From positions 1,657-65,656 of the forward strand of contig JAMWBU010000005.1 in assembly GCA_023819255.1 (NCBI GenBank): a stretch of 64,000 bases of DNA, given 5' to 3'. The stretch is from Candidatus Omnitrophota bacterium. GTDB taxonomy: Bacteria; Ratteibacteria; UBA8468; B48-G9; DTJG01. Of the stretch, positions 1 to 64,000 are shown one piece after another. The notes beneath the pieces are model-generated. The model ran no database searches. It was not told the DNA's origin and saw nothing but the letters and a program-made list of their open reading frames with translations. The position numbers and the translations under genes are program-made. The stretch's first letter is position 1; every line of letters begins with the position of its first letter.

Positions 1-371
1 AGGATTCTGTATGAACTTGTCTGATATGTGGCAGTGCGTACAACCCAGCCGATCCCTTTTCTGTGCATTCCTGGACAGCGAAACAGCAACATATTGGGTA
101 AATACGAGTCAATGCATTCCCTGTCTGGATAGTTCAGGACATACCCGGATCTATATCCTATTTCCGGCCATCCCCAACCATCATAGTCCTCCGAGTACAG
201 CAGCACCCCCAAATAAATCTGTTTCAGGTTATTAATGCAAGCCGCCTTGCGCGCCTGTTCGCGCGCCCTGGACAACACCGGCAGTAGCATCGCTGCTAAA
301 ATAGCAATAATCGCTATCACCACCAACAATTCTATGAGCGTAAAACCCTCCATCGGTCCTGTTCTTTTCAT
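1..371 (-). CDS. Prepilin-type N-terminal cleavage/methylation domain protein, DUF1559 family (5' part only; C-terminus lies beyond window start)
   Basis: Reverse-strand translation from ATG at 371..369 gives [52 protein letters not shown]..., a classic type IV pilin-like leader plus hydrophobic helix. AGGAGG lies 8 nt upstream (plus 378-383). The ORF runs off the window edge, so it is absent from the ORF track. It is a paralog of the 26869..27579 gene. Confidence 0.7.
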
Positions 372-396
372 ATCGCCACACCTCCTTTTTCATTAC

Positions 397-985
397 CTAC
401 TTGTGTTCAGCAGTACTTTCCCGTACAATCAGTTCCGGCTGAATAACTACACTTTTAATCTCATCAGGTTTATCCGTCGACAGAATCTCCATAAGGAGTT
501 TTACCGCTTCCCTTCCAACTTTTTCGACATGGGTGTCCACTGTCGTCAAGGCAGGTTGAATCAGAGACGATTCGGAAATATTATCAAGCCCAACGATACT
601 TAAATCACCAGGAACTCAAAGGTTGTGCTTTCTGCAATAATCCAGAATGTGGAGAGCACGATAATCGTTAGCGGCAAATATGGCTGCAGGCGGATCAGGA
701 AGAGAAAAAAGTTCTTCCATAACCAGTTCATCCTGGTTCTTATCTGCGCCATTGGTTTCCTTCATAAGGTTCCAATCCAGCGGTATCCTTGCCTTTCGCA
801 AAGCCTTCTGGTATCCTTTGAACCTGGGAAGAAACCAGGCAGAGGTTATAGGTCCGGTAATGAAACCTATTCTTTTGTGGCCAAGCTCAATAAGATACTT
901 TGTTGCCAGATAGCCTGCCTTCTTCAAATCAATGATTACTGAATGGGTACCCGGCCTTAGAGACAGTTGGATATTATTTGCAAGT
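397..985 (-). pseudogene. LacI-family transcriptional regulator remnant (N-terminal HTH missing, internal frameshift near 612)
   Basis: ORF 616..927(-) encodes a LacI sugar-binding core (KRIGFITGP...AIFAANDYRALHILDYCRKHNL) and ends at a stop. The C-terminal LacI motif continues in the +1 frame (VPGDLSIVGLDNISESSLIQPALTTVDTH...) down to a stop at about 397. Upstream of 927 the frame (..LSLRPGTHSVIIDL) hits stops and no HTH domain is present. Confidence 0.55.
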
Positions 986-1056
986 AGATGTTAAATTTCT
1001 TGATAACTGAAAAACACCTTATGAAAAATTGTAATGATTGGCAGAAATACAAACTC

Positions 1057-2187
1057 CTAATTTTTCAGCCAACCTGTCATTTTTGCAAGAATTCTACCAT
1101 ATTCAATGAAATTTCCCCATGAAATATCAGGTGGTACCCCATGATCGCAGGAAGGAATATACCCACCATCTTCAAGCAAAAATGGAATAAAACTCATTGC
1201 TTCTTCAAGTGCCTTTCCGCCCTTTGCTATTGCCCTTTTGTCTACTCCGCCTCTATAAGCCATGTTTTTCCCGAATTTTTTTCTGTATTCAATAAGATTG
1301 TTCCCTGCTGCTATCTCGATCGGGCTGCATACATCTACGCCTGACTCTATCCAGACAGGAATTAATTCGCCAATATAGCCGTCAGAATCAATTTCAATTA
1401 ATTTACATCCATTTTGCCTTGCTTTTTCACTCCAGGATTCCCAGCATGGAGCAAGAAATTTTTTTGCCATCTGTGGAGAGATCATGCTTTTTTCTTTATA
1501 TGCCATATCCTCACTTATAAGAATATGGTCACATGTTGCCTTTTCAAAAAATCTTTCCATCACAACAAGAACAAAACCTTTCCAGAATTCTGCCATTTCT
1601 TCAACAAAATCAGGATCCTCGATCATAAGCATACAAAGTCCTTCAAATCCGCACCATTCCCTCAGCTGCCAGAATGGACCATGAAAAGAAAGGGACTGAA
1701 GCCATGTCCTGTTTTTGTTTGCTATTGCAAGCTCATCGAAATTTTGCGGAAGTCTTACTGGATCATATGGGTCATACCTTTTTTTCATCTCATACCAGTC
1801 ATTTCTTGTTTCAACCGGAAACTTATGCCATTTTCGTGTGACAAAGTCCTTCGCAGCGCGAAGATAAGATAAATCGTAAGTATCAGAAATTTCCACAATT
1901 GCGCCCATCCAATCCTGGACAATGTAATGACCTTCCTCGTGCTTTAGTATTTTTTCTTCAAAAATCGGATTCATCGCAAATGAAACACTGATGTATTTTG
2001 AGGTATCGGGTTTTTTATATTCAATTCCGATAATTGAACAGAGCGCTTCCATATAATCCTGATTTTCGCCAAGGCCTTCAGAGCGCCACCTTCTTAGCGT
2101 TGACTCCCTTGGACCACCAGGGATAAAACTAATCTTATCTGGTTTGCTGAAATCAAGAGAAGCGATAAATCTTTCTCTAAAATTCAT
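1057..2187 (-). CDS. Uroporphyrinogen decarboxylase (URO-D/MtaA-CmuA-like) family protein
   Basis: 376 aa. The C-terminal half has the URO-D-like pattern (SDGYIGELIPVWIESGVDVCSPIEIAAGNNL...YRGGVD...GGYIPSCDHG). Stop overlaps the start of the next paralog by 4 nt. Confidence 0.55.
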   Translation of the reverse strand: MNFRERFIASLDFSKPDKISFIPGGPRESTLRRWRSEGLGENQDYMEALCSIIGIEYKKPDTSKYISVSFAMNPIFEEKILKHEEGHYIVQDWMGAIVEISDTYDLSYLRAAKDFVTRKWHKFPVETRNDWYEMKKRYDPYDPVRLPQNFDELAIANKNRTWLQSLSFHGPFWQLREWCGFEGLCMLMIEDPDFVEEMAEFWKGFVLVVMERFFEKATCDHILISEDMAYKEKSMISPQMAKKFLAPCWESWSEKARQNGCKLIEIDSDGYIGELIPVWIESGVDVCSPIEIAAGNNLIEYRKKFGKNMAYRGGVDKRAIAKGGKALEEAMSFIPFLLEDGGYIPSCDHGVPPDISWGNFIEYGRILAKMTGWLKN

Positions 2188-3329
2188 AATCTCTCCTTTT
2201 TTCTGGAAAACTTTTTATCCTGTAAACTGTGCCATATTTCAATTACCTGTTCCGGCTCTTCTCCTGCGAAAATCTGTGGCACAAATATCAAATTACCCTT
2301 TCTTTCAAGGGGTTCAAGCACGCGCATAAAATAATCAGACAGAGATTCTTTTTCAAATCTTTTTACTGTTCCAAAGTATGTCTTTCCGCTTTGTGCAATG
2401 GCCTTCATAGTATCTTTCCAGTCAAACCGCTCAGGATTGCCGAAATTGATAATTTTTATATAAGGGCACTGAAGAAAAAATTCCATCAGGTGAGAGCCAC
2501 TTCCGCAAAAATGCAAAAATGCGCCAAACTTAGAAATTGATTTCTCAAAATATGGATAAACCTTTTTAAAAAGTTCGGGTGAAAGCAAAGTTGTTGTGTC
2601 ATCGCAGGTCCTGACACCGGCGCTGGCCATAAAAATTCCGCTGTGAAATCCCTGGCTTAACGGTTCACCAATAAAGCCCTTCATAAAGGAACTTGCAGAA
2701 ACATAAACATATGTTGTAAGAGTAAGAATGTGCTCAACAAATTTCTCGTCGTCAAAAAACTCGGTAAAAATTCTATCTCCTGCGATAAGATGAGCCAAAT
2801 CAAATACTCCCTGAGTATCAGAAAGATAAATTTTGACAAACGGAATGTCTTCAAGTTTTTTCTTATAGAATTCAGTGTATCTGATCCAGTCAGGCATCAA
2901 TCCCTTTTTTTCAACTGGCTCAAAATCTTCAGCCTTCAGCTTCAAAATTTCATTTTTATCGAGGTGCTCTTTTAACCATGGCATCTTATCAGGAAAAATC
3001 TCCTGCTTAAGTCCAAAGATTGTTGCAAGGAAACCTGTTCCGAAATTTACCCTTACGCATGGGATATTGTCTCCTTTTCCTCTGAGCACTGAAAGACATC
3101 CCCATAATTGAGTATAGAGCATCTTTTCAGGGTCATAGAATTGCTGCTTCATATCACAGGATGGAAATTTTTCAATCTCAGGCGCTTTGCCATAAAGAAC
3201 TATGGGAATATAATCCGGCTCAATATTATTCTGGACTGCTTCTTGCCTTTTTATGGCAAGCGCCTGTCTTTTTTCATCATTTTCCTTCTCTATCATTTCA
3301 ATCAGTTCATCAAGCGGAACTTTTTCCAT
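2184..3329 (-). CDS. URO-D-like family protein (second paralog)
   Basis: 381 aa. Similar size and architecture to the neighbour, with HFCGSGSHLMEF and MASAGVRTCDDTT motifs typical of this TIM-barrel family. Translationally coupled to the upstream paralog. Confidence 0.45.
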   Translation of the reverse strand: MEKVPLDELIEMIEKENDEKRQALAIKRQEAVQNNIEPDYIPIVLYGKAPEIEKFPSCDMKQQFYDPEKMLYTQLWGCLSVLRGKGDNIPCVRVNFGTGFLATIFGLKQEIFPDKMPWLKEHLDKNEILKLKAEDFEPVEKKGLMPDWIRYTEFYKKKLEDIPFVKIYLSDTQGVFDLAHLIAGDRIFTEFFDDEKFVEHILTLTTYVYVSASSFMKGFIGEPLSQGFHSGIFMASAGVRTCDDTTTLLSPELFKKVYPYFEKSISKFGAFLHFCGSGSHLMEFFLQCPYIKIINFGNPERFDWKDTMKAIAQSGKTYFGTVKRFEKESLSDYFMRVLEPLERKGNLIFVPQIFAGEEPEQVIEIWHSLQDKKFSRKKERL

Positions 3330-3457
3330 ATAACTCTCCTTTTAACATACTGCGAAAAGGAACATCTTCGAAAATCAGCTATTTTAATGCTAAAAAACCA
3401 TTCGCCAGAAATCTCTCAGGATATCTTTGTATCTGTGAATTTTTATTACTGTATCTT

Positions 3458-6442
3458 TCATTCTGGCATCACGATAAAATCAAAAGCGCCTTCAAGGTCC
3501 ATTGTGATTATTGTTTGCTTTGCTTTTTTTTCAATAGATTTCAATGTGCTTTCTGTTGAAAAGGGCTTCCCCTTTAACGACTGGTTAATTATCAATTTCA
3601 GGTTTTCAACCGGTTTTCCTGACCAGTTTGATATTGTGATTATCTTTGCCTTTTTTCCTTCAATAAGATTTGCCTCAACAAGGTAGTTATCAGTAAAAAC
3701 AGGCGCATTATATTCAAAACTGGAAACAATGTCCTTAAACATCTTTCTTATGGATTCAGGATACTCAGGAGGACAATCAGAAAAAGAAGAAACCCTTTCT
3801 TTCTGTCTGTTTGCGATCACAGCTGAACGCATGTAAGAAATCCCGGGTAAAAAACCACTTATCGCAATTTTCCCTCTGCCCTTTGTTTTTATTGCAAGGG
3901 CAGGATTTCCATCAGAAAAAAATGCGATTGCCTGAGAACTGCTTACATTTTTCATCTTTTGAAACCCGCACACAAGCTCGATTGTTTCTGAAACTGTGGA
4001 ATCAGCAAGTTTAACAAAATCAAAAGGTTTCAACGCAGGCAATCCATAGTAATCGCTGCCTGGTTCAGAAATAAAGTTGAATGCGTCTCTATTTATTCCA
4101 AGATGACTGTCAATGTTTTGTGGATTGTTAAATCTATCATAAATTGCACTTCCTGCGTCAATGAAGAGAAAACCACCATCTGCAGTCCATTCAAAAAGAT
4201 TCTGCATAACCTCTGAAGGAATATGAGAACCTGTAACAAAAATTGCCTTATAGGGTTTAATTTTTCTGTCTATCACATCTTTTTCTGTGATGATATCACA
4301 TTCATATCCAAGATGTCTCAATATAAGCCATAGCCCCATCCTCTCTTTGCCAGAAACAGATGTTGCCTGTTTCAATGTCCATATATCTGTGGTTTGAGAA
4401 TATAAAATAGCCACAGAACTTTTTCGAACTGATGCTTCAAGCAGATAGTCTTCAATTTTCCCGATAGAGTGATTTATTTTCTGTACAGCCGCATATAGGG
4501 AAGGTTCTGGAAGTGGACAGTCAATTCCTGCATAATAGGGTCCATAATTGTAGTAATATATTGCCTTTGCGCCGTGGCCTATCTCAGACGCAACCTTTGC
4601 CTGGGTATCCCAGGGATTTCTGAATATACAATACATTCCAAAGCGATTCTTTGAAGCAGAGCGTAGAAAATCAGCGCGATAACCGCACAGTTGATGGGTT
4701 GTTCCATGATTCAACCAATCCTCTGTCCAGCCAAAAGTAAGAGCGCCTGATTCAAAAATCAAAAACCAGTCGTCTCCTGAATGAAGCATATTCCCGGTAT
4801 ACGTCAGATATTCGCCAAGGTTAGCCGTGGTCTTGGGGTCAGGCGTAAAACTTCCCAGCAAATCTGTTCCGATTTTAAAAAATTCAGCCAGCACCCAGTT
4901 TCTGTAAAGTGCTGTATAATAATATCTTGGGCCATCTTCGGGATTATTTGACGGAAAAATCTGTTCAAGCTCATTCATCCCGAATACTTCTGGCTTGACT
5001 TTTGTTTTTCTCAAAAATTCCCTGAACTTTACGTGGCAGATACTGCATTTGACGATATGCTCCATGCTCACAGAACCAGGTTCATCCATCTGGCTCCATG
5101 CAACCATATCCTTAAAAAGGTCCTGTTTTAAAAATTTTTCTCCAGCTGAATTAACGATATTCTTAATTGCGTCCAGCTGTGGATCCGCAAGACAGCCATT
5201 TCTTGCAAGATGGAAATATGTTGCACCGCCTTTATACTTTGTAAACCCGGCTTCATAGTATAAAGGATCATAACTCCCGATACTGTTAAATCCCATTTTC
5301 GAAAGCACATAAAATTCATTTTCTAAAGTCGCCGGCTGGTAGAAAGAGGAATTCACTGCACAACCTGTCATAACAGGAAATTTTTCCGGCCTTTTGCCGG
5401 CAACTTCAGGAAGTTTTTTTGCAATCCCGTATCCCTTCATACTTCCTTCAAGATCACTGATGATTTTGTCTCTTTTTGACAGGTCAATAAGTAGCAACAT
5501 ACCTGAGCCTTTGCCTGACCTTGTAAAGGTCTTGAAAATTCCATCGTCAGATGGAGTGCTCGATAAAAAAACTGTAAATTCAGAAGACTCAACTCCAGTA
5601 TAATATTCCTGCATTGCCATCAGTTCAAGCTTATGGTCGCCCATCACATCAAAAAAAGATGTGGTGTTAATCCATGGAGACTCATCGCCTGCTCTTAAAA
5701 AATTAGGATTTTCTCCTTCAGGCCTGTATCCTGTAAAACATCCGTAGACAAGACCTGTTTTGAAAATGTTCGAATGCGGAATATGCCATGGTGGCTGGGG
5801 CCTTCTTCCAAAGATATGTATAACACATGGATATTTATGGTTCTTTCCCATGCGAACCTTCATATAAAGCTGCTCTGTGAAATCCGCCATTACAGGTTCA
5901 TAATCCTTTTCATCGCATAAAACGATTATATCGATATGCCTTGTGACCCAGGACGCGCCACCGCGCGGTTCAACCTTCGTAACCACAATATCTGCAGAAC
6001 CTGCCTGTAAATTCACATCAAACCAATCCCAGACAAACTGTCCGTATCCATCCCCCCATTTTTTCTTTCCATCATCGGTATTTCTCAAGCTTTCATTATC
6101 AAAAGTTCTCTCTGCTTTAATATTATCCTGCTGAACAATACTTACCTTAAACATACCCCTGTATGGAAGAATATCAAGATACCTGACCCATAGTTTGTAC
6201 TCGCCCGCTTTTTTTATATTGACTGTTTTTCTTGCTTCCGCAGGACCCCCGATTGAACCTCTAAGCATCTTCCCTTTCGAAGGGAATCCGTAGTACCATC
6301 CAGGAAAGTGTTCAACAACCTGCCACTTCTGTGTTTCAACAGTAATCATATCCTCTGCTTCGAAAAATATCTTTTCAGCAAAGGCCTGTGAAAAGAAAAT
6401 AAAAAGCAAAATAATACTCGCATAGAAAAATTTTTTATTCAT
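3458..6442 (-). CDS. Secreted large protein, putative carbohydrate-active enzyme (function uncertain)
   Basis: 994 aa with an N-terminal signal peptide (MNKKFFYASIILLFIFFSQAFA). No motif I can name with certainty. Its size and neighbourhood with glycan-degrading genes suggest an extracellular glycosidase or binding protein. Confidence 0.35.
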   Translation of the reverse strand: MNKKFFYASIILLFIFFSQAFAEKIFFEAEDMITVETQKWQVVEHFPGWYYGFPSKGKMLRGSIGGPAEARKTVNIKKAGEYKLWVRYLDILPYRGMFKVSIVQQDNIKAERTFDNESLRNTDDGKKKWGDGYGQFVWDWFDVNLQAGSADIVVTKVEPRGGASWVTRHIDIIVLCDEKDYEPVMADFTEQLYMKVRMGKNHKYPCVIHIFGRRPQPPWHIPHSNIFKTGLVYGCFTGYRPEGENPNFLRAGDESPWINTTSFFDVMGDHKLELMAMQEYYTGVESSEFTVFLSSTPSDDGIFKTFTRSGKGSGMLLLIDLSKRDKIISDLEGSMKGYGIAKKLPEVAGKRPEKFPVMTGCAVNSSFYQPATLENEFYVLSKMGFNSIGSYDPLYYEAGFTKYKGGATYFHLARNGCLADPQLDAIKNIVNSAGEKFLKQDLFKDMVAWSQMDEPGSVSMEHIVKCSICHVKFREFLRKTKVKPEVFGMNELEQIFPSNNPEDGPRYYYTALYRNWVLAEFFKIGTDLLGSFTPDPKTTANLGEYLTYTGNMLHSGDDWFLIFESGALTFGWTEDWLNHGTTHQLCGYRADFLRSASKNRFGMYCIFRNPWDTQAKVASEIGHGAKAIYYYNYGPYYAGIDCPLPEPSLYAAVQKINHSIGKIEDYLLEASVRKSSVAILYSQTTDIWTLKQATSVSGKERMGLWLILRHLGYECDIITEKDVIDRKIKPYKAIFVTGSHIPSEVMQNLFEWTADGGFLFIDAGSAIYDRFNNPQNIDSHLGINRDAFNFISEPGSDYYGLPALKPFDFVKLADSTVSETIELVCGFQKMKNVSSSQAIAFFSDGNPALAIKTKGRGKIAISGFLPGISYMRSAVIANRQKERVSSFSDCPPEYPESIRKMFKDIVSSFEYNAPVFTDNYLVEANLIEGKKAKIITISNWSGKPVENLKLIINQSLKGKPFSTESTLKSIEKKAKQTIITMDLEGAFDFIVMPE

Positions 6443-6594
6443 CTTTTTCCTTCAATTTATAAAATTATTTTCTATCCTGTTTCTGAAACCTTCGTCATTA
6501 ATGATCTTGAATTAATCCAGAATATTTTTATTCAATATCCATTATATGTTATCCTGAATTAACGAAAACTCAAAGCCAAAGTATAATATAGATT

Positions 6595-7737
6595 ATGAAA
6601 ATCGTCATTTGCCCTGACTCATTCAAAGGCTCTTTCAGCGCGAAAGAGGTTGCAAAAGCCATCCGGAAAGGAATGAAAAGCGTTTTAACGGATGCACAAT
6701 ATTCAATTCTACCAATGGCTGATGGTGGGGAGGGAACCACTGACGCTCTTTTAAATGCCATAGGCGGGAAAAAATATAAAGCACTTGTCTCTGACCCCCT
6801 GGGAAGAAAAATCTGCGCAGAGTATGCAATTCTGTCTGATGGTACAGGCGTAATTGAAATGGCATCAGCAAGTGGATTACCACTATTGAAGCCAGAAGAG
6901 AGAAATCCGCTTCTCACATCAACATATGGCACAGGCCAACTTATTCTGGAGCTCATCAAAAAAAAAGTTAAATCATTCCTGATAGGTGTTGGCGGAAGCG
7001 CAACAGTCGATGGCGGAATGGGAATGGCAAAAGCCCTTGGAGTCAAATTTTATTCAAGGTCAAAAAAAGAATTAAGAGAAGGTGGTGGATTTCTTGGAAA
7101 ACTTGTAAAAATTGACACTTCAGGAATAAATGTTGATGTTTTGAGAACCGATATTACTGTTCTTTGCGATGTTACAAATCCATTGACCGGCAGATACGGA
7201 GCAGCAAAGGTTTTTGCACCGCAAAAAGGCGCCGACATAAAAATGGTGGAGCTCCTTGAAAAAAACCTCCGCCATTATGCGCAAGTCATACGAGAGCAAT
7301 TAAAAAAAGATGTTGAAAACATACCTGGTTCTGGTGCCGCGGGAGGTCTGGCAGCAGGTCTTGTTGCCTTTCTCAATGCAAAAATTAAAGAAGGAAGCAA
7401 ATTTATCGCAGAAAAAATAGAACTCGAAAAACATATAAAGGATGCTGACATTGTTATAACAGGAGAAGGCAGGATCGATGGCCAGGTGAGTTTTGGAAAA
7501 ACCATCATGGCAGTCCTTGAAAAAGCAAAAAGGCATAATGTACCTGTGATTGCCCTCTGTGGAATTAAATCAGGTTCAATCGACGATTTGTACAGAAACG
7601 GACTTACCGCTGTTTTCTCAATTGTACCGGGACCGGTAAAACTTGAAGAATCAATAAAAAACGCCGGTGATTTCATTAAAGATACATCGAGGGAAATCGC
7701 TAGGTTGATAAAATGTTTCTGCAGGAAAAGATTGTAG
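6595..7737 (+). CDS. glxK: Glycerate kinase (GarK/GlxK family)
   Basis: 380 aa. N-terminus MKIVICPDSFKGSFSAKEVAKAI and the overall length and pattern match the glycerate kinase family. Confidence 0.75.
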   Translation: MKIVICPDSFKGSFSAKEVAKAIRKGMKSVLTDAQYSILPMADGGEGTTDALLNAIGGKKYKALVSDPLGRKICAEYAILSDGTGVIEMASASGLPLLKPEERNPLLTSTYGTGQLILELIKKKVKSFLIGVGGSATVDGGMGMAKALGVKFYSRSKKELREGGGFLGKLVKIDTSGINVDVLRTDITVLCDVTNPLTGRYGAAKVFAPQKGADIKMVELLEKNLRHYAQVIREQLKKDVENIPGSGAAGGLAAGLVAFLNAKIKEGSKFIAEKIELEKHIKDADIVITGEGRIDGQVSFGKTIMAVLEKAKRHNVPVIALCGIKSGSIDDLYRNGLTAVFSIVPGPVKLEESIKNAGDFIKDTSREIARLIKCFCRKRL

Positions 7738-10682
7738 AATTCAGAAAATCCTCTTTGTTGACAGGTATTGTTGAAAAATTAAGAAAGGGCCGGTACCCTT
7801 TGTTTTTTTGCAGTAAAAATTATGGATTTTTTTCTTTCCTTGTATCGAGCCTTTGCTGCGATTTAAAGGATAAAATTTTTCTTGTTATCTGCCAGGATCC
7901 TGAAACTGCGGAAATCTTTTATTCAAACATAAAAACCTTTCTGGATAAGTCAGTCATTCTTTTCCCAGAAAAGGATGTTCACCTCCCACCCGACCATCCT
8001 GTACAGGCAAAAGAAATAGAAAGGGTGATGTGCCTGGCAGATTTAATCAAAAAAAATTGCAGCGCTGTCGTCACATCAATTCAGGCAATATCAGTTTTGC
8101 TGCCTGATATATCAAATTTTGTCCAGCACATCATAGAAATAAGGCCCGGACTTGAGATAAAACGTGAAAAACTTATCTCTCGCCTTATTGCCTATGGATA
8201 CGAAGAGGTTGAGGTCGTTGAAAACCCGGGGGAATTTTGTAGAAGAGGCGGAATAATTGATTTTTTCCAGTTCAAAGGTCAGGCAATAAGAATCGTATTT
8301 GTAGGAGACACAGTGGAATCAATAAGAACATTTGATCCGCAAACACAGATGTCAACAGGAAAAATTGAAAACTGCAAGCTTATTTCGTTAAATGAAAGTT
8401 TCATCAGCGCTCAAAATAGGTCAAGTATCTTTGATTACGCAGGAGAAAACAGAATTATCTTTCTGGTAGGTGCAGCTTCTTTTGAAGATAAACACAGGCA
8501 ACTTAAACAGTTGTGCCATCGCTCAATAAAAAAAGATATCATTGAAATGGACATTTTGAAAACGCAAATTTCCCGGTCAATTTCTCTGGAGCTTGAAATC
8601 CCACCGGATGCCGAAATCGACAGAATTGTTGTTTTCCCTGTGGACACTCCTTCAAGATTTGGCTTCACTGGTGAACAATTCGTCTGGAATCCAGTGAAAA
8701 ATGAACAGATTTTTATTGTTGAAGAAAACAAAATTCACAGGGAAAATCTGAAGAAAATTTTAAAAGACCACAATGTTGAGATTGATGACAATCATTTCAT
8801 TGATGGATATCTTTCAGACCCTTTTACCTTTCCTGTGATAAATTTGACGCTTATTAACACTACCACAATCTTTAATGCAAAACCGGGAAGACCTTTTCGC
8901 AGATTTATGGAGTCGCTACCAGTAACTGAAAGAGACCAGCTTTCTGATGGTGATTATGTCGTCCATTACCAGTATGGTATTGCAAAATTTGACGGTTTTG
9001 AAAAAATCGGTCCCGGTGATGAGGAATTCTTAAAGCTTGAGTTTGCAGAAGGCGAAAAACTTTATCTTCCTTTAAGCGATATTGAATTCATCCATAAATA
9101 TGTTGGGACAAAAGAGAATCCGCAATTGAGTAAGCTCGGAAGCAAAACCTGGATAAAGATAAGAAACGGCGTGAAAGAAGGAATTCAGAATATTGCGAGA
9201 GAACTCTATAATCTGTATGTCGAAAGAAAACACGGTAGGGGCTTTGCATACCCTGAAGATGATGAGTTTCAAAGAATGATTGAAGAAAAATTTCCATACC
9301 AGGAAACTGTTGACCAGCTCAGGGCAATTGAGGAAATAAAAAAGGACCTCCAGAGCACGAAAATTATGGACAGACTTCTGTGCGGAGATTCAGGATATGG
9401 AAAAACGGAACTGGCGATTCGCGCTGCTTTCAAGGTAGTTTCCGGAGGAAAACAGGTGGCTCTACTTTGTCCAACAACAGTGCTTGCTCAACAGCATTTA
9501 AGAACATTCAGGCAGAGAATGCATGGATTCCCGGTAAATATTGAAATGCTTTCCAGATTATATTCGACCTCGCGGCAGAAAAAAATACTTGAACAAATCG
9601 CAACAGGTAAAATTGATATCATCATAGGTACACATAGAATCCTGCAGGAAGATGTCTTATTCAAAAATCTCGGACTTATCATTATCGATGAAGAACAGAG
9701 ATTCGGCGTGTTGCACAAAGAAAAACTCAAAACAAAATTCAGAAACATCGAGGTTTTAACCCTCACTGCGACTCCGATTCCGAGAACGTTGTATTTTTCC
9801 CTTTCTGGTTTGAGGGATATCAGTTTGCTTGAAACCCCGCCGGAGGGAAGATTATCTGTTGCCACATATGTTGGAAGATACAGCGATACGATAGTAAGAA
9901 TGGCAATTCTTAATGAGCTTGAAAGACAGGGACAGATTTTTTATCTTCACAATAGAATCTATGACATACACACTGTCAAGAATAAATTGCAACAGATGTT
10001 TCCTGCAACAAACATTGCCATTGCTCACGGAAGAATGAGCGAACAGAATCTCGCTTCTGTTATGGAGGACTTCTCGGATGGAAAAATTCAGATACTTGTT
10101 GCCACAACAATCGTTGAAAACGGACTTGATGTTCCAAACGCAAATACCCTGATTGTTGACAATGCGCATCTTTTTGGTCTGGCTGACCTTTATCAGCTGC
10201 GGGGAAGGGTTGGAAGATACAGGGTAAAGGCATATGCGTATTTTCTCATTCCCGGCCATCTTCCTATATCAGAACAGACAAAGGAAAGATTGAAAGCCCT
10301 CAGCGAACTTGTAAAGCCAGGAAGCGGAATGAAAATTGCGATGAGAGACCTTCAAATTCGAGGAGCAGGAGATATTCTTGGAAAGAAGCAGAGCGGATAT
10401 ATCAATCAGGTTGGATTTGAGCTTTACTGCAGGTTCTGGAAGGAAGTATCTTCTAAATATACTGGCGAAAAGGTGCAAGAGCCACAAACCCGACCGATGC
10501 TGCGCGGTTTTATCGATCCTGAGTGGATCCCAGCGCCTGGATTGAGATTTGAACTTTACAAAAGAATTTCTGAAATACAGGATTTTCAACATGCAAAAAT
10601 AATTCTTGAGGAATTAGAAGATAGATTTGGTCAGATTCCTGAAAAGGTGAAAAAAATGATTTTATCTATATCAACTGTGTGA
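7713..10682 (+). CDS. mfd: Transcription-repair coupling factor Mfd
   Basis: 989 aa. Superfamily-2 helicase motifs (DSGYGKTE, DEEQRFGV, LTLTATPIPRTL), a RecG-like translocase module and a TRCF C-terminal region. Overlaps the glxK end by 25 nt. Confidence 0.85.
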   Translation: MFLQEKIVEFRKSSLLTGIVEKLRKGRYPLFFCSKNYGFFSFLVSSLCCDLKDKIFLVICQDPETAEIFYSNIKTFLDKSVILFPEKDVHLPPDHPVQAKEIERVMCLADLIKKNCSAVVTSIQAISVLLPDISNFVQHIIEIRPGLEIKREKLISRLIAYGYEEVEVVENPGEFCRRGGIIDFFQFKGQAIRIVFVGDTVESIRTFDPQTQMSTGKIENCKLISLNESFISAQNRSSIFDYAGENRIIFLVGAASFEDKHRQLKQLCHRSIKKDIIEMDILKTQISRSISLELEIPPDAEIDRIVVFPVDTPSRFGFTGEQFVWNPVKNEQIFIVEENKIHRENLKKILKDHNVEIDDNHFIDGYLSDPFTFPVINLTLINTTTIFNAKPGRPFRRFMESLPVTERDQLSDGDYVVHYQYGIAKFDGFEKIGPGDEEFLKLEFAEGEKLYLPLSDIEFIHKYVGTKENPQLSKLGSKTWIKIRNGVKEGIQNIARELYNLYVERKHGRGFAYPEDDEFQRMIEEKFPYQETVDQLRAIEEIKKDLQSTKIMDRLLCGDSGYGKTELAIRAAFKVVSGGKQVALLCPTTVLAQQHLRTFRQRMHGFPVNIEMLSRLYSTSRQKKILEQIATGKIDIIIGTHRILQEDVLFKNLGLIIIDEEQRFGVLHKEKLKTKFRNIEVLTLTATPIPRTLYFSLSGLRDISLLETPPEGRLSVATYVGRYSDTIVRMAILNELERQGQIFYLHNRIYDIHTVKNKLQQMFPATNIAIAHGRMSEQNLASVMEDFSDGKIQILVATTIVENGLDVPNANTLIVDNAHLFGLADLYQLRGRVGRYRVKAYAYFLIPGHLPISEQTKERLKALSELVKPGSGMKIAMRDLQIRGAGDILGKKQSGYINQVGFELYCRFWKEVSSKYTGEKVQEPQTRPMLRGFIDPEWIPAPGLRFELYKRISEIQDFQHAKIILEELEDRFGQIPEKVKKMILSISTV

Positions 10683-10806
10683 GATGTTTGTTTTTTCCCA
10701 TCTTTCTCAAAGAGTGGTTGTGCGCGCACCTGCTAGATTTCTTTGACTTAAACAGCAAAATATGCTTTATTAACAACAGATTAAATTTAAACAATGGAGG
10801 TTTAAT

Positions 10807-11769
10807 ATGCAAAAAGTATTCAATTTTTCTCCGTCAGAATTTTTGCCATTTAAGGATGTGAAGGTAATTGAAAGAGTGCGAAAAATCAAAAAAAAGGACA
10901 TCTGCAAGCACCCCAACAAAAATTTTAAAATTCGCGTCATAGAAGATCAGACAGCGTTTGTTTTTGCCTGGGCTCTTCACATTGTTGGCGGAATAAAGAA
11001 ATCCCTTGAAGAAGGGAAACATCATGTAATAATTCTGCCTGCGCCAAATCCACAGTACGCGCTTGTTGCTGAAATGATCAATCAATTAAATATTTCGTGC
11101 AAACATGTACACACTTTTAATATGGATGAGTACGCCGATGAAAATGGAAATACAGCTCCAAAAGATTGGAAAGGCGGTTTCCAGTACTGGATGTGGCACG
11201 ATTTCTTTAATCGAATAAGGCCTGAACTGAGGATGCCTGAAAAACAAATACATTTTCCGAGCACAAAGAATGTCCAGTATTACAGCAAGATGATTGAAGA
11301 TCTCGGCGGAGCAGATATCTGTTATGGAGGCATTGGCTGGTGCGGACACATTGCATTTTTTGAGCCGCATCTCGGAATTGATTATGTCAATAACTTAGAA
11401 GGTTATCTCAAACTCGGCTCAAGGATTGTTGAACTTCATCCAATAACATTGTGTCAGAACAGTCTGTTTGCTGATGCAGGTTGTTCAGGAGACATTGCTG
11501 CGTGCCCGCCAAAAGCCGCAACAATAGGCCCCAGAGACTTGAAGAATTCAAAGCTTGTAAGTTTCTGGAATGGCTTTTCATACGGAGATGTTTCCTGGCA
11601 GAGATTTATCTCACGGCTTGCTGCGCATGGGCCGGTAAGTCCGCTTGTTCCAGCCAGTATCCTTCAAATCCTAAATAGCGAACTTACACTTTCAGGCAGT
11701 GTCGCAGAGGATTGTAAGACAGAAACAGGAGAAAGAAGAATACCCATCCAGTTTCCGGAGAAAAACTAA
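10807..11769 (+). CDS. Glucosamine-6-phosphate deaminase / 6-phosphogluconolactonase (NagB) family protein
   Basis: 320 aa. The FNMDEY motif and surrounding Rossmann-like pattern are typical of NagB/Pgl sugar-phosphate isomerase-deaminases. RBS GGAGG upstream. Confidence 0.6.
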   Translation: MQKVFNFSPSEFLPFKDVKVIERVRKIKKKDICKHPNKNFKIRVIEDQTAFVFAWALHIVGGIKKSLEEGKHHVIILPAPNPQYALVAEMINQLNISCKHVHTFNMDEYADENGNTAPKDWKGGFQYWMWHDFFNRIRPELRMPEKQIHFPSTKNVQYYSKMIEDLGGADICYGGIGWCGHIAFFEPHLGIDYVNNLEGYLKLGSRIVELHPITLCQNSLFADAGCSGDIAACPPKAATIGPRDLKNSKLVSFWNGFSYGDVSWQRFISRLAAHGPVSPLVPASILQILNSELTLSGSVAEDCKTETGERRIPIQFPEKN

Positions 11770-12776
11770 TGAAAAAACATTTGAAAGGAAAAATAATAGA
11801 CGCACACTCTCATGCTGGAGTATCTCTAAAAGCGTATATGAATATGGAATATCCATATGCTGAAACCATTGAAGGCATTGCTTTCAGACAGGAAAGATAC
11901 GGAATTGACGCCAATTTCGTTTTTCCTTTTTCTCCTGACCTTTTTTTTGACATCAATTTCCTTAAAAAAGGTATATGCAAACCATCAGGAAAACCGGTGT
12001 CAGATGTTCCCTATGCAATCGAGAATGAACTCTTATTAAAAGAAATCTATGAGTTCTGCCCTGAATACAATGGAAGATTTATTCCATTTGTCTCTGTGGA
12101 CCCTGTGAGAGAAATTAAAAAGCAGGTTGTGAATATTTTAAAACTTGAAAAAAAATATAGGATATTCGGGATCAAGATTGTCCCTGTGATATGTCAATCA
12201 AGTATTCTTGGCCTGCTCAAAACTGGGAAGGCCTTTATTGAAATAGCAAAAGAAAGAAACTGGCCTTTCACAATACACACAACAGTACATTCAGCAGAAA
12301 ATTTTTCCCACGCATCAGCAGTTTTTAAGGTTATTGAAAAAAATCCGGATGTGAGGTTCTGCCTGGCTCACTGCATTGGATTTGATAAAAATTATCTGAA
12401 AATGGCTGATAGCATGGAAAATGTATGGGTCGATACATCAGCCCTTACAATTCAGGTACAACTTACGAGAGAAAACCATCCCATCGCAGCCCCGGAGAAT
12501 GAAAGGTTTGATGCCGACTATTCAGATCACAAAAAGGTGTTAAGCTCTCTTGTCGATGCCTTCCCTGAAACCATTGTCTGGGGCACTGATACCCCTGCAT
12601 ATTCTTACATAGCAAGAAGAAAACAGGGAAAAACGAAAGATTCATATGTTGAAACATGGCTTAAAGCCACATACAGAGATGAAATTGACGCCTTGAGAAG
12701 TCTTCCGAGAAATCTTATTTTGAAGATTGCGAACGAAAACACGCTCAATTTTTTATTTGGCCTGGCAGATGATTAA
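11769..12776 (+). CDS. Amidohydrolase-2 (TIM-barrel metal-dependent hydrolase) family protein
   Basis: 335 aa. N-terminal IIDAHSHAG metal-binding HxH motif, later HC..F and D residues. Family includes sugar lactonases and decarboxylases. Start overlaps the stop of the upstream gene. Confidence 0.6.
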   Translation: MKKHLKGKIIDAHSHAGVSLKAYMNMEYPYAETIEGIAFRQERYGIDANFVFPFSPDLFFDINFLKKGICKPSGKPVSDVPYAIENELLLKEIYEFCPEYNGRFIPFVSVDPVREIKKQVVNILKLEKKYRIFGIKIVPVICQSSILGLLKTGKAFIEIAKERNWPFTIHTTVHSAENFSHASAVFKVIEKNPDVRFCLAHCIGFDKNYLKMADSMENVWVDTSALTIQVQLTRENHPIAAPENERFDADYSDHKKVLSSLVDAFPETIVWGTDTPAYSYIARRKQGKTKDSYVETWLKATYRDEIDALRSLPRNLILKIANENTLNFLFGLADD

Positions 12777-14034
12777 ACTGAAATACGGAAAAAGTGGTAT
12801 AGAGCTTAATTATCCAGCGAATTTTGTTGTTTTTGAAGGAAATGATATTTCAGGGATTGAAAATCCTGAAGAAAAAATCAGATGGTCATTGAAAAATCCT
12901 GTCGGATGTCCACCACTTTCCAAAATTGTAAGAAAGAAAAGAATTGAAAAAATATGTATTGTTATTTCTGATCACACAAGGGCTGTGCCGAATAAGATCA
13001 TACTTCCTGTAATTATTGAAACTTTGAAATTTGCTGGAATACCTGATGAAAAGATATTCATACTGATAGGAAACGGCACCCATAGAAGCACGACTGAAGA
13101 AGAAAAGATTGAACTTGCTGGCAAAGAAATTGTTGAAAGGTTTCCAATTTATGACCATTGCTCAACAGACGATTCAATGATAGTAAGGATTGAAAACACT
13201 GATTTTTATGTGAACAAAAGATATCTTGATGCAGACCTGAAAATAGTAACAGGTATGATTGAGCCACATTTTTTTGCTGGATTTTCTGGTGGAAGAAAAG
13301 GTGTTTGTCCTGGGATTGCCGGATATCAATCAATAAAAATATTCCATGGAGCCAGGTTTCTCGAACATCCGAATACAAAGCCAGGAATTCTCGAAAACAA
13401 TCCCTGTCATATATTTGCGACTGAATTTGCAAGAAAAACTGGCATTGATTTCCTTGTAAATGTGACAATAAATAAAAAAGGTGAAATTACAGGAATTTTT
13501 TCTGGAGATTTTGAAAAAGCATTTATGAAAGGAGTCGAGTTTTGCAAAAGTTCCACCACAGTTTTCTCTGAGAAAAAATACAAAATTGTCATTACAACAA
13601 ACGGTGGATACCCGCTTGACAGAGATTTTTATCAGTCTGTAAAAGGAATGGTGACCGCCCTTGAAATAGTGGAAGAAGGTGGCATTATCATCAGCGCAGC
13701 AGAATGTTGCGACGGGGTTGGAAGCGCAAATTTCAAAAAACTTCTGTACGGAATGCAGAAAACCGAAGATTTTATGAAAATGATAATGCAGCCAGGTTAT
13801 TTTCATGACCTCCAGTGGGGAGTGCAACCACTGGTTCATGTAATTGACAGGGCACGCGTATTTCTGGTCTCAACCCTTTCAGAAAAAGATGCAAGTTTGT
13901 GCAAAGTAATTCCTTTTAAAGACATAGATCAGGCAATCAGGGCTGCACTTGATGAATATGGAAAAGAAACTGAAATCGCTGTGATACCGGACGGTCCATA
14001 TACAATTGTTCAATTAAAAAAGGAAAACTTATGA
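12727..14034 (+). CDS. LarA-like (lactate racemase N-terminal domain, DUF2088) nickel-pincer-cofactor-dependent 2-hydroxyacid racemase/epimerase homolog
   Basis: 435 aa. Conserved DHTR and GNGTHR motifs of the LarA family N-domain and overall LarA-like length. An upstream in-frame ATG overlaps the previous gene; the true start may be a downstream Met. Confidence 0.6.
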   Translation: MRTKTRSIFYLAWQMIKLKYGKSGIELNYPANFVVFEGNDISGIENPEEKIRWSLKNPVGCPPLSKIVRKKRIEKICIVISDHTRAVPNKIILPVIIETLKFAGIPDEKIFILIGNGTHRSTTEEEKIELAGKEIVERFPIYDHCSTDDSMIVRIENTDFYVNKRYLDADLKIVTGMIEPHFFAGFSGGRKGVCPGIAGYQSIKIFHGARFLEHPNTKPGILENNPCHIFATEFARKTGIDFLVNVTINKKGEITGIFSGDFEKAFMKGVEFCKSSTTVFSEKKYKIVITTNGGYPLDRDFYQSVKGMVTALEIVEEGGIIISAAECCDGVGSANFKKLLYGMQKTEDFMKMIMQPGYFHDLQWGVQPLVHVIDRARVFLVSTLSEKDASLCKVIPFKDIDQAIRAALDEYGKETEIAVIPDGPYTIVQLKKENL

Positions 14035-15098
14035 ATGATTGGGGATTTTCACCTGATTTTGAAAATTTAAGAAATACTCTTCTGTGGGAAAAAAATTATC
14101 GTGTGCCAAATATGGAGTTTGTTATTGACAGGGAGATAAAAGAAGCCTATTTAAAAAAAGAAGTAAATTCAGTCAAAGAAGAGATTGAATTCAGGCATAG
14201 AGCCGGCTATGACTACATCTGGATAAGTAAGGGAATGGTGGATCCTGCTGGAACTGTTAATAAAGAACTTGTGATGGACGATCCAGCCAAACACTTCAAA
14301 GGAAAAGACATAAGGGTCTGGGCAGAAGAACATACCGGAATTATAAGAACAGAAAAGGATATTGAACAATTTCCATGGCCGGATATTAAGAAAACTGATT
14401 TTTCTGACTTTGAATTTGCAGAGAAGAATTTACCTGATGGAATGAAGGTTTTCGGGGTTTGCGGAAAAATATTTGTTGCAACATGGATGTTACTCGGCTT
14501 TGAAAACTTTGTGATGCTTAGCGTGGAAAAACCAGAATTTGTTGACCATCTGATAAATATAATTGGTGAAACCCAGGTAAGGTTCTGTGAAAAAATGCTT
14601 GAGTTTGAATGCGTTGGCGGAATATGGATTCCAGATGATATTGCCTATAGAACAGGGACCATAATGCCGCCAAAATGGCTTGGAGAAAAGATATTTCCGT
14701 ATTATAAAAGGATGTCAAAAATGATAAAGGATGCAGGAAAATTGTTCCTGTATCACTCTGATGGAAACCTCTACGAAATGCTTGACATCATAATTGACGC
14801 GGGATTTAACGCGCTGCATCCGATTGAACCTGAATCTATGGATATTCAGGAATTAAGAAAAAAAGTTGGTAAAAAGATCGCACTTATCGGAAACATCCGG
14901 GTTCACACCCTTGCAACAGGCACAAAACAGGAAATACAGGCGCTTACAATGGACAGAATCAAAAAATATGGAATGGAAGGCGGTTATGCTGTTGGCTCAA
15001 GTAATTCAGTTCCTAATTATGTACCGCTTGAAAATTATCTTACGATGCTTGAAACAAACGCGAAACATGGGTGGATAAAAGATAAGGAGGTACCGTGA
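14031..15098 (+). CDS. URO-D-like family protein (third paralog)
   Basis: 355 aa. HSDGN...DAGFNALHPIEPESMD pattern of the uroporphyrinogen decarboxylase/MtaA fold. Translationally coupled to the LarA-like gene. Confidence 0.55.
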   Translation: MNDWGFSPDFENLRNTLLWEKNYRVPNMEFVIDREIKEAYLKKEVNSVKEEIEFRHRAGYDYIWISKGMVDPAGTVNKELVMDDPAKHFKGKDIRVWAEEHTGIIRTEKDIEQFPWPDIKKTDFSDFEFAEKNLPDGMKVFGVCGKIFVATWMLLGFENFVMLSVEKPEFVDHLINIIGETQVRFCEKMLEFECVGGIWIPDDIAYRTGTIMPPKWLGEKIFPYYKRMSKMIKDAGKLFLYHSDGNLYEMLDIIIDAGFNALHPIEPESMDIQELRKKVGKKIALIGNIRVHTLATGTKQEIQALTMDRIKKYGMEGGYAVGSSNSVPNYVPLENYLTMLETNAKHGWIKDKEVP

Positions 15099-16156
15099 TC
15101 AGGATTGAAAACCCTTCAAAAAAAGAATATGAAAACATAATGCAATTCCTTGAAGAATCTTTTGACCATTCAAGAGGATTTTTTTATCGGTCGTTTCCGC
15201 AGGTTATGTCAAAAGAAACCCTTGATTACGACAACATTTTTATCATCAGGCAGAACAAAAGGATCGCCTCTTTAATCGGCATATACCCGCAAAATGTTGT
15301 GTTAAACGGAAGGGAAACAACAATTGGTGGTATAGGAAGCGTATCAACCCATCCTGATTTTAGAAACAAAGGATATATGAAGATATTGATGGACTTTTGC
15401 ATAGAAGAGATGAAAAGAAGAAATTATTCATTTTCAATTCTCGGAGGCGATAGACAGCGTTATAACTTCTGGGGATATGAAACATGCGGCGCAAATGCTG
15501 TATTTACCTTCAGTCAGAGAGCCTTTGAAAAAACAGGAATAACCAGCACTGTTTTAGTTTCCAGGTATGACGGCTCGATTGAAACACTTCAAGATATAAA
15601 AGAAGCTCATGAAAAATTTCCATGCTATATTGAAAGAACAATACCGTGGTATAAAAAAGTTTTTGATGAAAGAATACATACCCAGCTTTATTATACAAGA
15701 ATCAGAAACAGTTTTGCATATGCGGTCGCAGTTGGAGAAAGGACGGAAAGAACTATTGTAGAAATTGGCGGAGACAGCAACCTCTGGTGTTCTTTGATAA
15801 ACCAGCTACTTAAAAGATGGAATGCAAACGAAATTAGTGTTAATTTCCCGGCAAACATACCTGAAACAAATGTTTTATTGAAACATGCCAGCAGGTTCAC
15901 TATAGGACCCTTTTTTATGATAAAAATTCTCTCCCTCAAGGACACGATGGATTTTCTTTTCGGAAAGGATTTTGAAAATGAATATCTTGCGAAAATCACT
16001 GAAACAAAAGAAATTGCAGGAAAAGGCAAAAAGCTGGTAGAGCTTGACGAGAAAAAGTGGGTAAGGATTCTTTTCGGTCCCTTTTCTTTAGATACACCTG
16101 ATTTTTTGAAGAAAAAACAATCTCAGTTTTACTGGTGGTTTTTAGATCACATCTAA
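15095..16156 (+). CDS. GNAT family N-acetyltransferase (Eis-like, extended C-terminal domain)
   Basis: 353 aa. Acetyl-CoA binding-like segment (IGGIGSVSTHPDFRNKGYMKILM) in the N-terminal half. Last gene of the 10.8-16.2 kb operon. Confidence 0.5.
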   Translation: MIRIENPSKKEYENIMQFLEESFDHSRGFFYRSFPQVMSKETLDYDNIFIIRQNKRIASLIGIYPQNVVLNGRETTIGGIGSVSTHPDFRNKGYMKILMDFCIEEMKRRNYSFSILGGDRQRYNFWGYETCGANAVFTFSQRAFEKTGITSTVLVSRYDGSIETLQDIKEAHEKFPCYIERTIPWYKKVFDERIHTQLYYTRIRNSFAYAVAVGERTERTIVEIGGDSNLWCSLINQLLKRWNANEISVNFPANIPETNVLLKHASRFTIGPFFMIKILSLKDTMDFLFGKDFENEYLAKITETKEIAGKGKKLVELDEKKWVRILFGPFSLDTPDFLKKKQSQFYWWFLDHI

Positions 16157-17379
16157 TGTTCTGAAACAGGATATCCTATTGAAGCAAGCATTCGCGTTAT
16201 TTCTTCTCTGTTTGAAAGCTCACTGCAAATCTTCACCCTTTTTTTCTTTACATCCACATCAACAATCTTCACTCCCTCAACAGAAGAGATTCTGTCTTGT
16301 ATTTTCTTTGCGCAATTAGCGCAGGAAATCTCAGGAACATTAAAAACATAACAGTGTCCATACTTCTGCCTCACAGAAAATTTTTTTCTGGCCTCAGTTA
16401 TCATAAAATAAACCGCAAATCCGATAAGGATTAATGCTGATATGTATGAAACCAGAAGGAAATTGTTGTGTCTGTGTTGTGTTTCAAAAATACTGATACC
16501 ATAATTACTCACAATCGCATCCAGTCCAATAGCCGATAATAATGAAATGCCAACAATTACGATGATATAGATTATAAAACTCTTTATTCCGAGTGTTCTA
16601 GCGATAAAAAACATGGTAACTGTATTTGTCGCAGGCCCTGTTATTAAAAACACAAGTGCGGCGCCAGGACTTATTCCTTTTGCAATCAAGGATGCTGCAA
16701 TTGGTATCGAGCCTGTCGCACATACATAAAGAGGGACCCCAACAACAAGCATTAACAGGTATGTTAGGTATCTGCTGTCCAGATGGCCCGATAAAAACCG
16801 GTCAGGAACAATGTATGATATTATTCCTCCTATAAGCACTCCCCAGAATATCCATTTTGCTATTGAGCCGTATATTTCTGTGAAAGCATATTTCAATCCG
16901 CCAGCAATTGTTGTTTTCGAACAGGAAAAATTACCCTGTTCAGGTTGTTTTTCAGCGTTTTTCTTTTCTTTTGAAAAAATGTCAACAAGGATCCCGGCCA
17001 CAATGCCAATCAAAACACTTGCAATTATTCTGCAAAACATAAAAAATCCCCCAAGAAGTCCATATGTTGCAAATATTGAATCAATGCCTGTGACAGGGGT
17101 TGAACTTAAGAAAGCGACAACAGAACCCTTGCTTGCTCCTGACTTATAAAAAGTTGCCGCAGGAGGAAGAACACCGCAAGAACAAAGTGGAAGAGGAACT
17201 CCAAATATTACGGCTTTCACAATAGGCAGTATGCCCTTTCCTCCAAGATGCTTCAGGATAATTTCTGGCTTGAAAAAAGCGGAAATAATGCCAGACACAA
17301 CAAAACCGAGCAAAAGATAAAAACTCATCTGTAAAAACAGATTCCATGTTTCCTTAACAATTCCGAAGATCAAGTCCAC
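16153..17379 (-). CDS. SO_0444-family permease with C-terminal heavy-metal-associated (HMA) domain (putative Cu/Zn efflux)
   Basis: 408 aa, multi-TM. C-terminal CANCAKKIQDRISSVEGV...VDVKKKRVKICS is an HMA CxxC metal-binding domain. Confidence 0.65.
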   Translation of the reverse strand: MDLIFGIVKETWNLFLQMSFYLLLGFVVSGIISAFFKPEIILKHLGGKGILPIVKAVIFGVPLPLCSCGVLPPAATFYKSGASKGSVVAFLSSTPVTGIDSIFATYGLLGGFFMFCRIIASVLIGIVAGILVDIFSKEKKNAEKQPEQGNFSCSKTTIAGGLKYAFTEIYGSIAKWIFWGVLIGGIISYIVPDRFLSGHLDSRYLTYLLMLVVGVPLYVCATGSIPIAASLIAKGISPGAALVFLITGPATNTVTMFFIARTLGIKSFIIYIIVIVGISLLSAIGLDAIVSNYGISIFETQHRHNNFLLVSYISALILIGFAVYFMITEARKKFSVRQKYGHCYVFNVPEISCANCAKKIQDRISSVEGVKIVDVDVKKKRVKICSELSNREEITRMLASIGYPVSEH

Positions 17380-17383
17380 TGGT

Positions 17384-18193
17384 TTATGATGAAGTTATTG
17401 AAATGTTCATACTGCCTGTTCTGTATCCTTCGAGATCTAAACTGATACAGGCGTAGCCTATTTCTTTCAGGACCTTTATTATTTTTTTCCTTATATTAAC
17501 AATTTTTGCGATATCATCCGGAGAAACTTCTATTCTGCACATTTTATCATAATCTCTCACTCTCACTTCTAAAAAACCGATTCTTCTTAAATATTCTTCA
17601 GCCCTGCAAATTCTTTCCAACCTCTCTTTTGTGATTTTTTCACCGTATGGAATCCTTGAAGCAAGGCAAGCCATCTGCGGCTTATTCCATGTTGGAAGTC
17701 CCATCTTTTTTGACAGTTCCCTTATATCTTTTTTCCTGAATTCAGCAATCTGCAGTGGCGAAATAACTCCAAACATTGATTTTGCCTTATTTCCAGGCCG
17801 ATAATCAGAGATATCGTCAAAATTTGAACCATCAGCAATAGCATTAAAACCCTCTTTTTTCGCAACAGACGCAAGGCGCGAAAATAAATCCTTTTTGCAA
17901 TAAAAACATCTATCGACAGGGTTTTTTGTAAAGGTTTTATCAGCCAGCTTTTTAGAATTATAGATAAAAACCTTTACACCGAGCGCCCGCGCAAAATCCT
18001 CTGCAAATTTGACCTCATTTTCAGAATAGAGCTCTGCTTTTTCAATAAAAGCACCAACATTTTCTGCTCCAAGACAATCTACAGAGAATCTCATAAGGAA
18101 TGTGCTATCAACTCCTCCAGAATAAGCGATAAGAATTTTCCTGCTTTTTTTCAGGATTTTTTCAAGTTTCTTTTTTTTTTCACCGATATTCAT
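17384..18193 (-). CDS. LarE-like PP-loop ATP-dependent sulfur transferase (TIGR00268 family)
   Basis: 269 aa. PP-loop SGGVDS motif (ILIAYSGGVDSTFL). Cys-rich segment DRCFYCKK plus a downstream Cys (MACLASR) resembling the [4Fe-4S]-binding LarE subclass. Confidence 0.6.
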   Translation of the reverse strand: MNIGEKKKKLEKILKKSRKILIAYSGGVDSTFLMRFSVDCLGAENVGAFIEKAELYSENEVKFAEDFARALGVKVFIYNSKKLADKTFTKNPVDRCFYCKKDLFSRLASVAKKEGFNAIADGSNFDDISDYRPGNKAKSMFGVISPLQIAEFRKKDIRELSKKMGLPTWNKPQMACLASRIPYGEKITKERLERICRAEEYLRRIGFLEVRVRDYDKMCRIEVSPDDIAKIVNIRKKIIKVLKEIGYACISLDLEGYRTGSMNISITSS

Positions 18194-18432
18194 TCTTCAA
18201 CATTCACAACTTCTTTAATCTCAGGAACCCTGTCCTTTATAATTTTTTCAACCCTCATTTTCAATGTTAACTGAGCAAAAGGACAGCCTGCGCAACTTCC
18301 TGTTAGTTTCACCTTTGCGGTATCGCCTGAAACCTCAATAAGCTCACAGTCTCCGCCTTCCATCTGAAGAAAACACCTTATTTCCTTCAATGCCTCTTCC
18401 ACCTTTGTTTTCACTTCCTGATTTGAAGTCAT
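18190..18432 (-). CDS. NifU-like (Nfu) Fe-S cluster carrier domain protein
   Basis: 80 aa. GSCAGCP motif of the NifU C-terminal/Nfu domain. Confidence 0.7.
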   Translation of the reverse strand: MTSNQEVKTKVEEALKEIRCFLQMEGGDCELIEVSGDTAKVKLTGSCAGCPFAQLTLKMRVEKIIKDRVPEIKEVVNVEE

Positions 18433-18447
18433 CAGTCCTCCTTCTGG

Positions 18448-18825
18448 TTAATGTTTTGCCCTTTGTTTCTCTCTATAGTCATTGATTGCGGCGCGAAGTC
18501 CCTGTTCTGCAAGAAGAGAACAGTGTTTCTTCAATGGCGGGAGACCCTCAAGAACATCTACGACATCCTGATTGGTAATCTTTTCCGCTTCTTCAAGGGT
18601 TTTTCCTCTGGCAAGTTCCGTGATCACAGAACTTGTTGCAACAGCAGCTCCGCAGCCAAATGTCTCAAACTTGATGTCTGCAATCCTGTCATCTCTAACC
18701 TTTATATAAATCCACATAACATCTCCACATACAGGATTTCCCACTTTTCCTATTCCATCCGCGTTCTCTATTCTTCCCATATTTCTCGGGTTTTTAAAGT
18801 GATCAAGAAGTTTTTCGCTGTACAT
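18448..18825 (-). CDS. iscU: Fe-S cluster assembly scaffold IscU/NifU N-terminal type
   Basis: 125 aa. YSEKLLDHFKNPRNMG...GNPVCGD...FETFGCGAA conserved Cys/Asp pattern of the U-type scaffold. Confidence 0.8.
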   Translation of the reverse strand: MYSEKLLDHFKNPRNMGRIENADGIGKVGNPVCGDVMWIYIKVRDDRIADIKFETFGCGAAVATSSVITELARGKTLEEAEKITNQDVVDVLEGLPPLKKHCSLLAEQGLRAAINDYREKQRAKH

Positions 18826-18834
18826 TTTTTCTCC

Positions 18835-19734
18835 TTATACATATTTAAGCATTGCGTCGAGAGCGCTGCGCGCCTTTTTAATAACATTTTCTGAAAGAAC
18901 AATTTCATCTGTTTCATTTTCCAGACAGTCTTTTAATTTTTCAAGTGTTGTTTTTTTCATGTTAAAGCAAACTCTGGCTGATCCAAGAGAAAAAAATTCT
19001 TTATACGGATTTTCCTTCTTCAACCTGTGTATCAGCCCTTCTTCTGTGCCTATAATAAATATTTTTGAATCTGAAATTTTTGCCCTTTTCAGCATGCCTG
19101 ATGTTGAAAGCACAAAATCCGCCGCCTCCTGAACTTCAGGATTGCATTCCGGGTGAACCATTATTTCCGCATCAGTATATTTTTTTCTTGCCAGTTTTAA
19201 ATCCTGTATTGTAAATTGTCTGTGAACAAAACAGTACCCATCCCACAGAATCAATTTTTTTTCAGGAACCTGTTTCTGAACAAAATAACCAAGATTCCTG
19301 TCAGGTAGAAAAATTACTGTGTCTGAAGGAATATTTTTAACAACCGTAGCCGCATTCGATGAAGTGCAGCAAACATCAGAAATCGCTTTTACATCAGCTG
19401 AAGTATTCACATATGAAACAACCGGAACATCAGGATTTTTTTCTTTTAATTTCATCACATCTTCAACCCTTGCCATATCCGCAAGAGGACAACCCGCATC
19501 AAAGGCGGGCAAAAAAACCTTTTTTCCTGGATTTAAAATTTTTGCTGTCTCTGCCATGAATCTTACACCACAAAAAATGATAAGACCAGAATCTGTTATT
19601 TCCGTTGCTTTTCTTGCAAGCTCAAGACTGTCCCCAACAAAATCCGCTACATCCTGTATTTCTGGCAATTGATAATTATGCGCCAGAATCACAGCATTTT
19701 TCTTCTCTTTGATTTTTCTTATTTCATCTATCAT
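18835..19734 (-). CDS. nadA: Quinolinate synthase NadA
   Basis: 299 aa. N-terminal KNAVILAHNYQLPEIQDVADFVGDSLELA and internal repeats typical of NadA. Confidence 0.85.
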   Translation of the reverse strand: MIDEIRKIKEKKNAVILAHNYQLPEIQDVADFVGDSLELARKATEITDSGLIIFCGVRFMAETAKILNPGKKVFLPAFDAGCPLADMARVEDVMKLKEKNPDVPVVSYVNTSADVKAISDVCCTSSNAATVVKNIPSDTVIFLPDRNLGYFVQKQVPEKKLILWDGYCFVHRQFTIQDLKLARKKYTDAEIMVHPECNPEVQEAADFVLSTSGMLKRAKISDSKIFIIGTEEGLIHRLKKENPYKEFFSLGSARVCFNMKKTTLEKLKDCLENETDEIVLSENVIKKARSALDAMLKYV

Positions 19735-19735
19735 C

Positions 19736-20896
19736 TTATTTTTTGTTCCAGAAAGGAGACATCTTCCTTAACTTCTCAACAATTTCAGGTAATACATCTG
19801 CGGTTTTCTCAATATCAGCCATTGTATTGGACCTACCAAGGCTGAATCTTAAAGAGCCATGCGCAACCTCTGGCGGAATACCAAGCGCAAGAAGCACGTG
19901 AGACGGCTCCAGAGAACCAGAGGTACAGGCAGAGCCAGAAGATACGCATATTCCTTCAAAATCAAGATGCAAAAGCATGCTTTCGCCCTCAACATATTTA
20001 ACGCAAATGTTGAGCGTGTTATAAAGACGCTTTTCAGGGTGTCCATTAACAATGATTTCAGGTATTCTTTCAACAAGTTTCTTTTCAAGCTCATCCCTGA
20101 GAATTTTTTCTTTTGATGAATCCTGAGCCATTTTTTCCTCAGCGATCTCGCACGCTTTCCCAAGTCCGACCATAGCAGGGACATTCTCTGTTCCCGGCCT
20201 CAAACCCTTTTCCTGATGTCCGCCATAAAAAACGGGCTTAAATTTTACTCCTTTTCTCACATAAAGAGCCCCTATTCCTTTTGGTCCGTAAAACTTGTGT
20301 CCTGACAGTGAAAAAAAGTCCACATTTAATTTTTTTACAGACACAGGAATTTTTCCTGCCACCTGAACCCCATCGCAGTGGAAAACAATATTATTTTCTT
20401 TCGCGATTTTTCCAATTTGCTCAATGGGTTCGATTGTTCCAATTTCATTGTTCGCAGCCATTATCGAAATAAGCATTGTTTTCTCATTTATTGCTTTTCT
20501 CACATCGTCAGGATCAATAATTCCATACCTGTCTACTGGAAGATAGGTCACCTGAAAGCCCATATTTTTTTCAAGAAACTTGCAAACATTCAGCACAGCA
20601 TGGTGTTCAATCAGCGAAGTTATGATGTGGTTGCCTCTGTTTTTCAAAAGCAATGCAGTGCCGATAATTGCGATATTGTTGCTTTCTGTTCCACCTGATG
20701 TAAAAATTATTTCTTCAGATGAAGCATCAAGCAATCTTGCCACCTTTTTCCTCGCATCCTCAACTGCCTCTTTTGCTCTTTGAGAGGCGGTGTAGATAGA
20801 AGAGGGATTAAAAAACATTTCAGTAAACCATTTTTTCATTTCCTCAAGCACAACCGGATCGCAGGGAGTTGTCGCATTATGGTCAAGATATATCAT
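19736..20896 (-). CDS. Cysteine desulfurase (NifS/IscS class, PLP-dependent)
   Basis: 386 aa. MIYLDHNATTP start, PLP-lysine region SLSGHKFYGPKG, active-site loop SSGSACTSG. Confidence 0.85.
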   Translation of the reverse strand: MIYLDHNATTPCDPVVLEEMKKWFTEMFFNPSSIYTASQRAKEAVEDARKKVARLLDASSEEIIFTSGGTESNNIAIIGTALLLKNRGNHIITSLIEHHAVLNVCKFLEKNMGFQVTYLPVDRYGIIDPDDVRKAINEKTMLISIMAANNEIGTIEPIEQIGKIAKENNIVFHCDGVQVAGKIPVSVKKLNVDFFSLSGHKFYGPKGIGALYVRKGVKFKPVFYGGHQEKGLRPGTENVPAMVGLGKACEIAEEKMAQDSSKEKILRDELEKKLVERIPEIIVNGHPEKRLYNTLNICVKYVEGESMLLHLDFEGICVSSGSACTSGSLEPSHVLLALGIPPEVAHGSLRFSLGRSNTMADIEKTADVLPEIVEKLRKMSPFWNKK

Positions 20897-20908
20897 TTTG
20901 GTTCCTTT

Positions 20909-21319
20909 TTAAAATTTTATTTTTATCGCTCTTACCATACACCCTTTAACACATAACATACAGGTGATACACTTTTCATAGTCAAAAAGAACCTTTCTTG
21001 TTGAGCCGTCATAATAGAAAGCGTTTGTCGGACAGAGTCCAATACATACACCGCAATGTGTACAAATCTTATCGTCCTTGGTAATATCCTGCTTCAACCT
21101 CTGAAGTATGATATTCTGATTTTTCAGTTCTTTCAAAACATGTTTGACAACATTTTCTTCGCCCGTGAAAACAATAACCATTAGCCCCTCTTTCTGAGGA
21201 AGAACCTGCGCCTGCAGGATATTAAATTCTATGTCGTATTTTTTCACAAGATTTGAAATTGTCGGTTTATCAACAAGTTCTCTGGGAAATTTAAGCACCA
21301 CCCTTTCGCTTATCTTCAT
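20909..21319 (-). CDS. NIL-domain 4Fe-4S ferredoxin (MA1822-like partner of COG1900 protein)
   Basis: 136 aa. N-terminal NIL domain (FNILQAQVLP...) followed by two CxxCxxCxxxCP ferredoxin motifs (CTHCGVCIGLCP, CITCMLCVKGC). Confidence 0.7.
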   Translation of the reverse strand: MKISERVVLKFPRELVDKPTISNLVKKYDIEFNILQAQVLPQKEGLMVIVFTGEENVVKHVLKELKNQNIILQRLKQDITKDDKICTHCGVCIGLCPTNAFYYDGSTRKVLFDYEKCITCMLCVKGCMVRAIKIKF

Positions 21320-22521
21320 TGGATTTTCTCCTTTGTTTCAAAACCTTTCATCTTTACTCCTGATTCTTTACCAGGCAGTTTTGCCACAGGGTTGGTAAGT
21401 TCAAAACTTCTCGATGAAATCCAGTTTTTAAGTATCCCGGCAATTTTTCTTGCCATGACAAAGCTTGAGAGCGCGCCGGTTGGAATCGTTCTCTCGCCAA
21501 CCTTGATACTTCCAGAAAAAAGCTCTGCATAGCTTGCTTCTCCAAGAATATCAGGCTTTCTTTCTGGATAACTTTTGCTGTAATCAACAACAGGAGCAAA
21601 CATTTTTTCAGCGGGAATTCCGCACCAGAACGCAACCTTCTCATCCACAACAGGAATAGGTATGCCTATTCCGACAATAAGGGTAACTCCATAACCAACA
21701 AAAGAAGCGCCACGCAAAAATTCTCCATTCATTTGTTTCAAGTCGCCAATAACAGCAAGGGTCCCTGCGGGCCTTTTTGGCACCCCTTCTGAAGTCCTTT
21801 CAACTGATGGATTGTGCTGTGTGCCGTGCCATGCAACATAACCGATACCGCCGCCGAGAAAAATTTTTGTTCCAATCCCGATTGAATAATACTCAGGATC
21901 TCTCAAGAGAGGAGAAAGAACCCCCGCAGAACAGAAATTCGCATTACCAAAGTTTGGCTTCAATATCCCCATATATGTATACAACATCCTGTCTGAAGAA
22001 TTTACAGCAACATTATAATTCTGATAACAATTTCTAGGATTGAATAAGATAGCCTCATTAATGTTTTTCAGCGAAAAATAAGACCTCAATTCTTTTCTGG
22101 GATAACAATCAGTGCCATATGATGTTGCCTCAAGAAGTATACTTCTTCCACTGACGAGCTCTTCAATCACATAACCTCCGCCATAGCTGAATTCGCCTGG
22201 ATAGTAGAGATTTTTTGGATCGTCCGGCGGAATTGCGGTCGCGCCAAGATAGACATCAACCGCTGCAAGCCCTGCGTAGGCAGGCACTCCGTTAAGAAAA
22301 CATGTTCCGCCGCCAATCTTAATTCTTGGAGCGGGGTGTCCAAAATTTAAGTAAATGCTGCTTGAACACATTGGGCCAAATGTTCCTGTTGTCACAACAT
22401 CCACCTCTTTCGCTGCTTTTACTTCGCCTTTTTTTTTCACAACCTCAAGCATCTCTTCAGCGGTGACTATAACTGCCTGTCCCTTTCTTATTTTTTCATT
22501 AATTTCTTCTATTGTTTTCAT
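21316..22521 (-). CDS. COG1900/DUF39 family protein (MA1821-like, sulfide-dependent homocysteine biosynthesis)
   Basis: 401 aa. Characteristic N-terminus (KGQAVIVTAEEM...VDVVTTGTFGPMCSS...) of the DUF39 family. Translationally coupled to the NIL-ferredoxin gene. Confidence 0.65.
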   Translation of the reverse strand: MKTIEEINEKIRKGQAVIVTAEEMLEVVKKKGEVKAAKEVDVVTTGTFGPMCSSSIYLNFGHPAPRIKIGGGTCFLNGVPAYAGLAAVDVYLGATAIPPDDPKNLYYPGEFSYGGGYVIEELVSGRSILLEATSYGTDCYPRKELRSYFSLKNINEAILFNPRNCYQNYNVAVNSSDRMLYTYMGILKPNFGNANFCSAGVLSPLLRDPEYYSIGIGTKIFLGGGIGYVAWHGTQHNPSVERTSEGVPKRPAGTLAVIGDLKQMNGEFLRGASFVGYGVTLIVGIGIPIPVVDEKVAFWCGIPAEKMFAPVVDYSKSYPERKPDILGEASYAELFSGSIKVGERTIPTGALSSFVMARKIAGILKNWISSRSFELTNPVAKLPGKESGVKMKGFETKEKIQ

Positions 22522-22563
22522 AAACTTCCCCTTTTTAACTATGTCTGAAGAAACAAAAAATAC

Positions 22564-22986
22564 TCAGGCTTTTCTCTGGCTATCTAGTTTTCTTTGTTCT
22601 TTAATAAAATCCTCCAGGGTTATGCTTTTTAATACACTGGATATTTTATCATCTAACCTGTCCCATATAATTCTTGCACCACAGAATTTCACTCTCGGGC
22701 ATAATCCTGAATCTTGCAGGCATTCAATCTTGCTTATGCCTTCGAGTGCGCCGATGATATCATATAAAGTAATATCTTTCGGATTTTTCGCAAGGATATA
22801 ACCACCCTTCTTTGCTCTTGTTCTTCTTATAAAACCCTTATTTCTCAAATCGTTGAGAATGTGGTCAAGATATTTCAAAGAAAGATTTTGCCTTTCACTG
22901 ATATGTTTAAGAAGTACCGGCGTACTATTGGTCCCAATTTCAATAAGACCTCTTATTCCATACCTGACGCGGGTTGTTATAAACAT
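22564..22986 (-). CDS. Rrf2 family transcriptional regulator (IscR-like)
   Basis: 140 aa. N-terminal winged HTH (RVRYGIRGLIEI...LKHISERQNLSLKYLDHILNDLRNKGFI) and three C-terminal Cys (CLQDSGLCPRVKFC) for Fe-S binding. First gene of the Fe-S/sulfur operon. Confidence 0.8.
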   Translation of the reverse strand: MFITTRVRYGIRGLIEIGTNSTPVLLKHISERQNLSLKYLDHILNDLRNKGFIRRTRAKKGGYILAKNPKDITLYDIIGALEGISKIECLQDSGLCPRVKFCGARIIWDRLDDKISSVLKSITLEDFIKEQRKLDSQRKA

Positions 22987-23147
22987 TTTCTATTGCCTTT
23001 TTCTACTTATTCTATACCATTTATATTATAAAAGAATTCAAAACCGATGTCAAGCGACAGTTTTTTCATAAGAGATTTATGGTGATTGCATGCTTTTGAC
23101 TTTTATGAAAAACAGGTATATTCTTTTTTCTCAAAAAGGGGGAAAAA

Positions 23148-23987
23148 ATGGAGATTGGTTTTTTGACAGCTCCGTTTCTGAAGGAAAGTCTTGAATATGT
23201 TTTGCAATTTGCGTCTGAGAATGGATTTACAAAGGTTGAAATTTTCTCTGTGCCTGGTGCAGGCCATATCGTGCCGGAAGAGGTCCTTGCGGATGGCTGT
23301 AAAAAACTCAATGATCTTTTTAATCTCTATGGGGTCAGACCATCAAGCTATGCCTGTTATGCGAATATCCTTGACCCGGATACTAAACGCAGGCAACAGA
23401 TAATAAAGCATCTTGAAAATTTAGTCCTTGTTGCAGAAATGACCGGGGTTGATATAATCTGCACGAATGCTGGCATGCCTTTGCCAGAAAAAACAAAGAT
23501 GCAAACAATTGAACAGGATGTCGCGCCTTATTTTAAACAAATTTGTTCTTTTGCCGCTAAACACATGGTAAAAATAGCGCTTGAGAACTGGTTTGCCACA
23601 AATATCCAGCATCTCGAACACTGGAAAAAACTTTTTGAGCTGGTGCCTTACCCAAACCTTGGACTCAATTTTGACCCTTCGCATCTTGTCCATCAGGGAA
23701 TTGATTACCTTGCGGCAGTGGATGAATTTGCGACACGTATCTTCCATACGCATGCCAAGGACTGTGAAATCAACCAGCATCTGCTTAAAAGGATTGGCAA
23801 TCAGGAAAAAGGATGGTGGAGATATGTAATTCCGGGTTATGGCAGGATTCAATGGGGTAGATATATTTCAAAACTCAGAAAAATTGGATACAATGGGGTT
23901 CTCAGCATTGAGCACGAAGACAGTACACTTGGAAGAGAGGAAGGCTTCATAGTGGGCAAAAAATATCTATCTCAGTTTATTGTGTGA
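23148..23987 (+). CDS. Sugar phosphate isomerase/epimerase (xylose isomerase-like TIM barrel)
   Basis: 279 aa. Pattern EIFSVPG...IALENWF...HTHAKD...SIEHED typical of AP-endonuclease 2/xylose isomerase-like TIM barrels. Confidence 0.65.
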   Translation: MEIGFLTAPFLKESLEYVLQFASENGFTKVEIFSVPGAGHIVPEEVLADGCKKLNDLFNLYGVRPSSYACYANILDPDTKRRQQIIKHLENLVLVAEMTGVDIICTNAGMPLPEKTKMQTIEQDVAPYFKQICSFAAKHMVKIALENWFATNIQHLEHWKKLFELVPYPNLGLNFDPSHLVHQGIDYLAAVDEFATRIFHTHAKDCEINQHLLKRIGNQEKGWWRYVIPGYGRIQWGRYISKLRKIGYNGVLSIEHEDSTLGREEGFIVGKKYLSQFIV

Positions 23988-24025
23988 ATTTGTAAAATAG
24001 CGCCAAGTGATTTAAAATAAATTAA

Positions 24026-25318
24026 ATGGAAATACTTATTAAAAACATTCGTGTGATAGATCCCTATTGCAAGATTGACAGCATAAGAGATGTTTTGATC
24101 TCAGGAGCCAGTTTTTCACAAATCTCTAAAAGCATCCACAAAAAAAACCCAAAGACAATCGATGGAACAGGCTTGTGGCTTATTCCCGGACTTATTGATA
24201 TGCACTGCCACCTTCGTGAACCAGGCAATGAAGGGGAAGAAACAATTCTGTCCGGAAGCATCTCTGCTGCCGCTGGCGGTTTCACAACAATATGCTGCAT
24301 GGCAAACACTGACCCTCCCGTAGACAACAAGGTTGTTGCGGGATATATATTTGAAAAAGCAAAAAATGCACCTATCAAGGTTCTGCCCTATGGAACAATC
24401 ACTGCGGGAAGAAAAGGCACATCCCTTTCGCCCATGGGAGAATTATCTGAAGCAGGTGTCATTGGATTTTCTGATGATGGAAACTGCGTAATGGATAGCC
24501 TGATATTCAGAAGGGCCCTTGAATACAGCAAGCCATGGGGAAAAATTGTTATATCCCACAGCGAAGACCAGATTCTCGCGAAAAATGGGGTGATGAATGA
24601 AGGCATTCTATCTACAAAACTGGGACTAAGAGGTATTCCTGCAGAGGCAGAACACATAATGGTTTACAGGGACATATCTCTTGCTAAATTGACAGGCGCG
24701 AAACTTCATCTTGCGCACCTGACAACAAAAAAGTCGCTTGATCTTGTCAGGGAGGCAAAAAAGGAATTCAAAAATATCACATGCGAGGTCGCGGTTCACC
24801 ATCTCGTACTGACTGAAGACGCTCTTTCAAATTATGACGCAAATGCAAAGGTCAACCCACCCCTGAGAACACAGCAAGATATTAGAGCGCTTGTGAAAGG
24901 AATTAAGGAAAATATTATTGATGCTATCGTAACAGACCATGCCCCTCACTCAGAAGAAGAAAAAGGTTCAGGCATCGAAAACGCGCCTTTTGGAATGATT
25001 GGATTTGAAACTGCACTACCTCTTGCAATGTCACTTGTTAAATACGGATTGAAACCAATTCAAATCATTGAAAAATTGACAATTGGCCCTGCAAGAGTGC
25101 TGAAAATTCAGCCCGGTACAATAACTCAAGGGGCAGAGGCAAACTGCGTGATATTCGACCCGGAAAAAGAATGGGTTGTGACAAAGGACAATATTCTTTC
25201 ACAAAGCAAAAATACTCCCTTCCTTAACAAAAAGATTAAGGGCAAGGTCCTGTACACATTCCATCGCGGAAATATCGTTTATTCTGACAAATCAATGTCG
25301 CAGAATAAGGGGTGTTAA
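24026..25318 (+). CDS. pyrC: Dihydroorotase-like cyclic amidohydrolase
   Basis: 430 aa. DMHCHLREPG metal-binding motif, downstream His/Asp ligands (HLAHL, DHAPH), and type-I DHOase length. Confidence 0.7.
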   Translation: MEILIKNIRVIDPYCKIDSIRDVLISGASFSQISKSIHKKNPKTIDGTGLWLIPGLIDMHCHLREPGNEGEETILSGSISAAAGGFTTICCMANTDPPVDNKVVAGYIFEKAKNAPIKVLPYGTITAGRKGTSLSPMGELSEAGVIGFSDDGNCVMDSLIFRRALEYSKPWGKIVISHSEDQILAKNGVMNEGILSTKLGLRGIPAEAEHIMVYRDISLAKLTGAKLHLAHLTTKKSLDLVREAKKEFKNITCEVAVHHLVLTEDALSNYDANAKVNPPLRTQQDIRALVKGIKENIIDAIVTDHAPHSEEEKGSGIENAPFGMIGFETALPLAMSLVKYGLKPIQIIEKLTIGPARVLKIQPGTITQGAEANCVIFDPEKEWVVTKDNILSQSKNTPFLNKKIKGKVLYTFHRGNIVYSDKSMSQNKGC

Positions 25319-26739
25319 TGAACATTATCATCATTGTCTCTGATACGCTGAGACGAGACCATCTTGGGTGTTATGGCAATGGCTGGATTTCAACACCAAA
25401 TATCGACAAATTTTCAAGAATTTCTCTAACCTTTGAAAACACTTACATTGGCTCATTCCCGACTGTTCCAAATAGAAGGGACCTGTTTACAGGAAGATTT
25501 ACTTTTACATACACAGACTGGTCGCCGCTGACCGCTGAAGAGGTAGTTATTTCGGAAATTCTTGAAAAACAGGGATACCTGTCAATGTTTATCGCTGATA
25601 CTCCGCACACGACAGCTCCTGGTTATAATTATCAGAGAGGATTTTCTGCGTGGTTAAAAATCAGAGGCCAGGAAGGAGACCCGATTACAACCGACCCTGT
25701 TGATATTAAGCTGCCATGCGCTCCCCATAAATTAAGAAACCCTGAAAGAGTTAAACAGATGCTGCGAAACAATCTTCTTCGAAAATCAGAAGAGGATTAT
25801 TTCTGCGCACAGACAATGCGGCAGGCGTGTATGTGGCTTGAAAAAAACTACAGGGAAAAATTTTTTCTTTATGTTGATACCTTTGACCCGCATGAACCAT
25901 GGGATCCACCGCATTATTATGTAGACATGTATGATAGGAACTACGATGGAGAGGAAGTTATCTATCCTGTCTATGGTCCATGCGATTATCTTACAAAAAG
26001 AGAAATCAAGCATATCAGGGCACACTACGCCGGAGAGGTCACGCTTGTTGACAGATGGGTGGGTCGCTTATTCCAGAAAATTGAAGATCTCGATCTGCTT
26101 AACAACACAATCATTGTGTTTACAACCGATCACGGCTTTTATCACGGCGAACATCACCTTATGGGAAAAAGCATTATCACAGAAAAATACCAGGGGCTTG
26201 CTCCACTGTATGAAGAGGTAACTCAGATTCCCCTTATTATGTACATACCAAAAACTAAGAGCAGAAAAATAAAGGGGCTTGTGCAGATTCCTGATATTAC
26301 CGCAACAATTCTTGACCTGGTGAAGGCAAAACACGATGTAAGAATGGATGGAAAGTCCCTACTTCCCCTGATAGAGAAAAACAAGAAGATAAGAAATTTT
26401 GCGGTAAGCGCGCCTTCAATCATTTATGGTTCAACAGGAGGTCAAAAAGTGACGATCACAACTGACGACGGCTGGACACTGATTTCCGGACTGAAAATAA
26501 GTGAAACAAAAGAATACATCACAAGAATCGTTGATGGACAGGTGCGAATACAAAAACCTTTGAGCAGAAATCTTGAACCAGAACTTTATTACCTGCCTCA
26601 CGACCCATCGCAAAACAAGAATATTTTTTCAAAAAATAAGGAAAAGGCGAAACAGATCCATGCGAAATTTGTTGAGTTTCTCAAAGATACAAAAACAGAT
26701 GAAAAAATTGTCACGATGTGGTCTGATTTCGAAATTTAG
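25312..26739 (+). CDS. Sulfatase-like hydrolase (alkaline phosphatase superfamily)
   Basis: 475 aa. N-terminal IIIVSDTLRRDHLGCYGN and C-terminal TTDHGFYHGEHH are sulfatase-like. The formylglycine-motif position reads S-F-P-T-V-P-N-R-R (non-canonical, possibly Ser-type). Overlaps the pyrC stop by 7 nt. Confidence 0.55.
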   Translation: MLMNIIIIVSDTLRRDHLGCYGNGWISTPNIDKFSRISLTFENTYIGSFPTVPNRRDLFTGRFTFTYTDWSPLTAEEVVISEILEKQGYLSMFIADTPHTTAPGYNYQRGFSAWLKIRGQEGDPITTDPVDIKLPCAPHKLRNPERVKQMLRNNLLRKSEEDYFCAQTMRQACMWLEKNYREKFFLYVDTFDPHEPWDPPHYYVDMYDRNYDGEEVIYPVYGPCDYLTKREIKHIRAHYAGEVTLVDRWVGRLFQKIEDLDLLNNTIIVFTTDHGFYHGEHHLMGKSIITEKYQGLAPLYEEVTQIPLIMYIPKTKSRKIKGLVQIPDITATILDLVKAKHDVRMDGKSLLPLIEKNKKIRNFAVSAPSIIYGSTGGQKVTITTDDGWTLISGLKISETKEYITRIVDGQVRIQKPLSRNLEPELYYLPHDPSQNKNIFSKNKEKAKQIHAKFVEFLKDTKTDEKIVTMWSDFEI

Positions 26740-26816
26740 CAGCATCTGATTTCACCGCAAAAAAGCCTCCTTAAATCCAGGCCGGCTAAAATTTTTCTAT
26801 AATCAGTCCGGGGGAC

Positions 26817-26845
26817 TTGACATATGGTAGCACGTATTTTATAAT
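26817..26845 (+). promoter_or_regulatory. Consensus sigma70-type promoter (TTGACA-N17-TATAAT) upstream of the DUF1559 prepilin gene
   Basis: TTGACA at 26817-26822, exact 17-nt spacer, TATAAT at 26840-26845, then RBS AAGGAGG at 26858-26864 and ATG at 26869. Confidence 0.5.
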
Positions 26846-26868
26846 TGTAACACCAAAAAGGAGGCACC

Positions 26869-27579
26869 ATGAAAAAAGGATTTACTTTAATTGAGATGCT
26901 TGTGGTGATAGCGATTATCTCTATTCTTGCGGCAATGCTTTTACCTGCGCTTTCTAAGGCAAGGGAAAAGGCAAGACAGGCTGTTTGTATGAGTAACTTC
27001 AAGCAGATTGGCATTGCGATGGAATTGTACGCAAATGACTATGACGAATTTTATCCTGTAAACCCGTACTGGAAGACACGACTCTGGGTTTATGTTTCCC
27101 CTGAAATGAGAAACAGAATTTCGCAGTGTCCTTCAAGACACGGAAAGACAATATCTCCTGATAACTGGTATATTGGTCAGGGTTATAACATCGGCAGCGG
27201 AATATTCCCAGGCTTTATGGGACAAAAACGAAGCCGCATAGTAAATCCTTCTGAAAAAATTATGGTTCTTGACTGGGGAAGAGAAAAAGATGGAAAAGGC
27301 GGATGCAATGCTGGAGCGCCTTACAGCGATATAGGGGTTTTGAGCGTGGATACTTCCGGTGCATTTAATGTTGCCGGCACAAGCCACTGGGCAGTATGCA
27401 GAATCCATTCAGGCGGCGCCAACATTCTTTTCGGAGATGGGCATGTTGGCTGGATGAAACCAGAACAATTTCACAGTGATGTTAAGGATGTTGACGATAA
27501 CGGAAGCCCGATTCCAGCAACTCCAAACATTGCCGCTGAATGGAGAAAATACTGGGACACAGAATACGCCAGCAACTAA
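26869..27579 (+). CDS. Prepilin-type N-terminal cleavage/methylation domain protein, DUF1559 (H-X9-DG) family
   Basis: 236 aa. [37 protein letters not shown] leader plus helix. C-terminal [16 protein letters not shown] is the H-X9-DG signature of PVC DUF1559 proteins. Confidence 0.75.
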
Positions 27580-27590
27580 CAGAGCATAAA

Positions 27591-28403
27591 ATGAAAAGAA
27601 TTTCTGCTCTTTTACTATTTACTTTTTCATTTTGCTTTGCCGCAAGTATTGAGGTAGTTTCAACAACATCGCAAATTGCAGCGGTTGTTAGCGAAATCGG
27701 CAAAGACTGTGTAAATATCGCTGTGTTAATTCCGCCAGGAATATGCCCGGGACACTACGAAATAAAACCAAATGACATAAAGAAACTGTGGAATGGCGGA
27801 GTGCTTTTTTACCATGGGTGGGAAGGATTCATTGATGATATCTCAAAATCAGTGCCAGGCGCCGGTTCAAGAATGTTCAAAATAGATGTTTCTGGAAGCT
27901 GGCTTGTGCCTGAAATTCAGATTAAGGCAGCTGAAAAAATTGCTGATGTTTTGAGAAATATTGATCCTGAACGCAAAAAGTTTTATGAAACAAATCTCGA
28001 ATTTTATAAAAATCAGATGAAAGAGCTTGACAGAAAAATTAAAAATTTTGTCTACGAAAACAATCTTATCGGGATAAAAGTAGTTTGTTCTGAAATGCAA
28101 AAATATTTTCTGAAATATCTGAAATTTGATGTTATTGATTGCTTTGGCAGGGATGAAGAAATAACTCCAGGAGAAATAGCGCGATTGATCGACAGTATAA
28201 AAAATCATAAGGTCAAAATTATTGTAAGCAATTTGCAAAGCGGCACCTCAACCGGAGAGATGCTCGCAAAAAGAACTTCCGTCCCACATGTCATTATCAG
28301 CAATTTTCCTGGCGGATTTGAAAACACTAAAACCATTGAAGCCACCATTATGAAAAATATCAACCTATTGAAAACTGCTGCGTACAATAATACAAACAGA
28401 TGA
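27591..28403 (+). CDS. Metal ABC transporter substrate-binding protein (ZnuA/TroA family)
   Basis: Start chosen at MKRISALLLFTFSFCFA (signal peptide) rather than the ORF-track ATG at 27540. TroA-like fold pattern with His residues (PGICPGHYE). Confidence 0.65.
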   Translation: MKRISALLLFTFSFCFAASIEVVSTTSQIAAVVSEIGKDCVNIAVLIPPGICPGHYEIKPNDIKKLWNGGVLFYHGWEGFIDDISKSVPGAGSRMFKIDVSGSWLVPEIQIKAAEKIADVLRNIDPERKKFYETNLEFYKNQMKELDRKIKNFVYENNLIGIKVVCSEMQKYFLKYLKFDVIDCFGRDEEITPGEIARLIDSIKNHKVKIIVSNLQSGTSTGEMLAKRTSVPHVIISNFPGGFENTKTIEATIMKNINLLKTAAYNNTNR

Positions 28404-29092
28404 AAAACCTTGTCCTTGAAAATGTAACTGTGGAAAGAAACCACAGAATTGTTCTCGATGGCATCAACCTTTCTGTACAGGCAGGCGAAAGTATTGGAAT
28501 CTTTGGCCCAAATGGCGCAGGAAAAACAACTCTCCTGAACCTTATCAACGGTCTGATAAATTATAAGACAGGTAAGATTCTTGTCGGGGATGTAATTGTA
28601 AATCCTGCCAGTTCTAGAAAAATACAGCTCATCACGGGTTATGTTCCTCAAAATTTTGAAACTGATCCTAGAATACCTGTATTGACCGGAACAGTCGTAT
28701 TGTCCGGTTGTTACGGAAAACTCGGACTTTTTCGTTATCCAGATTCCTTATTGATAGAAAAAGCAAAAAAAATTATGAATCAACTTGAAATAACACACCT
28801 ATTTATGAGGCCTTTTGGACAGATATCGGGCGGAGAAAGACAGAAGGCAATGATAGCGCGCGCTTTGATGCAGGAACCAGAAATCCTTCTTCTCGACGAA
28901 CCATTTTCATCTATTTCTGAGCGCTCAAAAGAAACAATTTCAGATATTATTAAAAGATGGCAAGAAGAAAGAGGTTCCACAATGCTGATTGTGTCTCACG
29001 AAAGCACTGTTATCGAAAAAATGTGTGACCGCGTGGTCTATCTGGAGGAAGGGCAGATCGTTTTGAAGGAAAAAATCTATGGACGTTTATAG
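28400..29092 (+). CDS. Metal ABC transporter ATP-binding protein
   Basis: 230 aa. Walker A GPNGAGKTT, ABC signature SGGERQ, Walker B LLLDEP. Confidence 0.8.
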   Translation: MKNLVLENVTVERNHRIVLDGINLSVQAGESIGIFGPNGAGKTTLLNLINGLINYKTGKILVGDVIVNPASSRKIQLITGYVPQNFETDPRIPVLTGTVVLSGCYGKLGLFRYPDSLLIEKAKKIMNQLEITHLFMRPFGQISGGERQKAMIARALMQEPEILLLDEPFSSISERSKETISDIIKRWQEERGSTMLIVSHESTVIEKMCDRVVYLEEGQIVLKEKIYGRL

Positions 29093-29885
29093 TTTTATGT
29101 TTTATTCTTGGGCCGGAGCAATTCTTACCGGCCTGACCTGTTCTTTGATAGGAGTCATGATTGTTACAATGGGTATTTCATTCATAGGTGTTTGTATGTC
29201 CCATGCTGCGTTTGCAGGAGCCCTTGCGGGGATTATAATGCGCATAAACCCTGTGTTTTCAGCTTTTATTTTCTGTTTCATCGTTGCAGCAATTTTAGGG
29301 CCTGTTTCTGATAGAGGAGAAATTAAGGCAGATACAACACTCGGAATCATTTTTACCTCGTCTCTTGGTCTGTCATTTCTTCTTCTTCCAATGATACCCG
29401 GATCAAAAAGCGAGGGCCTCAGGTTTTTATGGGGAAACATCCTCACAGTCAGCGATACAGACCTTATGATAGTGGGAATTGTTTGTGTCCTTGTGCTTAT
29501 CTCTGTCATTGCATTTTTTAAGGAGATTCAGCTTCTAATATTCAATAGAATCATAGCCGCTTCCACTGGAATTCCTGCTAAACAGATATACTATCTGGTT
29601 CTTTTTTTATGTGGAGCAGCCATCACGGCATCCATAAAGGCTGTTGGAGGACTGCTTGTGTTTGCCCTGATAGTCAATCCGGCTGCAGCAGCATATCAAA
29701 TTACATACGATTTGAAGAAACTTTTTTTGTTATCATCGATTTTCGGAATAGCTTCAGGTTGTCTTGGTCTGTTTTCTGCATTCTTGTTCAATATCCCGGC
29801 CGGAGCGCCCATAGCACTATGTTCTGTTTTAATATTTATCACAGCAACAATTTTTTCTCCTAAGAGAAGATTTCATGCAAGATAA
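29079..29885 (+). CDS. Metal ABC transporter permease (ZnuB/TroCD-like)
   Basis: 268 aa, about 8 TM helices, ABC-3 family pattern. Operon with the SBP and ATPase. Confidence 0.7.
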   Translation: MDVYSFMFYSWAGAILTGLTCSLIGVMIVTMGISFIGVCMSHAAFAGALAGIIMRINPVFSAFIFCFIVAAILGPVSDRGEIKADTTLGIIFTSSLGLSFLLLPMIPGSKSEGLRFLWGNILTVSDTDLMIVGIVCVLVLISVIAFFKEIQLLIFNRIIAASTGIPAKQIYYLVLFLCGAAITASIKAVGGLLVFALIVNPAAAAYQITYDLKKLFLLSSIFGIASGCLGLFSAFLFNIPAGAPIALCSVLIFITATIFSPKRRFHAR

Positions 29886-30465
29886 AAGAATTGGGTTTTT
29901 TGACAAACTTGCCAAAAACTGGGACAGCAATCAAGATGAGGTGAGCCTTAAAAGAGTTATTGATGAAACAAATATTAAAAAGGGCTCAGCGGTTTGCGAC
30001 GTTGGCACAGGCACTGGGGTTCTTTTGCCGTATATTGTTGAAAAGGTAGAAGAAACCGGTAAGGTAATTGCTATTGACTATTCTTCCGAAATGATAAAAA
30101 AGGCAAAAGAGGAATGGGGAAAATTAGCAGTTGAGTTTGTTGTTGCTGATATCCACAATACAGGTTTTCCTGACAGCTGCTTTGATTATGTCATCTGTAA
30201 TGCCTGCTTTCCCCATTTTGAAAAAAAGAAGATCGCCCTTAAAGAGATTCATCGAATCTTGAAAAAGGGTGGAACAATTGTTATTTCTCATCCGAGAGGA
30301 AGAGAATTTGTTAATAAACTACATAGAGAAGCATGCGAATGCATTAAAAGAGACAGAGTTTTTGAGGCAGATATTCTTGCCAAACTTTTGAAACAGCAAA
30401 ATTTCACTCCTTTAAAAACCATTGACGAGCCTAATTTCTATTTTGTCTCAGCAGTAAAATCATAA
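29875..30465 (+). CDS. Class I SAM-dependent methyltransferase
   Basis: 196 aa. Motif I VCDVGTGTGVL and post-I acidic residue (AIDYS). Confidence 0.65.
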   Translation: MQDKRIGFFDKLAKNWDSNQDEVSLKRVIDETNIKKGSAVCDVGTGTGVLLPYIVEKVEETGKVIAIDYSSEMIKKAKEEWGKLAVEFVVADIHNTGFPDSCFDYVICNACFPHFEKKKIALKEIHRILKKGGTIVISHPRGREFVNKLHREACECIKRDRVFEADILAKLLKQQNFTPLKTIDEPNFYFVSAVKS

Positions 30466-30569
30466 CTTTCAATTTCATAACCCTTAAAACCAATGTGTTA
30501 TAATTAACATTGAACTGTTTTTAAAAGACCCTTATAAACCGGTTGAGAATTTTTTGATGGAGGCAGAAA

Positions 30570-31646
30570 ATGGGTAAGAATTTAGTTAGAGTGGCGATTT
30601 TAGGTCAGGGAAGAAGCGGTAGGGACATTCATGGCCGCTATCTATTTTCAGCAAAAGATAAATATATGATTGTCGCTGCATGTGATGTTTTACCGGATAG
30701 ACGGAAAAGGGCCGCACAGGAATATGGATGCGATGTTTATTCTGATTACAGAGAGATTCTTAAAAGAAAAGATATAGATTTATTTATTAATGCGCTTCCC
30801 AGCCATCTTCATGCCTGTGTGACAGAAGAAATTTTGAATGCAGGTTTTAATGTGCTGTGTGATAAACCACTTGCAAAAAAAGTAAAAGAGGTTGACAGGC
30901 TTATAAAAACCGCCAAAAAGAAGAAAAAGTTGCTTGCGATTTTTCAGCAATCAAGATATTCACCAGCATTTCAGCAGATAAAAAAAATTATAAAATCAGG
31001 AGTTCTCGGCAGGATTGTCCAGATAAGTATCGCATACAACGGCTTTTCAAGAAGGTGGGACTGGCAGACCCTTCAAAGATTTTATGGCGGAAGCTTATTA
31101 AATACAGGTCCTCATCCGCTTGACCAGGCTTTGAATCTTTTGAATACGGATAAAATGCCAGAAGTTACCTGCACAATGGATAGAGTAAATACATATGGCG
31201 ATGCAGAGGACTATGTGAAAATACTTTTGCGCACGCCAGGAAAACCGCTTATAGACCTCGAAATATCTTCCTGCTGCGCGTACCCATGTTTTAACTACAA
31301 TATTCAGGCAAGCAGGGGAGGACTGAAAGGCACATTGACTCATCTGGAATGGAAGTATTATAAACCGCAGGAAGCGCCAGAAAGGAAATTGCAAACCTCT
31401 CCACTGGCGCAACCTGACGGTACGCCTGCCTATTGCAGTGAAACGCTCAAGTTTTATGAGGAAAAATGGGATCTTCCTGAACAGCAGAAAGATCTGTTTA
31501 TGACAATGACAGACGCCTTTTACAACATGCTTTATGATGCGATTGTTCGTGGGAAAAAACTTGAGATCACCCCGCAACAGGTCCGTCAGCAAATAGCAGT
31601 AATTGAAAAATGCCACAAGCAGAACAAAAACATATACAGAAAGTAA
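30570..31646 (+). CDS. Gfo/Idh/MocA family oxidoreductase
   Basis: 358 aa. N-terminal Rossmann VRVAILGQGRSG and the EKPLA motif (CDKPLAKK). Confidence 0.7.
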   Translation: MGKNLVRVAILGQGRSGRDIHGRYLFSAKDKYMIVAACDVLPDRRKRAAQEYGCDVYSDYREILKRKDIDLFINALPSHLHACVTEEILNAGFNVLCDKPLAKKVKEVDRLIKTAKKKKKLLAIFQQSRYSPAFQQIKKIIKSGVLGRIVQISIAYNGFSRRWDWQTLQRFYGGSLLNTGPHPLDQALNLLNTDKMPEVTCTMDRVNTYGDAEDYVKILLRTPGKPLIDLEISSCCAYPCFNYNIQASRGGLKGTLTHLEWKYYKPQEAPERKLQTSPLAQPDGTPAYCSETLKFYEEKWDLPEQQKDLFMTMTDAFYNMLYDAIVRGKKLEITPQQVRQQIAVIEKCHKQNKNIYRK

Positions 31647-31816
31647 AAAAGATAAAATTGATTAGTTTCTAGCACCTTAATCCCTTACCAAAAAACAGCA
31701 TCTAAAACTCTGCTAAACTCTTAATCTTTTTCTTCTTTCCCTTGTTTTAATCAGAACAAGAAACAAAAGCGAAACAAAAACCACAAAAGGCAGCGAAACC
31801 CTTTTCTTGAATTTAT

Positions 31817-32551
31817 TTGATGGCTGATGTATTATTTTTTGGAGGTGAAAAAATGAAAACAGGGATAAAGATACTCGGTTTGATTGCCGCTTTTTGTTTG
31901 TTTTGTGAATTAACATTGGGAGGTGATAAAAAAATGGAACAAAATATTAAATGGCTGGGACATGCCAGTATTCTCATTGAAAAGGATGGTAAAAAAATCT
32001 ATGTTGACCCGTGGAAACTGAAATCAGGCAAAGCAGACATAATTCTTATAACCCATTCTCATTACGATCATTGCAGCATTGAGGATATAAATAAGATTGC
32101 AACTGATAAAACCACTATAATTGCAACCCCGGATAGCATTGAAAAAATAGCAAAAGGCATCAGGAAAAAGATTTCGCCAGGAACTGAAATTGACCTCGGG
32201 TGGGTAAAGATCGCAGGCGTACCTGCTTATAACATCAACAAGCAATATCACCCGAAATCGAATAACTGGGTTGGATATGTCATCAAGTTTTCTGATGCTT
32301 CAATCTATGTCGCAGGAGATACTGATTTTATCCCTGAAATGAAAAATATCCAGGCGGATATAGTGATATTTCCTGTTGGCGGAACATATACTATGAATGC
32401 GCAGGAAGCAGCCCAGGCAGTAAACACAATAAAACCAAAGTTAGCGATACCAATTCATTTTGGAGACATTGTAGGCTCTAAATCGGATGCTGAAAAATTT
32501 GCTTCTCTTGTAAAGGAATCTCAGGTGAAAATCCTGACGCCTGAAGAATAA
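31817..32551 (+). CDS. MBL-fold metallo-hydrolase, probable lipoprotein
   Basis: 244 aa. Signal peptide plus HxHxDH motif (ITHSHYDHC). The true start may be the downstream MKTGIKILG. Confidence 0.65.
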   Translation: MMADVLFFGGEKMKTGIKILGLIAAFCLFCELTLGGDKKMEQNIKWLGHASILIEKDGKKIYVDPWKLKSGKADIILITHSHYDHCSIEDINKIATDKTTIIATPDSIEKIAKGIRKKISPGTEIDLGWVKIAGVPAYNINKQYHPKSNNWVGYVIKFSDASIYVAGDTDFIPEMKNIQADIVIFPVGGTYTMNAQEAAQAVNTIKPKLAIPIHFGDIVGSKSDAEKFASLVKESQVKILTPEE

Positions 32552-32582
32552 TCTTTTTACGCTGACAGGAAAAATAGCGCAA

Positions 32583-33053
32583 CTACCTTGGCCTTACCCT
32601 TGCTGTGCCATCAGAAGCATAGATTACCTGAACTGAATCACCTGGCTTGAAATTGTCCTGATCGGTCTTTTCCTGAATAATCGCGACTGTTCTTCCATCC
32701 TCAAGTTTTACGGTAATTTCAAGACCGACCTTTGTGGTAACCTTTTTTTCGATAGCGCCGCCCGCGACTGCTCCTGCCACTCCGCCAATAATTGTGGCTG
32801 CTGTTCTTCCTCTTCCCTCGCCAATGCTCTGACCAACAGCGGCTCCTGCAGCAGCGCCAGTAATGGTTCCAGCAGGACCTGCCTGACCTTCAATGGTAAC
32901 CTGGTTCACTGTCACAACTGTGCCGTAGTAAACTGTCTGCATTTTTCTTGCTTCATCCCTTTGATAGCTGGATCCGCTCATAGGCGTCTGGCAACCTGAA
33001 AACAGCACAATCAACGCCAGAAGCAAAATTCCTGCTGAAAAAAACTTTTTCAT
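32583..33053 (-). CDS. Glycine-zipper (SlyB/17-kDa antigen-like) outer-membrane lipoprotein
   Basis: 156 aa. Lipoprotein signal (LFSGCQTP) and a Gly/Ala zipper (AGTITGAAAGAAVGQSIGEGRG...IIGGVAGAVAGGAI). Confidence 0.55.
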   Translation of the reverse strand: MKKFFSAGILLLALIVLFSGCQTPMSGSSYQRDEARKMQTVYYGTVVTVNQVTIEGQAGPAGTITGAAAGAAVGQSIGEGRGRTAATIIGGVAGAVAGGAIEKKVTTKVGLEITVKLEDGRTVAIIQEKTDQDNFKPGDSVQVIYASDGTARVRPR

Positions 33054-33193
33054 TTTCCCTCCCTGTCAGTTTTCGAATTCCCTCATTTATTATATTCACT
33101 TTCATAAATTTTGACAATCGAAATGAAGAAAAGTTTATTAAAAAATACAATTCAGAACCTGCCAGCCTTATTGATTGGAAGTGCCAAAGGGCG

Positions 33194-33287
33194 GGCGGTG
33201 TGTATTTGAAAAAATCCGAACCGATTTCATTAACGGGCTCGGCGGGCGGACTTCCCCCCGAAGAACCCCCCTTCCGCCCGCCTCGCC
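33194..33287. repeat. IR1-L: 94-bp perfect inverted repeat, left copy (GC-rich, internal GGCGGGCGGA...TCCGCCCGCC palindrome)
   Basis: Exact reverse complement of 35020..35113, verified base by base. About 60% GC in an AT-rich context. A 7-nt imperfect extension runs to 33295. Confidence 0.9.
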
Positions 33288-33301
33288 CGAAAGCGAAAAG
33301 G

Positions 33302-33338
33302 ACGATTTCAAGTTTTTCTTTGGCGGCAAATTCTTTTA
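33302..33338. repeat. 37-nt inverted copy of the serine recombinase 5' coding region (codons about 27-39, KEFAAKEKLEIV)
   Basis: Exact reverse complement of 35336..35372 inside the recombinase gene. Sits 14 nt from IR1-L and 2 nt past the endonuclease stop. Confidence 0.85.
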
Positions 33339-33340
33339 TT

Positions 33341-33835
33341 TTATTTAGTATCTTGATAAATAACTTTTCCATTTTGCTTTGCCCATTCTTCAGAAAAACC
33401 GACATGGGATATTTTATTACTACTCCGGTCTAACTGACGTTCGGTCTCTTTCAATAAAACCCTTGGTTCAATTTCATAAATTATTTTTACGCGTAAAGGG
33501 TCTTTTTTGTAAAAAATTGCTAAATAAATCATCTTATTTCTGGTAATTCTTAAAAGCGATTCGGCGCGTTTATCAGCTGGTTCCTTGAACATTCTATCTA
33601 ATTGACCCGTGCCACCTTCATAACAAGTAAGATACTCATACTTAATATTCGGATTGTTTCTATCTCTGGCATCTGCATCTCTTTTTGAGGCTATTACCTC
33701 ATGCCCTAGTATTTCAGAAACTATCATTTCTTTTACTAACCCCGGTTGTAAAATATTTGGTATTCCTACTTGTAATGCTAACTCTTGGGCTCTTTTAACC
33801 AACCTTATAATTTCAGATATTATTTTTTGTATCAT
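33341..33835 (-). CDS. Type II restriction endonuclease, PvuII-like
   Basis: 164 aa. Aligns along its length with R.PvuII as I recall it: AQELALQVGIPNILQ vs QDLALKHGINDIFQ, a DA.D....YEY catalytic-region motif, and IYLAIFY / IEP segments near the C-terminus. Follows the MTase gene after 9 nt. Confidence 0.5.
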   Translation of the reverse strand: MIQKIISEIIRLVKRAQELALQVGIPNILQPGLVKEMIVSEILGHEVIASKRDADARDRNNPNIKYEYLTCYEGGTGQLDRMFKEPADKRAESLLRITRNKMIYLAIFYKKDPLRVKIIYEIEPRVLLKETERQLDRSSNKISHVGFSEEWAKQNGKVIYQDTK

Positions 33836-33844
33836 AATAATTCG

Positions 33845-34636
33845 CTAAAATAATCGAGAAGACAGATTTAATTCTATGTCATTTAATCTTTTTTGGCAAA
33901 TATTAACCATATCGGAATTTATTTCAATCCCTATAAAATTTCTTTTTAATTCTTTACAAACCACCAATGTTGTCCCAGTACCTGCAAATGGATCAAGAAC
34001 TAAATCTCCTTCATTTGAGCTAGCTTTTACAATTCTTTCGATCAATTTTTTGGGTTTTTGAATTGTATTCAAAAAATCCTTCGATAACAATTCCTTAGAT
34101 TTATAGGTAAGTTGTTTAATATCACCCCAAACATCTCCCGGATTTTTACCTTTTTCATTAAATTTTGTCTTTGGAAATTTCCCATTAATTACTGATGGTA
34201 CTTTTTCACACCTTCTCCTGTGCTCTAATTCAACTAATTGAGGAACGCGAATCAAATCTAGGTTAAAGACTTTTGCTTTCCCTTTGGTAAAATAAGCAAT
34301 AATATCATAGTTATTTGTAAAAGTTGTTCTTCCTTGCCCCAGTCTGCTGGGCTGATACCATACGATTTTAGAATTCAAGGTTAAGAATGGTCTATAATCA
34401 ATAAAATCTATACAATCTGGCTTTCCAAAAAGATATAGTGCGCCTCCCTTTTTCAAGACACGCGAAAACATTTTTATCAATCCTAAATTATATTCTTGAA
34501 TATTCCTTAACCTATCCCAACCGTTTTTAGTAACTCCATAAGGACCATCACATACTATTAAATCGATTGATTCATCTTCAATTTCATCTAACAACTTCCA
34601 ACAATCACCTTTGTAAATTTTATTAACCTCTATCAT
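33845..34636 (-). CDS. DNA methyltransferase (beta-class N4-cytosine/N6-adenine; motif IV before motif I)
   Basis: 263 aa. GDCWKLL, DLIVCDGPYGV (motif IV variant of D/SPPY) and LDPFAGTGTT (motif I). Typical Type II M-subunit size. Confidence 0.8.
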   Translation of the reverse strand: MIEVNKIYKGDCWKLLDEIEDESIDLIVCDGPYGVTKNGWDRLRNIQEYNLGLIKMFSRVLKKGGALYLFGKPDCIDFIDYRPFLTLNSKIVWYQPSRLGQGRTTFTNNYDIIAYFTKGKAKVFNLDLIRVPQLVELEHRRRCEKVPSVINGKFPKTKFNEKGKNPGDVWGDIKQLTYKSKELLSKDFLNTIQKPKKLIERIVKASSNEGDLVLDPFAGTGTTLVVCKELKRNFIGIEINSDMVNICQKRLNDIELNLSSRLF

Positions 34637-34638
34637 AT

Positions 34639-34854
34639 TTATTTCTTGATCAATTCTTCTATTGTTATATTTAATGTTTTTGCAATTTTCGCCATAACAA
34701 AAACTGACGGCTTTTTAATGACTCCGGTTTCAATTTTGGTAAGGGTGGTATAAGGAATATCCGCTTTCCTAGCGAATTCGTCTTGGGAAAGTTCAAGTTT
34801 AAGCCGCAACGCCTTTATTTTCTTGCCCAATTTATTTCCTTGATTATTTTCCAT
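34639..34854 (-). CDS. Controller (C) protein of R-M system, XRE-family helix-turn-helix
   Basis: 71 aa. LRLKLELSQDEFARKADIPYTTLTKIETG is a canonical XRE HTH. 2-nt gap to the MTase gene (C-M-R co-oriented). Confidence 0.65.
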   Translation of the reverse strand: MENNQGNKLGKKIKALRLKLELSQDEFARKADIPYTTLTKIETGVIKKPSVFVMAKIAKTLNITIEELIKK

Positions 34855-35019
34855 AATTTGATAACATTATATTGTTTTGCTATAATTCTATACAAATATA
34901 TGATAACAAATAAAAGTAAAACAATCAAGAATAAGAAAAGCCCGCTTCTGGCCAAAATAAAGTTCGAGCCGACATTTTTTCAAGTTCTGTGGCGGTTTGC
35001 CTTTCCGCTTCCGCTTTCA

Positions 35020-35113
35020 GGCGAGGCGGGCGGAAGGGGGGTTCTTCGGGGGGAAGTCCGCCCGCCGAGCCCGTTAATGAAATCGGTTCGGATTTTTTCA
35101 AATACACACCGCC
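35020..35113. repeat. IR1-R: 94-bp perfect inverted repeat, right copy
   Basis: Reverse complement of 33194..33287. Flanked on the inner side by an 18/20 inverted match (34984-35003) to recombinase nt 35388-35407. Confidence 0.9.
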
Positions 35114-35149
35114 AAACGGTAAAAGTTCTTGCTGGCTCGCCCTCTGCGA
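35109..35149. repeat. IR2-L: 41-bp perfect inverted repeat, left copy (inverted copy of the tRNA-Ser 3' end plus flank)
   Basis: Exact reverse complement of 36662..36702. Overlaps IR1-R by the 5-nt CCGCC/GGCGG core. Lies about 105 bp upstream of the recombinase start. Confidence 0.9.
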
Positions 35150-35253
35150 GAGCGCAAAGTGCGCTCCAGCCGATTTTGAAGCTGAAATTTAATTTTTTGT
35201 CTTTGTTCCGCCGAAGGCGGAACGCCAGAAGCGAGCTTTTCTAAATTAAGACC

Positions 35254-36975
35254 ATGAAATACTTTATCTATTGCAGAAAATCAACGGATTCAGAAGAAAG
35301 ACAAGTTTTGAGTATTGAAGCTCAGCTTGCTGAGCTAAAAGAATTTGCCGCCAAAGAAAAACTTGAAATCGTTGCCTCGCTTTGTGAGGCGCAAACCGCC
35401 AAAGAACCTGGCCGAAAAATTTTCGGAGAAATGTTAGACCGGATTTGCGCTGGCGAAGCCAGCGGAATTTTGGCTTGGCACCCGGACAGATTAGCAAGAA
35501 ATTCAATAGACGGCGGAAAAATAATTTATCTGCTGGACACGGGAAAGATTAAAGATTTGAAGTTCCCGACATTTTGGTTTGAGAATACGCCGCAGGGGAA
35601 ATTCATGCTTTCCATCGCTTTTGGACAAAGCAAATACTATGTGGACAATTTAAGCGAGAACATCAAACGGGGACACCGCCAAAAACTGCGAAAAGGAATT
35701 TGGCCGGGCTTCGCGCCGCTTGGCTATCTTAATAATCACAGAACAAAGGAAGTAGATTTAGACAGAGATAAAGCACCCTTTATCAAAAAAGCATTTGAGC
35801 TTTACGCTACTGGCGACTACACATTAAAAGCCATAAGGCAATTTTTGGCGGATAGCGGAATAACGAGTTATAGAAAGAAACCGCTTTCTGTTTCCTGTGT
35901 CCAGCGAATGCTCAAAAATCATTTTTATTACGGAGTATTTAAGTTTAACAATGAAGTTTATCAGGGGAGCCATGGGCCAATTATTTCCAAGAAACTTTTT
36001 GATTCTGTTCAACAAGTGATGAATAATCGAGGCAAGAAGAAAAGAAAGAGAAAACACGAGTTTGCTTTTTCCGGTTTTATGCGTTGCGGAAATTGCGGCT
36101 GTATGATAACCGCCGAAAAACAAAAAGGGCATAACTACTATCGATGCACCAAGAAAAAGCAAAAATGCGAGGAAAAGTATTTAAGAGAAGAAAGTCTTGT
36201 TGAACAGATGAGAGATTTTATTCAAAAAGTTTCTTTGCCTGATGATTGGGCGGAAAATATGCTTGCCGAGTTAGATAAAGAAAAAGAGCAAGCTAAAAAA
36301 GATGGAGAAAATTTTGTTCAAAATCTCCAAAATCAAAAAACCGAAGTCGAACAGAAAATTGAAAAGCTTTTAGACCTCTACATCGCCGGCGGAGCTTTGA
36401 CGCTTGAAGAATATCAAACCAAGAAACAAAAACTGCTCAACGAAAAACTGGATATTGAGCAAAAAATCCGAGATTTTGAACAATCGGGGAATAATTGGCT
36501 CGAACCGATGAAAGAAATGATTTTTGAGGCGAAACAAGCCAAAATTCTATTGTCGCAAGGCGACAATCAGCAAATCATAACATTTCTAAAAAATGTCGGC
36601 TCGAACTTTATTTTGAAAGACAAAAAATTAAATTTCCGCTTCAAAATCGGCTGGCGAGCCATCGCAGAGGGCGAGCCAGCAAGAACTTTTACCGTTTGGC
36701 GGAGGGGGTGGGATTCGAACCCACGTCCCGATTACTCGAGAACACGCTTTCCAAGCGTGCGCACTCGGCCACTATGCGACCCCTCCACTGGGATTCAATT
36801 ACTGGCTGGCTTGTCTTGCAAACAGCTTTGCCGGAAATTCATAACCTGCTTTGATACGTTTTTCAAGAAGCTTTTTTGCTCTTCTGTTGAGTCGTTCAAA
36901 TGGAATAACGCCTTTTTCAAATTCTTTAAGCTGCTGTCTCGCAACACAACTACGCCTGTGATAGTGTTTCGCTAA
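35254..36975 (+). CDS. Large serine recombinase (resolvase/integrase family); 3' end of ORF runs antisense through tRNA-Ser and is probably not native
   Basis: N-terminal catalytic domain YCRKSTDSEERQVLSIEAQ (Ser nucleophile), resolvase core, zinc-ribbon (CGNCGCMITAEK...YYRCTKK) and coiled-coil (EQKIEKLLDLYIAGG) typical of large serine recombinases. No in-frame stop until 36975. Residues about 470-512 (..TFTVWRRGWDSNPRPDY..) are encoded on the strand opposite IR2-R and tRNA-Ser. Confidence 0.8.
   Translation: MKYFIYCRKSTDSEERQVLSIEAQLAELKEFAAKEKLEIVASLCEAQTAKEPGRKIFGEMLDRICAGEASGILAWHPDRLARNSIDGGKIIYLLDTGKIKDLKFPTFWFENTPQGKFMLSIAFGQSKYYVDNLSENIKRGHRQKLRKGIWPGFAPLGYLNNHRTKEVDLDRDKAPFIKKAFELYATGDYTLKAIRQFLADSGITSYRKKPLSVSCVQRMLKNHFYYGVFKFNNEVYQGSHGPIISKKLFDSVQQVMNNRGKKKRKRKHEFAFSGFMRCGNCGCMITAEKQKGHNYYRCTKKKQKCEEKYLREESLVEQMRDFIQKVSLPDDWAENMLAELDKEKEQAKKDGENFVQNLQNQKTEVEQKIEKLLDLYIAGGALTLEEYQTKKQKLLNEKLDIEQKIRDFEQSGNNWLEPMKEMIFEAKQAKILLSQGDNQQIITFLKNVGSNFILKDKKLNFRFKIGWRAIAEGEPARTFTVWRRGWDSNPRPDYSRTRFPSVRTRPLCDPSTGIQLLAGLSCKQLCRKFITCFDTFFKKLFCSSVESFKWNNAFFKFFKLLSRNTTTPVIVFR
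36662..36702. repeat. IR2-R: 41-bp perfect inverted repeat, right copy (covers the last 6 nt of tRNA-Ser incl. CCA plus 35 nt of 3' flank)
   Basis: Reverse complement of 35109..35149, verified base by base. Lies inside the recombinase reading frame. Confidence 0.9.
36697..36786 (-). tRNA. tRNA-Ser (anticodon GGA), type II with long variable arm, CCA encoded
   Basis: Manual fold of the reverse complement: acceptor GGAGGGG/CCCCTCC, D-stem GCA/TGC, anticodon stem CACGC/GCGTG with loop TTGGAAA (anticodon GGA), 18-nt variable arm, T-stem GTGGG/CCCAC with TTCGAAT loop, discriminator G, CCA. Confidence 0.85.
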
Positions 36976-36996
36976 TAATTTCTGCTGTTTTTTCAT
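36799..36996 (-). CDS. Hypothetical small basic protein
   Basis: 65 aa, Lys/Arg-rich. Good RBS (GGAGG 6 nt upstream of ATG). No recognisable family. Overlaps the implausible tail of the recombinase ORF on the other strand. Confidence 0.3.
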   Translation of the reverse strand: MKKQQKLLAKHYHRRSCVARQQLKEFEKGVIPFERLNRRAKKLLEKRIKAGYEFPAKLFARQASQ

Positions 36997-37073
36997 CCAT
37001 AACCTCCGCGTAATCCCTCAATTGATATTTTACTTGAATAGATAAGTTGATGTCAAAAAAACAGTTGATTTTT

Positions 37074-38432
37074 CTACTTTTCTTGTTTCTTTAATTTACA
37101 GATCAGTTCTTTCATTTTTTTCACTGGTTCAACCCTTGAAAGGGCGTATTTTTTTATCCATACATTTGGCACAAGGCCCCTGTGAGTTTTTTCCCATTCT
37201 CTCGCAGATTCCTTTACTTTCTTCAATAACTCAAAAATCGCTTTTCTTGCATTCTTTGCTCTCACTGGATTTATTCTTTCTGGTTCACCTGCAAGATGCG
37301 CCTGCTGAAGATAGTTTCTGAAAACAAAAAATGCTGTATCTCGATTTTTTTGAAGCTCTTCAGAAACCTGACGGCATTTTTGAAAATGCCCGGTGCCTAT
37401 ACCCTGATTCTGGCAGTGCTTTAAAAACGCATCTGCCCATTCAGAAGCTTTCTCCGGAATATCTCCATCCCAGGCAATTTTGCCGGCAAGTGCAAGAGTA
37501 TGAAGGCTTGCCTCAATTCCTTCACAGGGGCTGACAAATGTGTTATAACGGCTCCAGCCAGTGGCAATCACGCCTTCCATTTTCATCTCACGGGCATATT
37601 TTACCCACTGGTGCATATTGATGGTTCTCGACTCAATATTAGGAACATCAACATAGGCCCCTTCTGCGCCCTTGAAAGCAGAAGCTGCCCAGATTCTGCA
37701 GCTTGCTTTTTTGAATTTTTCCATAGTTTCCTTTTTAACAAATGTGAACGGGTCCTTAGAATAACTCCAGCACATAAGGTCTGTATGCTTTGCTATTCTT
37801 TTCAGTTCTGTTATGTTCCAGTTCCTCATCATATCGTCCCAGATGATGGGTCTGATGCCGTTTTTATTTAGAAATTCTAAAATTGGCTCAATGTGACCAA
37901 GATATAATTTGGCTTTGCCATTATTCTGAACAAATTTTTTGCATTTATCACAGGAACCTAAACTCCATACCTCGTCACCGCCGACATGAAAGTACTTGAT
38001 GTTTTTGTGTGTTAAAAGAATATCCTTGATCATATCAAGTATGATTTCACGAGACCCCTTTTTCAAGGGACAGATGTCGCTGACATTATCAGGAATCTCG
38101 CGAAGATATTTGAACCTTCTTTTAGAAAGCACATTCTCCAGATGGCCGAAGGATTGTACAAGGGGAATTATCTCTATGCCAAGTTTTTCAGCCCTGGCGA
38201 GAAACTTCTTTATTGTTGATAACGAGTATGCGGTTTCATTTCGTAAAACTGTATATGTTTTCCATGGATAGGTATCTTCCCACTCCACCAGTACGCAGTT
38301 TATTCTTGCCTGATGGAGAAGATCTAGGATTTCCAGTAATCTTGCTGAAGAAGGCGGAAGACCTTTCAAATCAAGATGAATTCCTCTCATTTCAACTGCT
38401 GGTTGATTTCTTAAAAAAAATTTCTCAGACAT
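37074..38432 (-). CDS. Glycoside hydrolase family 20-like beta-N-acetylhexosaminidase catalytic domain protein
   Basis: 452 aa. TIM-barrel with HVGGDE motif (FHVGGDEVW) and conserved Trp/Asp pattern of GH20. No signal peptide. Confidence 0.6.
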   Translation of the reverse strand: MSEKFFLRNQPAVEMRGIHLDLKGLPPSSARLLEILDLLHQARINCVLVEWEDTYPWKTYTVLRNETAYSLSTIKKFLARAEKLGIEIIPLVQSFGHLENVLSKRRFKYLREIPDNVSDICPLKKGSREIILDMIKDILLTHKNIKYFHVGGDEVWSLGSCDKCKKFVQNNGKAKLYLGHIEPILEFLNKNGIRPIIWDDMMRNWNITELKRIAKHTDLMCWSYSKDPFTFVKKETMEKFKKASCRIWAASAFKGAEGAYVDVPNIESRTINMHQWVKYAREMKMEGVIATGWSRYNTFVSPCEGIEASLHTLALAGKIAWDGDIPEKASEWADAFLKHCQNQGIGTGHFQKCRQVSEELQKNRDTAFFVFRNYLQQAHLAGEPERINPVRAKNARKAIFELLKKVKESAREWEKTHRGLVPNVWIKKYALSRVEPVKKMKELICKLKKQEK

Positions 38433-38465
38433 GTCGTCTCCTGTGTAAATGGAATTTTGTATTAT

Positions 38466-39302
38466 TCACTGCATATATATCCCGAACATAAACCTGCCTG
38501 TGTTTTTTTCGACCCTGTGTGAATAAAAAATATGGGTGTTTTCAGCCGTACACATGTCAGGAGAAAAAATTCTATTTCTGTTGATACCTTTTTCAGTTAA
38601 CTGAGAAACAACTATTCCCTTAAGGTCAAGGTGGTAACTCTTGTTGTTTTCTATAACAAAATCCCTGTAAACGTCACCAAATTTTTCAGCAAGCTGCGCG
38701 GATACTGTATAGCATCTGTAACATATTGATGGACTTATACATGCGATAAGATTGTCTGGCTTGCATCCACAATTTTCAACCATCTTATCCACAAGTTTTC
38801 CACAGATATTCATAAGACATCCCTTCCATCCGCTATGACATATCCCTGAAACATATTTTTCAGGGTCAAAAATAATGACACCTACACAATCAGCAAGGCT
38901 TATAGCAAGGCATACACCCATCTGGTCAGTAAACATCGCATCCCCTTCTAAAACAGGAACTTGAAATGCTTTTCCGCAATCAGAAGCCCCCACATAATGG
39001 ACACTATCCCCGTGTACCTGATTCAAAAATACAAATCTTTCTACTGGAATTTTCATTCTGGCTGCCGTAATAATCCTGTTTTCTATTATTATTTCTGGGC
39101 TGTCTTGTGTATTAAAGGATATGTTGCATGTTTCAAAGGGCCAGAGTGAAAAACCGCCATGTCTTGTCGTGCAGAAAATAGAAACAGGAACCTCATCAAA
39201 AGAAATATAAAAAGGATAATGGCTATAGTCCATTTTTTTGAAGTTTTTTTTCGAGAGATTTTTGCTGAAGAATAAGGGTGACATCCGCTCTTGTTTTTTC
39301 AA
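38466..39302 (-). CDS. pgeF: Peptidoglycan editing factor PgeF (YfiH/DUF152, purine nucleoside phosphorylase/laccase-like)
   Basis: 278 aa. QVHGDSV and GICHSGWKG motifs of the YfiH family. Confidence 0.75.
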   Translation of the reverse strand: MKKQERMSPLFFSKNLSKKNFKKMDYSHYPFYISFDEVPVSIFCTTRHGGFSLWPFETCNISFNTQDSPEIIIENRIITAARMKIPVERFVFLNQVHGDSVHYVGASDCGKAFQVPVLEGDAMFTDQMGVCLAISLADCVGVIIFDPEKYVSGICHSGWKGCLMNICGKLVDKMVENCGCKPDNLIACISPSICYRCYTVSAQLAEKFGDVYRDFVIENNKSYHLDLKGIVVSQLTEKGINRNRIFSPDMCTAENTHIFYSHRVEKNTGRFMFGIYMQ

Positions 39303-39861
39303 CTACTGACCTGAAAACATCCACAGATCTTCTCAATCCCCTTGTTAGAACATCAGGGTAGTCAAATGAATTCAAAAAATAATAGATATCATCCATCAGG
39401 CTCAGCATATCTTCAAGTTCGCCTGTTTCATTTTTTCTCATTCTATCAAGAATGTTTCTCCTTAGTTCTCCCATTGCCTCTGAAAGCCCGTGAAGAAAAC
39501 TTATTCTGTCAAATGCTTTAAAATCAGGAATAAAAATCGTTTTTTCTTTTAAAATCCTGTAAAGCACAAGGGCCTCTATGAGTTCTTTTTCAGCATTGTG
39601 AAGAAACCCTGCATACTGGATTTCAGGGAATTTAATGACTGATTGTCGCGCAGAAATAAGAAGTGATGTCGCCTGTTCAAGAAGTTTTCTTGAATCCTCA
39701 AAATCTCCCTGATGCATTTTTTTTATTGCTCTTGACGAAAGTCTTATAACTTCCCGCGCAAGCCTGAGCGACTGTTCACGCGAGTGATCCTGGTTTTCAA
39801 AATAATCTCTGAATTCTTTTTCTAATTTTTCTAATTCTGTCTGATGGCGGGTTTTTTTCAT
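39223..39861 (-). CDS. Hypothetical alpha-helical protein (possibly translin/HEPN-like)
   Basis: 212 aa, predicted all-helical, no confident family. Overlaps the upstream NYN gene by 65 nt and the downstream pgeF by about 80 nt. Confidence 0.3.
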   Translation of the reverse strand: MKKTRHQTELEKLEKEFRDYFENQDHSREQSLRLAREVIRLSSRAIKKMHQGDFEDSRKLLEQATSLLISARQSVIKFPEIQYAGFLHNAEKELIEALVLYRILKEKTIFIPDFKAFDRISFLHGLSEAMGELRRNILDRMRKNETGELEDMLSLMDDIYYFLNSFDYPDVLTRGLRRSVDVFRSVVEKTRADVTLILQQKSLEKKLQKNGL

Positions 39862-40306
39862 AGTATTTTTCCAGTTCGTTTCTTATTTCTGGCACACGAT
39901 TGTACGGGATTGCTTTATCTTCAATATCTTTTTTTTTATTTGCCTTTTTTTGTTCCAGAATATCAATAAATTGTTCAACTTTCAAGGTTCGCAATCCGGC
40001 AAGTTTTGCCTTTTTCCTTATCTCGTTGTCATTGGATACTATCGTTGTATCCCTGCCAGAAGAAGGAATTTTTTTAATAATAACGCTGTCTGCCGTGTCA
40101 TCGTATGACCAGACAACTTTAATATTCTGCGATGAAAGGGATGTATCAGACCATCCATCAAAAACAACCGTGAATTTTACAGAAGGGTGATGTCTGAGAT
40201 ATGCTTTCAAAAATATAATCAATACATGCCTGTCATCAAGCGTTTTTTTGCCTGACTGCCAGAGTTTATGCTTTATTATGTTGTTACCATCAATAACATA
40301 GTGCAT
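39797..40306 (-). CDS. NYN-domain (YacP/Rae1-like) putative ribonuclease
   Basis: 169 aa. N-terminal YVIDGNNII and acidic residues spaced as in YacP-like NYN/PIN nucleases. Confidence 0.5.
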   Translation of the reverse strand: MHYVIDGNNIIKHKLWQSGKKTLDDRHVLIIFLKAYLRHHPSVKFTVVFDGWSDTSLSSQNIKVVWSYDDTADSVIIKKIPSSGRDTTIVSNDNEIRKKAKLAGLRTLKVEQFIDILEQKKANKKKDIEDKAIPYNRVPEIRNELEKYYEKNPPSDRIRKIRKRIQRLF

Positions 40307-40310
40307 TTAC

Positions 40311-41630
40311 TTAAAGAACAGGGAAATAATTTTCAACCTCATACCGGCTGACACAAACCCTGTATTTATCCCATTCAATCTTTTTGTTCTCGATGAATTT
40401 TTCAAAAATATGCGTTCCAAGCGCTTCCTTTACAAGAGCGCTCTTTTCTGTCTCATGAATTGCTTCGATCAAACTTCCGGGCAGTGTTTCAATACTGTTT
40501 TTCTTTTTCTCTTCAATGCTCATCTCATAAATGTCAGTTTCAATGGCATCAGGCAGTTTTAATTTTTCTTCTATCCCGGCAAATCCTGCTGCAAGAATAA
40601 CGGTAAAAGCAAGGTACATATTACAGGCTGGATCAGGACTTCTCAATTCTACACGGCTTGCGCTTTCTTTTCCCGGCTTATAAATTGGCACACGAACAAG
40701 CGCAGAACGATTTTTCCTACCCCATGAGATATAGACAGGCGCCTCAAAACCCGGAACAAGCCTCTTATATGAATTAACCCATTGATTGCACACAGATGTT
40801 ATCTCCTTTATGTATTTCAAAAGTCCGGCCGTGTAGGATTTTGCGACAGAGGAAAGATAATTTGAATCTTTTCCATCGTAAAAGGCATTTTTCCCATCCT
40901 TAAATAGCGACTGGTGTATATGAAGGCCGCTTCCATTCTGTCCAAAAAGGGGCTTTGGCATAAATGTGGCGTAGATTCCATTTGAAGCAGCCACCTGCTT
41001 GATTAAAATTTTAAGAGTCACCATCATATCAGCCATCACTAGTGCGTCAGCATACCTTATGTCAATCTCGTGCTGGCTTGGCGCAACTTCATGGTGCGCA
41101 GCTTCAACTTTTATTCCCATTTTTGCGCACATCGAAACTGTTTCATTTCTCACCTGAGAGCCGATATCTGCGGGAATAAAGTCAAAGTATGTTGCCTGGT
41201 CAAGAAGATCCGGATTTCCGGGCGCTTTGAAATAAAAAAACTCAAGTTCAGGACCAACATTAAAAACATAACCATGATTTTTTATTTTTTTCAGGTACCT
41301 TTTCAACACATAACGCGAATCGCCATCATAAAACTTACCTTCTGGCGTAAAAATTGAGCAGAAAAACCTTGCTGTTGGAAATTTTGCCCATGGTAGAACA
41401 AGGTATGTCTCTGGCTCTGGCTTAAGAATCAGATCGCTTTCAAAAATTCTTGCGAATCCTTCAATGGATGAACCATCAAATCCAATGCCCTCATCAAGGG
41501 CTTTTTCAAGCTCATCGGGAGTTATTGTAACTGTCTTCAACTGTCCAAGTATATCTACAAACCAGAGTTCCACAAACTGAATCCTGTCTGCCTTAATTTG
41601 TTTCAATACAGTATCCTTATCCATTTTCAA
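40311..41630 (-). CDS. glnA: Glutamine synthetase type I
   Basis: 439 aa. N-terminal beta-grasp (IQFVELWFVDILGQLK) and catalytic-domain motifs (GSGLHIHQS, NPYL-like, adenylylation-region absent or present unclear). Confidence 0.85.
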   Translation of the reverse strand: MKMDKDTVLKQIKADRIQFVELWFVDILGQLKTVTITPDELEKALDEGIGFDGSSIEGFARIFESDLILKPEPETYLVLPWAKFPTARFFCSIFTPEGKFYDGDSRYVLKRYLKKIKNHGYVFNVGPELEFFYFKAPGNPDLLDQATYFDFIPADIGSQVRNETVSMCAKMGIKVEAAHHEVAPSQHEIDIRYADALVMADMMVTLKILIKQVAASNGIYATFMPKPLFGQNGSGLHIHQSLFKDGKNAFYDGKDSNYLSSVAKSYTAGLLKYIKEITSVCNQWVNSYKRLVPGFEAPVYISWGRKNRSALVRVPIYKPGKESASRVELRSPDPACNMYLAFTVILAAGFAGIEEKLKLPDAIETDIYEMSIEEKKKNSIETLPGSLIEAIHETEKSALVKEALGTHIFEKFIENKKIEWDKYRVCVSRYEVENYFPVL

Positions 41631-41895
41631 CTCCTTTCTTTAAAATCCGCCATTATATTTGCATATAATAGCATAATTCCAAACCGATTACTAATATCGA
41701 CCATTCCTGCACAATCAATCAACCGATCCGGCTTTATCTTATAACATATCAGCTTGCGCATATAAATATTGGAACAAAATTGGCTTTTTGGAATTTCTTC
41801 TTTGTTTGGAGTATTTACGCAGAAAGGAAAAAGTGATATTATTAAAACAAACTCCGGCCATTTAAACATAATTTACAGCCGCAAGATCAAAGACC

Positions 41896-43305
41896 ATGGA
41901 AATTATCAAAGAAAACTGTGGACTGGCAGGTATTTTCAGACATGCGCAGGCAACAGAAATACTTTATCTCTCATTATTTTCCCTCCAGCACAGAGGCCAG
42001 GAAGCAGCTGGCATCTTGCTTGGCGGTGAAAATTCTACCTGCTTTCATGGAGGTAGCGGGCTTGTTTCTGATGTTTTCAGTTCAAGCATAATCAAATCAT
42101 TGAAAGGAAACTATGGCATAGGCCATGTGAGATACTCAACAACAGGAACCAGCAACCCCAGAAATATCCAGCCATTTTCCATTGAATACAAAGGAAAAAC
42201 GCTGGCTGTTGCGCACAATGGAAACCTTACAAACAGCCGCATTTTGAGAAAAAAACTCGAAAGGCATGGTTCAATCTTCCAGACAACCATGGACAGCGAA
42301 ATCATACTTCATCTTTTTGTAAGAAGCAATGGAACAGATATTAAGGAAAAAATGACAAAGACGCTCAATCAATTAAAAGGCGCTTTTTCTCTTTTAATAT
42401 TTACTGAAAACAGCATTATTGCAGCAAGAGACCCTAATGGATTCAGGCCACTGTGCATCGGTACCCTTAACAAGAAAAGTTATGTGGTCGCTTCTGAAAC
42501 ATGCGCTTTTGATCTCATTGGAGCAGAATATTTGCGAGATGTGGAACCTGGAGAAATGATAATTTTTTCAGACAGGGGAATGGACTGTTATAAATGGGCA
42601 GAAGGACAAAAAAAATCACATTGCATCTTTGAATTCATTTATTTCGCAAGACCGGACAGCTATATTTTTACTAAGAGCGTCTATCTTGTTAGAAAATCTC
42701 TTGGTTACAACCTTGCGAAAGAATGCGATTTTACCGGAGACATAGTGATGCCTGTGCCTGATTCTGGCTCGATCGCGGCTTTAGGATTTTCACAGAAAAA
42801 AAAGATTCCATTTGAATTCGGCGTAATAAGAAATCATTATATCGGAAGAACTTTCATTCAGCCGGTTCAACAGATGCGGGATTCAGGAGTAAGGATAAAG
42901 CTGAATCCCGTAAAATCTGTTGTTCAGGGTAAAAGCCTCATATTGATTGAGGATTCAATCGTCAGGGGAACCACCTGCAGAAATAGAATCAGGTCATTGA
43001 GAGCTGCTGGCGCAAGAAGAGTAATGCTGGGAATTTCATGCCCGCCAATTGTGGCTCCATGCTATTTCGGAATTGACTTTCCTTCAAAGGAAGAACTGAT
43101 AGCGAACAAAAAAAAAGTGGAAGAAATAAAGCAATTTCTTGGCCTTGATGCGCTGCATTACCTCAGTTTACATGGATTGCTTGATGCGATGCCGCTTCCA
43201 CCTGATGAGTTCTGTACAGCATGTTTTACCGGCAAGTATCCTGTGAAACCCGATTACGCTTTTAACAAATATCAGTGGGAGAAAAAAAACTGTTGTGATT
43301 TCTGA
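41896..43305 (+). CDS. purF: Amidophosphoribosyltransferase PurF
   Basis: 469 aa. N-terminal nucleophile Cys in CGLAGIF, PRTase motif (VMPVPDSG), C-terminal Cys cluster for [4Fe-4S] (CYFGIDFP...CTAC). Confidence 0.85.
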   Translation: MEIIKENCGLAGIFRHAQATEILYLSLFSLQHRGQEAAGILLGGENSTCFHGGSGLVSDVFSSSIIKSLKGNYGIGHVRYSTTGTSNPRNIQPFSIEYKGKTLAVAHNGNLTNSRILRKKLERHGSIFQTTMDSEIILHLFVRSNGTDIKEKMTKTLNQLKGAFSLLIFTENSIIAARDPNGFRPLCIGTLNKKSYVVASETCAFDLIGAEYLRDVEPGEMIIFSDRGMDCYKWAEGQKKSHCIFEFIYFARPDSYIFTKSVYLVRKSLGYNLAKECDFTGDIVMPVPDSGSIAALGFSQKKKIPFEFGVIRNHYIGRTFIQPVQQMRDSGVRIKLNPVKSVVQGKSLILIEDSIVRGTTCRNRIRSLRAAGARRVMLGISCPPIVAPCYFGIDFPSKEELIANKKKVEEIKQFLGLDALHYLSLHGLLDAMPLPPDEFCTACFTGKYPVKPDYAFNKYQWEKKNCCDF

Positions 43306-43330
43306 TACCGACTTATCACACTATCGCTAT

Positions 43331-44893
43331 CTATGATTGTTTCATACTGTAATATTCTTTTATGTCCCTGATTTCTATTTTTCCTTCTTTCAATTTTTTT
43401 ATCGCAAGCACTGTGGCATACGCGGCCCTTATGGTCGTAATCAAGGGAATATTTCTATGAACAGCAATCGTCCTTATGGAAATAATGTCTTTTTTCGGCT
43501 TTTTTCCTGATGGTGTGTTAATAATTAGCTGAATCTGATTATTCTTGATGAAATCTATGATATTGGGCCTTTCAGACTCATAGAGTTTACCTGCAATTTT
43601 AACATCAAGACCCATTTCAGAAAGAAATCTTCCTGTGCCCCTGGTGGCAATAATTTTAAAACCCAGATTCTGAAATTCTTTAGCCACTGGATGTATTAAA
43701 CCTTTGTGTTTGTCCTGAACACTTATAAAAACATTTCCCCCCAAAGGAAGTTTCTGGCCGGCAGCCAGCTGGCTTTTTGCGTAAGCCATTTCAAATGTCT
43801 TATCAATGCCTATCACCTCTCCGGTCGATTTCATTTCAGGTCCTAAAATTGCGTCCACATTTGAAAATCTGTTGAAAGGAAAAACAGACTCTTTCACCGC
43901 GAAATAATTTAATTTCACTTCTTTTTCAAATTGAAGTTCAGACAAACTTTTTCCCAGCATTATTTTTGTAGCAAGTTTAGCAAGTGGCACGCCGATTGTC
44001 TTGCTCACAAACGGCACTGTTCTTGAAGCTCGAGGATTAACTTCAAGGATATAAATCTCATCATCTTTTACCGCAAATTGTATATTTAGAAGTCCCACGA
44101 TATTCAATGAAAGCGCAAGTTTTTTTGTGGCTATTATTATCTCATCTACAACGGATTCTTTCAGGCTGAAAGGTGGAATCACTGTTGCGCTGTCTCCTGA
44201 GTGTATACCTGCTTCTTCTATGTGTTCCATAATTCCGCCGATTACGCATTTTTCGCCATCGCATATCGCATCCACGTCCACCTCAGCCGCATCATCAAGA
44301 AATTTGTCAATCAAAACAGGGTGATAAGGCGATGCCTCTATTGCTTTTCCAACAAATTCTTCGAGAGATTCCCTGTCATAAACAATCTGCATAGCCCTGC
44401 CGCCAAGAACATAAGAAGGCCTGACAAGAACTGGAAAACTTAATTTTTCTGCTATCTGCAGGGCTTCATAAAAACCTGTCGCTGTTGCGCTTTCTGGTTG
44501 TTTCAATCCAAGGTTATCAAGAAGCATTTTAAACTTCTTTCTATCTTCTGCGATATCTATTGCCTGCGGGCTTGTACCAAGTATTCTCACGCCTGCATTC
44601 ATCAAAGGTATGGCAAGTTTCAAAGGCGTCTGCCCACCAAATTGAAGTATCACACCTTCCGGATTTTCCTTTTCAAGAATATTCAGCACATCTTCAAATG
44701 TCAGTGGTTCAAAATATAACCTGTCAGAAGTATCATAGTCAGTCGAAACAGTCTCAGGGTTGCAGTTAATCATAATACTTTCATAGCCATGCTCTCTCAA
44801 TGCGAACGAGGCGTGAACACAGCAATAATCAAACTCTATGCCCTGGCCTATTCTGTTTGGACCTCCTCCGAGTATAGCAACTTTTTTCTTCAT
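43331..44893 (-). CDS. carB: Carbamoyl-phosphate synthase large subunit, C-terminal half (split CarB)
   Basis: 520 aa. Second ATP-grasp repeat (VAILGGGPNRIGQGIEFDYCCVHA) plus MGS-like allosteric domain. Separate ORF from the N-half with an 11-nt gap. Confidence 0.8.
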   Translation of the reverse strand: MKKKVAILGGGPNRIGQGIEFDYCCVHASFALREHGYESIMINCNPETVSTDYDTSDRLYFEPLTFEDVLNILEKENPEGVILQFGGQTPLKLAIPLMNAGVRILGTSPQAIDIAEDRKKFKMLLDNLGLKQPESATATGFYEALQIAEKLSFPVLVRPSYVLGGRAMQIVYDRESLEEFVGKAIEASPYHPVLIDKFLDDAAEVDVDAICDGEKCVIGGIMEHIEEAGIHSGDSATVIPPFSLKESVVDEIIIATKKLALSLNIVGLLNIQFAVKDDEIYILEVNPRASRTVPFVSKTIGVPLAKLATKIMLGKSLSELQFEKEVKLNYFAVKESVFPFNRFSNVDAILGPEMKSTGEVIGIDKTFEMAYAKSQLAAGQKLPLGGNVFISVQDKHKGLIHPVAKEFQNLGFKIIATRGTGRFLSEMGLDVKIAGKLYESERPNIIDFIKNNQIQLIINTPSGKKPKKDIISIRTIAVHRNIPLITTIRAAYATVLAIKKLKEGKIEIRDIKEYYSMKQS

Positions 44894-44904
44894 ATTTTCA
44901 GCAT

Positions 44905-46542
44905 CTAATCCTGTTCATAGGTAGAATAGTAATAGGGCGTATAGGCGACAAATTCTCCGGCGCATGTGTCCACGCATTTATATTCAGATTCAATTCCATA
45001 TGCTTTTCTCAGTTTCCTCACACTTTGTTCTGTATTACCTGTTAGTTTACCTATATGAGAATCAGAAAAACCAAATTCTTTTGCCTTTTTCATTGTTTCG
45101 CAATCAATCGCCCTGCCATTAAATTTCTCAATCTCTTTTTCAAATTCAACGATTTCTTGTATATTTGAAAGAAACCATCTATCTATTTTGCACAGTTGAT
45201 AAACCTCTTCAACGCTTTTTCCTTCTTTAAAAGCTTTTTTTATCAAGAAAACCCTTTTGGGATTTGGCGTTTTCAATCCTTCCTCAACCTGTAAGTCAGT
45301 TTTTATATCTTCCAGACCAAGGTATCCCTCCTCCATGCTTCTGAGGGCTTTCTGGAATGCTTCTTTGAATGTCCTTCCTATCGCCATAACTTCTCCGACT
45401 GATTTCATCGCTGTACCAACAATAGCGGGTGTCTCCTGAAATTTTTCAAAATTGAATTTTGGAATTTTTACAACACAGTAGTCAATCGCTGGTTCAAAAC
45501 AGGCAGGGGTCTTTTTTGTAATATCGTTTGGAATTTCGTCAAGGGTGTATCCTATCGCAAGCTTTGTGGCAATTTTTGCGATTGGGAAACCAGTTGCTTT
45601 TGAGGCAAGGGCGGAACTTCTCGAAACACGCGGATTCATTTCAATAACAACCATTTCTCCGTTTTCAGGATTTATCGCAAACTGAATATTTGAACCTCCT
45701 GTTTCCACTCCTATCTCCCTTATAATCTTTATCGCGGCGTCCCTCATATCCTGATATTCTCTATCAGTGAGCGTCTGAACAGGAGCCACTGTGATACTAT
45801 CTCCTGTGTGAATTCCCATAGGATCAAAGTTTTCAATGGAACATATAACCACAACATTATCCTTAATATCTCTCATCAGTTCAAGTTCAAACTCTTTCCA
45901 ACCATAAACTGATTGTTCGATAAGTATCTCTCCTATGAAACTTGTCTTAAGTCCATTTTCAGAAAGTTCCTCAAATTCTTCTAAATTGTAAGCAATTGAG
46001 CTGCCTGTCCCGCCAAGAGTGTAAGCAGGTCTTATTATCACTGGAAACCCAATCATCTTTGCTATTTCCAGCGCTTCAACGGGATTTCGAGCAACGCCGC
46101 TTTGGGGAACTTTCAGCCCAATTTTTTGCACGGACTCTTTGAACAATTGTCTGTCTTCTGCTTTTTTTATTGCCTCGTAATTTGCGCCTATGAGTTTCAC
46201 ACCAAATTTTTCAATTACACCATTTTCGCACAGTTTTGTAGCGAGATTCAGCGCGGTCTGACCGCCAAGGGTCGGAAGAAGCGCGTCAGGTCTCTCTTTT
46301 TCAATAATCTTTGCTACTATTTCTGGTAAGAGAGGTTCAAGATAAACTCTATCAGCCATTTCAGGGTCTGTCATAATGGTCGCCGGATTGCTGTTTACAA
46401 GAACAACCTGATATCCCTCTTCCTTTAGTGCCTTACAAGCCTGGGAACCAGAATAATCAAACTCGCATGCTTGCCCTATCACAATGGGACCCGAGCCTAT
46501 CAACAGGATTTTTTTAATATCTGTTCTTTTTCCCATTTTCAA
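44905..46542 (-). CDS. carB: Carbamoyl-phosphate synthase large subunit, N-terminal half (split CarB)
   Basis: 545 aa. First ATP-grasp repeat ([24 protein letters not shown]) and oligomerisation domain. Ends with a stop 11 nt before the C-half start. Confidence 0.8.
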
Positions 46543-47605
46543 TCATGGCAAAAAATTTTTCGAAAAGGTATCTTGCGTCCCTTGGTCCAGGAGCGTCCTC
46601 AGGATGGAACTGCACGCTGAAAACAGATAATTTTTTGTGCTCAAAACCTTCAAGCGTCTGATCATTTAGATTGATGTGAGTTACTTCAATATGAGGGTCT
46701 TTTATCGAGCTTGCGTCAACGCAAAAGCCGTGATTTTGCACTGTGATATAAATCTTTCCGCTTATCAGATCTTTAACTGGATGATTTGCTCCGTGATGGC
46801 CGAACTTCAGCTTGTATGTTTTTCCGCCAAAAACCTGGCCGAGTATCTGATGACCAAGACAGATACCAAAAACAGGAAATTTTTCAACCAGGTTAGAAAC
46901 TGTTTCTATCACATAGCGAAGCGGTTCAGGATCTCCGGGGCCATTCGAAATCAAAATTGCGTCCGGCTTTTCTTTTTCAATTTCCTGATAGGGCGCAGTG
47001 GCAGGATAAACAACAACTCTAATTCCTCTGACCGCGAGAAGTCTGAGTATGTTATATTTTACTCCGCAATCAATAACAACAACCTTGTATTTGCCATCAA
47101 CGTTCCAGACATATGGAGCGCTTTTCACAACATCTCTAACAAGATCTCTTCCAACAAGAGACGGGGAGTTTTTAACCTTTTCAAGCATCTCTTTTTTATC
47201 ACGCTCTCCATAAAATATTCCTGCTCTTTGAGCTCCCCTGTCTCTCAACAATTCAGTGACTTTCCTTGTATCCACACCTTCAATACCTGTGATATTGTTT
47301 TCTCTTAAAAGATCGTCAATAGATTTCTCGGCCCTCCAGTTTGAATAGGTTTTACTTTTTTCTTTCACAACAAAACCCGCAAGGTGAATTTTGTATGATT
47401 CAATGTCTGAACTGTTTATTCCATAATTGCCAATCAAAGGATATGTCATTGTTACAATCTGGCCTTTGTAGGAAGGATCATAAATAATTTCCTGATACCC
47501 TGTCATGCTGGTGTTGAAGATGAGTTCGCCAAAAGATTCGGTTTGAGCGCCAAAAACTTCTCCGGTATATATTGAACCATCCTCAACAACAAGATAGCCC
47601 TTCAT
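46514..47605 (-). CDS. carA: Carbamoyl-phosphate synthase small subunit (glutamine amidotransferase)
   Basis: 363 aa. N-terminal CarA domain ([16 protein letters not shown]) and class-I GATase catalytic triad region (GICLGHQ, HGANHP). Confidence 0.85.
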
Positions 47606-47644
47606 TTTTTACAAATCTTTTTTGGCTGAGAAAATAAGCAGTAA

Positions 47645-50377
47645 TCAACCCTTTATCACATTGAAGCATTTTTCACACAATTCTGGATGCTGGCTGAAAT
47701 GTCCAACTGTTTGATGGTGTATCCAGCACCTGGCGCATTTTTTAAGAGCGGTTTTTTTCGCAATGATTTCCAGATTCTCTCCTTCCGCGATTGAGCATTC
47801 AGCAACCATCAGGAGATTTGTAAGATCAGGAAAACTTTCAATAAACGCCTTATTTTCGCCATCTGTTCTAATTTCAATCGCTGCTTCAAGACTGCTGCCG
47901 ATGTTTCCTGCAGACCTTTGCTGTTCAATCTGCTTCAAAACAAGTTTCCTGAAATCAAAAAATCTTGCCCATCTTTCAAGTAATCTGCTGTCAGGTTTTC
48001 TTAATTCAGGCCAGGTCTCAAGAAAAACACTTTCTTTTTTTCTACCTGGCATAAAAGAGTAAGCTTCCTCGCATGTGAAAGAAAGCGCTGGAGCAAGCAT
48101 AATAACAACCGACTTAAGTATTTGATAAATTGCGTATTGAGCAGCCCGACGGCTTGAAGAATTTTTTCCGTGCGTGTATAATCTATCTTTCAGGTAGTCA
48201 AGATAAAAAGAAGACATATCAATATTGCAGAAGTTGAAAATTTCACTTATACCTTTGTGAAAGAGACATTTTTCATAGTAGTTTGAAACATCGCATATAA
48301 GTTGATATGTTCTTTCAAGAGCCCATCTGTCAACCTCAAGCAGTTGGACTTTTTCAAGATCAGGATCGCAGTCGTAAAGATTGCCAAGCATAAACCTCAT
48401 TGTATTTCTGATTGTTCTGTAAACAATTACAAGATGGTCGATTATTTTCTGTGAAATTCTCATATCCTGCTGGTAGTTTTCACTTACTGTCCACAACCTC
48501 AATATGTCAGCGCCATATTTTTTTATAACCTGGTCCGGCGTTATAACATTGCCGAGCGATTTTGACATTTTTCTTCCTTCAGCATCCACAACAAAACCAT
48601 GAGTAACAACTGCTGAAAAGGGCGCTTTCTTCTCAATAGCGCAGGAAGTGATAAGAGATGTCTGAAACCATCCGCGATGCTGGTCGCTGCCTTCAAGATA
48701 CATATCAGCAGGCCATTTCAAATGTTTGTGGTTTTTTAGCACAGCAAGATGGCTTACACCTGAATCAAACCACACATCAAGAATATCCTTTTCTTTTCTA
48801 AAAGGACCCCTGCTGCTACAATAAGGACAAGCAAAATCCTCAGGTAATAGCTCTTTTTCTTCCTTCTCAAACCAGATGTTTGAACCATACTTTCCAACAA
48901 GTTCTGCAACTACTGCAATCGTTTGTTCATTGCATACAGGTTTGCCGCATTTTTCGCAGTAGAACACAGGAAGAGCCACTCCCCACAATCTCTGTCTAGA
49001 AAGGCACCAGTCAGGCCTTAAAGCAACCATGCTTGAGATTCTTGACTGGCCTTCTTCAGGTATCCATTGTGTTTTTTCTATCTCGCTCTGAAGGAGATGA
49101 CGCAGATTGTTATGGTCTATCTTCAAAAACCACTGTTTTGTCGCCCTGAAAATTACAGGCTTTTTACATCTCCAGCAATGCGGATATGAGTGCTGATAAG
49201 GTTCGCTGTGAAGAATAATGCCTTTTTTGCTCAAATTTTCAACAATCAATGGGTCAGCGTCAAAAACAAGTATCCCCTTCCATTCAGGGACTTCTTCTGT
49301 AAATCTTCCCCTTTCATCGACAGGAGATATAACATCAAGATTATATCTGAGCCCTGTTTGATAATCTTCCTCACCATGACCGGTTGCTGTGTGAACGCAG
49401 CCTGTGCCTTCTGCGTCAGAAACATAATCAGCCAGCACAACAATAGATTCTCTTTCAATAAAAGGATGAAGACAGATTGTTTTCTCAAGTTGATAACCCT
49501 TAAAAGAAGCCACTTTTTCGCATTGCCATTTTAGTTTTTCACAGATTACACCAGAAAGCTTTTCAGCGACGATGAAATAACCTGATTGGGTTTTTATCAG
49601 CGAATAATTCAGTTCCGGGTGAACCGCGATAGCCACATTTGCCGGCAGTGTCCAGGGAGTTGTTGTCCATATTAGAAATGATGTGCCCTCTGGCAGATTA
49701 AAATCAACTGAAAACCTTTTTACAGGAAATTTCACATAAACAGAAGGGCTTGTTTCATCCCAGTACTCAACCTCTGCTTCTGCAAGTGCTGTCTGACAGT
49801 GCCAGCACCAGTATATCGGCTTGTACCTCTGGATTATATAACCATTGATGAAAAGTTTTCCAAAACTTTCCACGATTGTCTTTTCATAGATCGGGTTAAG
49901 GGTGAGATATGGATTTTCCCAGTCCCCAAATACTCCAAGTCGTTTGAATTCATCTCTCTGTATTCCCATAAATTTTATTGCATAATCATGGGCTTTTTTT
50001 CTAAAAACGATTATGTCCACAGCATTTTTATCCTTTATCTGCATCTGCTGGAAAACCTGATGCTCAATCGGCATTCCGTGGCAATCCCATCCAGGGACAT
50101 AAGGAGAAAAGAATCCCTGCAAAGATTTGATTTTTACAACTGTGTCCTTCAAAATTTTGTTAAGCGCTGTTCCCAGGTGTATATGTCCATTGGCGTAGGG
50201 CGGCCCATCATGAAGTATAAATGATTTCCCGCCAGAATTCTTTTCAAGAATCTTTTTATAAATGTCCAGTGATTGCCATTTTTCCAAAATTTGAGATTCT
50301 CTTCTGGCAAGGTCCGCTTTCATCGGAAAATCAGTTTTTGGAAGAAGCACTGTTTCTGAATAGTTTTTATCAGCCAT
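47645..50377 (-). CDS. ileS: Isoleucyl-tRNA synthetase
   Basis: 910 aa. HIGH-type motif (PYANGHIHLGTALNKI), KMSKS (KMSKSLGN), CP1 editing domain, C-terminal Zn-finger (CARCW...CEKC). Confidence 0.9.
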   Translation of the reverse strand: MADKNYSETVLLPKTDFPMKADLARRESQILEKWQSLDIYKKILEKNSGGKSFILHDGPPYANGHIHLGTALNKILKDTVVKIKSLQGFFSPYVPGWDCHGMPIEHQVFQQMQIKDKNAVDIIVFRKKAHDYAIKFMGIQRDEFKRLGVFGDWENPYLTLNPIYEKTIVESFGKLFINGYIIQRYKPIYWCWHCQTALAEAEVEYWDETSPSVYVKFPVKRFSVDFNLPEGTSFLIWTTTPWTLPANVAIAVHPELNYSLIKTQSGYFIVAEKLSGVICEKLKWQCEKVASFKGYQLEKTICLHPFIERESIVVLADYVSDAEGTGCVHTATGHGEEDYQTGLRYNLDVISPVDERGRFTEEVPEWKGILVFDADPLIVENLSKKGIILHSEPYQHSYPHCWRCKKPVIFRATKQWFLKIDHNNLRHLLQSEIEKTQWIPEEGQSRISSMVALRPDWCLSRQRLWGVALPVFYCEKCGKPVCNEQTIAVVAELVGKYGSNIWFEKEEKELLPEDFACPYCSSRGPFRKEKDILDVWFDSGVSHLAVLKNHKHLKWPADMYLEGSDQHRGWFQTSLITSCAIEKKAPFSAVVTHGFVVDAEGRKMSKSLGNVITPDQVIKKYGADILRLWTVSENYQQDMRISQKIIDHLVIVYRTIRNTMRFMLGNLYDCDPDLEKVQLLEVDRWALERTYQLICDVSNYYEKCLFHKGISEIFNFCNIDMSSFYLDYLKDRLYTHGKNSSSRRAAQYAIYQILKSVVIMLAPALSFTCEEAYSFMPGRKKESVFLETWPELRKPDSRLLERWARFFDFRKLVLKQIEQQRSAGNIGSSLEAAIEIRTDGENKAFIESFPDLTNLLMVAECSIAEGENLEIIAKKTALKKCARCWIHHQTVGHFSQHPELCEKCFNVIKG

Positions 50378-50860
50378 TTATTTTCCGCCTTTCAGTTTCT
50401 TTATAAGTATCGCTACTCTTTTCCCTGCATCTCTGCATTCTTTCAATGCTTTCTCATCGGGGCTGTCTATTGCGACAGGCCCGTAATGACCGCCTTCTGT
50501 TGTACCCTGGACAATCATTCCGTGTATCAGCATCATCTGGATCATCGAAAGAATTGTTGTCTCATTTCCGCCGGCAATGTTTGCTGATGAAGTAAATGCG
50601 GCTCCGACCTTGCCAATCATCTTTCCATAAAACCTAACTGAATCGTCAAAAAGTTTCTTTATCTCCCACGCTGGAGCACCAAAATATGTTGGAGAACCCG
50701 CGATAATCCCATCATACTCTATCAATTCTTTTGCGTCTGTTTCTTCAACCTTTTTAACTACGGCTTCAACATCTTCAGCAACAACGCCTTTTGCAATCTC
50801 CCGAGCCATTTTTTCAGTGTTTCCGGTCCTCGAATAGTAGACAATCAACACTCTTGCCAT
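50378..50860 (-). CDS. Flavodoxin-like fold NAD(P)H-dependent FMN reductase / flavodoxin family protein
   Basis: 160 aa. RVLIVYYSRTGNTEKMA N-terminus and GSPTYFG motif. Directly abuts the ileS start. Confidence 0.6.
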   Translation of the reverse strand: MARVLIVYYSRTGNTEKMAREIAKGVVAEDVEAVVKKVEETDAKELIEYDGIIAGSPTYFGAPAWEIKKLFDDSVRFYGKMIGKVGAAFTSSANIAGGNETTILSMIQMMLIHGMIVQGTTEGGHYGPVAIDSPDEKALKECRDAGKRVAILIKKLKGGK

Positions 50861-50932
50861 AATTTACCTCCTGAAAAAAAGTTGAATTTTTTTGGTATAT
50901 ATTATACAACCAAAAATGTCATCAGATGAAAC

Positions 50933-53104
50933 CTATTCTGAAAGAAGGACTATTTCATAGTCGTTTATCTGTGGCAACATAAAAGAAAGTCGGTCTTTTT
51001 TTCTCTTTGTTTTGAACGACTTTCCTGAAGAAAGGGATCTGGCTTTATTAAAAAAAGTCCTTACTGACATTTCTATGTTATAAAGTGGAATTATCCTGTC
51101 CATAGGCCGTTTCATATCAGCAGTGACATTCACAAGATGAACAAGCAACCCTTTTTCATTTTTCCTCATTTCAATCGCAAGGCTTCCAGGCGCATTTGTT
51201 TCAATTTGAAGCCCGCCAGGCACAAACTTTTTAATGACAGAGTGGATAAGTTCCTTATGCCAGTCAATATGAAACATGTTGAAACTTTCAAAAACTGGAG
51301 AAGCAAAATAGATAACTTTTCCTCTGCCCTTTTTGGAAATTACAATTGCCGGATATTCACTTACTCCTTTCGGTTGAGAGTATGCATAGTTCAAAGGATT
51401 TAAGTACTTCGCAATTATCTGCGCTTCTTTTTTTGCCTTTATTAAAAGGCCATTCACCGGTCTTGGAATAAGGATATCTTTTTCAATCCCAGCAATATTT
51501 TGAGTTAGAACGATGTAATCCTCTATTCTTGAAGGTCTTAAAACTCCACATATCTGTTCAATCCCGAGAAAATCAAGCCAGCTATTACGATCCACAATCT
51601 CGCCATATTCATTGTAGAATCCTGACTCAAAGTCGCAAAGAAGCGCTCCACCTTTTCTTACATAATCCATTATTACCGCAATCTGACTGTCAGAAAGACA
51701 AGCTGAATTAGGAAGAATAAGAAGTTTCAACTTTTTAAGTGTCTCCTGATTGAGATACTCGTCCCATAATACCCTGACAGGAATATGGGCAAAATTACAT
51801 AAATCAAGGCATCCATGATTTTCATTGTTCAGTATTTTCTCGCTCACCTCTCTTTGTTTCTTTATGTCTTCTATCAACTTGCTGCCGGTATCCATAATCA
51901 AGCCCTGCTCTTTCCCAGAACCTGCCCCATAACATAACCCCTTATGCGAGGAAATATAGTAATACAGTGTTTTATTTGATATTAAAACTCCTGTTTCAGC
52001 TGCTGAAACACTGCCTTCGATAAATTTTTCATTTTTTTCAATCAATGCTGCTGTCTTCAAGCCGCCTATCGCATACTTTTTTGTTTTTTCAATGGCTGGA
52101 TAAAAAATCGCAAACCAGGTATTTGAACCTCCTGCTGTTGCCTGCGCAATGGCAGTTGAAAATTCAGCCTCAACAAGCCCAACATAGTGCCAGGTTGAAA
52201 GTGTATGATGGGTAAAAACCACAGACGGATTTTTCCCGGCAGAAAGAAACCGTGAAAGATTTAATGTGGTATAAGGCGAGATATAATATTCTGAGCAATG
52301 GAAAAAATCCTCTGCTCCAGTGAATGTCTGATAATTTTCCATCCTTGCGGCATCATAACCAACAAGAATGTTTGAAGCGCTGAACCCTCCGCCATTAAGA
52401 AACATAACGGCGTCTTTTTTTATTTTCTTTGCTGTTTCGCTGGCGTCTTTCATAAAGTCAGCCCAGCTCTGCGAACGAAATTCAGCAAACTTTTTCCAGC
52501 AGGGATCAGTCCAGTCAAGAAATTTTGGAAGATGCTGGCATCCTGTCATTCTTTTGAATTTCTCCTGGCAATGCCGACAGTAACAAACCCCTGGATAAAC
52601 AACCGGCCCGTCAAGAAAACATCCATCCACGCCTGTCTTCATCACCTCCGCAATCATTTCAAACGCCCAGTTTCTCCACGGGCCGTTAACGCAAAAAGTA
52701 GTACCATTGCCATAAAGAGGTTTTTTCCTTCCATAGGGTATGCCATCTTCACAGAGCTGTTCCCATCCAGGATTTTTTTCTGCAAACTCGTAGCTATACC
52801 AGTGCATATTTATGTAAGCAATGACATAAAGGTTATGTTTTTTCGCGACAGGCACATATTCTCTTAAAAGATCTCTTGAACCGAGCACTGGTAATTTTTC
52901 AAATTTATCAGAGTTAAATGTTGTGAGGTATCCTGTTCCTGGCGCGCATCCTGGTGTTGCCATAATCCATTCGCAGTTTGCCTTCCACAATTTTCTTGTT
53001 TCTCTTGCGGTCTTATTCAGGTCTGATTTCAAGAATGGTGAAAAATCGAAAATATAATCCCGGCGAAACATTCTAACAGGTCTATCCCACCAGTTTCTGA
53101 CCAT
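50933..53104 (-). CDS. Putative glycoside hydrolase (GH42-like/GHL6-type TIM barrel with beta-galactosidase trimerisation-like domain)
   Basis: 723 aa, cytoplasmic. N-terminal TIM-barrel-like region with Cys cluster (CRHCQEKF) reminiscent of GH42 Zn site. Assignment tentative. Confidence 0.35.
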   Translation of the reverse strand: MVRNWWDRPVRMFRRDYIFDFSPFLKSDLNKTARETRKLWKANCEWIMATPGCAPGTGYLTTFNSDKFEKLPVLGSRDLLREYVPVAKKHNLYVIAYINMHWYSYEFAEKNPGWEQLCEDGIPYGRKKPLYGNGTTFCVNGPWRNWAFEMIAEVMKTGVDGCFLDGPVVYPGVCYCRHCQEKFKRMTGCQHLPKFLDWTDPCWKKFAEFRSQSWADFMKDASETAKKIKKDAVMFLNGGGFSASNILVGYDAARMENYQTFTGAEDFFHCSEYYISPYTTLNLSRFLSAGKNPSVVFTHHTLSTWHYVGLVEAEFSTAIAQATAGGSNTWFAIFYPAIEKTKKYAIGGLKTAALIEKNEKFIEGSVSAAETGVLISNKTLYYYISSHKGLCYGAGSGKEQGLIMDTGSKLIEDIKKQREVSEKILNNENHGCLDLCNFAHIPVRVLWDEYLNQETLKKLKLLILPNSACLSDSQIAVIMDYVRKGGALLCDFESGFYNEYGEIVDRNSWLDFLGIEQICGVLRPSRIEDYIVLTQNIAGIEKDILIPRPVNGLLIKAKKEAQIIAKYLNPLNYAYSQPKGVSEYPAIVISKKGRGKVIYFASPVFESFNMFHIDWHKELIHSVIKKFVPGGLQIETNAPGSLAIEMRKNEKGLLVHLVNVTADMKRPMDRIIPLYNIEMSVRTFFNKARSLSSGKSFKTKRKKDRLSFMLPQINDYEIVLLSE

Positions 53105-53235
53105 TATTCCCCCTCGTTACACTTCAAAAGATGCAAAATTTGATAGCTATTATTATATTCTATCACAGGATAAATGTTTTATATGGCGCAATGGGCACAC
53201 TGGACATTTTAAGTTTAATGTATTACAATTTTTAT

Positions 53236-54291
53236 ATGACAGAATTATGTAAATTCTTTTGCATAATAACCTTCGCAATTTTATCCCCCCTGTATGCACA
53301 TCTTTGTGATAATGTTTTCAGACAGGCAGATAAACTAATTGTTAAACCTGAGATTTACAACATTATCGTTAAAGATAAAGCGACCTTTAAAATTTTTCTT
53401 CAGAACAACATGGATAGAGCCATAGCAGAAATAAAACTTATCGCTGAAAGCCCTGCTTTTGATTTCCAGATCTACCCAATGAAGATGTCTGTTCCAAAGG
53501 ACCAGAGAGTTTATTTTGAGGTGACTATGACCCCGAAACCAAATACATCTTCTGGAAACTATCCTGTAACATTCAGACTCGTCGGCGGCGGAAGAGAATT
53601 CAAAAGCTTCAATCTTGATGTTTCTGGAGAAGCGGCTAACAGGGTTCAGGAGAAAAAGGAAACGCCAATGTCTGAAAATAAATCCAGCCCTGAGACGCAA
53701 CCTTCCAGAAAAAAAGAGTCAGCGCTTCTTTCAGTTAAAAAAATATTCCAGCCGCCAAAGATAGACGGTAGACTTATGGAAGAATGCTGGAAAAACGCTG
53801 GAGTTGCTGGAAATTTTTCCTGTCCCGGACAGGGAAAACCCGTGTATCAAACAGTTGGACTTTTCACCTACGACGCGAGTTCGCTATACCTGGGGTTTTA
53901 TTGCAGGGACAATGAACCTGAAAAGATTTCCGATAAAGACAGAATTGAGATACAGATATCATCAGATCCTTCAGGAAAAACCTATTATTCCATTGTTCTA
54001 ACAGGTGACAGAAAAATGACATTCAAGAAAGTCAGGTCTTCTGGCGAAGTGCAGGACCTTCAGCCAGCAAATCTGGTCTATGGAATGTACAGGGGCATCA
54101 ATGCCTGGATGATTGAAATCGGCATTCCTTTTTCTTCAATAGGAACCAGAACCCCTGAACCAGGCGAGACCTGGTTATTGAAAATTATTCGCACAAAATC
54201 AACCGGTTATATTGAGGAAAGTTACTGGGCTATGGATGCTTCATCCTACCATCAGGAAAAAGGTTTCGGACAGATTGTTTTTGCTCCATAG
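53236..54291 (+). CDS. Secreted protein with C-terminal CBM9-like/DOMON-like carbohydrate-binding domain
   Basis: Start moved to MTELCKFFCIITFAILSPLYA (signal peptide). C-terminal PKIDGRLMEECWKNAG...YDASSLYLGFYCRDNEP matches the CBM9-like PxIDG...W...YD..LY pattern. Confidence 0.45.
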   Translation: MTELCKFFCIITFAILSPLYAHLCDNVFRQADKLIVKPEIYNIIVKDKATFKIFLQNNMDRAIAEIKLIAESPAFDFQIYPMKMSVPKDQRVYFEVTMTPKPNTSSGNYPVTFRLVGGGREFKSFNLDVSGEAANRVQEKKETPMSENKSSPETQPSRKKESALLSVKKIFQPPKIDGRLMEECWKNAGVAGNFSCPGQGKPVYQTVGLFTYDASSLYLGFYCRDNEPEKISDKDRIEIQISSDPSGKTYYSIVLTGDRKMTFKKVRSSGEVQDLQPANLVYGMYRGINAWMIEIGIPFSSIGTRTPEPGETWLLKIIRTKSTGYIEESYWAMDASSYHQEKGFGQIVFAP

Positions 54292-54303
54292 ATTATTAAC
54301 AAG

Positions 54304-54846
54304 ATGAAAACATTTCTTATTTTTCTCATACCAATCCTGTATTGTCTTGCTTATGGTGCGGACCAGATACAGATAGAATTTGAATATCCTTCCATAACAG
54401 GCGACTTTTATGTCGCTGGAACAGTGTTTTTCCCTCCGTCGGCAGCTCCTGATTTAAAAAAAATACTTGTTATGGATAAAGACACAAGAAAGGAAATTCC
54501 ATCAAAAATCGTGGTACAGGACAATTGGCCTGATGGCTCGGTTTTGAGTGCAGAGATAGTTTTTCCTGCCAACAGCCAGAAAAAAGGAAAATACATCATT
54601 TTTTACGGAGGTGATGTGGAAAGAAAAAAATCTTTTGTTGAAGCGGCTGTTCTTCCAACAGTATCTTTTATTGTACCTGGCGCGGGTAACACAGTAGAAA
54701 ATATGGATGTGTCTGTCGGGCAGATAAATGTGAGAGTTGACAGAAGTACAAACATCAGGTACTGGTGGTATATCCTGCCTGTCTTCTTTTTGATTCTTAT
54801 CACTGTGTTAAGGACATTACGAACAATAAGGATGCAAAAGTTATGA
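54304..54846 (+). CDS. Hypothetical exported protein with C-terminal membrane anchor
   Basis: 180 aa. Signal peptide, beta-rich body, C-terminal TM (WWYILPVFFLILITVL). Confidence 0.3.
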   Translation: MKTFLIFLIPILYCLAYGADQIQIEFEYPSITGDFYVAGTVFFPPSAAPDLKKILVMDKDTRKEIPSKIVVQDNWPDGSVLSAEIVFPANSQKKGKYIIFYGGDVERKKSFVEAAVLPTVSFIVPGAGNTVENMDVSVGQINVRVDRSTNIRYWWYILPVFFLILITVLRTLRTIRMQKL

Positions 54847-55883
54847 AGAAAATTACGATGACAAGAAGAATTGTACAGGTTTTTTGTTTGATTCTTCTTG
54901 TATATGGCGGATACATATTCAAGGAATGGAAACAATCACCTGAAACCGAACAATCTCTTTTTCCTGCATTGAAAGCGCCAGCAGGAAGCATTTCTATCAC
55001 TAAACTTGAGAAAGGAAGCATACTCTGGCCATCAGGGGCAACTCCTGTGATCGAAAACTATCCGCCATCTCTTGTGTGCAGGTTTAACCCGAAAGGGGGT
55101 ATGTTTAAGGCATGCATCCTGCACTTTTTTTCTGAAAACCTCACCTGGCAAACCCAGTTAAAATATCTATTGCCTTATATTACGCTTTTTATTCTGCTAT
55201 GTTTTCTTCTCGGAAGAATGTGGTGCGGATGGGTTTGTCCCATAGGAACTACAGGCGACTTCCTCACATTCTTAAGAAGGAAAATGAATATCCCGGTGAA
55301 AAGGTTTCCACATAATTTCAGAATTAATCTCTCTTTTACTGGCTATGGACTTATGGCGATAGCCCTTACGATTTCCACAATAATAGGTATGCCCAATTTT
55401 GCGAGATACCAGTGTTACTGGTTTCTGCCTTACTGTCAGATATGCCCTGCGCGGCTCATCTGTCCTTTGTTCGGCTTAATAAGGCCGAACTGGAAGGATT
55501 TTTCAACATCCATCACAACAACCTTTACACTTCTTGCATGGATTGTTCTTGGGCTCTTTATTGCCGCCTTCTATTTTGGAAGACGGGTCTGGTGTCATAT
55601 GTGTCCTGTTGGCCTGATTAACTCATGGTTCAATAAAGGAGCTGGCGTTGAACTTCACAAAAAACCCATCAAATGCATTAAGTGCGGATATTGCGCTGAC
55701 GCCTGCCCTATGGGACTTACAAAAATGTACGAAATGGACAAAGATGGCATTTACAACCAGAATTCCTGTATAATGTGCCTGCGATGTGTTGAGGTATGCC
55801 CGAGAAAAGGATGCCTCAGTGTAAAATTCTTTGGCAAAGGGATAAGGATTAAGGATTTTTTCAGGAGAAAAAATGCAGAATAA
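54843..55883 (+). CDS. NapH/MauN-like membrane-bound polyferredoxin (4Fe-4S binding)
   Basis: Start at MKKITMTRR. TM helices with CPxG-type motifs (WCGWVCPIGT, VWCHMCPVG) and two C-terminal CxxCxxCxxxCP ferredoxin motifs. Confidence 0.6.
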   Translation: MKKITMTRRIVQVFCLILLVYGGYIFKEWKQSPETEQSLFPALKAPAGSISITKLEKGSILWPSGATPVIENYPPSLVCRFNPKGGMFKACILHFFSENLTWQTQLKYLLPYITLFILLCFLLGRMWCGWVCPIGTTGDFLTFLRRKMNIPVKRFPHNFRINLSFTGYGLMAIALTISTIIGMPNFARYQCYWFLPYCQICPARLICPLFGLIRPNWKDFSTSITTTFTLLAWIVLGLFIAAFYFGRRVWCHMCPVGLINSWFNKGAGVELHKKPIKCIKCGYCADACPMGLTKMYEMDKDGIYNQNSCIMCLRCVEVCPRKGCLSVKFFGKGIRIKDFFRRKNAE

Positions 55884-57117
55884 ATTTCTTGATCGTTATG
55901 GCAGAGCCGTCTTAAAAGGATTTACTTCCACCCGGTCCATCAAAAGCAACGCTAATTCTGAATTGCTTGAATATTCCAGCAGATCAAAAAATTCTTTAAT
56001 GAAAAAATTTTATCAAGACATTGAGGATTTTGAAACAGGAAAGTTTCTCTATCCAGAAAAACCGGTTGTTGGTTACTTTTGCAGCCTCGTGCCTGAAGAA
56101 CTAATTCTTGCCTGCAACCTGCACCCTGTGAGGTTGTGTTGTGAAGAAAACCTCTGGACCCAAGCAGGTGAAGAGATTATTCCAGGAGATGTATGCCCGG
56201 TGGTTAAATCTATATGCGGGAAGTTTTACAACCAGATGTATGACAGATTTGATCTTGTAGTTGTTCCTGGAAGCTGCGACCCAAAAACGAAACTTGCGGA
56301 GTTGCTTTCTCCTTTGAAAGAAGTGTATTTTCTCGATCCCGGAAGAGATTGCGATTATCTAAAAAACGCTGACATCTGGGGAGAAAAATACACAAAGTTT
56401 TTTGATTTTCTAAAAGAAAGATTTCATTGCTCGTCAGGAAGAAAACATTTGCTTTCCGCGTGTAAGAAAACAAACGCGCGCACAGAAATTTTTAGAAAGA
56501 TTTATCAATTTCGAACAAGAAATCCCGAAGCGATAAACAGCTTCGATTATTACATAATGATTTACGCTTCTTTCTTCATGGATATAGAGATTTGGAACAA
56601 TCTTGCTGAGAACGTTTACAGAGAAGCGCTTGAAACCAGAGAAATTTGCAAAAATCCAAAAATCCTTCTTGCTGGAACGCCGGTTATATTTCCAAACTTC
56701 AAGATTATCGATGTTATTGAACAAGCAGGATTGTCCCTGGCGGCTGACATTCAGTGCACAACTTTTGGACGATTTTATAATCCAGTTGAAATAGATGAAG
56801 ATACCGAGTCGGGTATTATCAGGGCGTTGAGCCTGAAAGATATTGCTGGAAGCATCTGCCCCTGTTTGTTAAACCTTGAAAAATTAGTCAATCTCATTGT
56901 CGATGCGGTAAGCCAGCATAATCTTGATGGAGTAATATATTACAATCTGAGATTGTGCCAGGTGTTTGACATCCAGACAGCAGTCATAAGACAGGCGCTG
57001 AAAGAAAAAGACATTCCATTTATTTCAATAAAAACAGACCTTGGCAACCAGGATACCGGACAGTTAAAAACAAGATTGGAAGCATTCAGGGAGATGATTG
57101 AGTCGCGCAGAAACTAA
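55873..57117 (+). CDS. 2-hydroxyacyl-CoA dehydratase family protein (HgdB/BcrC/YjiM-like), solitary subunit
   Basis: 414 aa. VGYFCSLVPEELILA N-terminal signature of PF06050 plus conserved Cys (CPVVKS, PGSCDPK) for Fe-S ligation. Confidence 0.65.
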   Translation: MQNKFLDRYGRAVLKGFTSTRSIKSNANSELLEYSSRSKNSLMKKFYQDIEDFETGKFLYPEKPVVGYFCSLVPEELILACNLHPVRLCCEENLWTQAGEEIIPGDVCPVVKSICGKFYNQMYDRFDLVVVPGSCDPKTKLAELLSPLKEVYFLDPGRDCDYLKNADIWGEKYTKFFDFLKERFHCSSGRKHLLSACKKTNARTEIFRKIYQFRTRNPEAINSFDYYIMIYASFFMDIEIWNNLAENVYREALETREICKNPKILLAGTPVIFPNFKIIDVIEQAGLSLAADIQCTTFGRFYNPVEIDEDTESGIIRALSLKDIAGSICPCLLNLEKLVNLIVDAVSQHNLDGVIYYNLRLCQVFDIQTAVIRQALKEKDIPFISIKTDLGNQDTGQLKTRLEAFREMIESRRN

Positions 57118-57128
57118 AGGAGGCTTTT

Positions 57129-57884
57129 TTGAAAGCAGGGATAGACATTGGTTCAGTGATGACAAAGTGCGTTGTTGTGAAGGAAGAAAAAATCATATCA
57201 AAGGCGATAGCAAGATCAGGCGCAATGCCTGAAAAAATAGCAGAAAAGGTGCTGCTGGATGCCTTGCAGAGTGCTGAAATTCAGTTTTCTCAAATAGAAA
57301 AAATCGTCTCGACCGGCTATGGCAGGTACATTTTCTCACCGTCTCACTCAGTTATAACAGAAGTTTCAGCGGCGGCAAGAGCCGCTTTTTTCCTTTCTGG
57401 ACGGAACCAATGTCTTGTCATTGATGTAGGCGGACAGGATACAAAAACGATAGAAGTTGATAAAAACGGTGAGGTTGTGGATTTTTTGATGAACGACAAG
57501 TGCGCCGCAGGAACAGGGAGGTTTCTTGAAATGATGGCAAATGTTTTAGAAACAGATATTTATGGGCTCGGGACATTCTCATTGCAGGCAGAAAAGCCGG
57601 TGTTGATAAGTTCGACATGCAGCGTTTTTGCGGAAAGCGAAGTTGTTTCCCTTATCGCCCATAATGAAAAAAAGGAAAATATTGCTGCAGGCCTTATCAA
57701 TGCCATTGCTTCGAGAATTTCAACAATGATGAACCATTTCAACAGAAAACTTCCTGTTATTTTTTGTGGAGGCGGTGCAATTATACCAGGGCTTAAGGAA
57801 AGCATTGAAAAAATAAGCAATAGACCAATTCAGATTCCCGAAAACCCGCAGTTTGTTGTTGCTTTTGGCGCCGCGCTCAGTTGA
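57129..57884 (+). CDS. CoA-substrate-specific enzyme activase (HgdC/BcrAD/YjiL-like ASKHA ATPase)
   Basis: 251 aa. AGIDIGSVMTKCVVV phosphate-1 motif, GGQDTK, and the two Cys for the bridging [4Fe-4S] (DKCAAGTG, STCSVF). Confidence 0.75.
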   Translation: MKAGIDIGSVMTKCVVVKEEKIISKAIARSGAMPEKIAEKVLLDALQSAEIQFSQIEKIVSTGYGRYIFSPSHSVITEVSAAARAAFFLSGRNQCLVIDVGGQDTKTIEVDKNGEVVDFLMNDKCAAGTGRFLEMMANVLETDIYGLGTFSLQAEKPVLISSTCSVFAESEVVSLIAHNEKKENIAAGLINAIASRISTMMNHFNRKLPVIFCGGGAIIPGLKESIEKISNRPIQIPENPQFVVAFGAALS

Positions 57885-57939
57885 CACAACCAAAAAGTTT
57901 TAATAAAATTATGTCGTTTCTTTTTAACAGGAGGAAACA

Positions 57940-58125
57940 ATGAAAGTAAAAATAGATGAAAGCACATGCACAGGATGCGGTCTTTGCGCAGATAACTGCC
58001 CTGAGGTATTTGAACTGGGAGATTCTGTAGCAAAGGTCATTGCTGACCCTGTACCTGCCGAAAAGGAAGAATGCGCAAAAGAGGCAGCAGAAAATTGTCC
58101 GGTAGATGCTATATCCATCGAATAA
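57940..58125 (+). CDS. Small single-cluster [4Fe-4S] ferredoxin
   Basis: 61 aa. CTGCGLCADNCP plus distal C...CP (ENCPVDAISIE), like Pyrococcus/Thermotoga-type ferredoxins. Confidence 0.7.
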   Translation: MKVKIDESTCTGCGLCADNCPEVFELGDSVAKVIADPVPAEKEECAKEAAENCPVDAISIE

Positions 58126-59692
58126 GACGTACTTGGCAAAATTTGGGAATGCCTTTATACTTACAATTTTTCTTGCAGGTTGTTCCGCCAACCATCAGGA
58201 AAGGGCGCAGAAACACCTGTTGATTTCATTGCGGGAATACGAGAAAAGCATCTATGAAAATCCCGAAGACGAATCCTTGCAGAAAAAATATTATGCGCTT
58301 GCTTTAATTGGACTTGGCGAAACACAGGCAAAAACAGAGCTTTTTCTCATTTACAGGGCAATAAATAAAGAAAAAGAAGCTAATTTTTTACTGAGCCAGC
58401 TTATTTCAAAAAATGCTGATGAAGAATGTTCAAAATATCTTGAGAAAAAGCTTGATGTTGTTTATAACCTCCAGCAGCGCATCTATATTTACCAGGCCCT
58501 GACATACCTGAATCCTCAAAATCCCTCTTTTTTTGATAAACTTGGACGGTTGTATCTCGGCATAGAAAAAACACCTGATGGAATCGAAGCGCTTTCAAAA
58601 TCGATTGAGCTCGGCAACAGAAACCCTGATTCGGTTAATTATCTTGTAAGGGCTTATGAAAAAGAAAAAAGGTATCAGGACGCTGTTTTTCTGCTTCAAA
58701 GGATTCTTTCTGAAAAAGAAGATTTGAAATTCAGAAATCTTCTTGCCAATGTATACAAAAAGCAGGGAAAAAAGGACCTGTATCTGGCTGAAATTGAAAA
58801 ATTAAATAAAAAAACGCCTCTTATAGCATTCAAAAAACCTGAGATTCAAAAGATTGAGAAAAAACCATCAGAACCAGAAAAAATATTATTAAGCCAGAGG
58901 ATAGATGTGGAACCATACAAATTCCTCGTTGTGGATAAATCATCGCAAAATCTCAGTGTCTATCAGTTTGATGGGATAGAGATAAAAAAAATCCTGCAGC
59001 TCCCCTGCACAACAGGGAAAAACATGGAAGACAAAAAAAGGCAAGGAGACCTCGCAACGCCCGAAGGGACTTTTCTTATAAAGTTTTCTATTCCCGGGGA
59101 AAAGCTCGACCCAAAGTATGGTGCAGGTGCATATGTTCTTGATTTCCCGGATTATCTTTCAAGGAGAATGGACAAGGACGGAAGCGGTATCTGGCTTCAC
59201 GGCACGCCAATTGAAAGGCCTCCATATAACAGCGAAGGTTGCGTGGTTGTAAGTGACAAGGACTTTCTTGCTCTGCAGCAGTATATAGAACCAGGCAGAA
59301 CCTACATACATATTGTAAAACAAATAGAAGACACCAATCTTTCTGACTTACTCCTTGTCTGGAAAACAGTACAGGGGTGGAAACAATCATGGGAAAGAAT
59401 CGACATTGAAGGATATCTTTCTTTTTATGACGAAAATTTCAGAAGCGATGGAAAAGATAAAAAAACATGGGCTGAGTACAAAAAAAGGGTGAATAGAAAC
59501 AAGCAATTTGTGAAAGTTGAATTAGAAAGACCTGTTATTGTCCCTTATGGCAACACAGGGTTTGGATATGTTTTTCTTCTGGATGCAATACAGAGATATG
59601 AATCAAACAATCTTAGAAGCATAACCCGAAAAAATATCTATCTGGCAAAAAATAATGGCGGTTATAAAATCATAGGCGAACTTGTGAAATAA
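58106..59692 (+). CDS. L,D-transpeptidase (YkuD) domain lipoprotein with TPR-like N-terminal region
   Basis: 528 aa. Lipobox-like LAGCS. C-terminal catalytic HGT...SEGCVVV motif of YkuD. Confidence 0.55.
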   Translation: MLYPSNKTYLAKFGNAFILTIFLAGCSANHQERAQKHLLISLREYEKSIYENPEDESLQKKYYALALIGLGETQAKTELFLIYRAINKEKEANFLLSQLISKNADEECSKYLEKKLDVVYNLQQRIYIYQALTYLNPQNPSFFDKLGRLYLGIEKTPDGIEALSKSIELGNRNPDSVNYLVRAYEKEKRYQDAVFLLQRILSEKEDLKFRNLLANVYKKQGKKDLYLAEIEKLNKKTPLIAFKKPEIQKIEKKPSEPEKILLSQRIDVEPYKFLVVDKSSQNLSVYQFDGIEIKKILQLPCTTGKNMEDKKRQGDLATPEGTFLIKFSIPGEKLDPKYGAGAYVLDFPDYLSRRMDKDGSGIWLHGTPIERPPYNSEGCVVVSDKDFLALQQYIEPGRTYIHIVKQIEDTNLSDLLLVWKTVQGWKQSWERIDIEGYLSFYDENFRSDGKDKKTWAEYKKRVNRNKQFVKVELERPVIVPYGNTGFGYVFLLDAIQRYESNNLRSITRKNIYLAKNNGGYKIIGELVK

Positions 59693-60985
59693 TCACTTTT
59701 TCAGAAAAACCTCAATCACAGGCACACAAACATCTGGTTTCTGCACAGGAAGCAACAGGGTTGTCATAGAAATTTCCTCATCCTGATTTCTGTTTCTCAA
59801 ATATGGATATCTTATCTTTTGAACAGGAATTTCTGACGCATCGTTAAGAAGCTGAGCGTATTCAATCCTTTCTCCAAAATCAACCTGCAAAAACCTGTAC
59901 GGCCATGAAAAGATGTGGATGTAAAGACGATTTGTTTCTGGATTATATGTCAGTCTGCAATCTTTTGGCGGTTTGAATTCATCAGGCGCCTGAGTGCAAC
60001 CGTAAATAGATCTGCTGTGCCTCTTCATCCACTCACCTATGCCAGTAAGTCGCTCTGTTGCTCTACTGTCAAACTCTCCTCTTGCGGTTGGACCAACATT
60101 CAAAAGCAAGTTTCCATTTTTGCTCACAATATCGATAAGCATTTTCACAAGGACATCTACACTCTTCCATGAAGCCTCGTCCCTGTGGTATCCCCAGGAG
60201 CCTGAAAATGTGTGGCATGCTTCCCACACAACAGGTTTTCCATCAACAGCGATGGCTTCTGGCACATCAATCTGTTCAGGAGTAAGAAAATCCGCCTCTT
60301 CAGGAAGGTCAAGCCTGTTGTTTATAAGAATATGCGGCTGAACAGATCTTATCATCTTGACAAGATTTTCGCTATCCCAGTCTTGTCTGCCCTTGCCAAT
60401 CCATCCAGCAGGCGTGTTCGGACCAGACGGATAACTGAAATCGCACCAGAGAATGTCAATCTTACCATAATTTGTGAGAAGCTCTTTTATCTGATTATGA
60501 AGGTACTGTCTGTATTTACTCATATCCCGGTATTTATTGAGATTATCACGGTCAGGATGATTTCTCAATGGATGAAGGCTGTCAATGGTAAAATCTGGAT
60601 GATGCCAGTCAATAAGTGAATAATAAAATCCGATCTTCAACCCATTTTCTCTGAAAGCATCTACAAACTCTCTTATTAAATCTCTTTTCGCAGGAGTATT
60701 TGTCGCCTTATAATCAGTATACTTGCTATCAAACAGGCAAAAACCATCATGATGTTTTGTGGTTATAACAGCATATTTCATACCTGTCTGCTTTGCCATT
60801 TTTGCCCATTGAGAAGCATCAAAAAGGTCAGGATTGAAATTCTCGAAATAGATATCATATTTTTCATCAGGTATTTCTTCGCGATTTTTTACCCACTCAT
60901 GCCTCGCAGGCATAGCATATATTCCCCAGTGAATAAACATGCCAAATCTATCATGGACAAACCATCTTGAATCGCCTTTAGTCAT
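59693..60985 (-). CDS. Alpha-L-fucosidase (GH29)
   Basis: 430 aa. RFGMFIHWGIYAMP...AVITTKHHDGFCLFDS is the GH29 catalytic-nucleophile region. Cytoplasmic (no signal peptide). Confidence 0.75.
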   Translation of the reverse strand: MTKGDSRWFVHDRFGMFIHWGIYAMPARHEWVKNREEIPDEKYDIYFENFNPDLFDASQWAKMAKQTGMKYAVITTKHHDGFCLFDSKYTDYKATNTPAKRDLIREFVDAFRENGLKIGFYYSLIDWHHPDFTIDSLHPLRNHPDRDNLNKYRDMSKYRQYLHNQIKELLTNYGKIDILWCDFSYPSGPNTPAGWIGKGRQDWDSENLVKMIRSVQPHILINNRLDLPEEADFLTPEQIDVPEAIAVDGKPVVWEACHTFSGSWGYHRDEASWKSVDVLVKMLIDIVSKNGNLLLNVGPTARGEFDSRATERLTGIGEWMKRHSRSIYGCTQAPDEFKPPKDCRLTYNPETNRLYIHIFSWPYRFLQVDFGERIEYAQLLNDASEIPVQKIRYPYLRNRNQDEEISMTTLLLPVQKPDVCVPVIEVFLKK

Positions 60986-61031
60986 TTTTTCCTCCTTTTA
61001 TAATTTAATTCTATCATGGATGTATAAACTG

Positions 61032-62693
61032 TCAATCTTCACCGGCAACAGGAAGAATGATATGACTTGGCCAGCTGGAATCATGGAAGATTGACTGATG
61101 CGCAATCTGAAATTTTGTATCTGTTGCAGGGTCTCTACCTGTATTAAGGTTTCTGTCCCACAAAGGAAAATTGCTGCTTGTTATGTAAACACAAATTTTA
61201 TGGCCCTTTTTGAACAGGTTGGATACAGGCATCATCTCAATATGAAACTCATAAATTTTTCCTGGTTTGATAAAAACCGGCTCACCCTGGATGTCATTCC
61301 TAAATCTTGCCCTTATTATGCCCTCCGATATGTTTATTGATCTTCCATCAGGATAAACATCTGCAAGTTTTATAACAAAGTCAGTGTCTATCGCTGAAGA
61401 AGATGCAAAAAGTATAAATGAAATTGGACCTGTAATTTCAATATCATTTTTCAAAACACTGGATTTGTATACAAGCACATCTTTTCTTTTCTCAAGTATT
61501 CTCTGATCATATGGACCGGGCTTTGCAATTTCATAAAGCCCGGGGTTGTAGGGACCTATGGAATGGTTTCCTCCAATTGTAGGCAGCGGGTTTTCAGGGT
61601 CATAATCGTAATAATCAGGATTCTCATCCTGAGGATGTTTTCTGTTAAGAAACCCGCCTTTATGGATATACCACTTCTGGTATTTAATCCTGGCAGGTGG
61701 CCACTGGTATTCATCCTGCCATATATTTTTACCCATCATAAAAATTCTTATTGGCGCTTTTTGAAATTCACAGGGTTTTTTTTCGTGTAAAAGAAAGTCG
61801 AGCCACCTGACGGTCGCATCGTTTTCTTCTAACGATTCAGGCCCGAAATCCACCTCGCCAAGAACTGTTGATGGATTTATGCCATGAGTCCATGGACCGA
61901 TAATTATTCTGTGGCTTTCAGCAATTTCTTTTGTTTTGCCGTGTTTCTTAATCTGTTGAAAAATATCAAGCATTTGAGAAGGGTAATAATCATACCAGCC
62001 GCCAATCAATAAAACTGGCATCTGAAACTTTTCATAGTGAGATAAAAGGTTGAACCTTTTCCAGAAATGCCCGTACACATTATTTGAGACAAAATCCCTG
62101 TACGATTTTACAATTCCTGATCCACTCTTTGCGTCAAGCTCTATGATTGGCAGGGATTTGACCAGCTCTGCAACATCAAATATAGGCATTGTTTGAGCTT
62201 CTGAAGTTCTGCTATTTGTTTCAAAGCAGAGCCAGCTCCAGGTTAGACCAAGTGAAAAAGCGCCGTTACAGAAGTATCCCTGCTTCCAGCAATCGCCTGT
62301 CATAAACTGAGGAACGATCGTAGTTAAGTGTTTACTACCTGATATTGCCGCAAAAAATTGGGTTGCTGCAAGATATGAAGCACCATACATTCCAATTTTC
62401 CCGTTACACCAGGGCTGTTTTGTAATCCATTGCAGTGTGTCATACCCGTCTTTTTCCTCATTGATAAAAGGATAAAAAGAACCGTCAGAAGCATATCTTC
62501 CCCTGCAGTCCTGCGAAACAAAAGCAATGCCTCTGTTAAGAAAATCGACAGGATTGACGAAATTGCGATTATAGGCAGTCCTTACAAGAACAACCGGCCA
62601 AGAACCTTTTTCATCAGGAAGAAAGACATTTGTCGCAAGATCAATTCCGTCTCGCATCTTTACTCTGATGTTCCTTTCTACTTTTATTCCCAT
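61032..62693 (-). CDS. CocE/NonD family hydrolase (X-Pro dipeptidyl-peptidase S15-like alpha/beta hydrolase)
   Basis: 553 aa. N-terminal VKMRDGIDLATNVFLPDEKGSWPVVLVRTAY and GASYLA nucleophile elbow. C-terminal beta-sandwich. Confidence 0.65.
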   Translation of the reverse strand: MGIKVERNIRVKMRDGIDLATNVFLPDEKGSWPVVLVRTAYNRNFVNPVDFLNRGIAFVSQDCRGRYASDGSFYPFINEEKDGYDTLQWITKQPWCNGKIGMYGASYLAATQFFAAISGSKHLTTIVPQFMTGDCWKQGYFCNGAFSLGLTWSWLCFETNSRTSEAQTMPIFDVAELVKSLPIIELDAKSGSGIVKSYRDFVSNNVYGHFWKRFNLLSHYEKFQMPVLLIGGWYDYYPSQMLDIFQQIKKHGKTKEIAESHRIIIGPWTHGINPSTVLGEVDFGPESLEENDATVRWLDFLLHEKKPCEFQKAPIRIFMMGKNIWQDEYQWPPARIKYQKWYIHKGGFLNRKHPQDENPDYYDYDPENPLPTIGGNHSIGPYNPGLYEIAKPGPYDQRILEKRKDVLVYKSSVLKNDIEITGPISFILFASSSAIDTDFVIKLADVYPDGRSINISEGIIRARFRNDIQGEPVFIKPGKIYEFHIEMMPVSNLFKKGHKICVYITSSNFPLWDRNLNTGRDPATDTKFQIAHQSIFHDSSWPSHIILPVAGED

Positions 62694-62710
62694 ATAGAAA
62701 CACCGTTTAT

Positions 62711-63610
62711 TTGATATATAATATCACAATGCCATCGGTGAAAAAATACATTCAAAAAATTTTTGATGGGACAGGGTTTCCAGTAAAAATCGCTCATGCG
62801 CGCGGATATGGTGAAACTTTTCCTTCGCACAGATTACACTATCATACCGCAGATCTTGAAATGCAGTTCATTAAAAAAGGGGAAGGATTTTATTTTATTA
62901 AGAATAGAAGATATGCTGTTAAACCATCATCTGCCCTTGTTATCCATAGCAATGAAGTCCATCATTTTTTTTCAGGCGGTGCAAAAAACTTTATTGACAA
63001 AACTTCTGTTATGCTGTACCCGGGTATCTTCAAAAAAACATTTATTGAAAAACACATTTCGTCCTTGATCTATTGCAACAAAAACTTTCCACATCAGATT
63101 TTTTTCAGCGATAAAGAGTTTTCAATTATTGAATTCTTGCTTGATGCCGCAGATAGCGAAATAAAACAGCAAAATAAATTCTGGAAGGAGTCAACAACAA
63201 ACTTCATTGAACAGATTTGCCTTTTGCTTCTGCGCAGGATAGAAGAAGGTCAAGCAATCAACCGGCAAGCAAATACAAACAAAATAGTGCAGTCAGCAAT
63301 TTCTTATATCGAACAAAACTTTGCCCGAGAAATCACCCTTAAGAGTTTAAGTAAGGAACTTAATGTTTCCCGGTTTCATTTAAGCCATCTTTTCACTCAA
63401 TATGCCGGGGTGTCATTTAAAACATATTTGATACGGAGAAGGGTTGAAGAAGCCAAAAAGCTTTTGAAAGAAACCGATTTGAAAGTTTCAGGGATATCTG
63501 GAAGATCTGGTTTTTCTGACATAAGCTCTTTTGTAAAATCGTTCAAAAGAATCACAGGCGCAAGCCCTGCCTCATACCGCAAAATTTTCCAGCAGCTCAG
63601 CAAAAAATAA
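62711..63610 (+). CDS. AraC family transcriptional regulator (cupin sensor + AraC HTH)
   Basis: 299 aa. C-terminal dual HTH (KSLSKELNVSRFHLSHLF...FSDISSFVKSFKRITGASPASYR). Confidence 0.8.
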   Translation: MIYNITMPSVKKYIQKIFDGTGFPVKIAHARGYGETFPSHRLHYHTADLEMQFIKKGEGFYFIKNRRYAVKPSSALVIHSNEVHHFFSGGAKNFIDKTSVMLYPGIFKKTFIEKHISSLIYCNKNFPHQIFFSDKEFSIIEFLLDAADSEIKQQNKFWKESTTNFIEQICLLLLRRIEEGQAINRQANTNKIVQSAISYIEQNFAREITLKSLSKELNVSRFHLSHLFTQYAGVSFKTYLIRRRVEEAKKLLKETDLKVSGISGRSGFSDISSFVKSFKRITGASPASYRKIFQQLSKK

Positions 63611-63663
63611 CTTGAACAACTCCTGCATCTGGAATAAGATAATTGAAATCACAAGGAGTGTTT

Positions 63664-64000
63664 ATGAGCAAACTGGCGCTTTTCGGCGGAGAACCAGCAG
63701 TCAAAAATAAGTCTGACGACATTTTCAAAAGGAACATTACAAAAGAAATGGAAGACGCTGTACTTAAGGTTTTGCATGAATGGAAAATGTCTTCTATTGA
63801 TATTACGAAGGAATTTGAAACGGCTTTCGCTGACTGGCACAACATGAAGTACGGATTGGGGTGCAACACAGGCACCAGCGCGCTTCATTGCGCAATGTTC
63901 GCAGCAGGTATCGGCGAAGGGGACGAAATAATATGTCAGAGCACCACATACTGGGCAAGCTGTCTGCCTGCTTTCTCGCTTGGCGCAACTGTGGTTTTTG
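63664..64000 (+). CDS. DegT/DnrJ/EryC1/StrS family PLP-dependent aminotransferase (5' part; continues beyond window)
   Basis: ATG at 63664 with AGGAG RBS. MSKLALFGGEPAV...FETAFADWHNMKYGLGCNTGTSALHCAMFAAGIGEGDEIICQ is the canonical DegT N-terminus. No stop before the window end. Confidence 0.65.
   Translation, partial: MSKLALFGGEPAVKNKSDDIFKRNITKEMEDAVLKVLHEWKMSSIDITKEFETAFADWHNMKYGLGCNTGTSALHCAMFAAGIGEGDEIICQSTTYWASCLPAFSLGATVVF

Follow-up and report, generated by a model that had tools for sequence, protein, structure and literature searches.

A conserved five-gene cassette in Candidatus Omnitrophota as a candidate membrane-coupled double-cubane cluster protein system

The 64-kb stretch of DNA analysed here (the window) contains a conserved unit of five genes at 53236-57884, numbered 1 to 5 from left to right (Table 1). 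An earlier note had placed four ORFs at 54843-58125, all on the plus strand, and each lies exactly where it was described; the boundaries of the unit are another matter, since the left edge was drawn too narrowly, omitting two conserved extracytoplasmic genes that any mechanism must accommodate (genes 1 and 2), and the right edge was probably drawn too widely. An ATGA overlap joins the stop codon of gene 2 to the start of gene 3, gene 3 overlaps gene 4 by 11 nt, and gene 4 is followed after a gap of 11 nt by gene 5.

Table 1. Features of the cassette and of its surroundings, in window coordinates.
Feature	Coordinates	Strand	Basis
Soluble flavodoxin near the cassette	50378-50860		
Gene 1, secreted protein, 351 aa	53236..54291	+	Signal peptide, homolog starts, AF2, Foldseek, Pfam
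Gene 2, 180 aa	54304..54846	+	Signal peptide, extracytoplasmic beta-rich domain, C-terminal transmembrane anchor
Gene 3, NapH-type membrane polyferredoxin, 346 aa	54843..55883	+	Pfam, NCBIfam, AF2, hydropathy
Gene 4, DCCP-like protein, HGD-D fold, 414 aa	55873..57117	+	PF06050 (233 bits), NF040772, PDB
Gene 5, archerase-type ATPase/reductase, 251 aa, TTG start	57129..57884	+	TIGR00241 (248 bits), PDB
Small ferredoxin, single-cluster type, 61 aa	57940..58125	+	Fer4_15/Fer4_13
YkuD/TPR/Cds6_C gene, downstream of the small ferredoxin	58106-59692		

Among NCBIfam models, gene 4 best matched NF040772 (double-cubane anaerobic reductase) at 234.5 bits, below the equivalog cutoff of 350 bits, with HadC at 83.6 and BcrC at 65.6 bits; its PDB matches were the double-cubane cluster protein (DCCP; 7yyl_C/6eno_A, 1.5e-43), HadC (1.9e-18) and BzdN (2.5e-10). 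The seven-cysteine motif of PMC7317905 is found at C70, C89, C108, C135, C295, C329 and C362. All of these except C89 are predicted ligands of an [8Fe-9S] cluster, the cluster type that we infer for gene 4, and these six are invariant in 96/96 aligned relatives, E. coli YjiM included. C89 corresponds to the seventh, non-ligand cysteine, which lies beside the cluster opening, and it is retained in the clade of the window protein. Because identity to canonical DCCPs and YjiM is low (about 26-29%), the NF040772 score falls below its cutoff and the motif spacings are shorter in three places (X18, X26 and X159 versus the published X19, X29 and X166-170), gene 4 represents a separate subfamily.

By sequence, gene 4 is thus a member of the DCCP family and not an orphan dehydratase subunit. 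DCCPs are homodimers with one [8Fe-9S] cluster per monomer (PMC7317905, PMC9351452) whose partner is an ATP-dependent reductase (PMC7317905), and gene 4 would therefore need no second paralogous subunit. No second HGD-D paralog was detected by tblastn in the 64-kb window, and none adjoins gene 4 in the close-clade loci L001-L021, supporting the earlier proposal that one HGD-D-type gene is paired with an archerase-type ATPase and lacks an HgdA-like partner; neither a second HgdA-like subunit in related operons nor missing cysteine ligands came to light. Public annotations of "2-hydroxyacyl-CoA dehydratase family protein" or "BcrC/BadD/HgdB", the shared Pfam HGD-D domain and the best PDB match of the activase, HadI, would all fit a 2-hydroxyacyl-CoA dehydratase or benzoyl-CoA reductase (BCR) of the classical kind, with the gene for its second catalytic subunit at another site and an activase that serves only to initiate catalysis. 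We consider this highly improbable, as the HadC, HadB, BcrC and BzdN equivalog models reach 27-84 bits where their cutoffs are 421-750, gene 4 carries six or seven double-cubane cysteines rather than the three-cysteine pattern of HAD subunits, the window holds no HgdA-, HadB- or BzdO-like gene, and gene 4 clusters apart from the JGI-named BCR subunit C proteins P0093 and P0094.

Gene 5 matched HadI (8.5e-52), MbdQ (1e-49), DCCP-R (7yyl_E, 9e-42) and HgdC (1.2e-41) in the PDB. Its NDKCAAGTGRF and SSTCSVFAESE motifs align to HadI with both cluster-cysteine motifs conserved, C125 and C164 being the predicted ligands of a dimer-bridging [4Fe-4S] cluster, and the gene lies directly 3' of gene 4 in 25 of the 26 informative loci, those with enough flanking DNA. 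Homology and position identify gene 5 as the ATP-dependent reductase (DCCP-R, HgdC or HadI-like) of gene 4.

Gene 3 encodes the membrane component. Pfam recognises Fer4_5 and a dicluster Fer4 domain, and among NCBIfam models NapH matches best, its 73.5 bits lying far under the cutoff of 234. An AF2 model (pLDDT 83.9) places helices at residues 3-30, 106-123, 157-181 and 223-245, in agreement with hydropathy and charge distribution, which give four transmembrane helices with both termini inside. The cytoplasmic side carries C128-x3-C132-P, C251-x2-C254-P and a C-terminal 2x[4Fe-4S] ferredoxin domain; the outer face carries four subfamily-specific cysteines (C79, C91 and C198-x2-C201-P) that E. 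coli NapH lacks. These numbered cysteines are invariant. In 24/25 complete loci none of the other four genes is as well conserved as the NapH-like gene, which has a median identity to the window protein of 71%, against 46-58% for the others.

Neither gene 1 nor gene 2 has an annotated function. For gene 1, a start at 53131, giving 386 aa, is used by the mechanical ORF and by NCBI for an identical protein (P0182); the start adopted here is the inner Met at which its homologs begin. The product comprises a Sec signal peptide, an Ig-like beta-sandwich, a disordered linker and a C-terminal domain of CBM9/DOMON fold, for which Foldseek matched CBM9 (1i82), 4jpq, EbdC (2ivf_C) and NxrC (7b04_C); the Pfam CBM9_1 model matches the window protein weakly and exceeds its cutoff in the homolog from L011. 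In 40/40 family members an invariant His immediately follows the signal peptide, with A, G, S or C at position -1 in 38/40, and cleavage is predicted to expose an invariant His1-x-Cys3 at the mature N-terminus (His-Leu-Cys-Asp-Asn in the window). The AF2 model has an overall pLDDT of 85.9, with low confidence (about 50) in this N-terminal segment. Gene 2, with hydrophobic segments at its N- and C-terminal ends, had no PDB match, and 9/14 of its homologs weakly matched PF19501, a RIFT-barrel domain (best E 4.7e-4). Its C-terminal strand and anchor are homologous to the C-terminus of four single-polypeptide gene 1 relatives (E 1e-9 to 1e-6; negative controls, 0/258), suggesting that gene 2 is a membrane anchor that in distant relatives is fused to gene-1-type domains.

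The small ferredoxin, which had been taken as dedicated to the module, is not conserved with it: the gene occurs only in the closest relatives and in just 2/26 informative loci, and tracks the downstream YkuD/TPR gene. In L002 and L003, opposite-strand genes (349 and 356 aa) separate the activase from the ferredoxin, and the ferredoxin-YkuD gene overlap persists. An 11/12 sigma-70-like match at 57881-57909 is weak evidence, coming from a scan that gave no more sites than shuffled controls. The ferredoxin probably forms a separate unit with the YkuD gene, outside the conserved cassette. DsbD_2/CcdA-like membrane genes adjoin two distant versions of the cassette, L083 and, by sequence inspection, L021.

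After de-duplication, the cassette was found in 41 distinct loci from Omnitrophota, Ratteibacteria, TA06 and others. The order g1-g2-g3-g4-g5 was recovered both outward from gene 4 in one-genome-per-species contigs and from gene 1 in metagenome contigs. Among the informative loci, gene 1 is present in 25, gene 2 in 23, gene 3 in 24 and gene 5 in 25, so that the earlier grouping of genes 3, 4 and 5 is kept across relatives and extended by genes 1 and 2, with the membrane polyferredoxin borne out as a specific, conserved partner. Order and strand are collinear in 25/25 complete loci, even where DCCP-like identity falls to about 33%; L081 and L083 retain the order at a NapH-like identity of 47-50%, and in L083 4-nt overlaps run across g2, g3a, g3b, g4 and g5a. 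We have high confidence in the identities assigned to genes 3-5 and in the five-gene cassette being real.

Synteny, overlap and co-conservation further suggest that the five products are physically and functionally coupled, which we regard as probable. Counting against coupling, the L014/L094 and L019 lineage keeps g1-g4-g5 with the NapH-like gene and gene 2 absent nearby. This lineage would sit more easily with two co-inherited but independent systems, an envelope module (genes 1 and 2, with or without the NapH-like protein) and a DCCP/DCCP-R pair that is soluble in the cytoplasm and takes electrons from an ordinary ferredoxin or flavodoxin, as would the rearranged order g4-g1-g2-g3 in L101. 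Canonical DCCP/DCCP-R is indeed a soluble two-component system in vitro (PMC7317905), and a NapH-like neighbour is absent from 58 of the 59 canonical DCCP loci (L022-L080), L037 having one weak match on the opposite strand; in the window and its closest relatives a ferredoxin gene lies 3' of the activase, and in this genome its product could be the reductant. Independence is nevertheless improbable in view of the collinearity, the g2/g3 and g3/g4 overlaps in the window together with those in L083, and the rarity of the small ferredoxin, missing from 24/26 informative loci. Gene 1 was never seen without a DCCP-like gene where DNA was available, a gene-1-type gene occurs in 0/59 canonical DCCP loci, and a matching, narrow pattern of occurrence is shared by the gene 1 family, this DCCP-like clade and the NapH-like subfamily.

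We propose that the five products would form one membrane-bound electron-transfer complex. Electrons would enter through the NapH-like protein, either from quinol, a draw on the quinone pool being possible, or from the outer-face His/Cys proteins, and its cytoplasmic ferredoxin domain would replace a soluble ferredoxin or flavodoxin as the activase reductant. ATP hydrolysis by the activase would then push electrons onto the very-low-potential [8Fe-9S] cluster, which would reduce a small cytoplasmic substrate. Inward flow, with the double-cubane cluster as terminal catalytic site, is our tentative reading, because in the sole biochemical data on homodimeric DCCPs small molecules are reduced at the cluster and archerases usually take electrons from ferredoxin-type clusters (PMC7317905), and because gene 4 retains the seventh cysteine and has an N-terminal extension (~60 residues) about as long as its counterpart in DCCP_Ch, where it makes the channel narrower. 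Against inward flow, such electron movement opposes the membrane potential and leaves two strongly conserved secreted proteins without a clear role. On thermodynamic grounds quinol (menaquinol, about -74 mV) would be poorly suited to reduce a ferredoxin-level acceptor, as would a His/Cys metal site, and we know of no NapH-, NosR- or RdhC-type protein for which inward electron transfer to an enzyme in the cytoplasm is documented.

The precedent in the NapH/NosR/RdhC group is delivery to extracytoplasmic redox targets, which its members are understood to serve, raising the possibility, on the unlikely side in our judgement, that the same five-protein complex sends electrons outward to drive or reductively activate an extracytoplasmic reaction. 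A soluble ferredoxin or flavodoxin, for which the two nearby genes are candidates (Table 1), would reduce the activase, ATP hydrolysis would charge the DCCP-like protein, whose [8Fe-9S] cluster would store electrons at low potential, and the NapH-like protein would carry them across the membrane to the Cys4 site on its outer face, from which they would pass to a His1-x-Cys3 metal site in gene 1, anchored by gene 2. ATP is unusable outside the cell, which would leave boosting the electron inside and wiring it outward as the sole means of powering such a reaction. Each conserved part (C79/C91/C198/C201, the gene 1 His-x-Cys motif, the gene 2 anchor) would gain a role, the DsbD_2/CcdA-like neighbours could keep the outer cysteines reduced, and electron storage has a precedent in BzdN of class I benzoyl-CoA reductase, whose [8Fe-9S] cluster is a storage/transfer cofactor and not the active site (PMC11971306). 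On the other hand, four or five ordinary Fe-S clusters would waste the low potential unless the chain were unusually negative, a retained non-ligand cysteine at the cluster opening fits a catalytic rather than a relay cluster, and metal binding by gene 1 is a prediction from sequence in a segment modelled with low confidence. Nor do we know of a path by which electrons could leave a homodimeric DCCP for a third protein.

The best explanation of the locus appears to be a five-gene operon encoding a membrane-coupled DCCP system, with inward flow as the preferred direction. A literature search found no paper describing the cassette, which would provide the first physiological context for this ATP-driven family of double-cubane iron-sulfur reductases. 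The prototype is the DCCP/DCCP-R pair of C. hydrogenoformans, known from crystal structures and in-vitro activity (PMC7317905, PMC9351452), and gene 4 carries an almost identical version (DxxxxDxGQLKTRxEAFxEMI) of the C-terminal segment through which DCCP-R is contacted in 7YYL (PMC9351452). The likeness to E. coli YjiM/YjiL drawn in the earlier note stands as kinship, and the description of the arrangement as uncharacterised does not, genes 4 and 5 being a DCCP/DCCP-R system. YjiM belongs to the DCCP family at a greater distance, 26% identical to gene 4 and on a separate branch, and, unlike gene 4, it has neither the N-terminal extension nor a NapH-like neighbour.

All four plus-strand genes that the earlier note had placed between 54843 and 58125 were recovered by ORF listing and profile searches; in order, they encode a NapH-like membrane polyferredoxin (gene 3), an HGD-D protein (gene 4), an activase (gene 5) and a small ferredoxin. 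For gene 4, the best NCBIfam model was NF040772 (double-cubane-cluster-containing anaerobic reductase) at 234.5 bits, compared with 83.6 bits for HadC (cutoff 700), 26.9 for HadB (750), 65.6 for BcrC (421) and 40.9 for BzdN (454). Because the NF040772 score is best by a wide margin and nevertheless falls below the 350-bit equivalog cutoff, it points to a divergent subfamily rather than an equivalog. Searches against PDB sequences agreed, with double-cubane cluster protein (DCCP) entries 7YYL_C/6ENO_A matched at 1.5e-43, HadC at 1.9e-18 and BzdN at 2.5e-10. The two-domain HGD-D fold (FldB/C-type) is present, PF06050 covering residues 70-409 and the alignment with 6ENO/7YYL residues 62-409.

The DCCP family (cluster IV of IPR010327) is defined by a seven-cysteine motif, CX19CX18-19CX29CX166-170CX32-34CX32C, in which six cysteines ligate the [8Fe-9S] cluster and the seventh lies at the opening above it (PMC7317905). 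Gene 4 carries all seven (C70, C89, C108, C135, C295, C329 and C362), in alignment with those of DCCP_Ch and at spacings of 18, 18, 26, 159, 33 and 32 residues, three of which are shorter than published; the concern raised in the earlier note, that the cysteine ligands might be lacking on alignment, thus falls away. Across aligned relatives, the six ligand positions are cysteine in 96/96 sequences, including E. coli YjiM, itself named as a member of the family (PMC7317905). Moreover, the C-terminal segment of gene 4 is almost identical to the DCCP segment that contacts the reductase in the complex of DCCP with its ATP-dependent reductase, DCCP-R (PMC9351452). Identity is low, at 26% to YjiM and about 27-29% to canonical DCCPs (public sequences P0074 and P0084), and in a neighbour-joining tree the window clade groups with neither canonical DCCPs nor YjiM, nor with proteins named BCR subunit C. 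By sequence, gene 4 is a distinct, divergent DCCP subfamily.

This assignment changes the meaning of the missing partner. A tblastn search of the 64-kb window for a second HGD-D paralog returned the self-match only, and none lies beside gene 4 in the close-clade loci L001-L021. Since DCCPs are homodimers partnered by an ATP-dependent reductase (PMC7317905), the lack of an HgdA-like subunit is the family norm and no anomaly; the single HgdB-like gene seen earlier is real, and the puzzle built on it is already explained by a known kind of pair, DCCP with DCCP-R. A classical dehydratase or benzoyl-CoA reductase with a missing subunit would draw on the same superfamilies for its HGD-D component and ATPase, but such enzymes require two HGD-D paralogs and both the window and L001-L021 hold a single gene, and we regard this alternative as essentially excluded. 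The activase, for its part, has both cluster-cysteine motifs and matches HadI (8.5e-52), MbdQ (1e-49), DCCP-R (7yyl_E, 9e-42) and HgdC (1.2e-41) in the PDB.

Features of the cassette region, with the supporting evidence and the number of informative related loci in which each gene is present
Feature	Position	Strand	Evidence	Informative loci with gene
Gene 1, upstream conserved gene (annotated/homolog-supported start)	53131/53236-54291	+	all window ORFs compared with related loci	25/26
Predicted mature N-terminus of gene 1	53299-53313	+	signal-peptide/His alignment	
Gene 2, upstream conserved gene	54304-54846	+	all window ORFs compared with related loci	23/26
Gene 3, NapH-like membrane polyferredoxin, 346 aa	54843-55883	+	Fer4_5 and dicluster Fer4 domains	24/26
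Gene 4, HGD-D protein, 414 aa	55873-57117	+	PF06050, 233 bits	
Gene 5, acyl-CoA-dehydratase-activase-type ATPase, 251 aa	57129-57884	+	TIGR00241, 248 bits	25/26, directly 3′ of gene 4
Single-cluster ferredoxin, 61 aa	57940-58125	+	ORF listing and profile search	2/26

We then compared the neighbourhood of gene 4 across related genomes. A scan of one genome per species with the alignment of the DCCP-like clade (closer sequences) yielded 80 loci, onto which the window proteins were mapped. One of them, L001, is a contig of a Tibetan Candidatus Omnitrophota MAG with about 97-98% identity to the window at the protein level. The close clade (L001-L021, 34-97% identity) spans Omnitrophota, Ratteibacteria and TA06 and also includes unclassified bacteria and one MAG carrying the label Iainarchaeum. 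Where the flanking DNA suffices, its loci almost always have the NapH-like gene immediately upstream of gene 4 on the same strand, and the activase immediately downstream in every case. Canonical DCCP loci (L022-L080) differ sharply: the NapH-like gene is absent in 58/59, the exception (L037) being a single weak match on the opposite strand, and a gene-1-type gene was found in none of the 59. All-against-all ORF clustering of 24 loci revealed no further conserved neighbours beyond the five genes, the other clusters being shadow ORFs that overlap them.

More distant sampling gave the same arrangement. Two cassettes reached through NapH-like homologs at 47-50% identity (L081 and L083) keep the five-gene order, and metagenome contigs, scanned independently with gene 1 as the starting point, likewise gave genes 1 to 5 in sequence wherever the contig was long enough, with two deviating loci, L094 (genes 1, 4 and 5) and L101 (genes 4, 1, 2 and 3). 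Merging loci of at least 98% identity left 41 distinct loci, 26 of them informative in having enough flanking DNA (see table). All complete loci (25/25) are collinear on one strand, and in the window gene 2 overlaps the NapH-like gene by ATGA and the NapH-like gene overlaps the DCCP-like gene by 11 nt. In 24/25 complete loci the NapH-like protein is conserved better than any other component; its median identity to the window protein is 71%, compared with 46-58% for the other four. That the two halves of the cassette function independently is, in our assessment, improbable. The gene set first proposed therefore needs revision at both ends: three of its four genes belong to the conserved unit, the ferredoxin does not, and two conserved genes join upstream.

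Several loci depart from the standard layout. In one lineage (L014, L019 and L094), the DCCP-like gene and the activase come straight after gene 1, and the locus contains neither gene 2 nor a NapH-like gene. The distant cassettes noted at L083 (5982-11896) and L021 (2887-3498) have duplicated NapH-like genes. In L083, the activase gene is duplicated as well, and genes for a 94-aa ferredoxin and a DsbD_2 membrane protein come after these paralogs; the pair of activases recalls class I benzoyl-CoA reductases, whose two ATPase subunits differ. Both cassettes adjoin a gene for a DsbD_2/CcdA-like membrane protein, which may maintain outer-face cysteines in the reduced state.

The small ferredoxin, previously viewed as a dedicated electron donor to the activase, is confined to the closest relatives (two of 26 informative loci). 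In L002 and L003, genes on the opposite strand (349 and 356 aa) separate it from the activase, and it still overlaps the start of a YkuD/TPR/Cds6_C gene, as in the window. This restricted distribution and the retained link to the YkuD gene identify it as a neighbour and not a conserved part of the module, and a dedicated donor role was rejected as a conserved feature; the protein could still act locally as a reductant. An 11/12 match to a sigma-70 promoter (TTGACA-17-TAAAAT, 57881-57909) just 5′ of the ferredoxin gene is consistent with a separate ferredoxin-YkuD transcription unit, a weak hint only because promoter and terminator scans were no richer than shuffled controls. Another plausible candidate for a soluble reductant of the activase is a 160-aa flavodoxin (50378-50860, minus strand), whose gene adjoins ileS (47645-50377) and in L004 and L006 keeps synteny with ileS, not with the cassette.

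The remaining surroundings are probably unrelated to the cassette, since the flanking genes (50933-53104, 59693-60985 and 61032-62693 on the minus strand, 62711-63610 on the plus strand) are shared only with the closest relatives. They are mostly carbohydrate- or peptide-degrading genes, with functions including a GHL6/GH42M-like hydrolase, an alpha-L-fucosidase, an S15 X-Pro dipeptidyl peptidase and an AraC-type regulator. Elsewhere in the window (43331-46542, minus strand), two adjacent genes of 545 and 520 aa share between them the split large chain of carbamoyl-phosphate synthase. Each has preATP-grasp and ATP-grasp domains, and both lie downstream of the gene for the small chain (46514-47605).

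The best NCBIfam model for the NapH-like protein is NapH itself (NF007013), at 73.5 bits against a cutoff of 234. Its AF2 model (pLDDT 83.9) contains four long helices. The predicted TM helices span residues 10-28, 106-124, 163-181 and 228-246, and hydropathy together with the distribution of positive charge predicts a cytoplasmic location for the N-terminus, the loop between TM2 and TM3 and the C-terminal domain, as in NapH. No quinol-site signature is recognisable in the sequence. Invariant cytoplasmic cysteines form C128x3C132P, C251x2C254P and two ferredoxin-type CxxCxxCxxxCP motifs (278-289 and 309-320). The four TM helices, the cytoplasmic CX3CP motif and the C-terminal [4Fe-4S] pair of NapH are thus all there, with the second motif being CX2CP and not CX3CP. 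The outer loops add four near-invariant cysteines, C79 and C91 in the 76-residue loop 1 and C198xxC201P in loop 3, which occur throughout the DCCP-linked subfamily, including both copies at the distant locus L021, and are absent from E. coli NapH and other distant Fer4_5 proteins. This subfamily is discrete, with scores falling from 265 to 137 bits at its edge. Foldseek against the PDB found no solved homolog of the membrane part and matched only the C-terminal ferredoxin domain. We rejected a Tat signal at the N-terminus (TRRIVQ), since RRxxQ also occurs in E. coli NapH and is a family trait that gives no evidence for Tat export.

Genes 1 and 2 encode extracytoplasmic proteins. Homologs of gene 1 all start at an inner methionine (53236), where the signal peptide begins; for the identical protein P0182 (386 aa), the public annotation has an upstream start at 53131, probably 35 codons too early judging from these homologs. 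A Sec signal peptide ends directly before an invariant histidine, followed by L-C-D-N-V-F/Y-R-Q, in 40/40 aligned family members, with A, G, S or C at position -1 in 38/40, so the predicted mature protein begins His1-x-Cys3. Lipidation of Cys3 was considered and rejected, as the preceding His-Leu forms no lipobox and a signal peptidase I pattern fits the cut before the histidine. We take the invariant His-x-Cys at the predicted mature N-terminus to be the signature of a putative N-terminal metal site.

In the AF2 model of gene 1 (pLDDT 85.9), a disordered linker joins an Ig-like sandwich to a C-terminal domain of the CBM9/DOMON fold, for which Foldseek returned CBM9, BACUNI_03838 and the haem-b subunits EbdC and NxrC. 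The haem suggested by the last two matches was rejected because this domain has no invariant Met, Lys or His. Pfam and NCBIfam matches to both genes are weak, and profile searches at E up to 5 gave no PDB-sequence match for either family. Gene 2 has no invariant Cys or His and weakly matches one RIFT-barrel Pfam family and no other.

An exhaustive HMMER search of 1.84 billion proteins with the gene 1 N-domain found only 93 representatives, whose distant members keep a signal peptide followed by His-x-Cys (AHVCDD, AHLCHD, AHLCNN and similar). In several, a single polypeptide finishes with a beta-strand and a membrane anchor, and this tail resembles the C-terminus of gene 2 (four matches at E 1e-9 to 1e-6, compared with 0/258 negative controls). 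Such fusion of a gene 1-type protein to a gene 2-like tail argues for joint action of the two products on the outer side of the membrane. The wider His-x-Cys family (P0277-P0336) includes the variants HLCDN, HVCDD, HLCHD and HLCNN, some with HEAT repeats, tandem Ig domains or a C-terminal anchor. At L021, from the MAG labelled Iainarchaeum (DPANN archaea), two NapH-like genes and a DsbD_2-like protein, judged from sequence, accompany a protein whose signal peptide is followed directly by His. A further secreted protein at this locus, of 887 aa (9887-12550, minus strand) and encoded beside the DCCP-like and activase genes, carries HVCSD after the signal peptide. It contains numerous cysteine-rich repeats of the CxxC type, with an Ig-like domain and a membrane anchor at its end.

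Reading together the family identities and cluster-ligand sets of genes 3-5, the predicted topology, the collinear co-conservation and the link between genes 1 and 2, we infer that the five products would form one membrane-bound electron-transfer complex. Our tentative preference, held at somewhat less than even confidence, is for inward electron flow. The cytoplasmic ferredoxin domain of the NapH-like protein would reduce the activase in place of a soluble ferredoxin or flavodoxin, and ATP hydrolysis would load the [8Fe-9S] cluster, which would in turn reduce a small substrate. We favour this direction because it fits the sole biochemistry known for homodimeric DCCPs, because gene 4 keeps the seventh cysteine and the N-terminal extension, and because it requires just ferredoxin-type docking on the activase. 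Its cost is that the secreted proteins receive no explanation and the donors are thermodynamically awkward.

Every conserved part would find a use if electrons instead ran outward, a possible but doubtful alternative. Here the cassette would be an ATP-boosted transmembrane electron exporter, in which the archerase and the DCCP-like protein make very-low-potential electrons in the cytoplasm and the double-cubane cluster acts as an ATP-charged store feeding the NapH-like wire; in BzdN, the double-cubane cluster is considered an electron store (PMC11971306). The NapH-type Fe-S wire, with a putative extra outer cluster or metal site, would deliver to a putative extracytoplasmic metal centre at His1-x-Cys3 of mature gene 1, with gene 2 as the membrane anchor. 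Such a route agrees with the understood role of NapH/NosR/RdhC-type proteins, but it needs a chain of unusually low potential and an exit route from the DCCP, for which none is known.

DCCPs were discovered in 2018. Crystal structures and nitrogenase-like in vitro chemistry have been reported (PMC7317905, PMC9351452), and their physiological function is stated as unknown (PMC9351452; PMC11971306). What appears to be new here is a divergent DCCP subfamily joined to a NapH-type membrane protein and two extracytoplasmic proteins, one of them from the His-x-Cys family. Full-text searches found no paper combining double-cubane with polyferredoxin, or Omnitrophota with 2-hydroxyacyl-CoA dehydratase, and no description of such a cluster in Omnitrophota; papers containing both NapH and double-cubane, or polyferredoxin and 2-hydroxyglutaryl-CoA dehydratase, draw no link between them.

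Through the cassette, one DCCP subfamily gains a genetic link to a specific membrane Fe-S protein and two secreted proteins, which supplies testable partners and a cellular location at the membrane or envelope. The locus also reveals a small family, so far unannotated, whose predicted mature N-terminus bears an invariant His-x-Cys. Cassettes of this kind are widespread in Omnitrophota, Ratteibacteria and TA06, lineages whose energy metabolism is poorly understood and for which we know of no cultured representatives. Were outward flow to prove correct, it would give a homodimeric DCCP its first physiological role, provide the first case of cytoplasmic ATP powering reduction outside the cell, and define a new N-terminal-histidine metalloprotein family in anaerobes.

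Among known systems, the DCCP/DCCP-R pair of C. hydrogenoformans (CHY_0487/CHY_0488; 6ENO, 7YYL) shares with genes 4 and 5 the HGD-D fold, the six [8Fe-9S] ligands and seventh cysteine, a comparable length, the N-terminal extension, the conserved reductase-docking C-terminal segment and an adjacent archerase-type ATPase, and no second HGD-D gene appears in the window or beside gene 4 in L001-L021. Relative to canonical DCCPs, gene 4 differs in its low identity (~27-29%), separate tree branch, shorter cysteine spacings and place in a five-gene cassette that also encodes a membrane polyferredoxin and two secreted proteins. The YjiM/YjiL pair of E. coli, with which the locus was initially equated, falls in the same DCCP sequence cluster and shares the seven-cysteine motif and the DCCP-like/archerase gene pair, so that label holds at the level of the DCCP family; close relationship, architecture and neighbourhood do not bear it out. 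YjiM is nearer to canonical DCCPs (39% identity to P0074 versus 26% to the window protein), has 383 aa and no counterpart of the N-terminal extension (it aligns from its residue 34 onward, opposite residue 64 of the window protein), and is flanked by yjiN, ytiA and yjiK, with no NapH-like, gene-1 or gene-2 homolog. It has been called "class II", with a larger substrate suggested (PMC7317905). The class I benzoyl-CoA reductase BzdNOPQ and the 2-hydroxyacyl-CoA dehydratases HadBC/HadI and HgdAB/HgdC use the same superfamilies for the HGD-D component and the ATPase and the same ATP-driven injection of low-potential electrons, and BzdN bears an [8Fe-9S] cluster too (PMC11971306); they are, however, heterodimers of two paralogs with the CoA-ester site in the second subunit, whereas the cassette has one HGD-D gene.

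On the membrane side, the NapH-like protein resembles NapH, the quinol dehydrogenase subunit of NapGH, and its relatives NosR/NosH, RdhC/PceC and CcoG in its four TM helices, inside N- and C-termini, CxxxCP-type motifs after TM2 and TM4 and cytoplasmic 2x[4Fe-4S] domain. It is 22% identical to E. coli NapH and differs in its 76-residue outer loop 1 and outer-face Cys4 set (C79, C91, C198 and C201). No nap, nos or rdh genes are nearby; compared with the E. coli nap operon, genes 1, 2, 4 and 5 take the place of napG and napA as neighbours, and where NapH serves a periplasmic reductase, the NapH-like protein is paired with a cytoplasmic DCCP system. Outside the membrane, N-terminal-histidine ("histidine brace") copper proteins are represented by CopC/PcoC, YcnI, LPMOs and PmoB. 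Gene 1, a candidate metal-binding protein, is likened to them by analogy, through a Sec signal peptide cut directly before an invariant His and followed by an Ig-like/cupredoxin-like beta-sandwich. Homology to these families was undetectable, the PDB profile search returning nothing and Foldseek only generic Ig-like matches for the N-domain, and one of 40 gene 1 family members weakly matched CopC (E 0.029). An invariant Cys at position 3 is, to our knowledge, not a feature of known histidine braces. The distant gene 1 relatives share the YcnI-like layout of signal peptide, His1, Ig domain and C-terminal membrane anchor.
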